Assembly: GCA_965226375.1 (NCBI GenBank)
Contig: CBDDCX010000007.1
Coordinates: 626,336-690,335 of the forward strand
Direction of reading: 5' to 3'
DNA from: Longimicrobiales bacterium
GTDB taxonomy: Bacteria > Gemmatimonadota > Gemmatimonadetes > Longimicrobiales > Gaopeijiaceae
Length of the DNA: 64,000 nucleotides
Shown here: in pieces, positions 1-64,000 of the stretch
Position numbering within the stretch: the stretch's first letter is position 1
How the letters are laid out: each line of letters starts with the position of its first letter
Made by a program: the position numbers and the translations under genes
Notes under the pieces: generated by a model
What the model saw: only the letters and a program-made list of their open reading frames with translations
Database searches by the model: none
Told to the model about the DNA's origin: nothing

Positions 1-2
1 GG

Positions 3-929
3 CTCGCGCTCTCGAGAAGCAGCGGTGAGGGAGGGTATGGCACGGGCGCGGGGACGATCGCGAGCACGCTCACGAGTGTGCATCCGTACGTGCAAGTCCG
101 GCTTGGGGAGCGCGCGCAGGTGTGGGGCGCGGCGGGCTGGGGCCGTGGCGGACTCGAGATCACGCCGGAGAGCGGGGCCGCGCTCGAGGCGGACCTGAGG
201 AACTCGATGGCGGCGGCGGGTGCCCGGGCGGTGCTCATGGGTGCCGGTGCGCTCGAGATCGCGCTGCGTTCCGACTTCCTCTGGACGGAGACGTCCTCGG
301 ACGGGACCGCCGCGCTGGCGGAGGCGGTGGGCACGGCGAGCCGCGGGCGGCTGATGCTCGAGGGCGCGGGCCAGATCCAAGGGCTCGGAGGCGTCGTGCG
401 TCCCAAGGTCGAGGGCGGCGTGCGCTACGACCGGGGGGACGCGGAGACCGGACGAGGATTCGAGGTGGGCGGCGGACTCGACTGGGCCCGGGGATCGCTG
501 ACGCTCCAAGTCAACGGGCGGATGCTCGTCGCCCACGCTGACGAGTCCTACGAGGAGTGGGGCTACAGCGGCTCGCTCGTCTACGAGCCGGGCGCCGATG
601 GCCTGGGTCTCCAGATGCGGGTCGGATCGAGCGCCGGGGCGGCGGCGAGCGGCATCCGGAACCTGTGGGCGCTGGAGAACGCCAGCGGCTTCGTGCGCGG
701 GGGCGCCGTGCCCTTCGCGCGACGCTTCGACGCAGAGGTCGGCTACGGGCTCGGGCGCGGAACGCTCTGGTATCCCTACTTCGTCGCCGACGATTCCGGC
801 CGGACGAGGTACGGCCTGAAGCTCAGCTCGGGCCGGAGGATGGGCGTCGGCCTCGAGTTCGGGCGAAGGGAGAGTGTGGACCTTGGGCCCCAGGACGCGA
901 TGCTCCTCCGGGGGGAGCTCAGGTTCTAG
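3..929 (+). CDS. Autotransporter-like outer-membrane beta-barrel domain, 5'-partial (frame is open from the window edge)
   Basis: The frame of ORF 78..929 has no stop back to nt 3. Alternating beta-strand pattern, 'GGVRYDRGDAETGRGFEVGGGL', and terminal aromatic residue (..GELRF). Confidence 0.75.
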   Translation, partial: LALSRSSGEGGYGTGAGTIASTLTSVHPYVQVRLGERAQVWGAAGWGRGGLEITPESGAALEADLRNSMAAAGARAVLMGAGALEIALRSDFLWTETSSDGTAALAEAVGTASRGRLMLEGAGQIQGLGGVVRPKVEGGVRYDRGDAETGRGFEVGGGLDWARGSLTLQVNGRMLVAHADESYEEWGYSGSLVYEPGADGLGLQMRVGSSAGAAASGIRNLWALENASGFVRGGAVPFARRFDAEVGYGLGRGTLWYPYFVADDSGRTRYGLKLSSGRRMGVGLEFGRRESVDLGPQDAMLLRGELRF

Positions 930-1554
930 CGGCCGGCGCTCTCCGAAGTGAACGCGACTCGAGGGATGCGTCCGTGCCGGCGTCTACGGTATGGCGGGGT
1001 TCGTGCGCGTGGCCCCCGCCCCGGCGCTCGTGGCCGGCGGCGGGCTCGCCTTCGCCGAGTCGGCCCTCGACCACGCCGAGCTCAAGATCCCGAATGTCGC
1101 CCTGACGCCCGGGAGAATCCCTAGACAGCGACATCATCCCAGGCTGCAGTCGCAGCATTCGGTAACCACCGGCGCAACACCGCCATCAGCTTCGCGGACG
1201 ACGACGTCACCTAGGGCCACCGAGGTGACGCTCGCGGTCGCGTCCGGAACAGAATCCCGCATCGGTTCGCCTGCTGCCGCGATGGCCGTCCGGCATCTGG
1301 AACGCGGCATCCTCCACTCGTGCGCTCCAACACTCTCGGCTCTCCCGTGGCGTCGGCTTCCGTCCCGGTGCCCTGAGGTGGCCGCCCCTGCTCACATCGA
1401 CGTGATGCGCCGAGCTGTAGCCGCGCCCCGCGACTCCCCGGCCAGCCTTCGAGTCACCTGGACGCACCCTCCGGGACAATATCGGGTCGTGCTCGGACGG
1501 ACGCCGCCGTCGGCGTGCGGATCTTCGCAGGCCGCGTCCCGACCGGTAGGCGCC

Positions 1555-1870
1555 ATGGAGACGCTGACGAAGCAGTTCGAATCGCGAGTGGGTGCATCCC
1601 TCGAGCGCACGGGCCTGAAGCCGTCGACGTTCGGCCTGCGGGCGGTGGGCTATCTCAACCCGGTGCGTCAGCTCCGTCCTGGCCGATCACCGAGACTGGC
1701 GATGGCCTGCCAGGTCCCCGTGTTCATCGAAGCCTGCCGCCGGGCCCATGTGGCCCCTGTTCCCTCCCCCGGGGCAACGCGCCCCGGAATTCTTCCCCGA
1801 ACAGAACGGAGGCAGACCGATGACCAGAGCAATGGAACAGGGCATGGACGCGCCCGCGCGCAGTTTCTGT
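1555..1870 (+). pseudogene. Degenerate copy of the HTH-AlpA regulator at 2541
   Basis: METLTKQFESRVGASLERTGLKPSTFGLRAVG..LRPGRSPRL aligns with MQTLEEQFNTRLNAFLGSTGLRPTTLGMQAVG..IERGRSPSL; the AlpA part is truncated. Confidence 0.7.
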
Positions 1871-2172
1871 TCGGGAAGAACGCTTTGTTCGGCCGGAGGA
1901 TCAGCCAGAAGGAACAAGCCCAAGACGCCCACGACCAGGAATCCGATGTGCTCCGCCCGCCCAAACGCGAAGCTGGATTCCTCCGACGACAGCGCGGCGA
2001 TTGACCATGCTGTGATCCCCGCGAACGCCAGACCGAGACCTGCGCGGATGAGCTGGCCGAGACTCCGAATCCACTCCGCCACTTCCTCTTCCTCCGCTCC
2101 GAAGATATCGCGGATGAGCTGGCCGACGTTCCGAGCCCACGCTTTCTCTCTCCGCGTCACAAATCGAGCCAA
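1687..2172 (-). CDS. Possible small membrane protein (start and end uncertain)
   Basis: Two hydrophobic segments (AGLGLAFAGITAWSIAA; IGFLVVGVLGLFLLA). The 3' part overlaps the degenerate HTH copy. Confidence 0.3.
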   Translation of the reverse strand: MARFVTRREKAWARNVGQLIRDIFGAEEEEVAEWIRSLGQLIRAGLGLAFAGITAWSIAALSSEESSFAFGRAEHIGFLVVGVLGLFLLADPPAEQSVLPEQKLRAGASMPCSIALVIGLPPFCSGKNSGARCPGGGNRGHMGPAAGFDEHGDLAGHRQSR

Positions 2173-2459
2173 AAATATAAGAGTCGTCCTGTTCGGAGCG
2201 ACTCTCGAAGCCCTTGATCCGTTGCCGCGGCAGGCCCGGCATCCCGCTCGGCGACCGCCCCGCGCCCCGGCATGTGAAACCTGTCATTTCCGTGTGGGCG
2301 ACGCCAAGTCGGCCGTGCCCGGGCCGACCTTCCGGTCGAGCCTCGCACCCCACCCCCCCGGCCTCGCATCCCCTGCCTCGCGGGGGCGTGCGCCACTGCA
2401 CTGGCGGCGGCCTCCAGAGCCTCCCGGACAACGTCGGATAACTACGTGCACCACGGACA

Positions 2460-2520
2460 CTTAGGAGATTTCCTAAGAGTTGACTTCCTGGCAAAGGCCC
2501 CTTCAACGTTACGGGCCATG
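2460..2520 (+). promoter_or_regulatory. Palindromic operator plus sigma70-like promoter of the ICE regulator/T4SS operon
   Basis: CTTAGGA-GATT-TCCTAAG (2460-2477) directly precedes TTGACT-N18-CAACGT. A homologous block lies on the minus strand at ~62441-62497. Confidence 0.6.
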
Positions 2521-2540
2521 ACACGGTTGGAACGGCTCTC

Positions 2541-3065
2541 ATGCAGACCCTGGAGGAGCAATTCAACACACGGCTGAACGCGTTTCTGGGCAGCACGGGC
2601 CTGAGGCCGACGACGCTCGGCATGCAGGCGGTGGGCGACCCGAGCCTGTTACGCCAGATCGAGCGGGGACGCTCGCCGTCGCTCAGGACGGCGGACCGGA
2701 TTCTGGCCTTCATGGCCGCCTACGAGCAGGACTCGGGCGGCGCGAGGGCTCCGCCCGGCCGCCTGGCCGGGCCGGGGCCGGCGACGCGGGGGAGGAAGGC
2801 GAACCGGAGCAGAGCGATGAGTGAACAACCGATCGAACAGAGAACGAACCCGCCGATCCGTTTCCTGCGGATCTCGGCTGTCGAGGCGCTGACGGGCCTG
2901 TCGCGGACCACGATCTACGACTGGTCGGCACAGGGGCGCTTCCCCCGGGCGGTCCGGCTGAGCGAGCGCGCGGTGCGCTGGATCGAGTCGGAGGTCGAGG
3001 AATGGATGGATGACCGGATCGAGCAGGGCCGGGGCGGGGACGCCTCGGCGGCAAAACACAACTGA
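2541..3065 (+). CDS. HTH (Cro-like) domain fused in frame to an AlpA-family regulator/excisionase
   Basis: C-terminal 'RFLRISAVEALTGLSRTTIYDWSAQGRFPRAVRLSERAVRWIESEVEEWM' is the AlpA signature. Internal in-frame ATG at 2817. Confidence 0.85.
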   Translation: MQTLEEQFNTRLNAFLGSTGLRPTTLGMQAVGDPSLLRQIERGRSPSLRTADRILAFMAAYEQDSGGARAPPGRLAGPGPATRGRKANRSRAMSEQPIEQRTNPPIRFLRISAVEALTGLSRTTIYDWSAQGRFPRAVRLSERAVRWIESEVEEWMDDRIEQGRGGDASAAKHN

Positions 3066-3084
3066 ACCCCAAGGAGGAGAGAGA

Positions 3085-3372
3085 ATGAGAACGTTGTCGA
3101 GAACGCTGCAAGCGGCGGCCTGGGCCACGCTGTGGTTGCTGTTCCCCGGGGTGCTGTGGGCTCAGGGGACGAGCCCGTGGGTGGAGGCGGTGAACGAGCT
3201 GCAGGCGCAGTTCACGGGTCCGATCGCGCGGGGGCTGTCGCTGATCGCGATCGTGGTGGGCGGGCTGATGTTCGCGTTCGGCGAGGGCGGTAGCAAGCGG
3301 ACGCTGGCCGGGATCATCTTCGGTCTCGGGATGGCGATGGGCGCGGCGAACTTCCTGGCCTGGCTGTTCTGA
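3085..3372 (+). CDS. virB2: TrbC/VirB2 family pilin
   Basis: AGGAGG RBS, signal peptide, 'SPW..FTGPIARGLSLIAIVVGGLMFAFGEGG' pilin motif. Confidence 0.9.
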   Translation: MRTLSRTLQAAAWATLWLLFPGVLWAQGTSPWVEAVNELQAQFTGPIARGLSLIAIVVGGLMFAFGEGGSKRTLAGIIFGLGMAMGAANFLAWLF

Positions 3373-3674
3373 TGCGGGGTCTGAGGCGCTGGGCCGGCTA
3401 TGCGGCGCTGAACCGTCCGCTGACGATCCTGGGCGTGGAGCGTAGGGGGTTTCTCCTCGTCGCGACGCTCGGGCTCGCGATGTGGAACGCGACGGCTTCG
3501 CTCGTGACGGGCGGCGTGGTGTTCGCGGTGGGCTACGGGGCCGGGTGGCTGGCCGGCCGCAAAGACCCGGACATGCTTGGCGTGCTACGGGCCGGGACGC
3601 GTTACCCGGCGCGGTTCGACCCGGGCAAGTGGGCCGAAGAGCCGTGGCATCTCGTGATCCGGAGCGGGCGATGA
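3372..3674 (+). CDS. virB3: VirB3/TrbD family T4SS membrane protein
   Basis: 'ALNRPLTILGVER' and 'RKDP' motifs, two TM segments, translational coupling between virB2 and virB4. Confidence 0.85.
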   Translation: MRGLRRWAGYAALNRPLTILGVERRGFLLVATLGLAMWNATASLVTGGVVFAVGYGAGWLAGRKDPDMLGVLRAGTRYPARFDPGKWAEEPWHLVIRSGR

Positions 3675-6119
3675 GGATCTCCGCGGAGCTCCGGGACCAC
3701 GAGGCGGCCGGCTCGCTGGCCGAGGAGCTGCCCTACTGGGGCTGGCTCGAGGACGGCCGCACCTGCCTGACCCGCACGGGCGAGCTGATCGCAGCCGGGT
3801 GTCTTGCGCCTGCGGTAGTCGATGGGCGTTCGCCCGAACAGATCGACCGCGTGCTGGGCCGCTGGCAGCGGTTGCTCTCGGGTTTGGACGCTGACACGCG
3901 CCTCTACTTCTATATGCTCCGCCGGCCAAGTCCGCCCGAGGCCGCGGACGACGAGGGCTCCGGCATCGTAGCGGTGTCGCAGCGTAAGCGGAGTGCGTTT
4001 CTGGCTCGGGCCGCGTGCAGCGGCTCGAAGCCTATCTGGTCTGGTCGCACGATCCCCGTCTCCGGGCGGTCGCCGACGGGCCAACATCGGGAAGAGCGTC
4101 CCGGCTCATGCAGTGGTGGAAGCGCCGCCGAGGGGGCGCGCCCACCTACCTGCGGTCCGAGATCGAGGCGGCCGCCGCCCGCTTTCGCGCGACGGTGGAC
4201 GCGGGCCGGGCGCTCGTGGAGGAGCACACGCCGATCGAGATGCTCGAGCCCGCCGAAGCCTCGCGGCTCCTCTCCGAGCTGATCAACCGTCCGGGCACGA
4301 TGTGGGACGGCGCGACGGGGAGCGGTATGAACTGGCGGCTCGCCCTCTCGGAGCTCGAGGCGGAGCGCAGTCACCTGCGCCTCGACGGCGAGCCCGTGAT
4401 CCTGTACTCGCTTCTGTCGCCACCCGGACAGACGCGGGCGAACCTGCTCCAGGAGCTCTACTGCCTGGACGCGGTGATGACGGTCTCGCTCGAGTGGCGG
4501 CCGTGGGCGATGGAAGCGGCCCGGCGCCGGATCCGTGGCGCGCAGCGCCACTACTTCGCCAGGCGCTACTCGATGATGGCGCATGTGCAGGAGACGGAGG
4601 GCACGGCCGCCGCGATGGTCGACTCGGCCGCGGCGACGGAGTCGGACCGGCTGGGCGAGGCGCTGGTCGAGCTGGAAGCGGACGGCGTGAGCTACGGCGA
4701 GGCCACGCTGACCGTGGCGCTCCACGGCGAGCTTGGGAGCATCGAACGTTTGGACGGCGACCTCCGTCGACTCTTCGCCGCGCACGACGCGAAGGTGATC
4801 CGGGAGGGTTACGGCCAGCTGCCGGCCTGGTTCGCGCGGCTCCCGGCCCAGCCTCGCGGGCGGCAGGTGCGGAAGGTGTTCGTGTCGGCCGGCGTGGCGG
4901 CGTGCCTGGCGCCGCTGTTCGGGCCGCCACGGGGGACGCGGCTAAGAGCCGTCACCTTGGCCGTGAGTCGCTCACGGTCTTGGAGACCCCGTGGCGCACG
5001 GCGTACCACTACGACCTGTTTGCCGGTGATGTGGGCCACACGCTGATGCTCGGCGCGACCGGCTCGGGCAAGAGCTTCACACTCAACTTCCTCCTGGTCG
5101 AGGCGCTCAGGTACGACCCGCGCGTCCTGATTCTGGATCTGGGCGGCTCCTACCGTTGGCTGACCCGGTTCCTCGGGGGGCGCTACCTGGAGCTGTCGCC
5201 CGGCGAGGCGGAGCCCACGCTCCGGCTGCAGCCGTTCGCGCTCCCGGCGGGCACGCGGACGTTCCAGTTCCTGACGGGCTGGGTGCTCCGGCTGCTGAAG
5301 CTCGGCGGTTGGGAAGCGAGCGGGGCGGATACGAGCGAGATCCGGGCCCGGATCGAGGACCTCTATGCGTTCGAGCCGGAGCGGCGGACGCTGAGCGTCC
5401 TGGCAAGCTCGCTTCCGTCCGCGACGTGGCCGGCCTGGAGCCGTTGGATCGAAGGCGGCGCCTGGGGCGCGTACTTCGATAACCCGGCCGTCGGAGCGCC
5501 GGATCTCGAGTTCGCCGACTGGCAGGTGATCGATCTCGCCGGCGCGGTCGAGCATCCGGATCTCTGCGACGCGGCGCTCTCCTACCTGCTCGAGCGGATG
5601 CGCCTCGAGGTGGAGGATCCGTCCGAGGCGACGCGGCTGAAGCTGATGGTCGTGGACGAAGCCTGGCGCTACCTGCAGGACCCCGCCGTGCTGAACTACC
5701 TGGCCGAGGCGGCGAAGACGTGGCGGAAGAAGAACGCCGCGTTGATCCTCGCCACGCAGTCCGCCGTGGACGTGACGGCAACGCCCGGCGCTGCGGCGCT
5801 CCTCGAGTCGATCCCGACCAAGCTGTTCCTCGCGAACCCGGAGCTCCCCGACGCGGTCGGGGCGCTGTTCCGGCTGAACGAGTCGGAGCTGGCCCAGGTC
5901 CGGGGCCTGATCCCCAAACGCGAGCTCTACCTGCGCCGCCCGGACGGGGCGGCGGTGCTCCGGCTCGAGGTCGATCCGGAGAGCTACTGGCTCTACACCT
6001 CGTCCGCATTGGACGCCGAGGAGCGGGCCCGGGCCGTCGAGCGTCACGGACTCAGCCGGGCCCTCGAGGTGCTCGCGAGCCGAGACGATCCCACCCCCAC
6101 CCCCAACGCAAGGAGCTGA
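3671..6119 (+). pseudogene. virB4: VirB4/TrbE ATPase, split by two frameshifts (~4010 and ~4940)
   Basis: Three consecutive frames give ELPYWG.., then the middle domain, then Walker A GATGSGKS, Walker B MVVDEAW and 'KTWRKKNAALILATQS'. Confidence 0.9.
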
Positions 6120-6125
6120 TACGCC

Positions 6126-7006
6126 ATGCGATCCCCGACTACACCCCTCGTTCTAATTGACGCTTCTCTTGGCGGCGCTTCCCTGCCGGGGCTACCGCCC
6201 AGCAGGCGGACGACGACCAAGCGTTCCTCCGAGTGCCGGTCCCGGAGGAGGGGGAGGACCGGATCCACCGGCTCCGCACCCAAGTCCGTCACACGACGGT
6301 CATCGTGCTCCCCGCCGATGAGAACATCCTGGATTTCGTGGTCGGCGACTCGGAGTACTGGCACCTGACCGGCGCGGCGAATGTCGCGTTCCTGAAGCCC
6401 CTGCGGCCGGACGCGGCGACGAACATCGCGCTCGTATGCGAGTCGGGGCGGATCTACTCGTTCCTGGTGGCCGAGCAGAGCGCCGAGGAGAACGAGCGAC
6501 CGCCCCATCTGGTCGTGCGCTTCGAGTCCGGAGCAGAGGCGGCGCGGCTCTCCGGCGGCAGCGGCCGTCCCGCGTTCGTCGCGCGGAGCGAGGTCGCGGC
6601 CTACCAGCAGATGGCCGCCGAGGCGGCCGAGGCCGCGCGGAGTGCCCGGGAGGCGGCCGAGGCCGGCATCCTGGAAGCCCGGACTCAGGCTGAGTCGGCG
6701 ATCGAGGAGTTCCGTGCCGGCTATCCGGAGCGTCTCGCCTTCGAGTACCGGCTCGACGGGGACGCGGCGGACCGGCCGTTCCTGGTCGAAGCGATGTGGC
6801 ACGACGGGCAGTTCACCTACCTCCGGTCCCACGCCCAGGAGTCGCCGGCCCTCTATGAGCTCCGGGACGGCGAACCGGCGCTCGTGGCCTACGATCTGAC
6901 GGAGGACGGGCTCTACGTCGCCCGCCATGTGCTGGCCGACGGGTGGCTGCAGATCGGCGACAAGCGGGCCAGCTGGCGGTTCACGCCCAGGGACGGGCTC
7001 CGATGA
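6126..7006 (+). CDS. virB9: TrbG/VirB9 family T4SS protein (apparent frameshift in the signal-peptide region)
   Basis: 'TTVIVLPADENILDFVVGDSEYW', 'FLKP..ATNI' and 'MWHDGQFTYL' motifs. The main frame (6233..7006) is out of frame with the RBS-ATG at 6126. Confidence 0.8.
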
Positions 7007-8268
7007 GCCGCTGGAAGCAGTGGGTCCGGCCCCCGGAAGGCGCGCTGCCGGGCGGCATCGTGACGAAGGCGGGCGTGGTGTTGATCGCCGTGCTCGTCGG
7101 TGGACTCCTCTTCTCGTGGGCGATGACGGGTCCCCAGGAAGCCGACACTCTCGTAGCCCTGCCCGAGGCGCAGGCGGTCGACGACGGGATGGGGAGGTCG
7201 CTCCAGGCGCGCATTCGGCAAGAGGCCGAGCGGCAGACTCTGGAGGCCGCCGCCCGGGCGCGCGCCGAGCTCGAGCGCCGGCAGGCTGCGGCCGCCGGGG
7301 AGATGGCTCGGCTCCAGACCGAGTCGGAGACGCCGAACACCGCAGCCTTGATCCCAGGCATCGGCGCGGCCGAGTCGGAGCTTAGGGAGGCGCTTCGGCT
7401 GGAGGAGCTGGAGCGAAGAACCCGCTCGCTCCGTGCCCTTCCCGTGGCTCAGTCGTACAGGGATCCGAACGCGACCGCGGAGTCGTCCGAAGCCGGCACC
7501 GGCGATGCGGCCGACGCGGATGTGGCGCTCCTCGAGAACACGGTCCAAGCGGCTCTCGCCTCATTCGAGCAGTCGGTCGGGGCGCTCGAGGACGAGTTGG
7601 CAGCGGAGTTGGCGGCCGGGCAGCTCCTCTCCGGCTCCCCGGGACCTGCCGCACCGCCAAGCTCTCCTCGCACCCCCGGCACGGCTGAGCCCGGCCGGAG
7701 CGTCCGGCCCGCCGACCCGCCGGGTTGGGAGCGGATCTACGAGGGCTCGTTCCTCGAGGCGGTGCTTCTCACGCAGCTCACGGGCGATTTCCCCGGACCG
7801 GTGCTCGCGATGGTCTCGGTCCCGTTCTATTCGGCCGACCGCCAGCGGATCCTGATCCCGCGCGGCGCACGCGTCGTCGGCACGGCCCGGGCCGTTCAGG
7901 ACCCGGACCAGAGCCGGCTCGCCGTCGCCTTCCACCGGCTGCTCCTGCCCGACGGCAGCTGGATCGACCTCGAGTTCACCGGTCTGAACCAGGCGGGCGA
8001 GGGCGCCCTTCAGGACCAGGTCGACCGCCACTACTTCAGCACGTTCGCGGCGGCCGGAGCCATCGGCGTCGTGAGCGGGCTCGCCTTGGCCGGCGGTTCG
8101 CCGTTCGGCCTGAGGGCGGGCGTCGGCCAGGGCCTCGGCCAGAGCGCGACCTCGGTTCTCGACCGGTTCCTGAACCGGCTACCCACGATCACGATCCGCG
8201 CGGGCCATCGCCTGCGCATCTGGTTCACGTCCGACGTCCTGGTCCCGAGGGCCGGGACACGGCAATAA
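7003..8268 (+). CDS. virB10: TrbI/VirB10 family T4SS protein
   Basis: N-terminal TM, coiled coil, 'EGSFLEAVL', 'ILIPRGARVVG', 'GEGALQDQVDRHY', 'PTITIRAGHR'. Confidence 0.9.
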   Translation: MSRWKQWVRPPEGALPGGIVTKAGVVLIAVLVGGLLFSWAMTGPQEADTLVALPEAQAVDDGMGRSLQARIRQEAERQTLEAAARARAELERRQAAAAGEMARLQTESETPNTAALIPGIGAAESELREALRLEELERRTRSLRALPVAQSYRDPNATAESSEAGTGDAADADVALLENTVQAALASFEQSVGALEDELAAELAAGQLLSGSPGPAAPPSSPRTPGTAEPGRSVRPADPPGWERIYEGSFLEAVLLTQLTGDFPGPVLAMVSVPFYSADRQRILIPRGARVVGTARAVQDPDQSRLAVAFHRLLLPDGSWIDLEFTGLNQAGEGALQDQVDRHYFSTFAAAGAIGVVSGLALAGGSPFGLRAGVGQGLGQSATSVLDRFLNRLPTITIRAGHRLRIWFTSDVLVPRAGTRQ

Positions 8269-8285
8269 CACCAAAGGAGCTCATC

Positions 8286-9194
8286 ATGCGTCACAGAACC
8301 CTTACCACCGCCCTCTTGGTCTCCATCCTGATGCTCGCGAGCGCAGGGCCGGCAAACGCCCTCTTCGACATCGGCGGCGTGATTCAGCGTGCCCAGATGA
8401 TCGTGAACCAAGCGACCCAGATCGCGAACCAGATCCGCCAGATGCGGACGATGACCCGTCAGCTCACCGAGCTCGAGGAGCAGCTCGACTACATGAAGGA
8501 GGCCGCGAGGGGCGAGGTGGACGCTTTGATCGAGCCGTTCGCGGAGCTGGCGGCCGGATCCATCGGCCTCGTCGGCGACGACCTCGACTGGGGCTCCGAG
8601 TTCAGCGGAGCGGCCGGCGAGCTGGTCGACGCGGTGCGTGGCATGGGGAGCGGCGACTCGTTCACCGATGTCTGGCGGAGCGCCCAAGGGGTGGCCGACC
8701 AGGTGAGCGAGGCGGACATCCTCGAGCTGTTCCGTAACCGCCCGGCCGAGGCGTCGTCGCGCGCGGTGGAGGACTACCGCCAGGCCCGTGAGGCAGCCGA
8801 CCGGCAGCGCGTGCTCGACTACGCGATGATGGACGCCGCGGCCTCGCTCGCCTCGACCGTCGAGAGCGCCCAGGACTCGTTCGACGACCTGACCGCGAAT
8901 GGGAACCTGTCCAACACGGCGCTCCAGCAGGCGCAGGTCGCGGCCGCGCTGACGCAGGGCCGGATCAACGCCGCCGTGGCGCAGGTGCTCGCCTATCAGG
9001 CGGTCGAGCAAGCGAACCGGATGCAGCAGGCCGAGATCGACCGGCTCGAGCGGCTCGCCGAGTGGAGGGACGCGCGCCTCCGTACGAACGCGATGGCCGA
9101 TGCGATGCGCACGGCCGCGTTCCAGAATCGCGACCGGCTCCGGGAGGGGCTCCTGTTCAAGATCCCGTCGTTCTACATGGGCGGCCAGGCGTAG
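8286..9194 (+). CDS. TrbJ/VirB5-like secreted T4SS protein
   Basis: AAGGAG RBS, signal peptide, Gln-rich helical 'QIANQIRQ..QL' pattern, position directly before virB6. Confidence 0.65.
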   Translation: MRHRTLTTALLVSILMLASAGPANALFDIGGVIQRAQMIVNQATQIANQIRQMRTMTRQLTELEEQLDYMKEAARGEVDALIEPFAELAAGSIGLVGDDLDWGSEFSGAAGELVDAVRGMGSGDSFTDVWRSAQGVADQVSEADILELFRNRPAEASSRAVEDYRQAREAADRQRVLDYAMMDAAASLASTVESAQDSFDDLTANGNLSNTALQQAQVAAALTQGRINAAVAQVLAYQAVEQANRMQQAEIDRLERLAEWRDARLRTNAMADAMRTAAFQNRDRLREGLLFKIPSFYMGGQA

Positions 9195-9212
9195 GCCCCG
9201 GGAGCGACTGTC

Positions 9213-10223
9213 ATGCAACTCCTGCCACCGCAGTCGATCGATCCGAACGTCCCGGCCCAGATCCCCGCGGATCAGCTCCAGGACTTCAAGGGGTTCCTGG
9301 ACGTCGTGCTCGACACCGTGGTCGGCGGCGCCGCGCCCGACGTGCTCACGCTCGGCCACCAGCTGTGGGGCGGTCTCGCGGCGATCGTCGTCGCCTGGAG
9401 CGGGCTCAAGATCGCGTTCAGCGGAACCTTCGAGCCCTGGTCCCTCGTGCGGGTCGTGCTCGGGATCGCGATCCCCCGGACGATGCTCCACTACTACAGC
9501 GTCCCGATCCCGGGCGTGGGCTTCACGTTCCCGGCCATGGTCGCGGCCGGAGGGATCTGGCTCCAGAACCTGTTCATCTCCGATGTCGTGTCCGTCGGCT
9601 ACACGGAGATGACCGCGCTCGTCCAGGCGTTCGCCGCACGGCTCGGCGCGGCATGGTCCGGCGGGAGCCTGATGACCCTCGTGACCGAGGGCGTGAGCGT
9701 GTTCTTCTCGTCCCTCGTCGCGCTGATGATGGGCGTGCCGCTCGTGCTCGGCCTCGTCGCGCTCTTCTGCCTGACCTACGCGCAGGTGATCTGGGCGCAG
9801 GTGGCGCTCGCGATCGTGATCCTGCTCGGCCCCGTGTTCATCCCCTGGCTGCTCTTCGAGCCGCTCGCGTTCCTGTTCTGGGGATGGTTCCGCACGCTCA
9901 TGGTCTACACGCTCTACGGCGTCGTAGCCGGTGCCATCCTGAGGGTCTTCATGGGCGTGGGCATGGGCTACGTCACGACCTATACCGGCGCCCTGATGGG
10001 CACCGGCTCCTCCGACCCGGCGGAGCTAGGGCTGTGGGTCGTCGTCCTGCTCCCGCTCGTCGTCTCCGGCCTGATGGCCGGCATGAAGGTGGGCGAGCTC
10101 GCCGCGATGCTCGTCTCCGGCTCCGGATCCGTCGGATCGGGATTCATGGCGCTCGCGGTGCGCGGCGGCGGACGCCTCAGCGCTGCCGCGAACCCGGCCC
10201 GCCCCCCAATCCCCGGAGGCTGA
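9213..10223 (+). CDS. virB6: TrbL/VirB6 family polytopic membrane protein
   Basis: Multiple TM helices with 'LLGPVFIPWLLFEPLAFLFWGWFR'. Confidence 0.85.
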   Translation: MQLLPPQSIDPNVPAQIPADQLQDFKGFLDVVLDTVVGGAAPDVLTLGHQLWGGLAAIVVAWSGLKIAFSGTFEPWSLVRVVLGIAIPRTMLHYYSVPIPGVGFTFPAMVAAGGIWLQNLFISDVVSVGYTEMTALVQAFAARLGAAWSGGSLMTLVTEGVSVFFSSLVALMMGVPLVLGLVALFCLTYAQVIWAQVALAIVILLGPVFIPWLLFEPLAFLFWGWFRTLMVYTLYGVVAGAILRVFMGVGMGYVTTYTGALMGTGSSDPAELGLWVVVLLPLVVSGLMAGMKVGELAAMLVSGSGSVGSGFMALAVRGGGRLSAAANPARPPIPGG

Positions 10224-10234
10224 AGGAGACGTCC

Positions 10235-10903
10235 ATGAACCGAGAACACGATGCCGGCCGCGAGTACGCGGAGATCTGGGGCGAGACCGTCGAGGCGAAC
10301 CGGAAGCTCCGGACTCTTGCAATGATTCTCGGAGGAGCGTGCCTCGCGCTCGCCGTGCTCCTGCTCCGGGTCGCGACCGTCGAGCCGCCTCGGCCGATCG
10401 TGGTCCGGGTCGACGAGGTCGGCCGCGCCGAGGCCGTGGCCTACGAGGCCGCAACGGCGCAGGCGGATCCGCTCGATCCCACGACCAAGTACTTCCTTAA
10501 CCGGTTCATCGCCGACTTCTACTCCAGGCGCCAGGCGACGGTCGAGGAGCAGTGGACGCGGAGCCTCCGCTTCCTCTCGACCGAGCTGGCGAACGCCGCG
10601 TTCACGAGGGACGGCGCCGAGGTCGCCGCCATGGCGGCTGGCACCGCTAACACTGAGATCCAGGTCGAGCAGGTCGTGCTCCGCATCCACCCCGCACCGG
10701 AGGCGCCGCACGGCGCGACCGCCGACTTCGACCTGGTCCACCTCAGGCAGGGGCAGGAGACCCGGCGCGAGCGCTGGTCGATCACGCTCCGGTTCACGTT
10801 CCTCACCGTCATCCCCTCCCAGCTCGTCGTCTACAACCCGATGGGCATCCTCATCACCTACCTCCAGGCCGACCGTGCCCTGGTCACGGAGCCGCCCAGG
10901 TGA
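10235..10903 (+). CDS. virB8: VirB8/TrbF family T4SS protein
   Basis: Single TM, 'PIVVRVDEVGRAEAV', C-terminal 'NPMGILIT'. Confidence 0.85.
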   Translation: MNREHDAGREYAEIWGETVEANRKLRTLAMILGGACLALAVLLLRVATVEPPRPIVVRVDEVGRAEAVAYEAATAQADPLDPTTKYFLNRFIADFYSRRQATVEEQWTRSLRFLSTELANAAFTRDGAEVAAMAAGTANTEIQVEQVVLRIHPAPEAPHGATADFDLVHLRQGQETRRERWSITLRFTFLTVIPSQLVVYNPMGILITYLQADRALVTEPPR

Positions 10904-11832
10904 TCGCCCATCTGCGGGGACGGGAAGCGGCGCTCGAGCCGTTCGGTTGGACGGGACGCCAGGCCGAGTGGATCGCGCTGGCATGCCTCCACAGCGGCGT
11001 GTTCACCCGCACCCAGGCGACGCGGTTCCTGGACACGCATCACGAGCGGGCGCGCCGCCTCGTCCACGCGCTGATCGCGCAGGGCCTCGCCGCCGAGGAG
11101 ACCGTGCCGGGCGTTCGGGGGATCGGCCGCGTGTGCCGGATCTTCTCCCGGGGTCTATACCGCGCGCTCGGAGCCGAGCACATCCGCCACCGCCGCACGG
11201 CGTCCGCCGACGTGCTCATGCGCCGCCTGCTCTCGCTCGACTACGTGATCGAGCACTCGGGTCTGCCCTGGCTCCCGACCGAACCCGAGAAGGTCGCCGC
11301 GTTCGAGGCCCTCGGGATCGAGCGCGAGTTGCTGCCCTCGCGCCTCTACCGCGGCGCCGCCGGGGACACCCGGCGCTGCTTCCCGCTCAAACTGCCGGTC
11401 GCACTGGACTCGGGCCGTGCAGTGTTCGTCTACGTCGATCCCGGACACGACACCTCGACCGCGCTCCGTTCCTGGGGAGCGGCGCACCGCGGGCTCTGGC
11501 TCGCGCTCGCAAACCAAGGCCGGTCCGTCGAGGTCGTCGCCGTCGCCCGCACTTCGCGGGAGATGGACCGGGCCCTGGCCGTGATGAGCGGCTGGGCTGA
11601 GGCGTCCGGCCCCGGCGAGCCCGACGCCGGGATCCGTGAGGAACTTGCCCGGATCGAGCGGGCGATCCTTCAGGGCGCGGTCCAGATCCTCGAGGAGTTC
11701 GGAGGCCTGCAAGCCGCCCTGAAACGCAGCGTGGCGCTGGAGAAGCAGGCCCGCCGGCAGGCAGGCCGCGGGGCGATTCACCACGGCGTCGCCTGGCAAA
11801 CGGTGCGCCTCGCGGGAGCGCGCTACCGGTGA
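10900..11832 (+). CDS. Uncharacterised T4SS-linked protein 'orfX' (probable N-terminal winged helix; possibly replication-relaxation-like)
   Basis: GTG start overlaps the virB8 stop. Homologues at 58221-58537 and 61467-62440(-) show that it is a real gene. Function is inferred only. Confidence 0.75.
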   Translation: MIAHLRGREAALEPFGWTGRQAEWIALACLHSGVFTRTQATRFLDTHHERARRLVHALIAQGLAAEETVPGVRGIGRVCRIFSRGLYRALGAEHIRHRRTASADVLMRRLLSLDYVIEHSGLPWLPTEPEKVAAFEALGIERELLPSRLYRGAAGDTRRCFPLKLPVALDSGRAVFVYVDPGHDTSTALRSWGAAHRGLWLALANQGRSVEVVAVARTSREMDRALAVMSGWAEASGPGEPDAGIREELARIERAILQGAVQILEEFGGLQAALKRSVALEKQARRQAGRGAIHHGVAWQTVRLAGARYR

Positions 11833-12110
11833 CGACCGGCGCGCGTCTCATGGCCGCACTGGAGTGCGCAAACGACGCGGGGGGCCGATGCGCACTTTGG
11901 CCCTCCGGCGATGCGCGCCGGTGCTACGGAGTAAGCCACGACACGGCCACGTCTTGCGCCTACACGCCCAGATAGAATCCCCTGATGTTTATTATCGTCC
12001 ATTAGAGTCTATAACATACTGTATTACAACACTTTGTGATCTTCACGCAGTCCCTCGTATTCCTCACAACGTCTCTTGATATCCACTACCATCCCTTATA
12101 TTATGAGGTA

Positions 12111-13346
12111 ATGTATGACGTAACGAACACCACCGATCCGCCCCGGAAAACCAAGCCCAAGGGCCGCCATCCCGACAAGGCCCTGTCGGCCGCCTTTGTG
12201 CGTACCGCCCCGCCGGGCAGGCATTGCGACGGTAACGGGCTCTACCTCTTCGTTCAGCCGAGCGGTGCCCGGAGCTGGGTTCAACGCCTGGTCATCCGCG
12301 GTCGGCGTCGTGACTTCGGACTCGGCAGCGTCGCGCTGGTCTCGCTCGCCGAAGCACGTGAGAAGGCGCGAGCGAACCGCAAGTTGGCCCGTGAGGGCGG
12401 CGACCCCCTTGCGGAGAAACGCCGCGCCCGGGGCATGCCGAGCTTTGCGGAAGCGGCCGCAAAGGTGGTGGAGCAGAAGCGGACCGGTTGGCGCAATCCG
12501 AAGCAGGCCCACGACTGGATGTCGAGCCTCGAGCGGTACGCCTTCCCGCGCATTGGCGAGATGGCGGTGTCGGATGTGACGAGCGCCGATGTGCTGGAGA
12601 TCCTCACTCTGATCTGGCACGTGAAGGCAGCCTTGGCGCGAAACGTGCGATGGAGGATCCGGGCGGTGCTGGAGTGGGCCGTGGCGATGGAGCTCAGGAC
12701 CGACAACCCCTGCGACCGGCTCGGCTCGGTGCTAAGCCCCCAGCATGACGTGGTGCAGCACCTGCGGGCGTTGCCGCATCGCGAGGTGGCATCGGCGATC
12801 GAGGCGGCACGAACATCGGAGGCGGAGCCAGCCGTCCGTCTGGCGTTCGAGTTCCTGGTGCTGACGGCGGCGAGGTGGAGCGAGGTGCGGTGGGCCGAGT
12901 GGGCTGAGATCGATCGGAAGGAGGCGGTGTGGACGGTTCCCCCGGCGCGCATGAAGGCGAGGCGGGAGCACCGGGTGCCGCTATGTGGCCGAGCGATGCA
13001 GATCCTAGAGGAGGCTCGGAAGCTCGGAGACGGCAGCCCCCTCGTGTTCACTCTTGGGGATGGGCAACCGATTTTCGACAAGCGGCTGCGCCGACTACTC
13101 CGAAAGCTCGAGATCGCGGCCGTGCCGCATGGGTTCCGGTCGAGCTTCCGCGACTGGGCGGCCGAAGAGACGGACTATCCGCGTGAGGTCGTCGAGGCCG
13201 CGCTGGCGCATGTGGTGAAGAACAAGGTCGAGGCGGCCTACAGGCGAACGGACCTGTTCGAGCGCCGGCGCCGGCTCATGGACGACTGGACGGCCTACTT
13301 GGCCGGCGAGCGTGGAGATGCAGCCGACGTCAGGCCGGTCCGTTGA
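12111..13346 (+). CDS. P4-type tyrosine integrase with arm-DNA-binding domain
   Basis: 'DGNGLYLFVQPSGARSW', 'LTAARWSEV', 'HGFRSSFRDW', 'ALAH..VEAAYRR' (R-HxxR-H-Y). Confidence 0.95.
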   Translation: MYDVTNTTDPPRKTKPKGRHPDKALSAAFVRTAPPGRHCDGNGLYLFVQPSGARSWVQRLVIRGRRRDFGLGSVALVSLAEAREKARANRKLAREGGDPLAEKRRARGMPSFAEAAAKVVEQKRTGWRNPKQAHDWMSSLERYAFPRIGEMAVSDVTSADVLEILTLIWHVKAALARNVRWRIRAVLEWAVAMELRTDNPCDRLGSVLSPQHDVVQHLRALPHREVASAIEAARTSEAEPAVRLAFEFLVLTAARWSEVRWAEWAEIDRKEAVWTVPPARMKARREHRVPLCGRAMQILEEARKLGDGSPLVFTLGDGQPIFDKRLRRLLRKLEIAAVPHGFRSSFRDWAAEETDYPREVVEAALAHVVKNKVEAAYRRTDLFERRRRLMDDWTAYLAGERGDAADVRPVR

Positions 13347-13702
13347 TCTGAGCTGAACACATATCAGACGACGGTGTGCGTGCGGGTGCGCCTCTCTCCC
13401 TGGTGACCTGCCCCCGTTTCCATAGGTTCCGGAGTCACCTTTGAAGGCGTGTCGCGCGCTTTGCTCGGCACTTTCGCCTGCGTGGCGTTGCCTCCCCCGC
13501 CCGGTAGTGGCCCAGTCCGGCTGATTGCCTTTATGCGCGGATCATCGCCCTCAGACCCGGGCTGTGCACCATCGCCTGAACCTGAGCCTCCAGTTCATCT
13601 GAGAACCGGGCGGACTCCCGGGAGGTGGTCGCCGCCCGGGAGGTCTCCGCGAAGGTAGCTCCCGTCCGCTGTTACGTCCTAAGTCCTTCTTCGACGGACA
13701 GA

Positions 13703-14612
13703 CTATCCGGCTTTCTTTGATGGCACAGGGACATACACATTCTTGAGGGGGTACCGAGCCCGTAGACTAGGGTCCAACCTCTCGTAGTGATCCAGAAAGA
13801 GTGCCACGAAACGGGTGGCGTCAATGAGGGTCACGTTAGCGCTGCCTTGGGCCACATTCAGAGCTCCAGTGGAGAAACGTCCAAGGGATACGAGGATCCC
13901 TTTTTCTTCGGAATTCAGCAGACCTTTCAGTTGGTTGACCACGGGTTCGCCGATAGTGCTTGTGCCACTCTTAACCTGCACTTTTACATAGGGTCTCTCA
14001 ATTCCCAGAGGGTCTGGGTGGGCAATGACATCAACTCCGTGGTCTCCAGAGGGAGGGGTGACAAAAGCCGTGTAACCCATAGCCCGAAACACTGCTGCAA
14101 CGACCTGCTCAAAATGAACACCGGTTCGTTGCCAGGCCTTGAGTAGATAGTCCTCGGTTGCCTGAATAGCTTGCTCATCGAGAGCTGCAAATTCTTCATC
14201 GTCAGCCATCTCATCATCATCGACCAGGATCGCTTCAGTGTCCTTGGCATCAAGGATCGCTTTGACTTCCTCCAAATGGTCGTTGGACGTACTAACGGTC
14301 AAGAATGCTCCGAAGCTGTTGAGTGCGGGCTGGGAGAACGCGGTACGCGGAACAATTGACAACCACTCGACATTTCGGATGCTCTGCTTGGAAGGACGAC
14401 CGCTGTCGAAGCGATATTCTCCTGTGATCGTCCCGATCGCGATCTGCTTGGTCGGTTTGACTGGGAGTACAATCGGATCACCGACCTTCATCTCATGGGC
14501 GAATCGGTATAACTGACCGTACAAAGAATTTACCCGCTTCGCACTCGCTTCTGGAATCGCAGCCTCTACCGCTACCTTCGTCGTCTCTCTGGTGTCCAAG
14601 TGAGTCGCATCA
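13703..14612 (-). pseudogene. Mrr-like restriction endonuclease, 5'-truncated by the adjacent IS3
   Basis: Mrr_cat motif 'FEQVVAAVFRAMGY..GDHGVDVIA..VQVK', 'LIDATRFVAL'. The frame runs into the IS end, and the sequence is visibly lower in GC. Confidence 0.8.
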
Positions 14613-14709
14613 ATACCCTCTCTGCCAACTTACGTGAGACACGGAACGCTTAAAGAATTAGAGTAGGGTGAAGGCAGAGAAACCGAGGATGCTGAGACAC
14701 CGAGAGAGA

Positions 14710-15138
14710 ATGAAAGAGAATCGAATGGCCCCACTAACCTGGGAGGGTAAGCGAAGCGCGGCAGCCGTCCCGGACGCGGAGGTCGTGGATAAGCCGATCC
14801 GGCGCCGGTTCGCTCCGTCCTACAAGCTGCGGATCGTCGAAGAAGCGGACCGGTGCACGGAGCCCGGAGAGGTCGGCCGACTCCTACGGCGGGAGGGCTT
14901 GTACTCGTCGCACCTGACGACATGGCGCAAGGCGGCGCGTAGCGGGTCCCTGAAAGCGCTGTCGAAGAAACGAGGCCGTAAGCGCGAACGGAATCCTCTG
15001 GAGGAGAAGGTGCGCAAGTTGGAGCGCGAGAACACTCGCCTCGAGAAGGAGCTCCACAAGGCGCACCTGATCATCGACGTCCAGGGAAAAGTTGCAGGGC
15101 TGCTGGGATTGAGCCTCGAGGACGGAACGCACTCATGA
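14710..15138 (+). CDS. IS3-family transposase OrfA
   Basis: 'RRRFAPSYKLRIVEEADRC..LLRREGLYSSHLTTWRK' HTH plus leucine zipper. Confidence 0.85.
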   Translation: MKENRMAPLTWEGKRSAAAVPDAEVVDKPIRRRFAPSYKLRIVEEADRCTEPGEVGRLLRREGLYSSHLTTWRKAARSGSLKALSKKRGRKRERNPLEEKVRKLERENTRLEKELHKAHLIIDVQGKVAGLLGLSLEDGTHS

Positions 15139-16142
15139 AGGCGACCCAGGAGCTGGCCAAGCATGTAGGGGTGAAGCCCGCGTGTACTGCGCTCCGGGTC
15201 TCCCGAGCCACGTTCTACCGTCGTCGGAGTCCAACGACCGGGCATCAGCAGCCCCGCCCGACCCCCGCCCGGGCCTTGAGCGAGAAGGAACGAGACAAGG
15301 TTTTCGACATCCTGTGCTGTGAGCGGTTCGTGGACCGGTCGCCAGCCGAGGTGGTGGCGACCCTGCTCGACGAAGACGTCTACCTGTGCAGCGAGCGTAC
15401 GATGTATCGCGTCCTGGCCTCCGAGGTGCCGGTTCAGGAACGCCGAGCGCAGCGGAGCCATCCCGAGTATCAGAAGCCCGAGTTGATGGCGACGGACCCG
15501 AACCAGGTCTGGTCCTGGGATATCACGCGGCTGCTCGGGCCGAAGAAGTGGAGCTACTACTACCTCTACGTCATCCTGGACATCTACAGCCGCTACGTGG
15601 TGGGATGGATGGTGGCGGATCGGGAGAACTCTGCCCTGGCCGGCCGGCTAATCCAGCAGAGTTGCCTGAAGCATGGCGTCCAGCCCCAGGTCCTGACCCT
15701 GCACTCGGATCGAGGAGCTCCGATGACGAGTCAATGTACGGCTCAGCTACTCGCCGATCTCGGCGTGACCCGCTCGTTGAGCCGACCCCAGGTCTCGGAT
15801 GACAATCCGTTCTCCGAGGCTCAGTTCAAGACCTTGAAGTACCATCCCTCGTTTCCCGGGCGGTTCGGGGACCAGAACCAGGCCAAGACCTTCTGTCGCT
15901 CATTCTTCCGTTGGTACAACGCCGAGCACCGCCATGGCGGCATCTCCATGCTGACCCCCGAACAGGTCCACTTCGGTCACGCCGATCAGGTCATCGCCCG
16001 CAGGGAGGCCGTGCTCCGCGAGGCCTGGGCCGCTCATCCCGAGCGCTTCGTCTCCGGTCAACCGAAGCCCCAACCACTCCCGGAGGCCGTCTGGATCAAT
16101 CCTCCAAGCCCCACCCTCACTACACAGGAGATTGCTCTCTAA
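15135..16142 (+). CDS. IS3-family transposase OrfB (DDE)
   Basis: 'NQVWSWDIT', 'LHSDRG', 'DNPFSEAQFKTLK'. Confidence 0.95.
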   Translation: MKATQELAKHVGVKPACTALRVSRATFYRRRSPTTGHQQPRPTPARALSEKERDKVFDILCCERFVDRSPAEVVATLLDEDVYLCSERTMYRVLASEVPVQERRAQRSHPEYQKPELMATDPNQVWSWDITRLLGPKKWSYYYLYVILDIYSRYVVGWMVADRENSALAGRLIQQSCLKHGVQPQVLTLHSDRGAPMTSQCTAQLLADLGVTRSLSRPQVSDDNPFSEAQFKTLKYHPSFPGRFGDQNQAKTFCRSFFRWYNAEHRHGGISMLTPEQVHFGHADQVIARREAVLREAWAAHPERFVSGQPKPQPLPEAVWINPPSPTLTTQEIAL

Positions 16143-16235
16143 TTGATTCCCCCAAGTGTCTCATCGGGGTTGACAGGCTCCGGAGCGACTGAGTCCCCGT
16201 CCGACCCCCCCGATGGCCATCGGGTCCAACCTTCC

Positions 16236-18368
16236 TTACAGCAGCCCCGCACCGCGAGCCCACTGGTATTTCGCGCCGAGGATCGCTACGGGTAGCTCCG
16301 TGGTGTACGGACAGGCGACGATGCCTCGCTCGTAGAGGTACTCGGAGGCTTCCTCGACTTCCACGTCACCCACCAGCGAGGCCACGATGGGTTTGTCTAT
16401 GCCTTTGTCTCTGGCTTCCTGAACCACGCGGGCACAGAGCTCGGCGAAGACCATAGGCGGCGTAATGATGGTATGCCAGTAGCCCAGGACGAGTGCGTGG
16501 ACGCGATCGTCTTCGAGTCCGAGACGAATGGTGTTCTCGTAAGTGATCGGCGGCTCTCCGCCCGTGATATCCACCGGGTTTCCCGAAGCACCAAACGGAG
16601 GGATGAACTCCTTGAAGGCTTCGTCCAGATCCTGCGGAAACTTCATCAAGGAAAGCCCGTTATCCACGATCGCGTCGGACAGGAGTACACCGGAACCGCC
16701 TGCGCCTGTGATAATCACGATGTCCTCGCCCTTCGGTGTGGGAAGAACCGGAAGGCCGCGCGCGAACTGCAGCATGTCGTTCAGGCTGTAAGCACGAATC
16801 ACACCGCTGGCTCGCAGCACGTCATCGTAGATCTTGTCGTTACCCGCCAATGCGCCCGTGTGCGAAGCCGCCGCCTTCGCGCCGAGCTGAGTGCGGCCCG
16901 CCTTCAGCATGACAATGGGCTTTTTCTTGGAGACGCGTTTCGCGACCTCGGCGAAGCTCTGGCCGTCCTTGAGATCCTCCGCGTGCATCGCGATGACGTC
17001 GGTATTGTCATCCTGCTCGAAGTAGGTGAGCAGATCATCCTCGTCGAGATCCGACTTGTTGCCCAGTCCGACGATGGCCGAGACGCCCATTTTCGTCGAT
17101 CGGCTGAACCCGATGATGGACATGCCGACACCACCGCTCTGTGAAGACAACGCGGTCCTGCCCTTGACGTCATACGGGGTACAGAAGGTGGCGCAGAGAT
17201 TCGCGGGCGTGTAATAGAACCCGTAGATGTTGGGTCCCATGATGCGCACGTTATGCTTACGTGCTGTGGCAAGGAGCTCGTCCTGGAGCTCTGTCTCCCC
17301 TACCTCGGCAAAGCCCGAAGGGATCATGATCGCACCGGGAATGCCCTTCTCACCCACCTCTTCCATCGCACCCACGCAAAATTTCGCGGGGACCGCGAAG
17401 ACGGCGATGTCAACGACACCCGGGACGTCTTTGACGCTCCTATAGACCTTCTTGCCGAGTATCTCGTCGGCCTTCGGGTTGATCGGGTAGAGCTCCCCTT
17501 CATAACCGCCATTGATGATGTTTTTCATCACCGAGTTCCCGATCTTGCCTTCGCCATCGGACGCGCCGATGACCGCGACCGCCTTCGGGTTCATGATGCG
17601 ACTCATGGCCGAGACGATCTCTTCCTGACTCGGGCGATACATTTCCTTCGGCGGCGAAAAATCGACGGAAATCAGCGCATCGACCGCTGTCGCGCCGTTG
17701 GCATCCGCCAGGATCGGGTTGAGGTCGATCTCCTGGATCTCCGGAAAATCGCTGATCAGCTCGGAGACATTGACGATGATGCTCGCCAGGGCATCTCGGT
17801 TGACGGCTTCCGAGCCTCTGACGCCGCCCAGCACCTCGGCCGCCTGGATGCTGTCCAGCATAGACTGTGCGTCGTCACTCGTGGCGGGAGCCAAGCGGAA
17901 GGTGATGTCTTTCAACACTTCCACCAGGATGCCGCCGAGCCCGAACGCCACGAGCTTTCCGAAGCTCGGGTCCGTGACCGCGCCCACGATCACTTCCAGA
18001 CGATCGCCGGTCACCATCTCCTGGATCTGAACGCCCGCGATGTCGGCGTCGCCTTTGTACGCCTTGGCATTACCGACGATGCTCTCGTACCCGGCTGCGG
18101 CAGCTTCGGAGTCCGCCACGCCGAGCAGTACGCCCCCGGCTTCCGTCTTATGCAGGATGTCCGCCGAGACGATCTTCATGACCACGGGGTAGCCGATGTT
18201 CTCGGCGATGGCAGAAGCCTCCACGCCAGACTGAGCAAGCCCTTCACTAGGCACGGGAATGTCGTAAGCGTCGCACACTGTCCTGCATTCCGGAGCGGTT
18301 AGAGAAGTGCGCCCCTCGGATTTCACCTGGTCCAATACCGCGCGCACACCTTCGCGCCGGCTACCCAT
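16236..18368 (-). CDS. NDP-forming acyl/acetate-CoA ligase family protein (ATP-grasp domain first, then CoA-binding domain)
   Basis: 'GYPVVMKIVSADILHKTEAGGV', 'MGPNIYG', 'AAASHTGALAG' (phospho-His), 'NPVDITG'. Confidence 0.9.
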   Translation of the reverse strand: MGSRREGVRAVLDQVKSEGRTSLTAPECRTVCDAYDIPVPSEGLAQSGVEASAIAENIGYPVVMKIVSADILHKTEAGGVLLGVADSEAAAAGYESIVGNAKAYKGDADIAGVQIQEMVTGDRLEVIVGAVTDPSFGKLVAFGLGGILVEVLKDITFRLAPATSDDAQSMLDSIQAAEVLGGVRGSEAVNRDALASIIVNVSELISDFPEIQEIDLNPILADANGATAVDALISVDFSPPKEMYRPSQEEIVSAMSRIMNPKAVAVIGASDGEGKIGNSVMKNIINGGYEGELYPINPKADEILGKKVYRSVKDVPGVVDIAVFAVPAKFCVGAMEEVGEKGIPGAIMIPSGFAEVGETELQDELLATARKHNVRIMGPNIYGFYYTPANLCATFCTPYDVKGRTALSSQSGGVGMSIIGFSRSTKMGVSAIVGLGNKSDLDEDDLLTYFEQDDNTDVIAMHAEDLKDGQSFAEVAKRVSKKKPIVMLKAGRTQLGAKAAASHTGALAGNDKIYDDVLRASGVIRAYSLNDMLQFARGLPVLPTPKGEDIVIITGAGGSGVLLSDAIVDNGLSLMKFPQDLDEAFKEFIPPFGASGNPVDITGGEPPITYENTIRLGLEDDRVHALVLGYWHTIITPPMVFAELCARVVQEARDKGIDKPIVASLVGDVEVEEASEYLYERGIVACPYTTELPVAILGAKYQWARGAGLL

Positions 18369-18479
18369 GTTCGATCTTCTTCTTGTTCGCAGCCCAGCGG
18401 CTGCCCCTGCAACCTGTTCGCTTCATTGGAGCGCAACACCCTTTCGCGGCCCGGCGGCCGCTCCCTCGATCGCGACGTT

Positions 18480-19718
18480 TCATCTTGTAAAAGCGCCCGC
18501 TTCCTTCAACCCATCGATCTCGCTGCCCTCGTAGCCCAGGACCTCCCGGAGAATCTCATCCGTATGCTCGCCCAGCAGCGGTGAACGCTCGATCTCCACT
18601 GGGGAGTCGGAGAGCTTGATCGGACAGCCCAGATTGTAAAACCTCCCACGCTCCGGGTGATCGACCTCCACATACATCTCGCGATGCTTCACATGCTCGT
18701 CGTTGGCCAGGTCCATGGTGCTCAAGACCGGGCCGCAGGGTACGTTGATCTCGTTGAAGATCCCCATGAGCTCGCGCTTCGTATGCTTGCTTGCGAACTC
18801 GGTCAGCAAGGCCCACATCGCACCCTGGTTCTGGCGGCGCGCATCGATCTCTTCGAAACGCGGATCCTTGACGAGTTCTTCACCCCCGATCAGCTCCGCC
18901 AGCGCGTGCCAGACGCGCTCCTGGACGACGACGTAGAGATAGTCGTTTAAGCCACCGGGCTTGCACTGGATCGCGTTGCCGAGCTGGCCGCCGCCAGAAT
19001 CGTTACCGGCTCGAGGCGCGTAGTCCTCGAACTCCTGAACGGAATACTCGGACAGGGGCCCGCGCTGGACGCGTTGGTGATCCCGCCACTTCACGCGCGC
19101 CAGATTCATCACACAGTCCATCATCGCGCACTCCACGTACTGGCCACGCCCCGTGCGCTCCCGCTGTATGAGTGCGGCGAGGATGCCGGCCATCAGGTGT
19201 ACGCCCGTGCCCGAGTCGCCAATCTGCGCACCCGTCACGACCGGGGGACCATCGAACATTCCCGAGGTGCCCATGGAGCCACCCATGGCCTGCGCGATAT
19301 TCTCGTAGGCCTTGAAGGCTGCGTACGGTCCTTCGGTGCCGAACCCCTTGATGGAGGCCATGACGATTCGGGGATTGATCTCGTGGACCTTCTCCCACCC
19401 GAAGCCCAGCCGATCCAGTACGCCCGGCCCAAAGTTCTCCATGAGCACGTCGCAGGTCTCCACTAGCTTCGTAAAGACCTCTTTGCCCCTGTCGTTCTTC
19501 AGGTTTACGGTGATCGAGCGCTTGTTGCAGTTCAGCATCGTGAAGTAGAGGCTGTCGGCGTCCGGAATGTCCTGTAACTGCGTGCGCGTGGCGTCTCCCA
19601 TCGGGGATTCGAGCTTGATGACGTCCGCACCCAGAAAGGCCATCAGCTGGCTCGAGGTCGGACCCGCCTGCACGTGGGTCATGTCCAGGATGCGAACGTC
19701 AGAGAGTGCCTTATCCAT
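18480..19718 (-). CDS. frc: Formyl-CoA transferase (class III CoA-transferase)
   Basis: 'RILDMTHVQAGP', 'DSLYFTMLNCNKRS', 'GAQIGDSGTG', 'PRAGNDSGGGQLG'. Confidence 0.9.
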   Translation of the reverse strand: MDKALSDVRILDMTHVQAGPTSSQLMAFLGADVIKLESPMGDATRTQLQDIPDADSLYFTMLNCNKRSITVNLKNDRGKEVFTKLVETCDVLMENFGPGVLDRLGFGWEKVHEINPRIVMASIKGFGTEGPYAAFKAYENIAQAMGGSMGTSGMFDGPPVVTGAQIGDSGTGVHLMAGILAALIQRERTGRGQYVECAMMDCVMNLARVKWRDHQRVQRGPLSEYSVQEFEDYAPRAGNDSGGGQLGNAIQCKPGGLNDYLYVVVQERVWHALAELIGGEELVKDPRFEEIDARRQNQGAMWALLTEFASKHTKRELMGIFNEINVPCGPVLSTMDLANDEHVKHREMYVEVDHPERGRFYNLGCPIKLSDSPVEIERSPLLGEHTDEILREVLGYEGSEIDGLKEAGAFTR

Positions 19719-19735
19719 GGTCTGTTATGCTCCGA

Positions 19736-21487
19736 TCACTTGTACATGGTTTGACGTTTGGTGCCGGGTGACCATTCGCCAGGGTCCACCCAGATATTGA
19801 TGACCGCGGACTTGCCGGACGTCTTCACGGCTTCCCGCCCGCGTTGCAGCGAAGGTTGGATCTCCGCTGGATCTCGAACCTCCTCGCCGTATCCGCCGAG
19901 CATCTCGGCGAACTTGGAGAAGGGCACGTCGCCCAGGAGATTGGCGACATTGCCGCGCTCCTCGCCATACTTGGATAACTGCCCGTAGCGAATCTGATTC
20001 ATGGCGGAGTTGTTGCCGATGACCGCGAGGTACGGCGCGCCGAATCGATTGGCCGTCTCCATGTCGAACGCAGTCATGCCGAAGGAGCCGTCGCCGTAGT
20101 AGCAGAGGACCTCTTTGTGGGGATGCACCAGTTTCGAGGCCAGCGCGAAGCCGGTGCCGACACCCAGGCCGCCCAGCGCACCCGGGTCCATCCAGTTGCC
20201 CGGCGCTCTGGGCTGAACCGCCTGGGCGCTGATGGTGACCACGTCGCCGCCGTCGCCAATATAGATGGTGTCCTCGGTGAGAAACTCGTTCAGTTCCCAC
20301 GCGACGCGATACGGATGGATGGGGTTCGCGTCCGACAAAAAGAGCGGCATCAGCTTTTCCGTCTTCTTCTGCTCGATGGCTCGCAAGTGCTCGAGCCAGT
20401 TCGCCCGCCCCTTGGCCCCGTTGTCTCCGAGACCGGTGGTGGCGTCATGCACGGCCTTCAGGATCGCGCCAGGATCACCCACGAGTCCGAGCGACACGTC
20501 GCGGTTCTTTGCGACAGTCCTGTAGTCCATGTCGATGTGCACGACGGTGGCGTCAGCACGCAGTCGTCGGCCGTAGCCCATCCGGAAATCGAATGGCGTA
20601 CCGACGATGACGATGACGTCAGCATCTTTGAAAGCATCGCTGCGGGTGCGGTGGAAATAGTGGGGATCGCCCGGCGGGAGGATTCCGCGCGAAGCGCCGT
20701 TCATGTAGCCCGGGATATTCAGACCTCTCAGGAGCGCAATGGCCTCTTCGTGGCCGCGGCAGGTCCACACTTGGGTGCCCAGTAGGATGGCCGGTCGTTC
20801 GGACTTGACCAGGATTTCGGCCAGCTTCTCGATATCGGCGGGATCGCCGATGGACTTCGTAGAGGCCCGATAGTGGCCGGCCTTCGGCATGATGACCTTC
20901 TCGAGGGGTACCTCGCGGTCCAGCACATCACGAGGGATCTCGAGATAGCTCGGCCCGGGCGCGCCGGCAAAGCACTCCCTGGCTGCCATGGCCACCATGT
21001 CCGCGATTCGTTCCGTGGAACCCACGCTCGCGGAGAACTTGGTAATCGGCGCGGCGATGTCCACGTGCGGTAGATCCTGGAGCGACCCCATCTTGTGCTG
21101 GGTAAGGGCACCCTGCCCGCCAATGTGCAGTACCGGACTCTCGGATCGAAACGCCGTCGCGATGCCTGTGAGCGCATTCGTAAAGCCGGGTCCCGCCGTG
21201 GTGATCACGCACCCCAAACGGCCGGTCTGGCGCGCGTAGCCGTCCGCGGCATGGGCGGCCACCTGCTCGTGGCGCACATCGATGATGCGAATGTCGTTGT
21301 CGATACAGCCGTCATACGTGTCGATGATGTGCCCGCCGCAGAGCGTGAAGATCGTATCGATCCCCTCGTTCTTGAGTGCCGCGGCCACCAGATGACCACC
21401 CGAGATGACTGATGCATCCCGGCTCTTTCTCGCCAGCGTATCTTCCGCCGTCGTGGTTTTCGCTTTTTCCGCAGCAACGCCTGCCAT
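19736..21487 (-). CDS. ThDP-dependent oxalyl-CoA decarboxylase / 2-hydroxyacyl-CoA lyase-like enzyme
   Basis: 'DVRHEQVAAHAADGYAR', ThDP motif 'GDGSFG..GNN', adjacent to frc. Confidence 0.85.
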   Translation of the reverse strand: MAGVAAEKAKTTTAEDTLARKSRDASVISGGHLVAAALKNEGIDTIFTLCGGHIIDTYDGCIDNDIRIIDVRHEQVAAHAADGYARQTGRLGCVITTAGPGFTNALTGIATAFRSESPVLHIGGQGALTQHKMGSLQDLPHVDIAAPITKFSASVGSTERIADMVAMAARECFAGAPGPSYLEIPRDVLDREVPLEKVIMPKAGHYRASTKSIGDPADIEKLAEILVKSERPAILLGTQVWTCRGHEEAIALLRGLNIPGYMNGASRGILPPGDPHYFHRTRSDAFKDADVIVIVGTPFDFRMGYGRRLRADATVVHIDMDYRTVAKNRDVSLGLVGDPGAILKAVHDATTGLGDNGAKGRANWLEHLRAIEQKKTEKLMPLFLSDANPIHPYRVAWELNEFLTEDTIYIGDGGDVVTISAQAVQPRAPGNWMDPGALGGLGVGTGFALASKLVHPHKEVLCYYGDGSFGMTAFDMETANRFGAPYLAVIGNNSAMNQIRYGQLSKYGEERGNVANLLGDVPFSKFAEMLGGYGEEVRDPAEIQPSLQRGREAVKTSGKSAVINIWVDPGEWSPGTKRQTMYK

Positions 21488-21713
21488 GAGATGCTCCCGG
21501 TAGACTTTTCTCAGGTCAGCTAATCCAAATAGCCGACGTAATTGTTGATGTGCTCCGTTAGTCCGAAGCAGCTCGATCTTCCATGACGAGTTCCTTTCGC
21601 CCTCAGATTTTCCCGGAGTCCGAGGCCCAGGGTAGCCAGCTAGCGAGCGTGCTCATTCGCGACACCCTCCTTCTCGATCCGCGGCCGAAGGCCCGGCCTC
21701 CCACGAGGCCCTC

Positions 21714-23138
21714 CTAGCGGATCCGCTGCGGCAGGTCCGGCCCGTCGTCCCAGAACTGAGCACTCGAGATGTTCGGCATCGCCCAGTCGTTACCGTTCCA
21801 GCCCTGGAAGCCGTCGAGCCTGAACGCCCAGAATCCGGTGTTGAAGTCGCTCACCACGATAAGCCCATCCGCGTTTCGGATGTCCACGCCCCAGGCGCCG
21901 TCGTAGATGTTACCTGTGGTGGTGTTACCCGTCACCAGCGCACCTTCTCCTCCGTAGAGGCTGGGACCCTGCCGCGTGTGGTAGTATCCCTCGGTAAAGG
22001 GATGCGTGGGATCGGTCATGTTGACGATCTGGAGCCCGTCGTCCTGGCCCGAGATGAAGACGTACGGCCACCGCATCTCATGGTTGTGGGTCGCGCCCCC
22101 GAACTTTGCCATCCATGCCCCGATCCCGGATCCCGTGACGATGTTGGGGGTCTGTCCCTCCGACCCGGGCGGCCGCAGGTCGAAGAAGCGGATCGGCGAG
22201 TGCTGGTAGGTGGGTACGGACATGCCGAGTCCGTAGCGCCCGTCGGGTGTGGGTGTGAAGGTATGCCCGCTCTCGACCCCGGGGATGCCGGTGACCGACG
22301 TGATGAGCCGCGGGTTCTCCACATCCGTCACGTCCATCACGTGGTATCCTCCGCCACCGGCACCGTAGAACCGGTCCTGCGCCGCGTCAGGAAGGAACCC
22401 GAGGTACATGTCGTGCCACTGCTGGTAGCGAACCGCCGAGGGATCGGGGACGGCGATCGCCGAGACCGGATCCAAATTGCCCGCCGCGACCTGTGCGATG
22501 TCATAGACGAAGGCGTCCTTCGACGTGGTGGTTGCGACCAGGAGCGAGCGGCCGTTGGAGTGCTTGTACGTGAAGATGTTATGGAAGCCCCCCGGCAGAT
22601 CCGGGACTCGGAGCTCCGCGACCTTCCGCACCGTCGACCCATCCGGTAGCCCGGTGACGTCGAAGACCATGGCTCCCAGGTCGAAGTCCGGGCCCCCCTG
22701 CCCGAACTGACAGGACACGATCAGGTAGTAGCGGCCCTCGGCCTTGGCGTACTTCGGATCGAGACATCCGGAACCGAGATGCAGATCGGGGTCGTCCACG
22801 ATGTAACGGTACAGGACCCGGGGATGCTCCTCGTCCTCGATGCTGATCGCATAGAATCCTGACGCGCCGAAGCGCTGCGCGATGTAGACGAAGGGCCGAT
22901 CCATCTCCTGCTCGATCTCGATGTCGGCGTGGCTGAAGCGCTGCCCGGGCAGAGGAATGTGCGAGACCACTTCGATGTTGGGCGTACCGCGGCGACCTAC
23001 TGGGTAGCCTGTCTCCGGCTGAATGCAGGTCGGGTCGCCGAAGCACGTCACTTGCGCTACCGCGCTGGAAGCCGCGAGTCCGACGGCCATCGCCGCCAGG
23101 GTGAGCGCATACAGAACCGGCAGGGTTCGCTGACGCAT
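21714..23138 (-). CDS. Secreted LVIVD-repeat beta-propeller protein, paralogue A
   Basis: GGAG RBS, signal peptide, 'DDGLQIVNMTDPTHP', 'GAWGVDIRNADGLIVVSD'. Confidence 0.85.
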   Translation of the reverse strand: MRQRTLPVLYALTLAAMAVGLAASSAVAQVTCFGDPTCIQPETGYPVGRRGTPNIEVVSHIPLPGQRFSHADIEIEQEMDRPFVYIAQRFGASGFYAISIEDEEHPRVLYRYIVDDPDLHLGSGCLDPKYAKAEGRYYLIVSCQFGQGGPDFDLGAMVFDVTGLPDGSTVRKVAELRVPDLPGGFHNIFTYKHSNGRSLLVATTTSKDAFVYDIAQVAAGNLDPVSAIAVPDPSAVRYQQWHDMYLGFLPDAAQDRFYGAGGGGYHVMDVTDVENPRLITSVTGIPGVESGHTFTPTPDGRYGLGMSVPTYQHSPIRFFDLRPPGSEGQTPNIVTGSGIGAWMAKFGGATHNHEMRWPYVFISGQDDGLQIVNMTDPTHPFTEGYYHTRQGPSLYGGEGALVTGNTTTGNIYDGAWGVDIRNADGLIVVSDFNTGFWAFRLDGFQGWNGNDWAMPNISSAQFWDDGPDLPQRIR

Positions 23139-23204
23139 GATCACTCCTCCGTGCTTGAAGTCTTCAGGATGCGTGCAGGCGGGTGACAGATCGGACATGG
23201 CTGC

Positions 23205-23234
23205 AAAATGCCCCTAGGTCGCGCCCAACCACAA
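23205..23234 (-). promoter_or_regulatory. Putative sigma70-type promoter of the LVIVD genes
   Basis: TTGTGG-N18-CATTTT here (also near 26.73 and 40.27 kb), and TTGTGG-N18-TATTTT at 38587-38616 with a diverged spacer. Confidence 0.55.
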
Positions 23235-23273
23235 GGCGAGGCGGCCCTTCGTGGGAAAAGCGAGGTGGCCCTC

Positions 23274-23447
23274 CCGTGCTCCGCGAGGCCTGGGCCGCTC
23301 ATCCCGACCGCTTCGTCTCCGGTGAGCCAAACCCCAAACCCCTCCCCGAGGCCGTCTGGATCAATCCTCCAAGCCTAACCCTCACTACACAGGAGATTGC
23401 TCTCTAATTGATTCCCCGGAGTGTCTCACAATCGTTGACAGGTTCCG
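23274..23447 (+). mobile_element. IS3 right-end remnant
   Basis: Encodes VLREAWAAHPDRFVSG..TQEIAL* and the GTTGACAGGTTCCG end, matching the 3' end of the IS at 14613. Confidence 0.9.
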
Positions 23448-23517
23448 ATCCGGTTCATTGAGCAGGGCCTTCTTCATGACGATCACCTCCGGTGCCGGCC
23501 TGGGCGAAGCTCGGCGC

Positions 23518-24939
23518 TCAGCGCGCCCCCACGGACTCCCGTACCGACTCCAGCAACTTGGCGGAGTCGTACCCGACTCCGTCCTTGAAGACGATGCTCA
23601 CGTTCCGGATGTCGGCCGGATTCGAAACGGGATCGCCACGGATCACGACCATGTCCGCCAGCTTCCCCGGCGAGATGGATCCCAACTGGTCGAACTCGCC
23701 CAGAACCCTGGCGCCGTTGGCCGTCATGATCTCGATCGCCTGTACCGGCGTGAATCCCGCCTCGATCAGCAGCTCGAAGTTCCGTTGGTCGCCGAAGCCC
23801 GGGATGGCCCCACCGTTCCCCGTGGGATCCACCCCCGCCACCAGAAGCCCGCCGGCGTCCGCAAAGGCCTTCTCGAAGGCCAGGGCATTCCTCCACACCA
23901 GTCCGATGGGCGACGTGGCCGACTCGTTCTGCAGCAGCTCGTGCCGCAGCAGGAACGCTTCCCGTACCTCGGGGGACATGATCTCCAGCACGCGGTCTTC
24001 CACCGGCCGGTCCGGCGTGAGCTGCTCGATGACCGCGAGCGTCGACGTGATCGCCACGCCGTTGTCCACCGCCTTCTGAATCAGCGCCGTTACCTCGGGG
24101 CCGTCGACGTCCAGGTCGACCAGGCTTTCCCGCTGACCACTCGGGCAGACGTCCGGCTCCTTGTCGGGCACGAAATCCGACGAGACGAACACACCGTGCT
24201 CGAGGTTGTCGATCCCCATGTCGATCGCTTCGGAGTAGGTTACCGAGCAAAGGTGGCCCGTGAACTTGATCCCCTGCTTGTGCGCCTCGTCGATGGCCGC
24301 CGCCAGGCTGGCACGGCTGATCCGGGCATGGGCCTTGATCCAGGTCGCCCCCTCCTCCGCCCAGTAGCGCACGATCCGGCGCGCTTGCTCCTCGCTTGTC
24401 GGAGAGTAGTTGCGGAGCCCCTCGGAGAGGCGCGGGCCGGTGATGTGCATGCGTGGTCCGGGCGCCTGTCCTATATCGATGGAGTGCTTGAGGTTAAGCT
24501 CGATGTAGGGCGACATGCTTCCGGCGGTGCGGATCGTCGTGACGCCGCTTGCCAGGTAGATGCGGGGTGCGCTGAAGCTGAGCGTGAGCCTTCCTTTGGC
24601 TCCGGCGTAGTCCGTGTGATCGTGCATCCCGATGATGCCCGGAATTACGGTGTGCCCCGGGAGATCGAGGATCTCGGCGCCCTCGGGCACCCTGACGCTC
24701 CCTGTGGGGCCTACGTCACGGATCCGGCCGTCCACCACCACGATGGTCTGGGCGTCCAGTGGGGGCGCGCCCGTTCCGTCGACGACGCGAACGCCGGTCA
24801 GGGCGAAGACGGGGGCGTCGACACTGACGAAGCGGCGAACTTCGGCGGAAAGGGAGGCGGACGACTGGCCCGCGACGGGGCCGGGGTGGACGAGCACGGC
24901 GGCGAGGACAGGGCCGAGGAGGGAGACGAGCTTTCGCAT
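23518..24939 (-). CDS. Secreted amidohydrolase-family metalloenzyme
   Basis: Signal peptide, 'VIPGIIGMHDH', 'GVTTIRTAG', 'GHL', 'LEHG', 'GKLADMVVIRGDP'. Confidence 0.9.
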   Translation of the reverse strand: MRKLVSLLGPVLAAVLVHPGPVAGQSSASLSAEVRRFVSVDAPVFALTGVRVVDGTGAPPLDAQTIVVVDGRIRDVGPTGSVRVPEGAEILDLPGHTVIPGIIGMHDHTDYAGAKGRLTLSFSAPRIYLASGVTTIRTAGSMSPYIELNLKHSIDIGQAPGPRMHITGPRLSEGLRNYSPTSEEQARRIVRYWAEEGATWIKAHARISRASLAAAIDEAHKQGIKFTGHLCSVTYSEAIDMGIDNLEHGVFVSSDFVPDKEPDVCPSGQRESLVDLDVDGPEVTALIQKAVDNGVAITSTLAVIEQLTPDRPVEDRVLEIMSPEVREAFLLRHELLQNESATSPIGLVWRNALAFEKAFADAGGLLVAGVDPTGNGGAIPGFGDQRNFELLIEAGFTPVQAIEIMTANGARVLGEFDQLGSISPGKLADMVVIRGDPVSNPADIRNVSIVFKDGVGYDSAKLLESVRESVGAR

Positions 24940-25020
24940 AGCGGGCTCCTTGGGTTTTCGGGTCACCGGGCGAGTGACGCGCCGGGCCTCAAAGGTGCGG
25001 TACCCGAGCCGGTCGCTCAA

Positions 25021-25120
25021 GATGCCTATCCGGAGAACGAGGCGGTCTACCTGAAGAGCTCACCGATCTTCAAGGTCCACCAGGTGACCACACCCACCTT
25101 CGTGATCCAGGGCGAGGGGG
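25021..25120 (+). pseudogene. Small remnant of an S9-family peptidase
   Basis: 'YLKSSPIFKVHQVTTPTFVIQGE' resembles the S9 C-terminal motif. Confidence 0.45.
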
Positions 25121-25233
25121 TGCCGGCCGACTGGCAGCTCCCCGAAGGAGAGCCCCCTCCGATCAGCGAGCGTACTCATTCTCGAGCCTCCTTGTCGATT
25201 TCGCTGCCGAGGCCCGGCCTCGGCCGTGTCTTC

Positions 25234-26658
25234 CTACCTGATCTGCTGCGGCTGATCCGGACTCTGGTCCCAGTTCTGCGCGCTCGAGATGTTCGGCACC
25301 CCCCAGTCGTTGCCGTTCCAGCCCTGGAAGCCCTCCAGGCGGAACGCCCAGAAACCGGTGTTGAAGTCGCTCACCACGATGAGCCCATCTGCATTTCGGA
25401 TGTCCACGCCCCAGGCACCGTTATAGATGTTGCCTGTGGTAGCGGTGCCCGCCTGCAGCGCTCCCTCTCCTCCGAAGAGCGCCGGGCCCTCCCGGGTGTG
25501 GTAGTAGCCGACCGTGAAGGGCCGCGTGGGGTCCGCCATGTTGACGATCTGGAGCCCGTCGTCCTGTGCCGAGATGAAGACGTAGGGCCAGCGCATCTCG
25601 TGATTGTGGGTCGCGCCTCCGAACTTCGCGATCCACGCTCCGATCCCGGAGCCCCTCACGATGTTCGGAGTCTGTCCCTCGGAGCCCTCAGGGCGCAGGT
25701 CGAAGAAGCGGATCGGCGAGTGTTGGTATGTCGGGACGGGCATGCCGAGGGCGTAACGGCCGTCGGGTGTGGGCGTGAAGGTGTGGCCGTCCGAGACCCC
25801 CGGGATACCTGTAACCGAGGTTATGAGCCGCGGGTTCTCGAGGTCGGTGACGTCGTAGACGTGGAAGCCCCCGCCCCCGGCCCCGTAGAACCGATCCTGC
25901 CCGGCATCCGGGAGGAACCCGAGGTACATGTCGTGCCACGTCTGGTAATTGGTCGCGGTGGGATTCGGTACGGGGATCGCCGCGACCGGATCGGTGACGC
26001 CTGCGGCAACCTGAGCGATGTCGTATACGTAGGCGTCCTTCTGCCGGGTGGTCGCGACCAACAGAGACCGGCCGTTGGAATGCCTGTAGGTGAAGATGTT
26101 GTGGAATCCCCCCGGCATGAGCGGGACTCGGAGGTCCGCGACCTTGCGCACCGTCGAGGCGTCCGGGAGCCCCGTCACGTCGAAGACCATCGCTCCGAGG
26201 TCGGCGTCCGGCCCCCCCTGCCCGAACTCGCAGGACACGATCACGTAGTACCGGCCATCGGCCTTTGCATACTTGATGTCCACGCATCCGCTGCCGAGAT
26301 GGAGATCGGGGTCGTCCACGATGTAGCGGTAGAGAACTTCCGGATGCTCCTCATCCTCGAGGCTGATCGCATAGAATCCGGAGGCGCCGTGGCGCTGCGC
26401 GATGTACGTGAAGGGCCGATCCATCTCCTGCTCGATCTCGATGTCGGCGTGGCTGAAGCGCTGCCCGGGCAGAGGAATGTGCGAGACGACCTCGATGTTG
26501 GGCGTACCGGGCCGGCCCACCGGATAGCCCGTCTCGGGCTGTATGCAGGTCGGATCGCCGAAGCATGTCACCTGTGCCACGGCGCTGGGAGCCGCGAGGC
26601 CGACGGCGACGGCCGTCAGTGTGAGCGTAAACAGAATCGGCATGGCTCGCTGGCGCAT
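25234..26658 (-). CDS. Secreted LVIVD-repeat protein, paralogue B
   Basis: Colinear close paralogue of 21714..23138. Confidence 0.85.
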   Translation of the reverse strand: MRQRAMPILFTLTLTAVAVGLAAPSAVAQVTCFGDPTCIQPETGYPVGRPGTPNIEVVSHIPLPGQRFSHADIEIEQEMDRPFTYIAQRHGASGFYAISLEDEEHPEVLYRYIVDDPDLHLGSGCVDIKYAKADGRYYVIVSCEFGQGGPDADLGAMVFDVTGLPDASTVRKVADLRVPLMPGGFHNIFTYRHSNGRSLLVATTRQKDAYVYDIAQVAAGVTDPVAAIPVPNPTATNYQTWHDMYLGFLPDAGQDRFYGAGGGGFHVYDVTDLENPRLITSVTGIPGVSDGHTFTPTPDGRYALGMPVPTYQHSPIRFFDLRPEGSEGQTPNIVRGSGIGAWIAKFGGATHNHEMRWPYVFISAQDDGLQIVNMADPTRPFTVGYYHTREGPALFGGEGALQAGTATTGNIYNGAWGVDIRNADGLIVVSDFNTGFWAFRLEGFQGWNGNDWGVPNISSAQNWDQSPDQPQQIR

Positions 26659-27079
26659 GATCACTCCTCAGTGCTTGAAGTCTTCAGGATGCGTGCAGGC
26701 GGGTGACAGATCGGACTTGGCTGCAAAATGCCCCTAGGTCGCGCCCAACCACAAGGCGAGGCGGCCCTTCGTAGGAAAAGCAACGTGCCCCTAAGGCCGG
26801 GCGAGCCGTACTACTTCGGGCCGGGGTATCGGTTCGGGCGGTGAGGCACCGATTCGATCATGGCGTGGAGTCAAGAGGAGTCGGGCGTCGGGGATGACAT
26901 CTTGAGCCTTCTCGTGCCGCGTCGGGTGGGGGAAGACGTTGGCTCGCGCCCCATCGTCCTGGAGAGCGGTGCCGAGGCGCGACGGGTCGAAGCGGGTTCT
27001 GACGAAGGGGTCCCCAGGTGTTGTCGCCGGGAGCCCCCGCACTCTCCTGAGGACCCCTCGGTGGGATCCTAGAGAGCGC

Positions 27080-28450
27080 CTATTGGAAGGCGACGATCCT
27101 CACGCCCTCCGGCCCGTTATCCCAGTCCTGGACGCTCGAGATGTTGGGCATGCCCCAGTCGTTGCCGTTCCAGCCATTGAAGCCGTCCATCCTGAACGCC
27201 CAGAACCCGCTGTGCATGTCGCTCACTACGATGAGGCCGTCGGCGTTCCTGACGTCGACCCCGAACACCCCGTTCGCAACGCCGCCCCCGGTGTACGGGG
27301 TCTCCTCGTCGTAGGTGTCGTAGAAGCCCACCGTACGCGGGTTGGTGGGGTCCCGCATGTTGATGATCTGGAGCCCGTCCTCGTAGGCCGAGACGAACAC
27401 GTACGGCCAGCGGATCTCCATGTTGTGCGACGACTTCTTCCAGTCGGCGGTCCATTCGCCGATGGGCTGGCGGATGACGGCCACCTCGCCGTCCAGGGCC
27501 GGCTTCAGGTCGTAGAAACGGAGCGGGGCGTGGGCCAGTGACGTCATCTCGCTGATGGCGTAACGGTGATCGGGGGTGGCCACCCAGGTGTGACCTCCCG
27601 ACTGCTGGCCGTGGACGGCCATCTGTGTGACGAGGAGCTTTGGGTTCGTGATGTCGGTGACGTCCCAGACGTAGTTCCCGCCCAGGTATGTGGTCTCCGG
27701 CCCACCGCCGTAGAACTTGTCCTGGCCGGTGGCCGGGTCGTACGCCACGTACACGTCGTGGTATCCCCGGGCGGCGCCCCGGGGCTCGGGAAGCGGCATG
27801 CGGGATACGAGCCCATAGTCCGGATCGCCCTGGAGGAACAGCTCCATGTCATAGACGTTGGCACCGTGGGGGACCGACAGGGGCGACTCCGTGGTCGCGA
27901 AGAGCAGCACGCTGCCCGTGGAGTGCTTGTACGTGAAGATGTTGTGAAAGCCGCCCGGCGTGTCGGGCGTGCGGATGCGGCCTACTTCACGGACCGTCGA
28001 GGGATCCGGAAGTCCCGTCACGTCGAACACCACCGCGCCCAGGTCCGTATCGGGCCCGCCCTGCCGGAAGCTCATGGACTGTACGTAGTAGTAGCGGTCG
28101 TTCAGCTTGAAATACTTGCCATCCAACCCGGCTCCACGGTGCAGCTCAGCGTTCTCGATGAACCACGAGTAGATGACCCGCGCGTTCTCGGGCTCCGACA
28201 GGTCGATGATCTGGAACCCGGGCGGGTCGAGCCGGCGTGACACGTAAGCGTAGGGCCGCTCCAGATCCTGCTCGATCTCGATGTCGGCAACGCGGAGGGC
28301 TCCGGCCAAGGGCACGTGCGCAATGATCTTCACGTTGTCGCTGCCCTGATCACCGGGGGCGTACTGAGCGGACGTCTCGGCCGGCACAAGAACGAGAAAT
28401 GAGAGAACGCCAACGAGTGGAACCCTGGCGGTCGACAGCCTGGCACGCAT
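27080..28450 (-). CDS. Secreted LVIVD-repeat protein, paralogue C (divergent)
   Basis: GGAGG RBS, signal peptide; shares 'ADIEIEQ', 'GGFHNIFTYKHS', 'HNMEIRWPYVF' and 'GWNGNDWGMPNISS'. Confidence 0.85.
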   Translation of the reverse strand: MRARLSTARVPLVGVLSFLVLVPAETSAQYAPGDQGSDNVKIIAHVPLAGALRVADIEIEQDLERPYAYVSRRLDPPGFQIIDLSEPENARVIYSWFIENAELHRGAGLDGKYFKLNDRYYYVQSMSFRQGGPDTDLGAVVFDVTGLPDPSTVREVGRIRTPDTPGGFHNIFTYKHSTGSVLLFATTESPLSVPHGANVYDMELFLQGDPDYGLVSRMPLPEPRGAARGYHDVYVAYDPATGQDKFYGGGPETTYLGGNYVWDVTDITNPKLLVTQMAVHGQQSGGHTWVATPDHRYAISEMTSLAHAPLRFYDLKPALDGEVAVIRQPIGEWTADWKKSSHNMEIRWPYVFVSAYEDGLQIINMRDPTNPRTVGFYDTYDEETPYTGGGVANGVFGVDVRNADGLIVVSDMHSGFWAFRMDGFNGWNGNDWGMPNISSVQDWDNGPEGVRIVAFQ

Positions 28451-28671
28451 TGCAACCTCCGGATGACTGGTAGCGCTTCCGTCGATTGACGGACTCGCGC
28501 CAAGCCTATGGGGGTTGTAGGCCGAGCGCCAGTGTAGCATTGAATGGACGATCGCACGCCGCACCGGTACTGGGGCAATCAGTTCATGCGGTGTCTGTGC
28601 AGTTCTCGATGGCCGTTGACAGCGCAGGCCGAGAGTCTGCACCGGCCCCTCTGGACGGTGGGCAGCTTGCT

Positions 28672-28972
28672 GGGAGCTAGGATCAAAGGGTGTGTAAAAA
28701 GAGAGGCGACGTACCTTTCCGCTGAGATTTAAACCAGCGAGCCCGGGTAACGGCCCGGGGAAAGGAACGTCGCCTCATGAGAGAGGATATCGCGGGACCC
28801 CAGGGTGCGTCCAGCAGGCCGATGTGGGAGACGCTCGAGGGGATGGTTAGGGAGAAGGCGCAGGAGTTCATCCAACAGATCATGGAGGAGGAGGTCACGG
28901 AGTTGTTGGGCCGGGAGAAGTCAGAGCGCAGGAGTGCGGTGGACTCGGCTGAGGGCTACCGCAACGGATACG
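28672..28972 (+). mobile_element. IS256-family 5' fragment
   Basis: 'IQQIMEEEVTELLGREKSER..GYRNGYG' transposase N-terminus, preceded by an IR-like ..GTGTGTAA. Confidence 0.75.
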
Positions 28973-29680
28973 GCGCTCGGGAGCGGCATCCTGATCCTGG
29001 TGGGCCTGTATTTCGGCTATCTCATGGCCTTCGGGGGTCATGACGGCGAGGAGAAGCGACGTCTGCTCGTCATTCTCTGGCTCTTCGTGTTGGCCGCCAT
29101 CTTCTGGTCCGGATTCGAGCAGGCGGGCTCGTCGCTGAATCTCTTCGCCCAGGACCTCACCGATCGGAACGTGTTCGGGTGGCTCATGCCGGCCGGCTTC
29201 CTCCAGTCGGTGAACGCCGGTATGATCATCGTCTTCGCGCCCGTCTTCGGCTGGCTGTGGGTTTGGCTCGCGCAGCGGAACGCAAACCCATCTATCCCTG
29301 TGAAGTTCTCCCTGGGCCTGGCGGCGGGTTTCTTCGTCATCGCGTGGGGGGCCGCCAACGCCACGGCCGACAACCTCGCCTCTCCGTCTTGGCTGGTGGT
29401 CATGTACTTCCTGCACACGGTTGGTGAGCTGGCGCTCTCGCCGGTGGGGCTGTCCTCCATCACCAAGCTGGCCCCGAAGGGACGGGTCGGTCAGATGATG
29501 GGCGTCTGGTTCGTGGCGACGGCCCTGGGGAACCTCATCGCGGGCCTGGTGGCCGGGAATCTGGAGACGCTCGCCCCCTTCGCCCTCTTCCGGACGGTGG
29601 CGATCATCGTCGGCGCCTCGGGCATCGTCGCGCTCCTGGTGAGCCCCGCCGTGAAGAAGGTGATGGGGCATGTGGACTGA
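28973..29680 (+). pseudogene. POT/PTR peptide:H+ symporter, 3' half only
   Basis: 'IFWSGFEQAGSSLNLFA', 'LQSVNA', 'HTVGELALSPVGLSSITKLAP..GQMMGVW'. The 5' half is replaced by the IS256 fragment. Confidence 0.85.
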
Positions 29681-29748
29681 TCAGGCGACCCTCATCGCGG
29701 GCGCATCCTCCTTGCCACGCCTCTCAACGACCCGGCATCTTCGGGGCC

Positions 29749-30035
29749 ATGTCTCATGAATCCGAGCGCCGGTCGCGACCGCACGAGTTGAAGCTCCGCG
29801 TCGGCGAAGAGGACATCGACGGCCTCGGGCACGTTAACAACGTGGTGTACCTCTCCTGGATCCAGGACGTGGCCACCGACCACTGGCTGAGTGTCGCCAG
29901 CCCGGAACAGACTGCGGAGATCGTCTGGGTCGTGGTGCGGCACGAGATCGACTACGAGCGGCCGGCCCACCTCGGAGACGAGATCATCGCCCGAACCTGG
30001 GTCGGCGAGGCCACGGCCACGACCTGGGACCGTCA
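29749..30035 (+). pseudogene. 4HBT-like acyl-CoA thioesterase, 3'-truncated
   Basis: 'DIDGLGHVNNVVYLSW', 'WVVVRHEIDYERPA'. Runs into the IS630 fragment. Confidence 0.85.
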
Positions 30036-30404
30036 CGCGAGGGGGAAAAAGCAGAGGGTCGACCTCTGCGGGAACGATCCTCGAGCCCCGCGAGGCATTC
30101 TCGGAAGAAGCGCTTTCGCCACTTGCTCACGACAGGACGTGGCATGTCGAGACGCTCTGCAATCTCCTTGTTCTCGAGACCCTCGGTGGCGAGCAGAACG
30201 ATCTTGGCGCGCACGACCTCTCGATACGATAACGTATACTGGCGTGCTCTCGCTTCGAGGGTGCTTCGTTCCTTCGGCGTCAGCGTGATGACGTACGGGC
30301 TTGACCTGGGCATCATCGGCCTCCTGGTTGAATCCAAGATGCCGACCAAGGCCGGAAAGCGCCAGCCTATTATACGTTATTGTATTTATGTCCACGTGTA
30401 CTAG
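30033..30404 (-). mobile_element. IS630-family 5' fragment (HTH part only)
   Basis: 'RAKIVLLATEGLENKEIAERL..VSKWRKRF..GLEDRSRRGRP'; CTAG at the end (30401-30404). Confidence 0.8.
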
Positions 30405-30552
30405 AGTGCCGGAGCCACGCGGGATCAACCCCGATTTCCAAACTGTACCACTACCCCCGTCTTTCCTTCCTTGACGCGATCCTCGACGGGAGGTAAGCTA
30501 TTCATCGGGCACCGAACAGGTCGGCAGGCACGCCTCCTCCACGGAGTCACTG

Positions 30553-32316
30553 ATGCTTCAACCACTGGCGCGAGCCGCCCGCTGCCTGGCGTTCATCCTG
30601 GTACTCCCGGTCGGGGCGTGCACGGTCGGCGACGCCGGCGGTGACCCCGTCGAGGGTGACAATGGTGACGATCAGGACGTTGCCGACTGGATGACTCGTC
30701 ACCCGGTGGGCTCCAACTTCCCCGTGATCGCGGAGCACGGGATGGCGGCGACCCTCCACCCGATCGCCACGCAGGTCGCGCTGGACATTATGAAGGAGGG
30801 TGGCAACGCCGTCGACGCGGTGATCGCGGCGAATGCCGCGACAGCCGTGGTTCTGCCCACCTCGAATGGCCTCGGTGGTGACCTGTTCGCCTTCGTCTGG
30901 ATCGCCGAGGAGCAGGAGCTCTACGGACTGAACTCCAGCGGCCGGTCCCCGATGGGGCTCACCCTCGGAGAGCTCCGTGAGGCGCTGGGCGACGAAGACG
31001 CAATCCCGCTGGAAGGTCCCCTGGCGGCGCTGACCGTTCCCGGCGCCGTCGCCGGATGGTTCGAGCTGCACGAGCGCTTCGGCTCTCTGCCCATGGCGCG
31101 GATCCTGGAGCCCGCCATCCGTCTCGCCCGGGAGGGTGCGCCGGGGTGGGGCTGGTCGAGGCGACCGAACCTCGCCGAGCAGCCCGGCTTCGCCGAGACC
31201 TTCCTTCCCGGCGGAGAAGGCCCGGAGCCGGGAGAGATCTTCAGGAATCCCGATATCGGGCAGACGCTGGAGATGATCGCCCAGGGGGGCAGGGCGGCCT
31301 TCTACGAGGGAGAGATCGCCCGGACGGTAGATGCCTTCTGTGAGCGCGTCGGGTGCTTCCTCCGCGAAGAGGATTTCGCCGCCCACGAGTCCACCTGGGT
31401 CGACCCGCTGGGTGCTGACTTTCGGGGATACACGGTCTGGCAGCTCCCGCCGAACACGCAGGGCCTCACCGTGATCCAGATGCTCAAGCTCCTCGAGCCG
31501 TTCGACCTCGAGGAGATGGGTCCTTACAGCCCGGATTTCATCCACCACCTCATAGAGGCCAAGAAGATCGCGTTCGAGGATCGGGCGCGGTATTTCGCGG
31601 ACCCCGAGCGGGCGGATGTCCCCATCCAGGAGCTCATCAGCGACGACTACATCGATCGCAGGCGACGTCTCCTGGATCCGGCTCAGGCGGCTACGGAGTT
31701 TCCGCCGGAGGACCCCAGGACACAGATCAGTGAGACGACGTACATGGCCATGGGGGACCCCGACGGCAACATGGTCTCCCTGATCCAGAGCAACTACGCC
31801 GGGTTCGGGAGCGGCCTCGTCCCGGACGGGCTCGGATTCGGGCTCCAGAACAGGGGTGCCCTCTTCGCCCTCGAGGAGGGGCACCCCAACGTCTACGAGC
31901 CCGGGAAGCGACCCTTCCACACCATCATCCCCGGATTCGTGACGAAGGATGGGGAGCCGTACTATGCCTTCGGCGCGACGGGCGGAGACATGCAGCCCCA
32001 GGCGCAGGTGAACATCTTCCTAAACCACATCCTCTTCGGAATGAACATCCAGGAGGCGGCGGACGCGCCACGGTTCCGGCACTACGGTTCGACGGAGCCG
32101 ACGGGTGGCTCAGCCATGGCGGACGGCGGATGTATCGTCATGGAAGCGGGTTATCCTCCCACCCTCGAGCAGGCGCTCGTGGCGAGGGGCCACAGGCTCT
32201 GTGAGGACGAAACCTACGTCGGCGGTGGATACGCCGGCGTCCTGTGGGACATCGAGCACGGAGTCTATTGGGGCGGGAAGGACTCCCGTAGGTACGGGCT
32301 CGCAGCTGGTTGGTGA
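30553..32316 (+). CDS. ggt: Gamma-glutamyltransferase-family Ntn hydrolase, lipoprotein
   Basis: Lipobox VGAC, 'GGNAVDA', 'GLGGDLF', nucleophile 'ETTY', 'PGKRPFHTIIPG'. Confidence 0.9.
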   Translation: MLQPLARAARCLAFILVLPVGACTVGDAGGDPVEGDNGDDQDVADWMTRHPVGSNFPVIAEHGMAATLHPIATQVALDIMKEGGNAVDAVIAANAATAVVLPTSNGLGGDLFAFVWIAEEQELYGLNSSGRSPMGLTLGELREALGDEDAIPLEGPLAALTVPGAVAGWFELHERFGSLPMARILEPAIRLAREGAPGWGWSRRPNLAEQPGFAETFLPGGEGPEPGEIFRNPDIGQTLEMIAQGGRAAFYEGEIARTVDAFCERVGCFLREEDFAAHESTWVDPLGADFRGYTVWQLPPNTQGLTVIQMLKLLEPFDLEEMGPYSPDFIHHLIEAKKIAFEDRARYFADPERADVPIQELISDDYIDRRRRLLDPAQAATEFPPEDPRTQISETTYMAMGDPDGNMVSLIQSNYAGFGSGLVPDGLGFGLQNRGALFALEEGHPNVYEPGKRPFHTIIPGFVTKDGEPYYAFGATGGDMQPQAQVNIFLNHILFGMNIQEAADAPRFRHYGSTEPTGGSAMADGGCIVMEAGYPPTLEQALVARGHRLCEDETYVGGGYAGVLWDIEHGVYWGGKDSRRYGLAAGW

Positions 32317-32436
32317 GGGATTTTGCCGTTCCCGAGGGCAGGACGAAGGGTCGGGAACCGTGGGCAATGCTCGTGGGGTTTCCCCGGTAAAGCCGTATGC
32401 AGGTCGCATCATTTCCTTGGGACAAGGAGTTCGAAC

Positions 32437-35355
32437 ATGCATCATCGACGTGTGAATACACCTGTCGGCTACGCTCCGCTTCCTCGCTACGCGTTGACAT
32501 CGCTCTTCGCCGCCGCCGCGCTGACGACGTTGCTTTTCGGCAATCCGGATGCAGTCGCGGCGCAGGAGACCGGAACCGTGACCGGTCAGGCGTTGGAGAG
32601 CGGCTCGGGCCGACCCGTGGCCTCTGTCCAGGTCCACCTGGTCGGGACGGACATGGGGACTCTCACGGGCTCGAACGGACGCTTTCTCATTCAGAACGTG
32701 CCGACGGGGACCTTCGAGGTCCGGACGGAGCGCATCGGCTATGAGTCCGTGAGCCGGACGGTCACGGTGCAGGCCGGTCAGGCCGTGGATGTCCTACTTG
32801 AGATGTCGGAGCAGGCGCTCGCGCTGGACGAGATCATCGTCACGGGGACTGCCGGACAGGCTCGTCGGCGGGAGATCGGAAACTCGATCGCTCAAATCCG
32901 CCCCGACATCACGGAGCCCACGGTCACGACCGACCAGCTCATCCAGGGCCGGTCCCCGGGGGTGTTGGTGCTGGCGTCCAGCGGTGTCATGGGCGGCGGA
33001 GCCCAGATCCGGCTTCGAGGCAACGTCAGCGCCACCATGAGCAACCAGCCACTCATCTACGTGGACGGCGTGCGCATCCAGAGCGATGGGCCACCAAGGA
33101 ACACGGCGGCTCCCACCTGCGGGTGCGAGAGCAACAACGACACGCCGAGTCCCCTCAACGACATCAATCCGGAGGACATCGACCGGATCGAGATCATCCG
33201 TGGTCCGGCGGCCTCGACCCTCTACGGGACCGAGGGGGCGGCCGGTGTCATCCAGATCTTCACCAAGAGGGGTCGGGTAGGCGAGCCCGTGTGGACCGCC
33301 GAGGTCGTCAACAGCCTCGACTGGGTGCGGCCGTATGGGACCGACGCGCAGCCGTATCTGGGTCGTCCGGAGCTGGATCTGGGCATGGACCGCTTTCTCC
33401 AGACCGCGTGGTCTCGCTCCTACCAGCTCTCGGTGGGTGGAGGCACGCGTGACATCCAGTACTACCTCAGCGCCTCCTTCGACGACAACGAGGGGATCAT
33501 GCTGAATGACGCCCAGGACAAGGCGCAATTCCGGGGCAACGTGACGTTCCGGCCCACCGAATCCCTGACCTTCGACTGGAACAGCTCGCTCACGAACGAC
33601 GAGATCCAGAACACGCCGGCCGGCACGAACATCCACGGGATCACGGCGAACGTCTACCGTGCACCCAACAACTTCATCGGGTCCGGGGCCGAAGAGGATC
33701 TCTTCGAGACCCTCCGATACAAGATCGACTGGGACAATGCCCATTTGATCGCGGGGCTCACGTCGACGTACGCGCCCACGGCCAATTTCACCAACAAGCT
33801 CGTCCTCGGCTACGACCGGGCGGAGAGTCACATGATTCAGAAGCGCCCGTTCGACTTCAAGTTCGACCCCGGCGGCGTCGAGCTCGACAAGAACTGGTTC
33901 TTCGAGACATTTACCGTCGACTACGTGGGGACGTACCGCTTCGGTCTCGGCGAGTCGTTGTCGAGTGCGTTCTCGTGGGGGGGGCAGAGCATCACCACCG
34001 ACGAGCGCCTCATCGAGGTCTTCGGTCAGGGGTTCCCTGGTCCGGGGGAGTTCACCGTGAACGCCGCGTCTCAGATCTCGACCCTCGCCGAGAAGCAGAG
34101 GGTCATCAACGCCGGCGCGTTCCTCCAGAACGTCTTTTCCCTGAAGGATCGCTACTTTCTGACACTCGGATTGCGAGTGGACGGGAACAGCGCGTTCGGA
34201 GAGGATCTCGGACTCGAGGCGTTTCCGAAGGCGAGCTTCTCATATGTGGTGTCCGATGAAGACTTCTGGCCCGCGTCGCTCGGTGAGGTGAAGCTCCGGG
34301 CCGCGTTCGGAGAGTCGGGGCGTGCGCCCGGCGCGTTCGATGCCGTCAGGACCTGGCGGGCAGAGCCGTTCGGACCGCAGCCGGCGTTCATACCCGGCAA
34401 CGTGGGGAACCCGGAGCTGGGGCCGGAGCGGACCCAGGAGCTGGAGCTGGGCTTCGACGGTTCGTTCTTCAACGATCGGCTGGCGCTCGAATTCACCTAC
34501 TTCAACCAGAACACCAAGGACGCGCTCTTCCAGGTGAGGCAGATACCCTCCGCCGGGTTCCTGGGCAGTCAGCTCGTGAATACGGGGGAGATCACCAATT
34601 CGGGGATAGAGATCGGCGCCAACCTCACTCTCGTCAATCGCGCCGATATCGTCTGGGACGTGGGCACCACGATCGCCACGAACGGCTCGGAAGTGAAGAC
34701 CCTGGGTGATTCGCCGCCCTTCTCCCTCGGATTCTTCTCCTGGATCGATGTCGGCACCTCGATACCCTCCATGCGGGGAACGCTCATCAAGAATCCCGAC
34801 GAGATCGCCGAGCCGATCCTCGAACGGAACCATATCTTCGGACCGAACCAGCCGACCACGAATATCGGGGTCAGCACGTCTCTCGAGTTCCGGGGCGGGA
34901 TCCGGCTCTCCGCCCGCGGCGAGTACGTAGGCGGGCACACCATCTACGACCACCTGAGCGGCCGCTCGGGAGTGAGCGCCAGTACCTGGGCCGTCTGCGA
35001 GGATGCTGGAGCGTATCAGGCGGTCGCCGCCGGGGACGTCTCGGGGCTGACCGCGCGTCTCCGGGCGATGTGCGGCGACGCCAAGCGTCGTGACATGTTC
35101 ATGTTCGACGGGGACTTCTTCAAGATCCGGTGGGTCACATTGTTCGTTCCGATCCCGTCTGCCATCATTCCAGGGGTGCGAAACGCGAGCCTCACCCTCT
35201 CCGCCCGGAATTTCTATACATGGGTGAAGGATGATTTCTTGAAGAACAATCCGGAGATGGCCGGAGACGGGGGACTGAGGCAGCGGGTTCGTATCATCGG
35301 GGAGAATGTGCCGCCGCCGGCCCGGGTGACGGCATCCCTCCGGGTCGTCTTCTGA
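32437..35355 (+). CDS. SusC/RagA-like TonB-dependent receptor
   Basis: Carboxypeptidase-regulatory-like N-domain, 'LDEIIVTG', 'PLNDINPEDIDRIEIIRGPAASTLYGTEGAAGVIQIFTKRG', terminal Phe. Confidence 0.95.
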   Translation: MHHRRVNTPVGYAPLPRYALTSLFAAAALTTLLFGNPDAVAAQETGTVTGQALESGSGRPVASVQVHLVGTDMGTLTGSNGRFLIQNVPTGTFEVRTERIGYESVSRTVTVQAGQAVDVLLEMSEQALALDEIIVTGTAGQARRREIGNSIAQIRPDITEPTVTTDQLIQGRSPGVLVLASSGVMGGGAQIRLRGNVSATMSNQPLIYVDGVRIQSDGPPRNTAAPTCGCESNNDTPSPLNDINPEDIDRIEIIRGPAASTLYGTEGAAGVIQIFTKRGRVGEPVWTAEVVNSLDWVRPYGTDAQPYLGRPELDLGMDRFLQTAWSRSYQLSVGGGTRDIQYYLSASFDDNEGIMLNDAQDKAQFRGNVTFRPTESLTFDWNSSLTNDEIQNTPAGTNIHGITANVYRAPNNFIGSGAEEDLFETLRYKIDWDNAHLIAGLTSTYAPTANFTNKLVLGYDRAESHMIQKRPFDFKFDPGGVELDKNWFFETFTVDYVGTYRFGLGESLSSAFSWGGQSITTDERLIEVFGQGFPGPGEFTVNAASQISTLAEKQRVINAGAFLQNVFSLKDRYFLTLGLRVDGNSAFGEDLGLEAFPKASFSYVVSDEDFWPASLGEVKLRAAFGESGRAPGAFDAVRTWRAEPFGPQPAFIPGNVGNPELGPERTQELELGFDGSFFNDRLALEFTYFNQNTKDALFQVRQIPSAGFLGSQLVNTGEITNSGIEIGANLTLVNRADIVWDVGTTIATNGSEVKTLGDSPPFSLGFFSWIDVGTSIPSMRGTLIKNPDEIAEPILERNHIFGPNQPTTNIGVSTSLEFRGGIRLSARGEYVGGHTIYDHLSGRSGVSASTWAVCEDAGAYQAVAAGDVSGLTARLRAMCGDAKRRDMFMFDGDFFKIRWVTLFVPIPSAIIPGVRNASLTLSARNFYTWVKDDFLKNNPEMAGDGGLRQRVRIIGENVPPPARVTASLRVVF

Positions 35356-35434
35356 GGAGGCCACGATGCGAAGCGCTCCAGAAGGAACGACGAATGCTGC
35401 GGCAAGACCCACTCCTCGGGAACGAAAGGAAACG

Positions 35435-36691
35435 ATGAAGATGTATAAGAGCCGACGTGGAGGATGGATCGGCGGAATGCTGCTCGCTCTCTCCGTGCCT
35501 GTGGTGTTCACTGCCTGCGATTTCTCCCCGACCAACCCGGGGCCGGTCCAGGACGAATTTCTGAACGACAGGGCCGCGCACGACGCGGTGGTGACCGGGG
35601 CTTCCCGGCAACTGTCCGTCGCCCTCAATCGACTCGCCAATCATGTGGGAGCGATCACCCAGGAGCATACGCCGGCGGGCCTTGTCGGTGGAGGTGCCGT
35701 CGGAGTGCCTCGGCGGATCCGCCAGGGGATCCTCAATACCGAGGAAACGGTTCCCCACTGGAATGAGGCACAGGAGGCGCGCTGGGTGGCCGAGGACGGA
35801 GTCCGACGGATCCAGGAGGTCATGGAAGGCGAGGCCAGCTCCTACCGACCCTTCGGACGCGCCCACCTCTACGCCGGATATGCCAACCGGCTGCTGGGGG
35901 AGAACATGTGTCGGGCGGTGATCGACGGGGGGGCTGCTCAGGACCGCGCGGACTACTTCGAGCGGGCCGCGGCCGCGTTCACCTCCGCGCAGCAGGTGGC
36001 GAGCGCTGCGGGTGATGCAGAAGCCGCGACCGTGGCGCTCGCTGGCCGGGCGTCGGTCCGGGTCCACCTCGGGGATTGGTCCGGCGCGATCCAGGACGCG
36101 GGCGCCGTTCCCACCGACTTCCAGTTTCAGGCGATGTACTTCGGTGGGCAGGAGGTGGAGTCGAACGTGATCTGGGTTGCGAGCTCCGAGCAGGAGCGCT
36201 CGATCAGCGTATGGGACACCTTCTACGAGGACTACTTCCTCGAGACGGGCGATCCCCGCACCGCATGGGACGAGCGTCCGGACTTCGAGTTCGGCGGGCC
36301 CGCCCCGGAGGGACAGGTGCTCTGGTTCCAGCAGCTCAAGTACACCTCGCTCGACGCGCCGATCAACCTCTCCACGGGGCGGGAGATGCGCCTCATCGAG
36401 GCCGAGAACATGCTGCGGAATCAGGAGGTGGAGGCCGCGATAGAGCTGATCAATGAGCTCCGCATCGCGGCGGGCGCCCCGACCGTCTCCGCCGACTCCC
36501 CGGATGAAGCGTGGGCGTTGCTCAAGCGGGAACGGGGGATCGAGATGTGGCTCGAGGCGAGGCGCCTCGGGGACGTGCGGCGGTGGAACGCCGACGGCAC
36601 GGCCGGCAGCGAGGGGGTGGATCCTCTCTTGGGTGAGTCGGACTGCTTCCCGATCCCGGACTCCGAGCTGGAGACGAATCCGAACCTCTAG
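35435..36691 (+). CDS. SusD/RagB-like surface lipoprotein
   Basis: Lipobox FTAC, 'EMRLIEAE', 'RERGIEMWLEARRLGDVRR', 'FPIPDSELETNPNL'. Confidence 0.9.
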   Translation: MKMYKSRRGGWIGGMLLALSVPVVFTACDFSPTNPGPVQDEFLNDRAAHDAVVTGASRQLSVALNRLANHVGAITQEHTPAGLVGGGAVGVPRRIRQGILNTEETVPHWNEAQEARWVAEDGVRRIQEVMEGEASSYRPFGRAHLYAGYANRLLGENMCRAVIDGGAAQDRADYFERAAAAFTSAQQVASAAGDAEAATVALAGRASVRVHLGDWSGAIQDAGAVPTDFQFQAMYFGGQEVESNVIWVASSEQERSISVWDTFYEDYFLETGDPRTAWDERPDFEFGGPAPEGQVLWFQQLKYTSLDAPINLSTGREMRLIEAENMLRNQEVEAAIELINELRIAAGAPTVSADSPDEAWALLKRERGIEMWLEARRLGDVRRWNADGTAGSEGVDPLLGESDCFPIPDSELETNPNL

Positions 36692-36784
36692 GTCTCTTCC
36701 GGGATCGGCTCTGTCAGGACTAGAGCCGGTCGCTAGAGTAGCACAACGACGCCCCGGCGCACCTTCGTTCTCGAGGTCGGCCGG

Positions 36785-37078
36785 GGCGTTGTTGCATGGC
36801 TCCGTTCTGTGGACAGATTCCCCCTTCCCGGAGCGGAACTCACGCCAATCGATAGCTGTCGGGCATACCAAGCTGGGTCATGGCATTGAGAATTTTGCTC
36901 GCCAACTGTACCTCCACGCGCTGCCCATCAAAGGTACGACTTCGCATACTTCGCCCTATGATCGTCTTGTATCGGTACATGGTATTCTCGACCAGGCTGC
37001 GCTTGCTGTAGCCTGAGGACGTGTGCCAGCCACGCCGTCCGAGTTCTCGGATCGAGCGAATGTTGCGATCCCGCTCCC
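36785..37078 (-). mobile_element. IS5-family (IS903-like) 3' fragment with right inverted repeat
   Basis: My translation gives 'SGYSKRSLVENTMYRYKTIIGRSMRSR..ILNAMTQLGMPDSY', and the end reads GGCGTTGTTGCA at 36785. Confidence 0.8.
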
Positions 37079-37092
37079 GCAGTGAGGCCCTC

Positions 37093-38517
37093 CTAGCGGA
37101 TCTGCTGCGGCTGGTCCGGGCTCTCGTCCCACATCTGAGCGCTCGAGATGTTCGGCATGTTCCAGTCGTTTCCGTTCCAGCCCAGGAAACCGTCGAGCCT
37201 GAACGCCCAGAATCCGGTGTTCTCGTCGCTCACAACGATGAGTCCGTCTGCGTTCCGGATGTCTACACCCCACGCGCCGTTGTAGATGTTTCCGGTGGTG
37301 GCCTGGGACGGGTTCCGGCCTTGGGGGTCGTGTAGCGAGGGGCCCTGCCGCGTGTGGTAGTAGGCCTCGGTAAAGGGATGCGTGGGATCGGTCATGTTGA
37401 CGATCTGGAGCCCGTCGTCCTGCGCCGAGATGAAAACGTACGGCCACCGCATCTCATGGTTGTGGGTCGCGCCCCCGAACTTGGCGATCCAGGCTCCGAT
37501 CCCGGCTCCCCTGACGATGTTCGGAGTCTGTCCCTCCGATCCCTCAGGCCGCAGGTCGAAGAAACGGATCGGTGAGTGCTGGTAGGTGGGCGCGGACATG
37601 CCGAGTCCGTAGCGCCCGTCGGGCGTGGGCGTGAAGGTGTGACCGTTCTCCACCCCCGGGATGCCGGTGACCGAGGTGAGGAGCCGTGGGTTCTCCACGT
37701 CGGTAATGTCGAAGACGTGGTATCCCCCGGTGCCGGCGCCGTAGAAGCGATCCTGCGCGGCGTCGGGCAGGAACCCCAGGTACATGTCGTGCCACTGCTG
37801 GACGCGAGTCGGCGAGGGGTTGGGCACGGCAATCGCCGAGACCGGATCCGTGTTGCCCGCCGCGACCTGCGCGATGTCGTATACGAATGCGTCCTTCGAC
37901 TGGGTGGTCGCCAACAGCAGAGACCGGCCGTTGGAGTGCCTGTAGGTGAAGATGTTATGGAAGCCTCCCGGCAGGTCCGGGAGTCTGAGCTCCGCGACCT
38001 TGCGCACGGTGGACGCATCCGGAAGCCCGGTCACGTCGAAGACCATCGCCCCCAAGTCGGAGTCCGGCCCACCCTGCCCGAACTGGCAGGACACGATCAG
38101 GTAGTACCGTCCCTCTGCCTTGGCGTACTTCGGATCGAGACATCCGGAACCGAGATGCAGATCGGGGTCGTCCATGATGTAACGGTACAGGATCCGGGGA
38201 TGCTCCTCGTCCTCGATGCTGATCGCATAGAATCCTGACGCGCCGAAGCGCTGCGCGATGTAGACGAAAGGCCGATCCAGCTCTTGCTCGATCTCGATGT
38301 CGGCGTGGCTGAAGCGCTCGCCCGGGAGAGGAATGTGCGAGACGACCTCGATGTTGGGCGTGCCGCGCTGGCCCACACGGTAGCCCGTCTCGGGCTGTAC
38401 ACAGGTCGGGTCGCCGAAGCACGTCACTTGCGCTACCGCGCTGGAAGCCGCGGGGCCGACGGCAGCGATCGCCACCAGGGTGAGCGCATACAGAACCGGC
38501 AGGGTTCGCTGGCGCAT
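37093..38517 (-). CDS. Secreted LVIVD-repeat protein, paralogue D
   Basis: Colinear close paralogue of A, B and E. Confidence 0.85.
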   Translation of the reverse strand: MRQRTLPVLYALTLVAIAAVGPAASSAVAQVTCFGDPTCVQPETGYRVGQRGTPNIEVVSHIPLPGERFSHADIEIEQELDRPFVYIAQRFGASGFYAISIEDEEHPRILYRYIMDDPDLHLGSGCLDPKYAKAEGRYYLIVSCQFGQGGPDSDLGAMVFDVTGLPDASTVRKVAELRLPDLPGGFHNIFTYRHSNGRSLLLATTQSKDAFVYDIAQVAAGNTDPVSAIAVPNPSPTRVQQWHDMYLGFLPDAAQDRFYGAGTGGYHVFDITDVENPRLLTSVTGIPGVENGHTFTPTPDGRYGLGMSAPTYQHSPIRFFDLRPEGSEGQTPNIVRGAGIGAWIAKFGGATHNHEMRWPYVFISAQDDGLQIVNMTDPTHPFTEAYYHTRQGPSLHDPQGRNPSQATTGNIYNGAWGVDIRNADGLIVVSDENTGFWAFRLDGFLGWNGNDWNMPNISSAQMWDESPDQPQQIR

Positions 38518-38779
38518 GATCACTCCTCCGTACTCGAAGCCTTCAATGGATGCGTTCCGGCGGGTGATGGGTTAGAACAGGGCCGCAAAATACGCCCAGT
38601 TTACGTAGGGCCACAAGATGGCCCCACCTCGCGTGTATGGACATGGAAGTCAACGAAGCTCGGGGCGGGAACACTACCGATCTCGATGGTCTGTGCCACC
38701 TCCCCGGCGAGCGCCTCAGCCCACGAGCCCCCGCCGCGACGATCCGCCCGCTGAACACGCGGCCCCGAACGAGGCTCTC

Positions 38780-40201
38780 CTAGCGGATCTGCTGCGGCTG
38801 GTCCGGGCTCTCGTCCCACATCTGAGCGCTCGAGATGTTCGGCATGTTCCAGTCGTTTCCGTTCCAGCCCAGGAAACCGTCGAGCCTGAACGCCCAGAAT
38901 CCGGTATTCTCGTCGCTCACAACGATGAGCCCGTCTGCGTTCCGGATGTCTACACCCCACGCGCCGTTGTAGATGTTTCCGGTGGTGGCCTGGGACGGGT
39001 TCCGGCCTAGGGGGTCGTGTAGCAAGGGGCCCTGCCGCGTGTGGTAGTAGGCCTCGGTAAAGGGATGCGTGGGATCGGTCATGTTGACGATCTGGAGCCC
39101 GTCGTCCTGCGCCGAGATGAAAACGTACGGCCACCGCATCTCATGGTTGTGGGTCGCGCCCCCGAACTTGGCGATCCAGGCTCCGATCCCGGCTCCCCTG
39201 ACGATGTTCGGAGTCTGTCCCTCCGATCCCTCAGGCCGCAGGTCGAAGAAACGGATCGGTGAGTGCTGGTAGGTGGGCTCGGGCATGCCGAGTCCGTAAC
39301 GCCCGTCGGGCGTGGGCGTGAAGGTGTGTCCGTTCTCGACCCCCGGGATGCCGGTGACCGAGGTGAGGAGCCGCGGGTTCTCCACGTCCGTCATGTCGAA
39401 GACGTGGAAGCCCCCGGTACCGGCGCCGTAGAACCGATCCTGCCCGGCGTCTGGGAGGAACCCGACGTACATGTCGTGCCACTGACGGCTGCGAGTCGCC
39501 GAGGGCTCGGGTACCGCGATCGCCGAGACCGGATCCAAATTGCCCGCCGCGAGCTGCGCGATGTCGTATATGAAAGCGTCCTTCGACTGGGTGGTCGCCA
39601 ACAGAAGAGACCGGCCGTTGCTGTGTCTGTACGTGAAGATGTTGTGAAAGCCACCCGGCATGTCAGGGAGTCGCAGGTCCGCGACCTTGCGCACCGTCGA
39701 CGCATCCGGAAGCCCGGTCACGTCGAAGACCATCGCCCCCAAGTCGGAGTCCGGCCCACCCTGCCCGAACTGGCAGGCCACGATCAGGTAGTACCGTCCC
39801 TCTGCCTTGGCGTACTTCGGATCGAGACATCCGGAACCGAGATGCAGATCGGGGTCGTCCACGATGTAACGGTACAGGACCCGGGGATGCTCCTCGTCCT
39901 CGATGCTGATCGCATAGAATCCTGACGCGCCGAAGCGCTGCGCGATGTAGACGAAGGGCCGATCCATCTCCTGCTCGATCTCGATGTCGGCGTGGCTGAA
40001 GCGCTGCCCGGGCAGAGGAATGTGCGAGACCACTTCGATGTTGGGCGTACCGCGGCGACCTACTGGGTAGCCTGTCTCCGGCTGAATGCAGGTCGGGTCG
40101 CCGAAGCACGTCACTTGCGCTACCGCGCTGGAAGCCGCGAGTCCGACGGCCATCGCCGCCAGGGTGAGCGCATACAGAACCGGCAGGGTTCGCTGACGCA
40201 T
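38780..40201 (-). CDS. Secreted LVIVD-repeat protein, paralogue E (mosaic)
   Basis: 5' part matches paralogue A; 3' part is nearly identical to paralogue D. Confidence 0.85.
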   Translation of the reverse strand: MRQRTLPVLYALTLAAMAVGLAASSAVAQVTCFGDPTCIQPETGYPVGRRGTPNIEVVSHIPLPGQRFSHADIEIEQEMDRPFVYIAQRFGASGFYAISIEDEEHPRVLYRYIVDDPDLHLGSGCLDPKYAKAEGRYYLIVACQFGQGGPDSDLGAMVFDVTGLPDASTVRKVADLRLPDMPGGFHNIFTYRHSNGRSLLLATTQSKDAFIYDIAQLAAGNLDPVSAIAVPEPSATRSRQWHDMYVGFLPDAGQDRFYGAGTGGFHVFDMTDVENPRLLTSVTGIPGVENGHTFTPTPDGRYGLGMPEPTYQHSPIRFFDLRPEGSEGQTPNIVRGAGIGAWIAKFGGATHNHEMRWPYVFISAQDDGLQIVNMTDPTHPFTEAYYHTRQGPLLHDPLGRNPSQATTGNIYNGAWGVDIRNADGLIVVSDENTGFWAFRLDGFLGWNGNDWNMPNISSAQMWDESPDQPQQIR

Positions 40202-40512
40202 GATCACTCCTCCGTGCTTGAAGTCTTCAGGATGCGTGCAGGCGGGTGACAGATCGGACATGGCTGCAAAATGCCCCTAGGTCGCGCCCAACCACAAGGC
40301 GAGGCGGCCCTTCGTGGGAAAAGCGAGGTGGCCCTCCCGTGCTCCGCGAGGCCTGGGCCGCTCATCCCGACCGCTTCGTCTCCGGTGAGCCAAACCCCAA
40401 ACCCCTCCCCGAGGCCGTCTGGATCAATCCTCCAAGCCTAACCCTCACTACACAGGAGATTGCTCTCTAATTGATTCCCCGGAGTGTCTCACAATCGTTG
40501 ACAGGTTCCGAT
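39804..40512. repeat. ~709-bp direct repeat, copy 2 (includes the IS3 end remnant 40337-40510)
   Basis: Matches 22741-23449. Confidence 0.9.
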
Positions 40513-40969
40513 ACCACTGAACCCAATGCAGACAAATCCTTCGTCACGAGCCCTGAGCGCCAAAGGATCATCATCTCCGATATGAACCACCCAAAGAGTG
40601 GCTCTATCCTCGAAGGTGGTCTTGTCATTCATACGGTGTTTCCTGACGGGGGGTAGGCGGTGGCCTCAAGCCGTTGTCTCGGAGCGTGGAGACAAACCGC
40701 AGGAACTCCTTCGCCGTCGGTGGGTGCATTCGAGGCCCTTACGAATCCAGGGGAATCATGGAGCCTAACGCGTAACGAGCAGGCAACCTGCGCTCGCCAG
40801 AGCACATGTGCCGCTTGCCCGAACCTATCGGCGGTGCTCCTCACCCTGAATCTAGTCCATCAGGAGCGCAAGCCTTCAAGCTTCGGCTCGGATCGCGATC
40901 CGTGAGCCTGAGGAGCGGGCGTCCACTCTATCGGCCTGCCGATGCAGCTCTGCCTGGTCCCGACAGGTT

Positions 40970-41489
40970 CCGCTACCGATTTCTGGAACACGGCATCGGA
41001 TACCAGTTCGAATCTGACGAAATAGTGAGGGTCGACTCTGAGTTTCTCCACCAAGAGGCCGTGAGGCCAGCGTTGCAGATTCTCGGTGAGAAGCACTACG
41101 CAGGTGCGAACGCAGAATTCCGGAAGGCCCACGATCATTACCGCCACCAGCGGTACGGCGAGACGGTCAACGAATGCCTGAAGGCGTTAGAGAGCACCTT
41201 GAAGGTCATCTGCAAGAAGAGACAGTGGTTTTTCCAAGAGACGGTTACGGTACAGCCACTTCTCCAGATTGTCTTCGAACAGGAACTCGTTCCTAACTAC
41301 CTGCAGAGCAAGTTCTCTGGTTTGCGGTCCATACTGGAAAGTGGCGTCCCGGCCATCCGAAACCGGGAAGGCGGTCATGGGGCCGGAACGGAACCCCGCA
41401 GCATCCCCCAGCACCTTGCGGCCTACGTCCTGCACCTGACAGCGTCGGCCATCGTCTTCCTATCGCAATGCGATGAGACGCTGAGGTAG
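40970..41489 (+). pseudogene. C-terminal fragment of an STM4504/CBY_0614-like (AbiJ/Abi_C-related) protein
   Basis: 'RFLEHGIGYQF..RVDSEFLHQE', 'ECLKALESTLKVIC' and HEPN-like 'RNREGGHG'; no credible N-terminus. Confidence 0.65.
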
Positions 41490-41550
41490 AATCAGACTCC
41501 CGATCCCCTCGGAGATCGTCGAGGGGATCGGTCCCCCGGCCTGGGAGGCG

Positions 41551-41778
41551 TCACCCGTACCCGCGGCCGTGCAGGAACCGCTGGGCCAAGGGCTTCGCCC
41601 ATTCGACCGCCTCGGGTCCGTGGTCGCCGTCGGCGCATTCCCGGAGGTAGGCAAGCGTCTGCGGGCTTCGCAGCATCTCGCCCAGCACAAGCCGCAGCCA
41701 CGGGCTGTCGTGCGTCTCCAAGTACGCCTCGACCGCCTCCCACTTCCGCTCGTCCTCGCCTCCGCATCGCTCCATCAT
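41551..41778 (-). CDS. Small hypothetical protein
   Basis: Protein-like ORF (MMERCGGEDERKWEAVEAYLE..) with an AGGCGAG RBS-like site. It converges on a hairpin at ~41500-41532. Confidence 0.35.
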   Translation of the reverse strand: MMERCGGEDERKWEAVEAYLETHDSPWLRLVLGEMLRSPQTLAYLRECADGDHGPEAVEWAKPLAQRFLHGRGYG

Positions 41779-41904
41779 CGTCTCGCCTACGTGAGTCGGG
41801 TTAGAATCGCGTATACGGCCCCTCGGGCCTCCCGATGGCCTTCCGTCCCGGTTCCGAGAGAAAAAGCTGGAGGGACGGCCCGGATCCTGAAACGTACACT
41901 CTCG

Positions 41905-43474
41905 ATACCCTCTCTGCCAACTTAGGTGAGACACGGAGCACGCAAAGAATTAGAGTAGGGCGAAGGCAGAGAAAACGAACATGTTGGGACTGCGAGAGAG
42001 AATGGCAGAGAATGGTAGTGCCCCTGGAACCGGGGAGGCCAAGCGAAGCGCGGCAGCTCCTGCGGACCCGGAGGTAGTAGATAGGCCGCTACGGCGGCGG
42101 TTCAGTCCGTCGTACAAGCTGCGGATCGTCGAAGAAGCGGACCGGTGCACCGAGCCCGGCGAGGTGGGTCAAGTCCTGCGGCGAGAGGGCCTGTACTCGT
42201 CGCACCTGACGACGTGGCGCAAGGCGGCGCATAGCGGGTCGCTGAAGGCCCTGTCGAAGAAACGCGGCCGCAAGCCGGAGCGAAATCCGCTGGATGAGAA
42301 GGTACGCAAGCTGGAGCGGCGAAACGCACGGCTCGGGAATGAGCTCAGGAAGGCACACCTGATCATCGACGTGCAGGGAAAAGTTGCGGGGCTGCTGGGG
42401 ATAAGCCTCGACGACGGGACAAACTCTTGAAGGCGGCCGATGAGCTGGCTAAGCACGTCGGTGTAAAACCGGCGTGCGCGGCCCTCGAGGTCTCCCGATC
42501 GACGTTGTACCGTCGTCGAGGCCCATCAACCGGGCAACAGCAGCCCCGCCCGACGCCCGCCCGGGCATTGAGCGAGACGGAACGAGGCGAGGTCTTCGAC
42601 ACGCTGTGTTCGGAGCGGTTCGTGGACCGCTCACCCGCCGAGGTGGTGGCCACGCTGCTCGACGAAGAGGTCTACCTGTGCAGCGAACGCACGATGTATC
42701 GTGTTCTGGCCTCCGAGGTGCCGGTTCAGGAACGCCGGGCGCAGCGCACCCATCCCGAGTACAAGAAGCCCGAGTTGATGGCCACGGCGCCGAACCAGGT
42801 GTGGTCCTGGGATATCACGCGGCTGCTCGGGCCGAAGAAGTGGAGCTATTACTACCTCTATGTCATCATGGACATCTACAGCCGCTACGTCGTGGGCTGG
42901 ATGGTGGCGGACCGGGAGAACTCGGCCCTGGCCGGCCGGTTGATCCAGCAGAGCTGCCTGAAGCATGGCGTCCAGCCCCGGGTCCTGACCCTGCACTCGG
43001 ATCGGGGAGCTCCAATGACGAGCCAATGCACCGCTCAACTTCTCGCTGACCTCGGCGTGACCCGCTCGTTGAGCCGGCCTCAGGTGTCGGATGACAACCC
43101 GTTTTCCGAGGCTCAGTTCAAAACCTTGAAGTACCATCCCTCGTTTCCCGGACGGTTCGGGGATCAGGGCCAAGCCAAGACGTTCTGTCGATCGTTCTTC
43201 CGCTGGTACAATGCCGAGCACCGCCATGGCGGCATCTCGATGCTAACCCCCGAGCAGGTCCACTTCGGGAACGCCGATCAGGTCATTGCCGGCAGGAAAT
43301 CCGTGCTCCGCGAAGCATGGGCCGCTCATCCCGAACGCTTCGTCAGAGGTGTGCCGAAGCCCAAACCGCTCCCGGAGGCCGTCTTCATCAATCCTCCCAT
43401 CCCTTCCCTCACCACACAGGACATTGCTCTCTAATTAATCCCGTAGAGTGTCCCATTGTCGTTGACAGGTTCCG
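41905..43474 (+). mobile_element. IS3-family insertion sequence, copy 2 (orfA 42002-42430, orfB 42427-43434)
   Basis: Diverged isoform of 14613-16182 with the same DDE motifs and the same ends. Confidence 0.9.
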
Positions 43475-43823
43475 GAACGAGGCCGTCGCACTACTCCGAG
43501 ATGAGCTCAAATCGGGATCGAAGTCAGTGCAATCACTACAGGCTACAGCGCGTTCGGCGGGAGTCAGTTGGCGCACGCTGGAGCGTGCCAAAGCATCACT
43601 CAGTGTGAAGTCCGTGAAGCGTGGCTTCGACGATGGGGGATGGGTCTGGCAACTGCCGGATGAAGACCGCCAAGTATTGTGGCGCTCTTCGAAGAATCAG
43701 GAGGCGGCGGTCTTCGACCAAAGCGCGGGGTTAAGCCAACAACCGGGTGCTGACGACCACGAAGACCGCCAAACCGAGTCCCTGGCGGACTTGGCGGCGA
43801 CGGAATCAAGCTCTGGATGCTGA
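43475..43823 (+). pseudogene. C-terminal remnant of a phage/satellite-type primase-helicase (winged-helix tail)
   Basis: 'EAVALLRDELKSG..ARSAGVSWRTLERAKASLSVKSVKRGF..GWVWQLP', followed by iteron-like repeats; the 5' part is removed by the IS3. Confidence 0.55.
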
Positions 43824-43979
43824 CGAAACGGGTGGATTTCGTCATGGCAGTCAGGGATCTGACCGCCTAATGGGTAATTAGTAGGTCGTGAGGTAATGCC
43901 CGTGACATAAGGGCTCTCGGACCTAGTGTGTCAGATGTGTGCACAAATCCGCATGCAATCGGAGAAACGAGGAGGAGCT

Positions 43980-44948
43980 GTGAGCGCTCGAGGACAGATC
44001 ATCGACAAGGGCCGAAATCGCTGGATGGTGCGGGCTCCTCTCGGCCGCGAGCCCGGGACGGGCAAGCGGCTCTATCACTCGCGCACCGTTCACGGCACGA
44101 AGCGCGATGCCCAGCAGTACCTCACTAGGGTGTTACGTGAGCTCGACGATGGGACACATGTCGAACAGAGTCGAGTCACGGTGGGTGAATGCCTAACAGA
44201 ATGGCTCGAGATGGTGGCCCAGCCTCGCGTGTCCGCTCGCACGCTCGAGGACTACCGCGGAAACCTCCGGCGCTACATCCTCCCTCTCCTTGGCAAGCGC
44301 CGTCTCCAGGCGCTCCGTCCCTTCGAGATCCAGCAGGCTTACGCCGGGATGCTCCAGCGTGGTCTGTCTGCCCGGACGGTGAAGGCCACGCACGCGCCCT
44401 TGCGATCTGCGCTCGAGAACGCCGTCAAATGGCGACTGATCTCGCACAACCCGGCCAAGCTCGTCGATCTTCCCAAGCAATCGCGATCTGAGCGTCCAGT
44501 GTTCAGCGCTGAGGAGGCCAAAGTCTTCTTAGAGCAGGCGCAGAGCGACCGATTCAACACACTCTGGGTCGTGCTCCTCACGACCGGGCTCCGGACGGGC
44601 GAGGCACTCGGACTCAAGTGGGACGACTTGGAGGGAGATCGGCTGCGAATCCGCCGTTCGTTGACAAGGACCGCCAACGGAGGATGGGAACTCACCGAGC
44701 CCAAGACCCCACAGAGCCGTCGCTCAGTGACCCTACCGACGTCGGCAGTGGCGTCGCTGGCGGGTCACCGTTCGGGTCAGGCCCGCGACAAGCTGAGACT
44801 CGGCCCCGGATACCAGGATCATGACTTGATCTTCTGCACGTCACACGGTACGCCGCTCGACATGCCAGGCATCACGCGTCGTCATTTCTATCCGCTGCTC
44901 GAGGCCGCCGGCCTTCCACGAATCCGCGTGTACGATCTGCGGCATACG
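43980..44948 (+). pseudogene. Tyrosine integrase (ICEBs1/phage type), C-terminus lost at the IS256
   Basis: GGAGGAG RBS, 'TTGLRTGEALGLKWDD', 'PKTPQSRR', 'RIRVYDLRHT', then the IS end; the catalytic His/Tyr region is missing. Confidence 0.9.
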
Positions 44949-46325
44949 GGTAGTGTCCCTAGATTTGTGTAAAAGCGGATAAGCTGGACAGGAGGGAAAG
45001 AAAAACGGAAGCTCCTCTGTTGTTGTTCACTGTCACATGAACCCGGGAGGCCGGGTCTGCAGAGCAGGCTCGGAACCGGAGAGGAGCTTCCGATGCAAGA
45101 GATTGTGGAGATCGGTCGGGCCACGCAAGACGAGCTACGCGATGATTTGCGCGAGCTGTTTCAAGGCGCGATCCGGCTGACGCTCGAGATGGTGCTGGAA
45201 GAGGAGCTGAAGGCTATGGTAGGTGCACGCCGCTTCGAGCGGGTGGGAAGCCGGAAGGACCATAGGAACGGCACATACCTGAGGCGGCTGCTGACGAGCC
45301 TGGGACAGATCGAGGTCGCCATGCCCCGGAGCCGGGACAACGGTTCGCCGGCCGACGTGATCGGCCGCTACCAGCGCAGGAGCCCCGAGCTCGACGAGAT
45401 GATGGTCGAGGCGTATGTGAGCGGCGTGTCACAGCGCAAGATGGGCGACGTCACCGAGGCGCTGATGGGCGAGCGTGTCGGGCGCTCGACGGTGAGTCGT
45501 GTGGCAAAACGGCTCGACGAGGCCGTGGAAGGGCTGCGCCGTGCGCCGATCGAGGGGCCTCACCCCTATCTGTACCTGGACGCCACGTTCTTGGACGCCC
45601 GCTGGGCCCGCAAAGTCGAGAACGTGAGTGCGCTCGTGGCGTATGCAGTGGGCCCTGAGGGTCACCGACGGCTCCTGGCCGTCACGCTGGGCGCTGAGGA
45701 GTCGCAGCAGAGCTGGTCGGAGCTCCTCGAGCAACTCCAGGACCGCGGCCTCGGCGGTGTCGAGCTCGTGATCGCCGATGAGCACGCAGGCCTGGCAGCT
45801 GCGGTCCGCCGCTTCCTGCCCGAGGCACGCCGTCAGAGGTGTACGGTCCATCTGCAGCGTAATGTGGGGGCGAGGGTCCCCCACCGCCTACGCAAGCGCG
45901 TGGCGCGTGAGGTCTCGGTGATCTTCCAGACATCCGGACTCGCCGAGGCGAAGAAGCTCCTGGGCGAGTTCGGCGCACGCTGGAAGAAGGAGCTGCCCGA
46001 GGCCGTGGAGGTCCTGGAGCGGGGCTTCGGGGCAGCGACGCAGTTCTACGCGTTCCCCGAGGCGCACTGGCCCCGGCTGCGTACCACCAACAGCCTCGAG
46101 CGGCTGCACGGCGAGATCAAACGCAGGATCCAAGGCCGCCGGCGCCTTCCCGGACCGGGCCAGCGCCCTCAGGCTCATCACGGCCGTCGCACTCAGGACC
46201 ACACACGTCTGGGGCGACCGGCGTTACCTCGACCTCTCACTCCTCCAGAAACAGGAGGTCGCCCAAGCAGCCTAGCCGAAGGCGAGGAGCTTCCTCCGCT
46301 TTTACACACAAATCGGGACTTGACC
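44949..46325 (+). mobile_element. IS256-family element (transposase 45093-46275, frameshift near 46132)
   Basis: IRs GGTAGTGTCCCTAGATTTGTGTAAAAGCGGA / TCCGCTTTTACACACAAATCGGGACTTGACC; 'YLYLDAT', 'IADEHAGL', 'QRCTVH', 'RTTNSLERLHGEIKRR'. Confidence 0.92.
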
Positions 46326-46574
46326 TGCGAAGAGGCGGTCTGGCGGCACCTGCGCTACCGCGTCGGAAGGCAGTGGCGCGGGCGTCGACCGAGGTGTGCT
46401 CCGGCAAACTGGGAGGAACTCCAAGAGGCGAAGGAGCATCGGCCGCATGATCCAGCCGCTGGCCAGGGTTCGCGCGACATCGTGCACACTGTTGGCACAC
46501 TTTTCACCCCAGACAACCAAAGGGCCGACACCCGCCAATGGCGTAAGTGTCGGCCCCTCTTAGCCTTCCACCAG

Positions 46575-46617
46575 TGCCCCGCCAGGGACTCGAACCCCGA
46601 ACCTACTGATTAAGAGT
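46575..46617 (-). tRNA. 3' fragment of tRNA-Lys(CTT), att-site type, not a complete gene
   Basis: Minus strand ACTCTTAATCAGTAGGTTCGGGGTTCGAGTCCCTGGCGGGGCA gives the anticodon loop CTT, the T-arm GTTCGAG and the acceptor 3' strand; no D-arm or 5' half. Confidence 0.85.
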
Positions 46618-47049
46618 TCTTCGTCAAAGCACCCGAGGGTAATGGGTCCGAAGTAGACTTGCCACAGAGCGGGACCGATGGGTTCGAGGGCGATGAACTC
46701 GTTGCCCAGAGCCGAACTGATGTTGATCCAACGCGAGTGCCAGCGGATCCCTCCGTTTGTAGAGACCTTTCGGACCTCGAAGTGCTCAGGGTACGCGAGA
46801 GGTGGGAGGACGTCGGGGTAGGCTCTAGGGGCAGATTGATAGACTGAGTCGGGAGTCGCATCGTCGAGAGCCTCGTGCGGCCGGATGTGATTGAAGGTAT
46901 GGCGGAATTCGTCGAAGTGGCGCTGCTGGGCACTGAGGTTGGCCTTCGGCGGCCGAGTGGCTTCCCGCTTGAGGGTTCTATGCATTCGCTCGTGTCGGCC
47001 GTTTTGCTGCGGCTTTCCAGGCTCGATGGTCTCAGGACGGATGCCGAGC
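46618..47049 (-). pseudogene. IS481-family transposase fragment
   Basis: 'ERMHRTLKRE', 'FNHIRPHEAL', 'EVRKVSTNGGIRW'. Confidence 0.8.
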
Positions 47050-47179
47050 TGACCTGACCCCCTGAAACGAGACCAGGTTGCAATGTTAGGATCGACCTGG
47101 TCTGAAGCTTTTCAGCGAGGTCCGCACCGAGAAGCCCGCGAATACTTCCGCCTTTCCGATTGAGGTATAGTATATAGAG

Positions 47180-47480
47180 AGGCAATCGCAACGGTGGTGG
47201 CTGCCAACGAAGCGAAGGTCAGAGAAGCGATCGCGACGGTGGTAGCTGCTAACGAAGCGAGGGTCAGAGAAGCGACGGCAGCAGCGATAAGGGTCAGAGA
47301 AGCGATCGAGATGGTAGCTGCCAACGAAGCGAGGGTCAGAGAAGCGATCGCAGAAATAGTAGCTGCCAACGAAGCGAGGGCCAGAGAAGCGACGGCGGCA
47401 ATGGCGGCTGCGAACGAAGCGAGGGCCAGAGAAGCGACGGCGGCGGTTGTAGCTGCCAACGAAGCGATCGCAGCGATGGT
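47180..47480 (+). repeat. Degenerate ~45-bp tandem repeat; can encode a 15-aa Ala-rich coiled coil
   Basis: Unit GCTGCCAACGAAGCGAGGGTCAGAGAAGCGATCGCGACGGTGGTA repeated ~6-7 times; frame reads (VAANEARVREAIATV)n. Confidence 0.85.
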
Positions 47481-47549
47481 ATCCCGTCAACGAAGTGCAG
47501 ACCCGATAAGCGATTGGGTATAACCCCTTTTTACAGGAGCACGATTCGA

Positions 47550-47735
47550 ATGTCATCACCACTTCAGAAGCCAGGTGAGATCCCTGAACGACCCGGTGAA
47601 TACATCGAACGCGGGAAACGCGGAGGCAAGGTTTCGGACCCCCGTGAGGTTACGATTGAACCGGGCGATAAGCCCTTGCCGCCGACCCAGGAGCCAGATC
47701 GCAAGTGGGAACGCATTGGACCTCCCAAGCCTTAG
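47550..47735 (+). CDS. YjzC-like small protein
   Basis: AGGAG RBS; 'KPGE..PGEYIERGKRGGKV..REVTIEPGDKPLPPTQ..RKW'. Confidence 0.75.
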   Translation: MSSPLQKPGEIPERPGEYIERGKRGGKVSDPREVTIEPGDKPLPPTQEPDRKWERIGPPKP

Positions 47736-48189
47736 CAAGGTCCGTAAAGACAGTCACAATCAATACCGACAAGGACGCACCGGTGTTAGAGTCGGCCGTC
47801 CTCACATCTTGGAAGTTTATGGTCGGCACTCAGAGCGTGGAAGTGCCAAGGACACTAGAACAGACATCGAACATCGAGAGCGCCATGACACCGAACGCCC
47901 GTTTCACCGAATTCATCACGGACATCACGCCGAGCCAGACGACGGTGACGAACTGCCAGAACGCGCATAACAGCGTTCTATGAAAGAGAGTGTCAAGGCC
48001 GGGCTCCGCCCCGGCTGTCTGCGAAGCCGTGTTGGGCTTGGCACTCAGCCTCCGCTTGGCTGGAATGACCGGATCGTCAGGGAGCGGTGTGCTGGATGAG
48101 TCAGTCTTCGTGTCGGCCACGATGATCCTCACTTGGATGGTCGATCCGTCTGGACTTGATTGAGTGGACCTAGGTCGTACGACGCGAAC

Positions 48190-49040
48190 CATGGTTCTAT
48201 CTGAGACTCAGCCTCGGGGCCGGCCTGACACTTCTTCGGGTTCTGCGGAAGGGCCTGGAGTTAGGATCGTGCCTCGGCATGACTGCGAGCCGGGCGTACG
48301 GATTTGCTTGAGACTGCCTCCCGCACCGTCGTCCAGGGATTCGACGTTCCAAGGGATCGAAGGTCATGCGCTGCACCCCTACACCCTAGGACGATGAACC
48401 CCCCTCAATGTTTGGGGTCGACTCAGCTGCGTCGGATCAAAGACTTCTCCGGTTTTGAGTAGACGAAGGGTGAGCGCTGCGAGCTTGCGAGCCAGCGTCA
48501 CACGGGCGAGCTCCTCGCGCATCCCGCGCTCGAGCATTCGGTTATAGAAGTCCAGGAATGGGCCCGGACGTCCAATGGCTACGTTGGCGGCGCCCTTGAA
48601 GACATTCTTGAGGACTCGATTGTGGTTGCGGTTCAACCCTCGAGTGAGCGGAGGGCGCCGCCGCCGGCGAGGACGCCCATCGAACAACTCGTAGTCGGAG
48701 CTCGAGCGCGTGACCACGGCGAGTCCGGCATAGGCCCACAGGTTGCGCTTCGTGCGGAAGCGCCACGGCGTACCCATGGTTGCTAGCAACAGTGCGATAC
48801 GCACGGGCCCAAAGTAGGGGATCGTCTCGAGCAACCCCGAAGGCCGGATCACGCTTCGCCTCGGCGACCATGGCCGCCTTGGTCTTCTTGCGCTGAGCCC
48901 GAAGCACATCGAGCTGAGCGTACAGGGTCTCGGCTCGTAGACGAGCTCCTCCCTCCGGTAGCTGCGCGAGCCAGGCGCCGCGCTGCTTCGGCTGGTAGAC
49001 TCCGCCGCCCGTGGTTCGGATCGCCCGCGCACGGGAAGAG
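48190..49040 (-). mobile_element. IS110-family fragment (frameshifted transposase C-terminus plus downstream non-coding end)
   Basis: 'LLETIPYFGPVR', 'LWAYAGLAVVTRSS', 'NRVLKNVFKGAA', 'ARVTLARKLA'; truncated by the IS at 49041. Confidence 0.75.
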
Positions 49041-50388
49041 TTTAGCGCCCCCGATTTCTCTGGACAGTAGATTGGCAAAGACAGCGGGTCCAGAGAGAAA
49101 GGGACGTGATGGCCCAGAAGCCGAGGGAGAACAAGGCGACCGCAGGTCGTGAGAAGGTACCCGAGCGGTGGAGTGCCCAGCAGAAAACGGAGGTGGTGCT
49201 GCGCCTGCTACGGGGTGAGGACCTGGTGGAGGTCAGCCGCGAGGTACAGGTCTCACCGCCGGAGCTGGAGGAATGGCGGCGGGTGTTCCTGGAGACCGGT
49301 CAGCAGGGACTGAGACGCCGGGGCCGAGACCCTGGAGAACGGGAGCTGACCCGGACCCGGGCGAAGCTGGGAGAGTTGACGATGCGACTGGAGCTTGCGA
49401 GAGAACTCCTGGAAAAAAGGGGGTACGGGGACGAGCTGGAGAAGCTCTTGAAGCGCGGACGCGGGTGAGTCCGGGGACAGGGCGGCTCTACCCTCTGACG
49501 ATGATCTGCGAGGTCTGGCGGGTGGGGCGCTCGACGGTCTACGCGGCCCGAGATCGAGAAGAGAGCGACGGGCCGGCAGGGCTGAAGAAGCGCGGACCGA
49601 AGACGAAGCTGAGCGACGAGGAGTTGGTGGAGGAGATCCGACAGGTGCTGAAGGAGAGCGACTTCCTGGGCGAAGGCCACCGGAAGGTCCGGGCCCGTCT
49701 GAGAGCCAAGGGGATCGGTGTGGGCAAGAACCGCGTGCTGCGGCTGATGCGGGAGAATGGGCTGCTGGCCCCCGTACGGCGCGGAAAGCACCCGCGTGGG
49801 GACCGGAGCCACAGCGGCCGGATCACGACGGATGTGCCGAACGAGCTGTGGGGTACGGACGCGACGCGGTTCTACACGAAGGAGGATGGGTGGTGCTGGT
49901 TCTTCGTGGCGGTGGATCACTGCATCACAGACGTGGTGGGCTGGCACGTGGCGAAGAAGGGCGATCGGTGGGCAGCGCTCGAGCCGATCCGCCAGGGTGT
50001 ACGAACCCACATGGACGGCTACGCGCCCAAGATCGCTCTGGGGCTCGGCCTACGGCACGACTGGGGCCCTCAGTACACCGCCCATCAGTTCCAAGGAGAG
50101 CTGGCCTGGCTCGGGATCCGCTCGACGGCCTCGTACGTAGGAGAGCCGGAGTGCAACGGCGTCGCGGAACGCTTCATGCGGACGCTGAAGGAAGAGTGCC
50201 TGTACCTCCACGACTTCGAGAGCCTCGAGGAGGCCAGGCAGGAGATCGATGCGTTCATCGAACGCTACAACCGCGGGTGGCTCCTGGAGCGGCACGGGTA
50301 TCGGACCCCGGCCCAGGTCCGTCAGGAGCTCACCCTGAAGGCGGCATGATTAGGCCGCCGACTTGTCCAGGAAACCGGAACCGGTACA
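49041..50388 (+). mobile_element. IS3-family element (orfA 49106-49468, orfB to 50349, A6G slippery site 49413-49419)
   Basis: IRs TTTAGCGCCCCCGATTTCTCTGGACA / TGTCCAGGAAACCGGAACCGGTACA; 'LWGTDAT', 'LRHDWGPQY', 'NGVAERFMRTLKEE'. Confidence 0.9.
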
Positions 50389-50683
50389 GGCTGGAGACGG
50401 CACTTTCGATCTCGCCGCCCACAAGCCAGCTCCCCGGGAGCTCCAAGAGTAGCCCGACCGAGAGGTTGCCGGCGAGGGCGAGGCCCGAAGAGGACGATGT
50501 GCTTGAACTCGATCCCCCCTGGATGGTTACTTCCTTGGTGTGTTCGACCGTAATCCGGCCTACCTCGGGAGCCAGGCGCACAAAGAAGACGGACTGCGCG
50601 TGGGCTTCGCCTGCCCCAATGCACAGGCTGGCAACCGCCAGCAAGCCAATCAACGCCCCTAGTCCACGCTCGTGAGTTTCCAA
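50389..50683 (-). pseudogene. Outer-membrane beta-barrel-like protein, N-terminus only (cut by the IS3)
   Basis: Signal peptide ending AHA-Q followed by amphipathic beta strands. Confidence 0.45.
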
Positions 50684-52083
50684 GATGCTTCGACTCTATT
50701 TCCAGTGAACCATGATTGATCGAGACACCGAGTGGCGGGGGGACCGGGCGGCGATGGAGGCCCGAATCGGGGAGCAACTGGAGCGCATGGGGGCGCGGAT
50801 CGTAGACCGGGTGCGGGAGGACCGGGCGGCGATCCTGGAGGCCTTGGCCACCCCAAGGGATCGCCCGGGAGCCTAGTAGTGGACCCTGACTTTGTTCGGC
50901 CGTGGAATAAGGGCTACTTGGTCTGGTGTGTGGGGCTGCTGGGAGGCATGTTGGCGTTAGAGCCGGTTGTTCGTGTGGCTTGTGAGGCGGTTCTCGACGG
51001 CCGCACGCCGCGCCCGCTCGCGCTCGTTAGGCGGTGTGTTGGGGTAATGGAAGTACAGGGGGGGGAGCTCAGTGGAGACTCTTACTTTTGGTGGTGGATC
51101 CTCCCGATGGGGCTACTGTGGTGGGGATGGGCGTTTTGGGACTCGTGGCGGAGGCCCTGAGCCGCGCTATTCGCGACGTTCTCCCACCTGCGGCGGACGC
51201 TCTTCTGCGTGGAACGCTGGCCGCTCGGCCCCGAGCCTCGGTTGAACGGTTCGGAAATCATCTCGCGGGCCTCTGATGGGATAGCAGCCCGTGGTAGAAG
51301 CAGGGCTCAGTCTTCGCAAGTCCCGATGGGACAACGACTTGGCTACACCTTGCGAGAGACGTGTATCACCTGGTGTGTCCGAAGGATCTAAACCGTGTTA
51401 CCCTTTGGGTTTACAACAGAAACGGAGAAGGATCTAGAGGCTCGACCCCAGCATGATAGACGGCTTTGCCGTGTGGCGTTCGAGTCCGCTTCCCGGAGGT
51501 GGTTTTGACAACCGGTCGCGGGGGCCGATGCCGATCCACGGGTGCCCATCCGACATCAGGAGTGGAGGGACACGAAATCGCCCTTCCGATGGGCACGCCG
51601 ACCGTTCCACAAGTCGCTGGGCGCCTTGCGGTTACACTGCGGCCACCGGACCGGCAGTGCCGCGCCGGAACCTGCGGCCGTGACCGGAGCGACCCCGGTT
51701 TCGATGCCTCGATCGGCATCGCGGAGGGTTGGCATGTGAACACCCATACCACCGTCCGCCGGGGGTCGCTCCCCTCCAGCAATCTCCGGACTGCCTCCGG
51801 AAAATCTATAACACATGTGATATATAGCACTTACACATTCCGTGACTTTGCTCGTCCCCCCATTTCATCCGCCGTATTGAATCGGTTTTCGACGGCCCTT
51901 CGTGGATCTGAATGGATGGCCATCGCCTGCGCCTCCGTCCTTCCCGTACCCGACGGGCCGGACAGCCCGACCGCTGTTGCCATCGCAACCAAAGGCAACC
52001 TGCGCGACCTAGTGCGACCTAGATATAGATACGTCATGCACCGATTAGCGAGCGTACAGCCGAGAAATGGTCGCGGTGTTGAT

Positions 52084-53301
52084 TCATCTATCGACACTGG
52101 TCACGCAACGAGCATTGAGTATTTGGAGAAATTCGTCCGCATCGACTTTTTCGAGTCGGCTGGCAATAAATTTGATAGAATTCCCCTTCTCCCACTCCTC
52201 CCATTTCTCTCGTACGGCACCACGCGCGCTCGAAAGGAGTTCGTTGCGGTCCGGGTGAATGATCAGGAAGCACCGGCTAGGCTTCGCATAGTACCACTCG
52301 ATCACTATCGAGTTGATCCCCTTATCCCCGAAGCTGTATCCGCAGACCACTAATTGATCAGCCTCACCAAGTGTAGAACTAAAACGGTGATGGAGATCAA
52401 GAAATATCGTTTGACTGTACGCTGCCACCTTGTTGAATGTACCGATCAACAGAAGGGGCCTGCCATCGACCGCCGTTTGACAGCTGCCGTCCTTACTTCG
52501 CGTGTGGTCATGATCGACGTTAAGAGGAATACCGATTCTCTCGTCATACCACGAGGAAGAACTGTCCGGACGAAAGCGGAACCAATTGACGGAGCCGTGC
52601 AGCTTCAGGAATGGGATCTTGTTCTTCGAATAGAGATCTCGGTTCCAATACCTGACACCGTTCTCTTCATCGGAGAATCCGTCAGCGATGGATATGTCCT
52701 GCGTGCTCAGGAAGTTTTCTAAGTGGGTGTCATGACACAGCGTCGAAATGCCGGTAAGGTGGCCAGACTTACAGGCCTCCACAATTATCTTCAGGTGATC
52801 AATGGGCTCTGGACTTGGGCAAAGACTTCTCCACACAATGTCCGAGATGTAGTTACACGTCTCTTCGAAAAGGGTAGACAAATCGTTCGGTACATCTAGA
52901 TGGTACGGTTTTTTTGGATTGGCATTCTCTGAGTTTGCAGCTTCGACCAATGGCAGCATGTCGGATTTCGCCTCGGTCATGAACCGGTGAATGGCGGGAT
53001 TCTCCATCTCACCGGAAGCCTCGTCCGATGCTTGCTTAGCCAAGTAAAACAAAGTTTCGTAATTGATCGGTCGTTTGTTCCGTGCCGCCGAGTAACGTTC
53101 CGCTTCGGCGAACAGCCAACGCACCATGCAGTTAGCTAGCTGCACAGAAAGGCTCATTGGTAATTTGGAATTAGTGAAGTATGATCCATCAGTGTGCCTT
53201 TCGACGCCCTTCCCTGACAAGATCAAATCGGTCAGACCTTGGGTGGTAGGGAAACCGGCTGGCACTGACGAGCCGGATCCCAACAAAATCGCGGTCTTCA
53301 T
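52084..53301 (-). CDS. SIR2-like (SIR2_2) domain protein, putative anti-phage NADase
   Basis: 'ILLGSGSSVPAGFPT', 'STLCHD' (TxNYD-like), 'FLKLHGSVNW', 'LVVCGYSFGDKGIN'; visibly lower GC. Confidence 0.85.
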   Translation of the reverse strand: MKTAILLGSGSSVPAGFPTTQGLTDLILSGKGVERHTDGSYFTNSKLPMSLSVQLANCMVRWLFAEAERYSAARNKRPINYETLFYLAKQASDEASGEMENPAIHRFMTEAKSDMLPLVEAANSENANPKKPYHLDVPNDLSTLFEETCNYISDIVWRSLCPSPEPIDHLKIIVEACKSGHLTGISTLCHDTHLENFLSTQDISIADGFSDEENGVRYWNRDLYSKNKIPFLKLHGSVNWFRFRPDSSSSWYDERIGIPLNVDHDHTRSKDGSCQTAVDGRPLLLIGTFNKVAAYSQTIFLDLHHRFSSTLGEADQLVVCGYSFGDKGINSIVIEWYYAKPSRCFLIIHPDRNELLSSARGAVREKWEEWEKGNSIKFIASRLEKVDADEFLQILNARCVTSVDR

Positions 53302-53632
53302 GTGTGTGACATCCTGCTGCCAGAATACTTCACATACTTGGAGCAACTACGGAGGTAGACATTGAGAAGCATGAGCCATTAACACCTGATGCGATGGCTA
53401 TTGTCCCTCTGAGGAGGCAGCGTAACGGTGCGAGGCAGCAGCATCTCATGTGAGGGCCTCCGGACGCCGGCGGCTGAGAACTGATCGCTGGTTAGTGCAC
53501 AGGGTGTTTGCCTCGATTGCAACAATCGTCACATGAGAATTCAGGACAGCCACGGCCCCCGAAATCGCCTAGCAGGGTCGTAACGGATGGCAAGGCACGG
53601 GATTACCAATGCTAGATGTCGGGGGTGGTATT

Positions 53633-54178
53633 TTAGTGAACTAGACCATCGCTGTAGAGCTGAGTCACCGTTCGACGTGCCATCGAACGCAGCAAATCGT
53701 CCATATCTGTCGCGTGGTATCCCTTACTTTCGGCTGTAGCTACCCACACGGACGAATATGATTCGGCTTCGAGGAGTTCCGCGTTGAAAAAAGCCCACGG
53801 TTGGTTCACAACCATATTAAGTGCCGCGTTGTAGTTGGAGTCATCCCCAGAGTCAGAAAGGAATAACATCAACAAGGCGTCCACAGAATTCCTGATCAGA
53901 ATGTCCTGGATGTCTGGCTCGGTATATTCACGACCGGGGAAAAGTACAGAGTATGAAGGCAAAAAGTGTCCTCGATCATCTGCCTCAGCGAATTCATCCT
54001 CCACAAGTTGACGCAACCGAAGATCTTCGAGTGGAAAGTAGACCAGAATTCGGGAGTATGGGTCCGCCATCATGTCCGGAGCCCGCAGCGATGTCATATT
54101 GGTGCTAGCGCAGGCTGGAAGCGCCAGAGTTATCCACCAAGAAACAGCTGAGCGTCTCCACTTATTTATGCGAATCAT
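53633..54178 (-). CDS. Hypothetical lipoprotein
   Basis: GGAGG RBS, lipobox LPAC, C-terminal 'VWVATAESKG..LLRSMARRTVTQLYSDGLV'. Confidence 0.7.
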   Translation of the reverse strand: MIRINKWRRSAVSWWITLALPACASTNMTSLRAPDMMADPYSRILVYFPLEDLRLRQLVEDEFAEADDRGHFLPSYSVLFPGREYTEPDIQDILIRNSVDALLMLFLSDSGDDSNYNAALNMVVNQPWAFFNAELLEAESYSSVWVATAESKGYHATDMDDLLRSMARRTVTQLYSDGLVH

Positions 54179-54739
54179 GGAGAATCCTCCGAATGTTATA
54201 CGACTCTTTTAATCTATCCGTAGCGCAACAATAGGAGCGACGGTTGCGCAGGGTCCTATGCTCTTCCTCCTCCTCGTGTCAGGTCTGGCCCGAGTGGAGC
54301 ATCCCTGGGCGTGCCACTTGCTCGGTATCCTTATGCCTTAAAGGCTGCGGTGTGTATATCTCCTGACTGCCCACACAGACAGGGCATCGTTATCGATGCT
54401 TCATGGAACGCCGGGGCACGGGTTTCTGTGATCTTCTGGGTGCCACGCGATATCCGGCCCCTGTCGGGAAAGTCATGAGGAGAAGTTAAGGGAGGCCCCG
54501 GAAAAGTCCAAGACGACACAGGCTGACTGTGTCCTCCGCAGACGCCTAATGCCCGGGATCTTCGCTGGACTACTGTGGGTCCGTTGCGTATGCCGCGCGA
54601 TCTGAAGCCGCCTGCGGCGATAGCTCGAGCGGAACCTGTGGCGGGGCCTGGTCCGGCGGACGCGTTTGTTTAGCGCACGGGAGCCAGCCCACGTATGTGG
54701 ACGCCCCCCTGGTTGGCAAGCCTGACGTCGTACCGAAGT

Positions 54740-55070
54740 CGGTGGCAGTCAGGTCAGGTACGGTCGTATGTGCGGCCTCTTGGTGCGGCACATTTCTGGC
54801 CGCGGGCCCGTATGGTGTTCGTGAGATCGGATCCAAATCGCAATGGCGGGCTCGGTGGCCCATCGTAGGCTACTGGTTTTTCCGACCCCGTCTTGCCGAC
54901 CGTTTGCCCCTACCTTGTCCGCCGTCCTGCCTGCCCTCTCCAGTTGGGACCTTCCCAGCTCATGCCCATTGGGGTGATCGAGCCGTCACCCCCGATGATC
55001 TCATCTCTCGCCTCCTCCGGGTTCCAGGTCTGGCCAACGCCTCCTCGCTACACTGATCTGACTTGCAAAC
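54740..55070 (-). ncRNA. Putative bridge/seekRNA of the IS1111-type element (boundaries approximate)
   Basis: Non-coding region containing four short segments that match the element's target flanks and circle junction (see findings). Confidence 0.75.
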
Positions 55071-55071
55071 C

Positions 55072-56118
55072 CTACGCTGCAGCCTCAACGACCCTTGTCA
55101 TTCCCCGTGCCCTGTAGCTCTCCCCCTTCACCGTCACGGCCCAGATGATGCGCGCCATCCTGTTGGCCAGTGCCACCGCAACCACCTTCCTCGGCTTCTC
55201 GTCCAGCATCCGCCGAAGCCAGGGATCGGTGACCTCCCCCCGTCGGATGGCACTCGAGATGACCGACGTCGCCCCCAGGTACAGGAGCCTCCTGATGTCG
55301 CGCTGACCCATCTTCGTGATTCGCCCCAGCCGCTGGCGGCCACCCGTCGAGGATTCACGCGGCGTGAGCCCTACCCATGCCCCGAAGTCGCGCCCCGTGC
55401 GGAAGCTCTCCATCGGTGGCGCAAAGGTGTGGACCGCCATCGCCGTGAGCTCTCCCACCCCCGGGATCGTCATCAGGCGCCGGAGCGCCTCGTCTTCCCT
55501 CACGATCCGACGGATCTCCCGGTCCATCTCATCGATCTCCGCATCCAGGTCGTGGATCCGCTCGATGAGGAGGCGTATCGCGGGGGGTACCAGCACCGGG
55601 AAGAACTCCTCACACTCCGCGTACGCCTCTTCCAGCCTCCCGACGTTGTGGATCCCGAGCGGAACGACGAGTCCGAACTCCGCGAGGTGACCCCGCAGCG
55701 CATTGATCGTCTGCGTCCGCTGGCGCACCAGCAGCTCCCGGGCCCGGAACACCACCGAGCGTGCCTGCTCCTCCTCGGTCTTCACGGCCACGAACCGCAT
55801 CGTCGGCCGCTGGGCCGCCTCGACGATCGCCCCGGCGTCGTTGGCATCGTTCTTCTGCCTCTTCACATAAGGCTTCACATACACCGGGGGAATCAGGCGG
55901 ACTTCGTGGCCGAGCTCCTGGATCTGCCGCCCCCAATGGTGGGCGCTGGCGCACACTTCCATTGCGACCCGGCAAACAGGCTGCTTGGCGAGGAACTCGA
56001 GCAGCTTCGAGCGCGTCAGCTTCCTGCGCAGCACGGGCTCACCGCCCTCCGTGGCCCCGTGCAGTTGGAAGTACCTCTTCGAGATATCGATGCCGATGAT
56101 GCTCACCACCTTGTCCAT
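55072..56118 (-). CDS. IS110-family DEDD recombinase/transposase
   Basis: 'IIGIDISK', 'VAMEVC', 'KRQKNDANDA', 'GLTPRESSTGG' (catalytic Ser), 'VALANRMAR'. Confidence 0.97.
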   Translation of the reverse strand: MDKVVSIIGIDISKRYFQLHGATEGGEPVLRRKLTRSKLLEFLAKQPVCRVAMEVCASAHHWGRQIQELGHEVRLIPPVYVKPYVKRQKNDANDAGAIVEAAQRPTMRFVAVKTEEEQARSVVFRARELLVRQRTQTINALRGHLAEFGLVVPLGIHNVGRLEEAYAECEEFFPVLVPPAIRLLIERIHDLDAEIDEMDREIRRIVREDEALRRLMTIPGVGELTAMAVHTFAPPMESFRTGRDFGAWVGLTPRESSTGGRQRLGRITKMGQRDIRRLLYLGATSVISSAIRRGEVTDPWLRRMLDEKPRKVVAVALANRMARIIWAVTVKGESYRARGMTRVVEAAA

Positions 56119-56222
56119 GGATCCCTCCTCTCGTGTCCCGAACGCACCCCGTGTGCGTTCTCCTCACCCGGCGCACGATGGCGCCCGGGGGGGGGGGGCG
56201 TCCACTCCATCGCAATGTTTAA

Positions 56223-58220
<1,998 letters not shown>

Positions 58221-58222
<2 letters not shown>

Positions 58223-58537
58223 GGCGTGGCCGTCGTCCGCACCGTGAGGGAGCTGCAGCGGGCCCTGACGATCCTCGAGAACTGGACCAACACATCTACA
58301 GCATCCGGCCCCTCCGCTGTTCCGGAACCCGACAGTGCGGCTCGCCGCGAGATCGCCCGAATCGAGCAGGCCATCCGCAAGAAGGATGACCGGGTGCTCA
58401 AAGAGTATGGCGACCTGCAGGCCTGCCTCAAGCGGATCGTCGAGCTGAACGACCTCCACCGATCCTCGACTCCCGGAACGATGATCCACGGCTTCGCGAC
58501 ATGGCGCTCGAGACGGCTCCCTGGAGGCCGATTTTGA
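58221..58537 (+). pseudogene. C-terminal remnant of orfX (copy 2)
   Basis: 'VAVVRTVRELQRALTILENW..EIARIEQAI..EYGDLQACLKR' aligns with 'VAVARTSREMDRALAVMSGW..ELARIERAI..EFGGLQAALKR' of 10900..11832. Confidence 0.85.
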
Positions 58538-58837
58538 ACGCGGATCGGCGAGGGTCGGTGCTGATCGGCGAGTGCACATCAGACAACGGGGTGCATGTGC
58601 ACCGAAACGCCATTTTCATGTGCGCGCCAGCGCTCCCTTATGTGCCTGGCTGTCTTGCAGTTGCGGCACGGCCGCCGGAGCGGCGACGCCGCTCCGGAGC
58701 TTTCGGCCGAAGAAGGGAGCGACCCCCCAGTCCGAGGGCCTGGTACGGGTTCGGGGGCAGGTGTGTTTGCGCACCTGCCCCCGCCCTCCTGGGGTCGCTC
58801 CCGAGCCATCGATCCTTCCAGGAAGGGTGTTGGACCG

Positions 58838-59612
58838 ATGAGGCCGGCTACGCTCGCCATCATCGGCACCGCTCTGGGAGCGGCCGCAGGCCACGCTTTC
58901 CGGGCGCCGTTCCCCGGCATGGGCGGCAACCCCGTGCTGGACTTGATCGCCTACCACGATCCGGGCTTCCACACGGTGATCCGCGTCTGGTACTACGCGG
59001 TCCCGGCCGTCGTCGTCGTCCTTGCCGGGAGCGTGTGCCTCTCGGTCTGGAGGGTGTGGCTTCAGCCGCCCGCAAGGGGCGGCGGCCGGGGCAGGCTCCC
59101 CGCCTGGCCCGCCTCGCCCGAGGACGACGCACCCTCGCTCGTGATTCGGCGAGCTGCACCATCCGACCGTTCCGCGAGAGAGCGAGCGGCCCTCCTGGCT
59201 CGTCGTTCCCGAGACGGGGCTGTACACGGGCGTCCTCATCGTCGGCGCCGTCGGCTCCGGCAAGACCACCGCCTGCATGTACCCGTTCGCCCAGCAGCTC
59301 CTCTCGTGGCAAGCCGACCGGGCCGGGCGCCGGGCCAGTGCCCTTGTGCTCGAGGTCAAGGGCGACTTCTGCTACAGCGTGCGCCGCATCCTCGACGCCG
59401 CCGGGCGCGGCGGCGACTACCTCGAGATCGGGCTCGACGGTTCGTTGCAGTGGAACCCGCTCGACGATCCGCTGCTCGACTCCTACTCGCTCGCCTACGG
59501 CGTCGCCTCCCTCATCAACCAGCTCTTCGGCAAGAGCCGAGAACCGTTCTGGCAGCAAGCCTATACGAATCTCGTGCGCTGGATCATCGAACTGTACCGG
59601 CTCATCCATTGA
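58838..59612 (+). pseudogene. VirD4/TraD-like coupling protein, N-terminal part (frameshift ~59145, truncated)
   Basis: N-terminal TM segments, Walker A 'GAVGSGKT', 'LVLEVKGDF', 'WNPLDD', 'EPFWQQA'. Confidence 0.8.
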
Positions 59613-59771
59613 CGTGCAGTAATGCTCCTTAGTGTACACATAAACATTGATATATAATGAGTTAGGAGATTTACCATGCTCCGGAACGTCCAGTGCCACC
59701 CCTTGACAGCCACGTCATTTATGGGGCACTTTTCTGGGGCAGATTCCAGCAACCTCAATCGGTGCCCCAAC

Positions 59772-61052
59772 ATGCCGCTGACCGACACCGCCATCCGAAA
59801 GGCCAAGCCCCGCGACAAGCCCCGAAAGCTCTACGACAGCCGCGGCCTGTACCTCGAGATCGCCCCGCGCGGCACCAAAGCCTGGCGCTTCAAGTACCGT
59901 TTCGCCGACAAGGAGAAGCGGATCTCGATGGGCATCTATCCCGAGGTCTCGCTGAAGCTCGCCCGTGAGCGGCGCGACGATTCCCGCAAGCTGCTGGCCC
60001 GGGACATCGACCCGAGCGCCTACCGGAAGGCGCAGAAGCAGTCGAAGCGGCAATGGGCCAGGAACAGCTTCGAGGCCGTGGCCGCTGAATGGCTCGCCAA
60101 GCACTCGCCGAACTGGTGCGCGAGCTACGCTCGGCGACTCGAGCGCGATCTGGGTAGGGACATCTTCCCGCGGATCGGAGAGAAGCCGGTCGCGGAGCTC
60201 ACGGCACCGGAGCTGCTGGCCGCGCTGCGCCGCATCGAAGCCCGCGGCACCCTGGACACGGCGCATCGCACGCTTCAGGTCTGTGGGCGGGTGCTGCGCT
60301 ATGCGGTGGCAACGGGCCGAGCGGAGCGGGACGTGTCGGGGGACCTGCGCGGAGCCTTCCCTCCGGTGAAGCGGAAGCACTTCCCGGCGATCACCGACCC
60401 GAAGGAGGTCGGCCCGCTTCTGCGGCTCCTGGACGGCTACCCGGGCACGCTGCCGGTGCGGTGCGCGCTGCGTCTGGCGCCGCTGCTCTTCGTGCGGCCC
60501 GGCGAGTTGCGCAAGGCCGAATGGGCCGACATCGACCTCGATGGAGCCGAGTGGCGCTACACGGCGACCAAGACCGACACGCCGCATGTGGTCCCACTGG
60601 CGCGTCAGGCGGTCGAGATCCTTCGCGAGTTGCATCCCGTGACGGGGCACCACCGCTACGTGTTCCCGAATGCGCGCTATCGGCAACGCGACCGGACGAT
60701 GAGCAACACCACCTTTTGGGGGGCGTTCCGGGCCTTGGACATCCCTCCGGAACGGATGACGCCGCATGGCTTCCGGGCGATGGCGCGCACCATCTTGGAC
60801 GAGGTGCTGGGCTTCCGGCCCGACTTCATCGAGCACCAGCTGGCCCACCGGGTCAGGGACCCCAACGGCCGGGCCTACAACCGGACGGCGTTCCTGCCCG
60901 AGCGCCGCGTGATGATGCAGGCCTGGGCCGACTATCTGGACCGGCTCAGGGCCGGGGAAGAGATCGAGGCGACTCACGGAACCGGGGCTTTCCGAAATAC
61001 CAACGTCGCCGGGGATCCGGAACACCAACTCACGGCCCGCCGTTCCCGGTAG
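59772..61052 (+). CDS. P4-type tyrosine integrase
   Basis: 'MPLTDTAIRKAKP..KLYDSRGLYLEI', 'VRPGELRKAEW', 'HGFRAMART', 'QLAH..GRAYNR'. Confidence 0.95.
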   Translation: MPLTDTAIRKAKPRDKPRKLYDSRGLYLEIAPRGTKAWRFKYRFADKEKRISMGIYPEVSLKLARERRDDSRKLLARDIDPSAYRKAQKQSKRQWARNSFEAVAAEWLAKHSPNWCASYARRLERDLGRDIFPRIGEKPVAELTAPELLAALRRIEARGTLDTAHRTLQVCGRVLRYAVATGRAERDVSGDLRGAFPPVKRKHFPAITDPKEVGPLLRLLDGYPGTLPVRCALRLAPLLFVRPGELRKAEWADIDLDGAEWRYTATKTDTPHVVPLARQAVEILRELHPVTGHHRYVFPNARYRQRDRTMSNTTFWGAFRALDIPPERMTPHGFRAMARTILDEVLGFRPDFIEHQLAHRVRDPNGRAYNRTAFLPERRVMMQAWADYLDRLRAGEEIEATHGTGAFRNTNVAGDPEHQLTARRSR

Positions 61053-61466
61053 CTGGAGCCGTGCCTCCCACGGTCGGCCCTGTCCCCAGCTCCCCGCCCG
61101 GGTCCTTCGCGGTAGCGCCGACACCCCGGCTGGACGGTCGGCGAACTGGGTGATCCGCCGCCTGGCAGCGGCGTTGAAAACCCTTCCCGGAGGGATATCT
61201 GGCCGGGAGCGACCCCAAGGGACGGGGGCCGGCGTGTGAAAACACACCTGCGTCCGAGCCCGCACCAGGCCCTCGGACTGGGGGGTCGCTCCCCTCCACG
61301 TCGGTGCTGCCCAGTGCGGCACCGGCGACCGGGTGGCAGCGAACGCAACTCCAAGCGCCCGCACGGGATAGCCGAATCCGGCGTCTGCGCATCTTCACGG
61401 GTGCCATGCGTGCATCGACCCCCAACGTCTCATGCACGCTCCAGTACGGCACAAGGCGTGGGCTTC

Positions 61467-62440
61467 TCATCGGAAGCGTGCCCCCGCGAGCCGAACCGTC
61501 CGCCAGGTGTCGGTGCGTTGCATCAGCCCCCGCCCTGCCTGCCTGCGCGCACGCTTCGTCAGCGCGACGCTGCGCTTCATCGCGGCCTGCAAGCCTCCGT
61601 ACTCCATCAGGACCGGGACATCCCCCTTGATGATGGCCTGGTCGATAAGGTCGATCTCGCGGCCGATCCCGTGGTCGAATTCGGAGGGGCGGGGATCGCG
61701 CGCCCAGTTGGCGAGCACGGTCTCCGCCCGGCTGTCCTCCTCCGGTGTCCGGACGATGGTCACGACCTCGATCCCGCAGCCGCGATCCCAGAGCGCCTTC
61801 CAGAGTTCGCGGTGCGCCGCGCCCCAGGAGCGGAGTGCCGTCGCTGTCTCGTGGCCCGGATCGAGGTAGACGAAAACGGCGCGCCGGGCGTCCAGCGCGA
61901 CCGGCAGCCGGAGCGGGAAGTAGCGCCGGAGGTTCCGGCCGCTCCCCGGTAGACCCGTTGGGGCAGGAGCGGGCGCTCGATGCCGAGCGCCTCGAAGGCG
62001 GCCACCTTCTCCGGCTCGGTCGGGAGCCAAGGCAGGCGGGAATGATCAAGCACATAGTCGAGCGAGAGCAGGCGCCGCATCAGCACTTCCGTGGAGGTGA
62101 TCCGGCGGCGGCGGCGGTTCCCGGCGCCGAGCGCCCGGTAGATCCGGCGCGCGTGGATTCGGCACACTCGACCGATGCCGTCGATGCCGGGCGGATCCTC
62201 TTCGACGGCCACGCCCTGCGCGACGAGGGCGCGGACGGCGCGGTGCACCTTTTCGTGGTGGCAACCCAGAAAGCTCGTCCACTGAGCCCGAGTGAACACG
62301 CCGCCATGGAGACAGGCCAAGGCGATCCACTCGGCCTGACGGCCCTCCCAGCCAAATCCCTCGAGTGCCCGTTCGCGTCCCCGCAGGTGGACGATGGCTC
62401 CGCTCGCCGCCGAGTTGAACTGCTGCTTCAGCGTCTTCAT
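61467..62440 (-). pseudogene. orfX copy 3, fused to the first codons of the HTH regulator; frameshift near 61935
   Basis: 'MKTLKQQFNS' followed by 'IVHLRGRERALEGFGWEGRQAEWIALACLHGG..' and, in the second frame, 'YFPLRLPVALDARRAVFVYLDPG..WRTVRLAGARFR'. Confidence 0.85.
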
Positions 62441-63204
62441 GCCCCTAACGGTGAGGAGCCGTTTGCAAGGAAGTCAACCCGTAGAAAACCTCCTAAATGC
62501 CTGTGGCGTTCAGAGACGTTCAGTACGGTACAGGGGCTGTTGGACACCGCCGCCAGCGGCTTGCCAAACGCCCCGTCGCCCTTCGCCGAAGGCTCCGTCA
62601 ATGGGTGCGGATCTCGACCGGACGTCGGCCTGCGCACGAACGATGCTGGGAATCTTCGAACCGGAGTGCCGTGTTCCGGGTCTGCGGCAGTCCGCAGCCG
62701 CGTTACTGCGGCAGATAGCTTGGGCGGGCCTATCTGGACGGGTCACAGCCGAAGCCCTCCCCCGCTGCTTCGGCGGCGTCCGCCGGGCTGGCTCGGAGCA
62801 CCTTACGGTGCAAGAGCCAGCCTACCCTTTGGGGCCACGCTTCGCGGGTCCCCGGCAGGGCTGGCAAGGGGTGGCTCCGCCCCCCTTCGATCCCCCGGAC
62901 GCCCGCGCTCCGGCGGAGTTCGCGGGCGGGGGGCTCGCCCCCCGTCCCTCTTGCCGGTGCGTCCTGAGTCGCGCGCCACACGAAGGACATATGGCGGCAG
63001 GCAGCTGCTGGGGTCGGTTGAGGGGACGCGGACTAGGAGAGGCCGCTAGAGGTCTCGTCGGCCAAATCAATGGGGAACTCGCCGAGGACACACGAGCAAA
63101 GTCTGCGCTCCGAACAGCCCTGCAGGCTCACCGTGGAAAACCAGGCAATGTTGATCCCAAAGCGCTGGCCGCGTAGTGGTCGGACCGGACCGACGCGGCG
63201 CATG

Positions 63205-63540
63205 TCAATATCCGTCGGGACGACCCCTCACTCGCCGAGCAGGTACTTGAAGCCGAGCATCATAGACAAAAGCAGTACCGAGATCCGAGGGAAGGTCGTA
63301 AAACCAGCGGTAGCCATCGGGCGTGCCGCTGCAAAGGTCATTCGGGTAACAGATATTGTCCCGGTTATGGCCCGCCTGCTTCATCACGGGATTCCAGTTC
63401 GTCCCGCCGCTCGCGCTCACGTACCACCCGTAAGACCCCGGCTGTTGACCCGCACCTTGTTCCGCTCCGCCGAGCAGGGTGCAGATCGCAAGCGTGGCTC
63501 CGAAGGCATGTAACTGCCAGGACAAAGGCATTTGAGTCAC
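63205..63540 (-). pseudogene. Secreted/outer-membrane protein N-terminus, probably truncated
   Basis: GGAGG RBS, signal peptide, 'GWYVSASGGTNW', a Cys pair; the frame then degenerates. Confidence 0.4.
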
Positions 63541-63664
63541 CTCCAGTTGAGTCCGATGGCCTTCATTTGAGGATACCGCCTCCCAAGGACCCCGATCAAG
63601 GGATCCACAACGGCCTGATCCTTCAGTTCAACGTGATCCTCTAAGGGACAAAAAGGAGGCAATC

Positions 63665-64000
63665 ATGTATCGCAACGTAACTTCGAGTCTGAAGACTCTG
63701 GGATTCTTGACCGTGACCGCGATGGCCCTCGTATCGCCTCTGGAGGGACAGCGCTCCGGACCCGAGATCTGGGGAGCCAACTGCGGCCGCTGCCACCTCA
63801 TCCAGCCGACCAATCGTTACGACGCCAAGGCCTGGGAAGACATCGGCCTACACATGGCGATCACCGCACGGCTGACGTCCGCTGAGACGACGGAGGTCAT
63901 CGACTTCCTGAAGAGTGCGGCACGCCGAATCGCCGCTCTGGAGGAGCTCGAGCAGGCGGAGATCATTCGGGTAGCAAGCCTCATCAACATCGCACCGGCC
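63665..64000 (+). CDS. Periplasmic c-type cytochrome, 3'-partial
   Basis: AGGAGG RBS; my translation gives MYRNVTSSLKTLGFLTVTAMALV..GPEIWGANCGRCH..HM.. with a CxxCH heme motif. Not in the ORF track because it runs off the window. Confidence 0.85.
   Translation, partial: MYRNVTSSLKTLGFLTVTAMALVSPLEGQRSGPEIWGANCGRCHLIQPTNRYDAKAWEDIGLHMAITARLTSAETTEVIDFLKSAARRIAALEELEQAEIIRVASLINIAPA

Follow-up and report, generated by a model that had tools for sequence, protein, structure and literature searches.

Gene content of the locus

None of the copies found in the window (the whole 64,000-nt stretch of DNA analyzed here) is a complete working module. The features on which the analysis relies are the following.

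2541..3065, plus strand: AlpA-like HTH leader gene of the element (Pfam Phage_AlpA, E 2.5e-20)
3010..10903, plus strand: MPF_T-like T4SS block, virB2, B3, B4, B9, B10, an unnamed ORF, B6 and B8
10900..11832, plus strand: orfX copy 1, intact, 310 aa
11864..11870, plus strand: copy 1 box A, inverted word
11889..11895, plus strand: copy 1 box B, word TGCGCA
11912..11918, plus strand: copy 1 box C, which repeats B directly at +23 bp
11961..11962: copy 1 truncation point, where identity to the genome copy at C7:20579 stops
51453..51508, plus strand: copy 4, orfX reduced to a decayed stub of its 3′ end (stub plus site match L025 at 74.6% by blastn)
51542..51596, plus strand: copy 4 boxes A (51542-48), B (51567-73) and C (51590-96)
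51686..51772, plus strand: large inverted repeat of copy 4, containing box D at 51735-41
56249..58217, plus strand: group II intron abutting the orfX copy 2 remnant (Rfam group II domains; RVT_1, GIIM)
58226..58537, plus strand: orfX copy 2, 3′ remnant
58572..58625, plus strand: copy 2 boxes A (58572-78), B (58596-602) and C (58619-25), word TGTGCA
58715..58802, plus strand: large inverted repeat of copy 2, a candidate nick region; its box D (58768-74) has the copy-1-type word
58838..59612, plus strand: broken virD4-like coupling-protein gene (its intact L001 orthologue matches TrwB_AAD_bind and TraG-D_C)
59676-61052: second integrase, after the broken virD4
61205..61293, minus strand: large inverted repeat of copy 3, containing box D at 61240-61234
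61385..61439, minus strand: copy 3 boxes A (61439-33), B (61414-08) and C (61391-85), mixed words
61467..62440, minus strand: orfX copy 3, frameshifted, joined straight to the element leader without the T4SS between

In copy 1 the AlpA gene is followed by virB2-3-4-9-10-6-8 and then by orfX. The T4SS genes were assigned from matches to Pfam TrbC, VirB3, TraG P-loop, CagX, TrbI, TrbL and VirB8, with NCBIfam VirB4 matching below its cut-off, and we infer from its position that the unnamed ORF of the block is virB5-like. Past position 11961 the large repeat, virD4 and orfY are gone and an unrelated tyrosine-integrase element (12036-13346) is found instead; the missing segment was not found elsewhere in the window, and an intact continuation of this loose end is present in RNA run X8. 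This element repeatedly harbours tyrosine-integrase elements, located after the boxes, in ardC or after the start of virD4, as in the window insert just described, in G000:C6:12623-22850, which carries a MOB_P-type relaxase, and in L046, L058 and L059.

Copy 2 lacks the 5′ part of orfX, only residues 213-309 being matched, and the intron that abuts it carries a reverse transcriptase/maturase gene and lies beside an IS110 transposase. A search of the whole window with Rfam 15 covariance models at E ≤ 1 returned group II intron matches only, none of them at the repeat site. In copy 3, positions 62441-62506 are homologous to the leader at 2451-2516, and the first codons of this copy resemble the start of the leader gene. 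Elsewhere in the window, among IS remnants, an unannotated gene of ~480-520 aa occurs in five copies (21700-28640 and 37084-40261) that are 68-98% alike in 300-nt blocks, with no Pfam match for the ORFs scanned, and defence-like genes (Mrr-type endonuclease, DUF7014/AbiJ-like, SIR2-like) lie at 13703-14599, 40806-41489 and 52084-53346.

Contig C8 of the same genome keeps the whole site, 292 nt at 96.6%, between two deletions that together remove the T4SS, orfX, most of virD4, virB11, ardC and orfY. What is left (G000:C8:53070-53700) is the leader with the first 72 AlpA-like codons, a complete copy-1-type site and the right end of the element. Because the flanking genes were lost and these 292 nt spared, retention of the site fits a cis site used in trans, and this derivative is a candidate oriT-only hitcher. 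Another orphan site lies at C6:93500-93780, after an unrelated transposase-like stretch. Contigs assembled from RNA runs at low depth extend over the site without a peak in depth; as such contigs reveal neither the strand nor the ends of a transcript, we give this result no weight.

A repeated word and a large inverted repeat downstream of orfX

A previous sequence-only reading of this DNA had described three perfect 7-bp inverted repeats, at 11864-11895, at 58572-58602 and, on the minus strand, at 61439-61408, as a covarying hairpin. The repeats are present as described, beginning 31, 34 and 27 nt past the orfX stop codon in copies 1, 2 and 3, each with GA in front and a GAC..GGGG spacer, and no ordinary terminator accompanies them: a scan of copy 2 revealed none, and copies 1 and 3 have 17-18-nt loops and no T run, the copy 1 stem being followed by TTT only. 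That inventory held three copies but lacked the large inverted repeat, box D and the fourth copy (51542-51772). The real unit is a locus-specific word of 6-7 bp that occurs four times: inverted as box A, forward as box B, again as box C at +23 bp after B, and once more as box D, within a large conserved inverted repeat that lies 90-92 bp from box C. The additional TGCGC formerly noted downstream is indeed present, 16-18 nt past the stem, but is the third copy of the word and “pairs” with arm A almost as well as box B does (43 versus 14.1 in shuffled data).

Taken singly, such a repeat is uninformative, because perfect 7-bp repeats with a 17-18-nt spacer are common both in the window (28) and in its shuffled versions (12-21 per shuffle, 10 shuffles). 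Its fixed place about 30 nt past the orfX stop codon in dozens of homologues is not due to chance. To compare loci, 137 downstream regions were dereplicated to 91, and the 65 with a large repeat within 330 nt were aligned without the boxes as a guide; removal of 7 misaligned rows left 58 loci for core agreement and stem counts. Among the 36,046 column pairs of the 65 loci, the three highest MI-APC scores link B4 with C4 (0.78), B5 with C5 (0.72) and B5 with D5 (0.69), all as same-base pairs; three complementary pairs of the large repeat rank next, and pairs of the A-B stem score lower (0.42 and 0.39). The 4-nt core agrees between B and C in 48/58 loci, between B and D in 43/58, and between A, as its complement, and B in 38/58.

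Covariation between A and B is real, exceeding all shuffles and slid controls: pair counting over 43 sequences gave 52 cells changed on both sides versus 20.6 when shuffled, a value reached in 0 of 500 shuffles. The compensated stem changes reported earlier are to that extent genuine, but the 6-bp stem is perfect in only 27/58 loci. Its mismatches comprise 21 G-T and 18 A-C (17 and 18 in the other stem), with no G-U bias on either strand, and in copy 4 box A is exactly complementary to C and imperfectly to B. Because same-strand identity exceeds stem complementarity, G-U pairs are not preferred and folding of the flagged regions is no more stable than that of shuffled sequences (z −1.4, −0.6 and +0.2), these observations point to a protein-binding word copied in both orientations. 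One word repeated in this way explains the covariation better than a hairpin does, and the same folding scores speak against the RNA partner of OrfX that had been proposed.

In many loci, GAC and a G run are retained in the A-B spacer. A C run replaces the G run in L106 and L142-L144, which have quite different words and the same box geometry. Some Acidobacteriota loci, with other words, have an extra fourth box at the left, or a 12-bp direct pair plus an inverted copy. In distant loci a 6-mer occurs three times in both orientations in 9/15 cases versus 2.2 expected, with no single locus below p 0.09. At least 122 stretches of viral contigs fit the pattern in a scan, by pattern match alone.

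The large inverted repeat (arms GGAGCGACC and GGTCGCTCC) usually lies about 180 nt past the orfX stop codon. It was found in 118 of the 155 hits, duplicates included, down to about 20% protein identity, and was absent within 700 nt in the other 37. It folds stably (z −7.2 and −2.7), its outer stem displays true complementary covariation in the 65-locus alignment, and it is far more conserved than the A-B spacer. The left arm, 15 bp long (58715-58729 in copy 2), contains the crossover of copy 2, which is a clean chimera: sequence left of this 15-mer is about 98% L024-type and sequence right of it is L001-type, so that box D of copy 2 mismatches its boxes A-C. Copy 3 departs from L017 just past the left arm, and 7 of 37 breakpoints (6 distinct events) fall at alignment columns 467-489; the preset range of columns 470-495 contained 4 (p 0.05). 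This clustering is a hint only, as conserved blocks draw such calls. TraX has been reported to act as a recombinase (excerpts of PMC5714925).

OrfX and its link to the word

The predicted model of OrfX (310 aa, pLDDT 90) combines a MarR-like winged helix (residues 1-95) with a PD-(D/E)XK-like domain. A fold search on this model matched residues 7-92 to MarR (Z 8.2) and the second domain best to SdaI (Z 7.6, rmsd 3.7, 120 residues aligned), as well as to other restriction-like nucleases, with Z-scores that are middling in both cases; we take these nuclease matches to belong to the PD-(D/E)XK type. Foldseek returned nothing at E ≤ 0.001. No Pfam or NCBIfam family and no PDB sequence matched OrfX, the ESM Atlas gave unnamed clusters only, and no relative was present among 72,556 plasmids or 50,697 phages.

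We correlated distances between words with distances between 6-residue windows of OrfX over 51 loci, holding the rest of OrfX constant. The partial correlation peaks at residues 45-50 (r 0.36), about 3 sd above a background with mean 0.02 and sd 0.105 over 310 windows, and the top 6 windows all overlap these residues, which form the turn and the start of the predicted recognition helix of the winged helix. In copy 1 this helix starts with HHER at residues 47-50. Across loci, helix THH(E/D)R pairs with TGCGCA in 6/6 cases, AHPEQ with TTCAC in 14/14 and xxR(F/W) with TGTGC in 11/12, and L029 and L035, sister loci on a tree from which those columns were left out, have different helices and different words. 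The exception is one OrfX clade of 7 loci, to which window copy 3 belongs, with (C/S)H(P/H)EKV and three different words. By raw mutual information, C-terminal columns of OrfX score almost as high as the helix, the loci being related and physically linked. OrfX resembles an accessory factor by correlation only: the variable repeated word tracks OrfX, the OrfY side is conserved, and the 7-locus clade breaks the rule.

OrfY and the search for a relaxase

Among the named Atlas matches of OrfY, obtained from language-model features, 28/30 are Replic_Relax (score 0.90), and 3/35 OrfY members match PF13814 at E ≤ 1 (best 1.2e-4). The family keeps H147, D223, E241 and Y247 in 35/35 members; set against the acidic triad and tyrosine of MOB_C, it has invariant D223, E241 and Y247, with a single E only. 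It matches MarR by profile (E 2e-4), and its helix GGHPxTTRRAV is nearly invariant across words. Profiles of OrfX and OrfY align over the winged helices only (probability 24%), which leaves paralogy of the two proteins unsupported.

By sequence profile, neither protein joins PF13814 or the MOB_C prototype. No gene of the genome matched PF13814 over the cut-off, 0/71 OrfX members matched it among the 25 families listed, and hhalign profile comparison of OrfX and OrfY with the pTEF1 relaxase gave no match (probability 0.2%). OrfY had no match in plasmids either. Because no relaxase profile matched over its cut-off, standard scans would probably call these elements relaxase-less T4SS.

Searches with TrwC, MobA_MobL and PF03432 did not find an HUH relaxase of the MOB_F/P/Q types consistently in the modules. 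TrwC and MobA_MobL had no match in the genome, which is 90% complete, and PF03432 had two: a decayed MOB_P-type fragment 1.3 kb beyond orfY on C5, and the gene in the integrase insert on C6. Used as a query, the C6 protein matched 1/12 modules, 9 kb beyond orfY; this search is of limited reach because it missed the C5 fragment.

Gene order and distribution

Intact relatives have the order orfX-virD4-virB11-ardC-orfY, seen in 11/12 modules fetched, and their site lies between the T4SS-orfX block and virD4-virB11-ardC-orfY. The start of virD4 is within 900 nt of the orfX stop codon in 78/116 distinct loci, virB8 abuts orfX in 31/62, and an integrase lies about 4 kb beyond orfY in L170. In distant Acidobacteriota loci, orfY is directly upstream of orfX. 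One orfX clade with mixed box words (L013, L017, L019, L021, L028, L031, L033, L036, L039 and window 61467-62506) has no virB8 match upstream in 7/7 loci with long flanks, and its members are possibly satellite elements.

Relatives of OrfX (2,474 proteins matched of 8,000 candidates scored) were found in Gemmatimonadota of sponge type, in Acidobacteriota and in a small number of other bins. OrfX was found in 36/301 genomes sampled from the host phylum and in 44/351 sampled from that of G301, frequently as multiple copies. No published description of this element was found in a search of the openly accessible literature, and the preprint bioRxiv 2026.01.13.699239 has 0 occurrences of “Acidobacter” or “Gemmatimonad”.

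Comparison with known transfer origins

The closest parallels are with MOB_C systems (pAD1/pTEF1 TraX; CloDF13 MobC; PF13814 Replic_Relax), which likewise have a large inverted repeat and short repeats by the coupling-protein gene. In the MOB_C plasmid pTEF1, a 142-nt inverted repeat lies beside 12-bp direct repeats, between the coupling protein and the relaxase; we take the pTEF1 replication-relaxation gene to be the TraX orthologue. Further likenesses are a protein with a winged helix and a PD-(D/E)XK-type domain, present here in the OrfX model with its middling Z-scores (for MOB_C, excerpts of PMC12857230), and an oriT with the MPF operon on one side and the relaxase gene on the other (excerpts of bioRxiv 2026.01.13.699239). 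TraX binds repeats located 70-120 bp from nic (PMC12857230), a distance to be compared with the 90-92 bp that separate box C from the large repeat. Unlike MOB_C, with its one such protein, the element described here has two; its repeats occur in both orientations on a 23-24 bp lattice and not as a 12-bp tandem array; they track OrfX and not OrfY, the likely nuclease; and homology to the pTEF1 relaxase is not detectable in sequence.

A second parallel is the oriT of the pWBG749 family of Staphylococcus, in which a conserved core is accompanied by a variable word; one copy of the word lies in an arm of an inverted repeat and another at a distance of about 50 bp, in some cases on the opposite strand (parts of PMC8136818). 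The accessory factor SmpO sets oriT specificity there, and one substitution switches it (same parts of PMC8136818). Our site shares with this system the repeated variable word, including a copy in an inverted-repeat arm, and a putative accessory-type protein for specificity. SmpO is a small ribbon-helix-helix protein (excerpts of PMC4993578), whereas the model of the 310-aa OrfX shows a winged helix and an alpha/beta domain of nuclease fold, with no ribbon-helix-helix. By analogy, the element would work like a MOB_C oriT with SmpO-style control of specificity. The C8 derivative, which keeps only leader, site and right end, resembles oriT-only hitcher islands but represents another oriT family, and its mobility is putative.

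Candidate function of the site

Gene context, the anatomy of OrfX and retention of the site in deletion derivatives all back the earlier suggestion of a cis site (oriT) of a conjugative module, and we consider it likely that the region is an oriT. The boxes are very probably double-stranded DNA sites read by the winged helix of OrfX, A and B being bound as a head-to-head pair. Our preferred reading, which we hold to be reasonably probable, is that the boxes confer specificity on a MOB_C-like oriT: OrfX would read them, and OrfY would probably nick within the large repeat. The site would then be the specificity part of a roughly 290-bp transfer origin of an integrative conjugative element found in Acidobacteriota and in sponge-associated Gemmatimonadota, and word and OrfX helix would change together from one element to another. 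A finer division of tasks, in which OrfX would be a specificity or loading factor and OrfY would cut in or at the large repeat and pass the strand to VirD4, has in our estimation about an even chance of being correct.

It is improbable that OrfX itself is the nicking enzyme, cutting the G-rich A-B spacer and leaving another role to OrfY, as the previous reading implied for the stem. We infer only from sequence that OrfX would be inactive as a nuclease, and it may not be, because D114, E128 and D180 of its nuclease-like domain are kept in 44, 39 and 32 of 45 members; K131 is conserved too, and GAC with a G run persists in many spacers. On the other hand, the presumed PD aspartate, mapped by motif analogy, is D in only 14/45 members and L in the window, a C run takes the place of the G run in the four loci mentioned above, and conservation is far higher in the large repeat. 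Nicking at the stem by OrfX is made doubtful also by the invariant nuclease-type residues of OrfY and by the location of the conserved, stably folding part, which is the large repeat downstream.

In iteron origins, repeats spaced at about two helical turns follow the gene for a winged-helix protein. This arrangement recurs here, and retention in small derivatives fits any cis origin, so that the boxes might be iterons of a vegetative replication origin of the excised element with OrfX as initiator; we regard this as very unlikely, given that the site is G+C-rich and without an A+T-rich unwinding region, that orfX sits between virB8 and virD4, and that the plasmids and phages searched contain no OrfX relative. 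Relaxase-type origins can serve in both roles, according to excerpts of PMC5714925, which lends this alternative some weight.

The MarR-like fold of OrfX and the position of the boxes upstream of virD4 would also suit boxes that are operators only, through which OrfX regulates transcription of virD4-virB11-ardC-orfY. We judge this highly improbable: no sigma-70-type promoter was found in 58400-59000 (the host may use promoters of another kind), contig C8 and copy 4 retain the site after loss of the downstream genes, and the large repeat would be left unexplained. A region that acts as a structured RNA, with A pairing now with B and now with C, would account for the A-B covariation and for the very stable large repeat with its covarying outer stem, but is scarcely credible in view of direct-copy identity above stem complementarity, equal G-T and A-C mismatches in both stems, a minimum-energy RNA fold without the A-B stem in copies 1 and 2, the lack of any Rfam match and a word that tracks a DNA-binding helix.

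Implications of a probable MOB_C-like oriT

The reading of the site as a MOB_C-like oriT supplies a precise candidate origin, defined by its four boxes, by the region where the nick may lie and by predicted pairs of cognate helix and word. It is relevant to the choice of origin by MOB_C-like, non-HUH relaxases and provides a natural code for recognition by winged helices. A bolder proposal, which we think rather unlikely, is that recognition and cutting fall to two different winged-helix/PD-(D/E)XK proteins, which would constitute a new class of relaxase: a short recodable helix of OrfX would read the boxes of its own element, and a universal OrfY would nick one strand of a conserved cruciform. 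If that were true, diverging helix-word pairs would be private transfer keys for co-resident copies of the element, and oriT-only derivatives would hijack these keys.

Follow-up and report, generated by a model that had tools for sequence, protein, structure and literature searches.

An IS1111-family insertion sequence in the stretch of DNA that we analysed (64,000 nucleotides, hereafter the window) is likely to be an RNA-guided element with a target loop directed at a ColE1-like (MOBP5) origin of transfer (oriT) of mobilisable genomic islands, more precisely at its conserved core. The ends of the element, an open recombinase frame, guides that track the flanks and repeated insertion at the oriT site are all seen in the sequence. 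The element occupies 54694..56212 on the minus strand (1519 bp by the convention of a 7-bp left and a 3-bp right extension; PMC11187229, in part) and encodes a DEDD recombinase (transposase) of 348 aa in an open frame (55072..56118, minus strand), which contains PF01548 and PF02371 and scores 319 bits against the NCBIfam model NF033542 ('IS110 family RNA-guided transposase', cutoff 140). The residues D11, E54, D91 and D94 and a GLTPRESSTG motif are found at the motif positions, and in the alignment to 9t56_A the residue T258 takes the serine position of ISCro4, with Ser257 beside Thr258. As is typical of IS1111 transposases, a DEDD (RuvC-fold) domain is combined with a PF02371 transposase domain in a protein within the range of 330–350 aa. 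The ends are also of the IS1111 type (11–13 bp sub-terminal repeats, 7-bp left and 3-bp right extensions), with sub-terminal inverted repeats of 13 bp at 54697..54709 (right) and 56193..56205 (left), and so is the non-coding DNA 3' of tnp, which measures 378 bp from the stop codon to the end of the right repeat. Judged on these features, this is an intact-looking IS1111-family element that is ordinary as a recombinase. The first-pass annotation had proposed an apparently intact IS1111-type recombinase with a downstream bridge/seekRNA that reads its own target and donor. The intact appearance is borne out by the open 348-aa frame, the 13-bp repeats, the extensions and the downstream RNA, all of which are present, and the rest by the Pfam and NCBIfam matches, the ends, the guide-flank covariation and the consensus fold.

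The element is present as a single copy in its own genome, where blastn and tblastn found no further copies of it, and its best plasmid-borne transposase relative has only 60% identity. Contigs from four sequencing runs contain neither a circle-junction joint nor an empty-site joint, and the cover of the element in RNA libraries (sequencing runs, contigs only) is thin and comes from mixed relatives. In addition, a G run at the left end (56188–56198 of the window), outside the coding region, is longer than in relatives and may be a local variant or an assembly slip; contigs from sequencing runs have T at 56189 and 56191 within it.

The conserved core of the predicted bridge/seekRNA, comprising a closing stem, a target-binding arm and a donor multi-loop, lies at 54760..54903 (minus strand) according to the alignment and consensus fold of 28 rows with <90% identity, the limits being those of the conserved core and not mapped RNA ends. 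Target guide 1 (AGCCUACG, 54864..54871, minus strand) would pair with the nic-side half of the target, and target guide 2 (CAUUGCG, 54839..54845, minus strand) with the half on the side of the inverted repeat, both being assigned by motif match, covariation and fold. In the consensus fold these two guides are unpaired and opposed across an internal loop, as expected for IS1111s, and the loop is closed by conserved helices that flank the variable guides and contain compensatory pairs; in single-sequence folding the unpaired probability of the guides is only 0.44–0.66. The donor guides are a short CCAU for the left end (54812..54815, minus strand; homologue alignment), which is invariant in RNA and DNA and therefore unproven by covariation, and ACAUACG for the right end (54765..54771, minus strand), which changes with the right extension ATA/ACA/AGA. 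The latter is 7 nt long, and its last five letters are identical to the donor in 55 of the 62 homologous rows. The guides had been expected to lie in two internal loops, which is true of the target guides, but the donor guides flank a hairpin inside the multi-loop; they do not sit, as in the IS621 type, in a second simple internal loop with both covering the core, and CCAU is followed by AC, not by the core. Moreover, a -35-like hexamer (54714..54719, minus strand) forms a conserved alignment column, and in the rebuilt circle junction a -10-like hexamer comes to stand 18 bp from it once the junction is joined; the pair probably constitutes a junction promoter.

The four motifs quoted in the first-pass annotation are all in place, and the target and the circle junction rebuilt from the window read as it had claimed. 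Its more specific readings need some adjustment. The donor match given as 9/9 is present, but conservation extends over 7 nt only (54765–54771, 62 rows), and in the match given as 6/7 the CCAU at 54812–54815 is conserved, but the next position is mismatched in 89% of the 62 homologous rows. The suggested rU-dG wobble is plausible, and the same guide occurs with a perfectly matching T site in L005/L224. As for the proposed CG core, the CG of the element is kept at the left junction, but the right junction can be GG, as in L005 (CG left, GG right), whose matching empty sites make up 5 of the 24 described below, and the left and right junction dinucleotides are unlike in 7 of the 62 rows. The CG is not strictly shared as a core, and mismatches are tolerated in the target core. 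In dinucleotide shuffles of the non-coding region (n = 3000), the 7/8 and 6/7 matches are common (p = 0.28 and p = 0.25), the 7/7 and 8/8 matches are rarer (p = 0.02 and p = 0.003), and all four matches jointly occur in 0 of 3000. Single-sequence folding of the whole non-coding region gave no better result than shuffles (z = −0.55), and among the Rfam families none covers the non-coding region, only intron models being matched. Compared with plasmids, this region has similarity to 140 records (60–80% identity over part of the query), and none of the matches listed reaches the oriT flank.

Since the element is single-copy in its own genome, the predicted consensus of other insertions had to be sought among relatives, and there the flanks do track the guides. 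Homologous loci (180) were reduced to 62 rows in which both ends are recognisable by the sTIR motif and from which duplicates were removed; 59 of these, with 35 distinct guide pairs, entered a permutation test, three having too little flank. Guide 1 matches its own flank at 4.09 of 6 non-core positions on average (permuted mean 1.77, maximum 2.6) and guide 2 at 3.34 of 4 (permuted mean 1.33, maximum 2.0), and none of 10,000 permutations reached the observed match of guide 1 or guide 2, although kin are not fully independent. Furthermore, siblings with 87–92% transposase identity (L002/L081, L001 and L206) have other guides, which match their other flanks. There are, as in IS1111s, two target-matching segments, the complement of the top strand coming first, that change with the target. 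Both target guides are real.

The nic-side half of the split MOBP5-type oriT is found by alignment at 54682..54693 (plus strand), and comparison with empty sites places the other half, the first arm and loop of the oriT inverted repeat, at 56213..56222 (plus strand). The nic, the position of which we carry over from ColE1 by alignment, presumably lies between 54683 and 54684, 8 bp from the insertion point. The rebuilt empty site was matched 24 times, in 11 of 151 family genomes and up to 6 times in one genome, with no control matches and no empty sites in viral contigs. Of these sites, 22 run on into the inverted repeat and a GC hairpin, and at the remaining 2 the loop of the repeat is occupied by a group II intron. 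Genes for NikA/MobC and/or a PF03432 relaxase start about 120–140 bp downstream of the empty site; a same-strand mob gene match is present at 8 of the 24 sites, and the conserved core and inverted repeat stand upstream of both mobC and an MbeA-like relaxase gene, the arrangement of a MOBP5 oriT, at 5 of the 24. Since 16 of the 24 sites have no same-strand mob gene match within 1.5 kb and the window has no mob gene match, many of the oriT-like sites would be relics. The relaxase is MbeA-like, with 42% identity to the relaxase of pAsal2 and 30% to ColE1 MbeA, its score against NF047848 being below the cutoff. In pAsal2, nearly the same core, repeat and hairpin are located 110 bp upstream of mobC, and the AGCCAG core hexamer is upstream of mobC in the same orientation in both pAsal2 and ColE1. 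The plasmid pAsal2 is placed in MOBP5, and its nt 590–621 are named as homologous to predicted oriTs (PMC3832669, in part); in the record that we examined, 590–621 is the GC hairpin. The target is apparently the nic-proximal core of a ColE1-like (MOBP5) oriT upstream of the mobC-relaxase genes in mobilisable islands. The look of the flanks had suggested an attC/integron or dif target, an idea that was dropped as the empty sites map upstream of mobC.

The region around the element looks like a degraded genomic island; it contains genes for a SIR2-like protein (52084–53346, minus strand; weak PF13289), a P4-like tyrosine integrase (59676–61052, plus strand) and an rve-domain transposase (49273–50349, plus strand). 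A second, variant oriT-like site is present at 62813–62960 of the window, with the same nic-side core, a different repeat and no mob genes. Similar sites occur in G000 on C6, C4 and C7, the one on C6 having an intact mobC-relaxase pair.

Copies carrying the same guides as the element in the window (class A) were recovered in two ways. A search with the junction, which is biased by its own pattern, gave 8 matches in 7 of 401 genomes, the own genome included, and an unbiased search that began from the guides gave 6 copies in 5 of 314 genomes, all 6 adjoining the nic half-site. The far flank is perfect in 4 of the 6 (the window, L222, L224 and L228); in L222 and L224 a complete oriT is split by the element, and L228 has kept mobC-relaxase downstream, while the other 5 of the 6 class A loci have no same-strand mobC-relaxase pair within about 6 kb of downstream sequence. 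In L226 the oriT is a variant with 2 mismatches, and the far flank of L223 is unrelated. L225, which may be a recombinant, has the oriT-side junction but different, intron-type guides; of L227 only an end remains. The six copies come from related genomes, the window and L228 having the same arrangement of IS and intron, and may not be independent. Five chosen genomes contain 15 perfect empty 13-mers, all of which lie in an oriT-like context, the control count being 0. A different IS110-family element is nested in the donor arm of the window-type bridge RNA in L226 (G350), and its own guides appear to match that bridge-RNA-coding sequence; one RNA-guided element thus appears to target the guide RNA gene of another.

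The same oriT is also entered by other elements. In the window a group II intron (56223..58221, plus strand; profile and Rfam matches), with an RT/maturase at 56728–58119, sits in the loop formed by the inverted repeat of the same oriT; it is 3'-truncated near 58221, and the distal oriT arm and the mob genes are missing behind it. In L205 an intact copy of the intron is followed by the second arm of the repeat and the hairpin. Neither the oriT identity of the target nor this adjacent intron on the same site had been part of the first-pass annotation. The intron is found in the repeat loop in several genomes (the window, L188, L191, L205 and L228). Among 30 loci with related RNAs, two further classes of insertion were seen. 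Class B (L258 and L259) occupies a hairpin that lies across the nic, about 14 bp away from it. Class C elements, which have the opposite orientation, enter within 1–2 bp of the predicted nic; they have 10 matches in 8 of 314 genomes. The exact guide is present in 8 of these matches, of which 6 lie in a full oriT context and 2 are bare motif matches. The transposases of both classes have 61–63% identity to that of the window and form a separate, well-supported clade (tree of 28 rows with midpoint root, L011 and L275 being too short to be included). Because the class B and C guides differ in sequence, position and orientation, targeting of oriT has most likely evolved on more than one occasion. 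One intron-targeting guide pair is common to both clades (L255/L081 and L272), which indicates that an exchange of guide loops is possible as well.

Related elements with other targets or guides were observed as well. Domain I of one and the same group II intron is targeted at two different positions by two guide classes (L206:6470-8020, L002, L081, L255 and L272), and in L205 and L206 a 1345-bp IS110-type element is at a third position of the intron. The siblings L001, L006 and L011 (87–89% transposase identity) lie just inside the left end of another IS1111, and the guides of L001 match such a left-end site. L281, a class C variant with a changed guide, stands beside an oriT-like site with ColE1-like nic-adjacent bases.

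By analogy with the tested IS1111s (PMC11187229, in part) and IS621 (PMC13626964, in part), we assume that the element would form a circle whose junction makes a promoter, that the RNA would pair with both strands of target and donor, and that the recombinase would place the circle, in a single orientation, between the nic and the oriT inverted repeat at a distance of 8 bp from the predicted nic. Being conserved, non-coding, present in several copies and renewed by incoming islands, an oriT would be a host-neutral landing site. We infer that the likeliest benefit of targeting it is that of a conserved, non-coding, multi-copy landing site, as attC or the Tn21 ends are for other IS1111s. A class A insertion, which moves the nic 1.5 kb from the inverted repeat, probably weakens or abolishes the mobilisation of the island itself. 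We would suggest only tentatively that IS1111s have repeatedly evolved guides against the nic region of one oriT family and act as RNA-programmed conjugation regulators, in which classes A and C would freeze islands in the chromosome and class B would ride the leading end of the transferred strand, in a layered conflict with IS1111s that target the oriT-invading intron and each other's bridge RNAs.

The main rival of the landing-site reading is hitch-hiking, in which oriT is chosen so that the element rides conjugative transfer, the nic and 8 adjacent bases staying intact and the element being the last DNA transferred. It fits best with class B, which lies on the other side of the nic and leaves nic and inverted repeat together, and it agrees with the intact 8 bp on the nic side and with the mobC and relaxase genes retained downstream in L228. 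However, class A separates the inverted repeat from the nic, and in five of its six loci no same-strand mob pair is present in the 6 kb or so downstream; class C is so close to the predicted nic that, given the biology of the MOBP relaxosome, it should block nicking. On balance we consider hitch-hiking unlikely.

It is quite improbable, in our view, that the site is some other cis site borne by the islands, such as a mobC operator or promoter or a recombination site, to which the element would still be guided by its RNA. The nic is predicted by alignment to ColE1, adjacent mob genes are missing at most sites and the palindrome could serve as an operator, yet the core hexamer, its orientation and its position upstream of mobC are common to ColE1 and pAsal2, and the hairpin is a published predicted oriT segment (PMC3832669, in part). 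That the guide matches are due to chance, or are fossils unused by the element, is hardly credible: two of the four are common in shuffles and the whole non-coding region folds no better than shuffles, but the covariation across homologues largely refutes this, as do the compensatory pairs around the variable guides and the siblings whose different guides match different flanks.

The IS1111 family and its mechanism are already known, as are IS1111s directed at cis sites belonging to other mobile elements (attC, Tn21 ends), and as one more programmable tool with known recombinase chemistry the element is ordinary. For the specialist the novelty is the target, that is, an RNA-guided element aimed at a conjugation origin by means of at least three guides, which are spread over two distant transposase clades, with a group II intron at the same site as well. 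No report of an IS110/IS1111 aimed at oriT or nic was found in a literature search that covered the main text of mostly openly available papers, and, among the papers listed, none of a group II intron in an oriT. The word 'oriT' does not occur in the text of PMC11187229 (in part), and bioRxiv 2026.08.14.744561, bioRxiv 2026.03.19.712850 and PMC10127599 are, in the parts available, only incidental to this question. An oriT as the target of an IS1111 is apparently undescribed, and the target logos or supplements of PMC11187229 and PMC11208160 may hold one unnamed. With the present loci it becomes testable whether IS110/IS1111 elements choose a target as a safe haven, for hitch-hiking or to sabotage other mobile elements, and the sibling set, with near-identical scaffolds and different guides, offers natural retargeting and core-mismatch rules for an IS1111 scaffold.

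Compared with ISEc11, ISKpn4, ISPst6 and ISPa11 (PMC11187229, in part), the element is similar in its downstream non-coding region, 13-bp sTIR, 7+3 bp extensions, transposase of 330–350 aa with the GL-P----S/TG motif, top-strand guide 5' of the bottom-strand guide and natural re-direction among close relatives. The main difference is that those elements target a short linear site, attC or REP, whereas the element in the window is directed at the nic region of a MOBP5 oriT. It shares with IS621/ISCro4 (PMC11208160 and PMC13626964, both in part; PDB 8wt6, 9t56) the DEDD recombinase, an RNA with target and donor pairing on both strands and, presumably, the circle-junction promoter. In contrast to these, the RNA is downstream, the guide order is reversed, the donor guides are in a multi-loop, as described for many IS1111s (PMC11208160, in part), one donor guide is no longer than 4 nt, mismatches are tolerated in the target core, and the position of the catalytic serine is taken by Thr258, next to Ser257. 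Like IS4321/IS5075 on the Tn21 terminal repeats and the attC-targeting IS1111s, it would parasitise a conserved cis-acting site of another mobile element, but the site in question is a conjugation origin, which different guide classes strike at three positions and into which a group II intron has also inserted. The target, in turn, has the core hexamer and orientation of the MOBP5 oriT-mobC-mobA module of ColE1 and pAsal2, again with an inverted repeat and a GC hairpin ahead of the genes for NikA/MobC and an MbeA-like relaxase; it differs from that module in being located on chromosomal islands, often as a relic, and in relaxase motif III, which is H-V-H here and L-E-L-N in ColE1.
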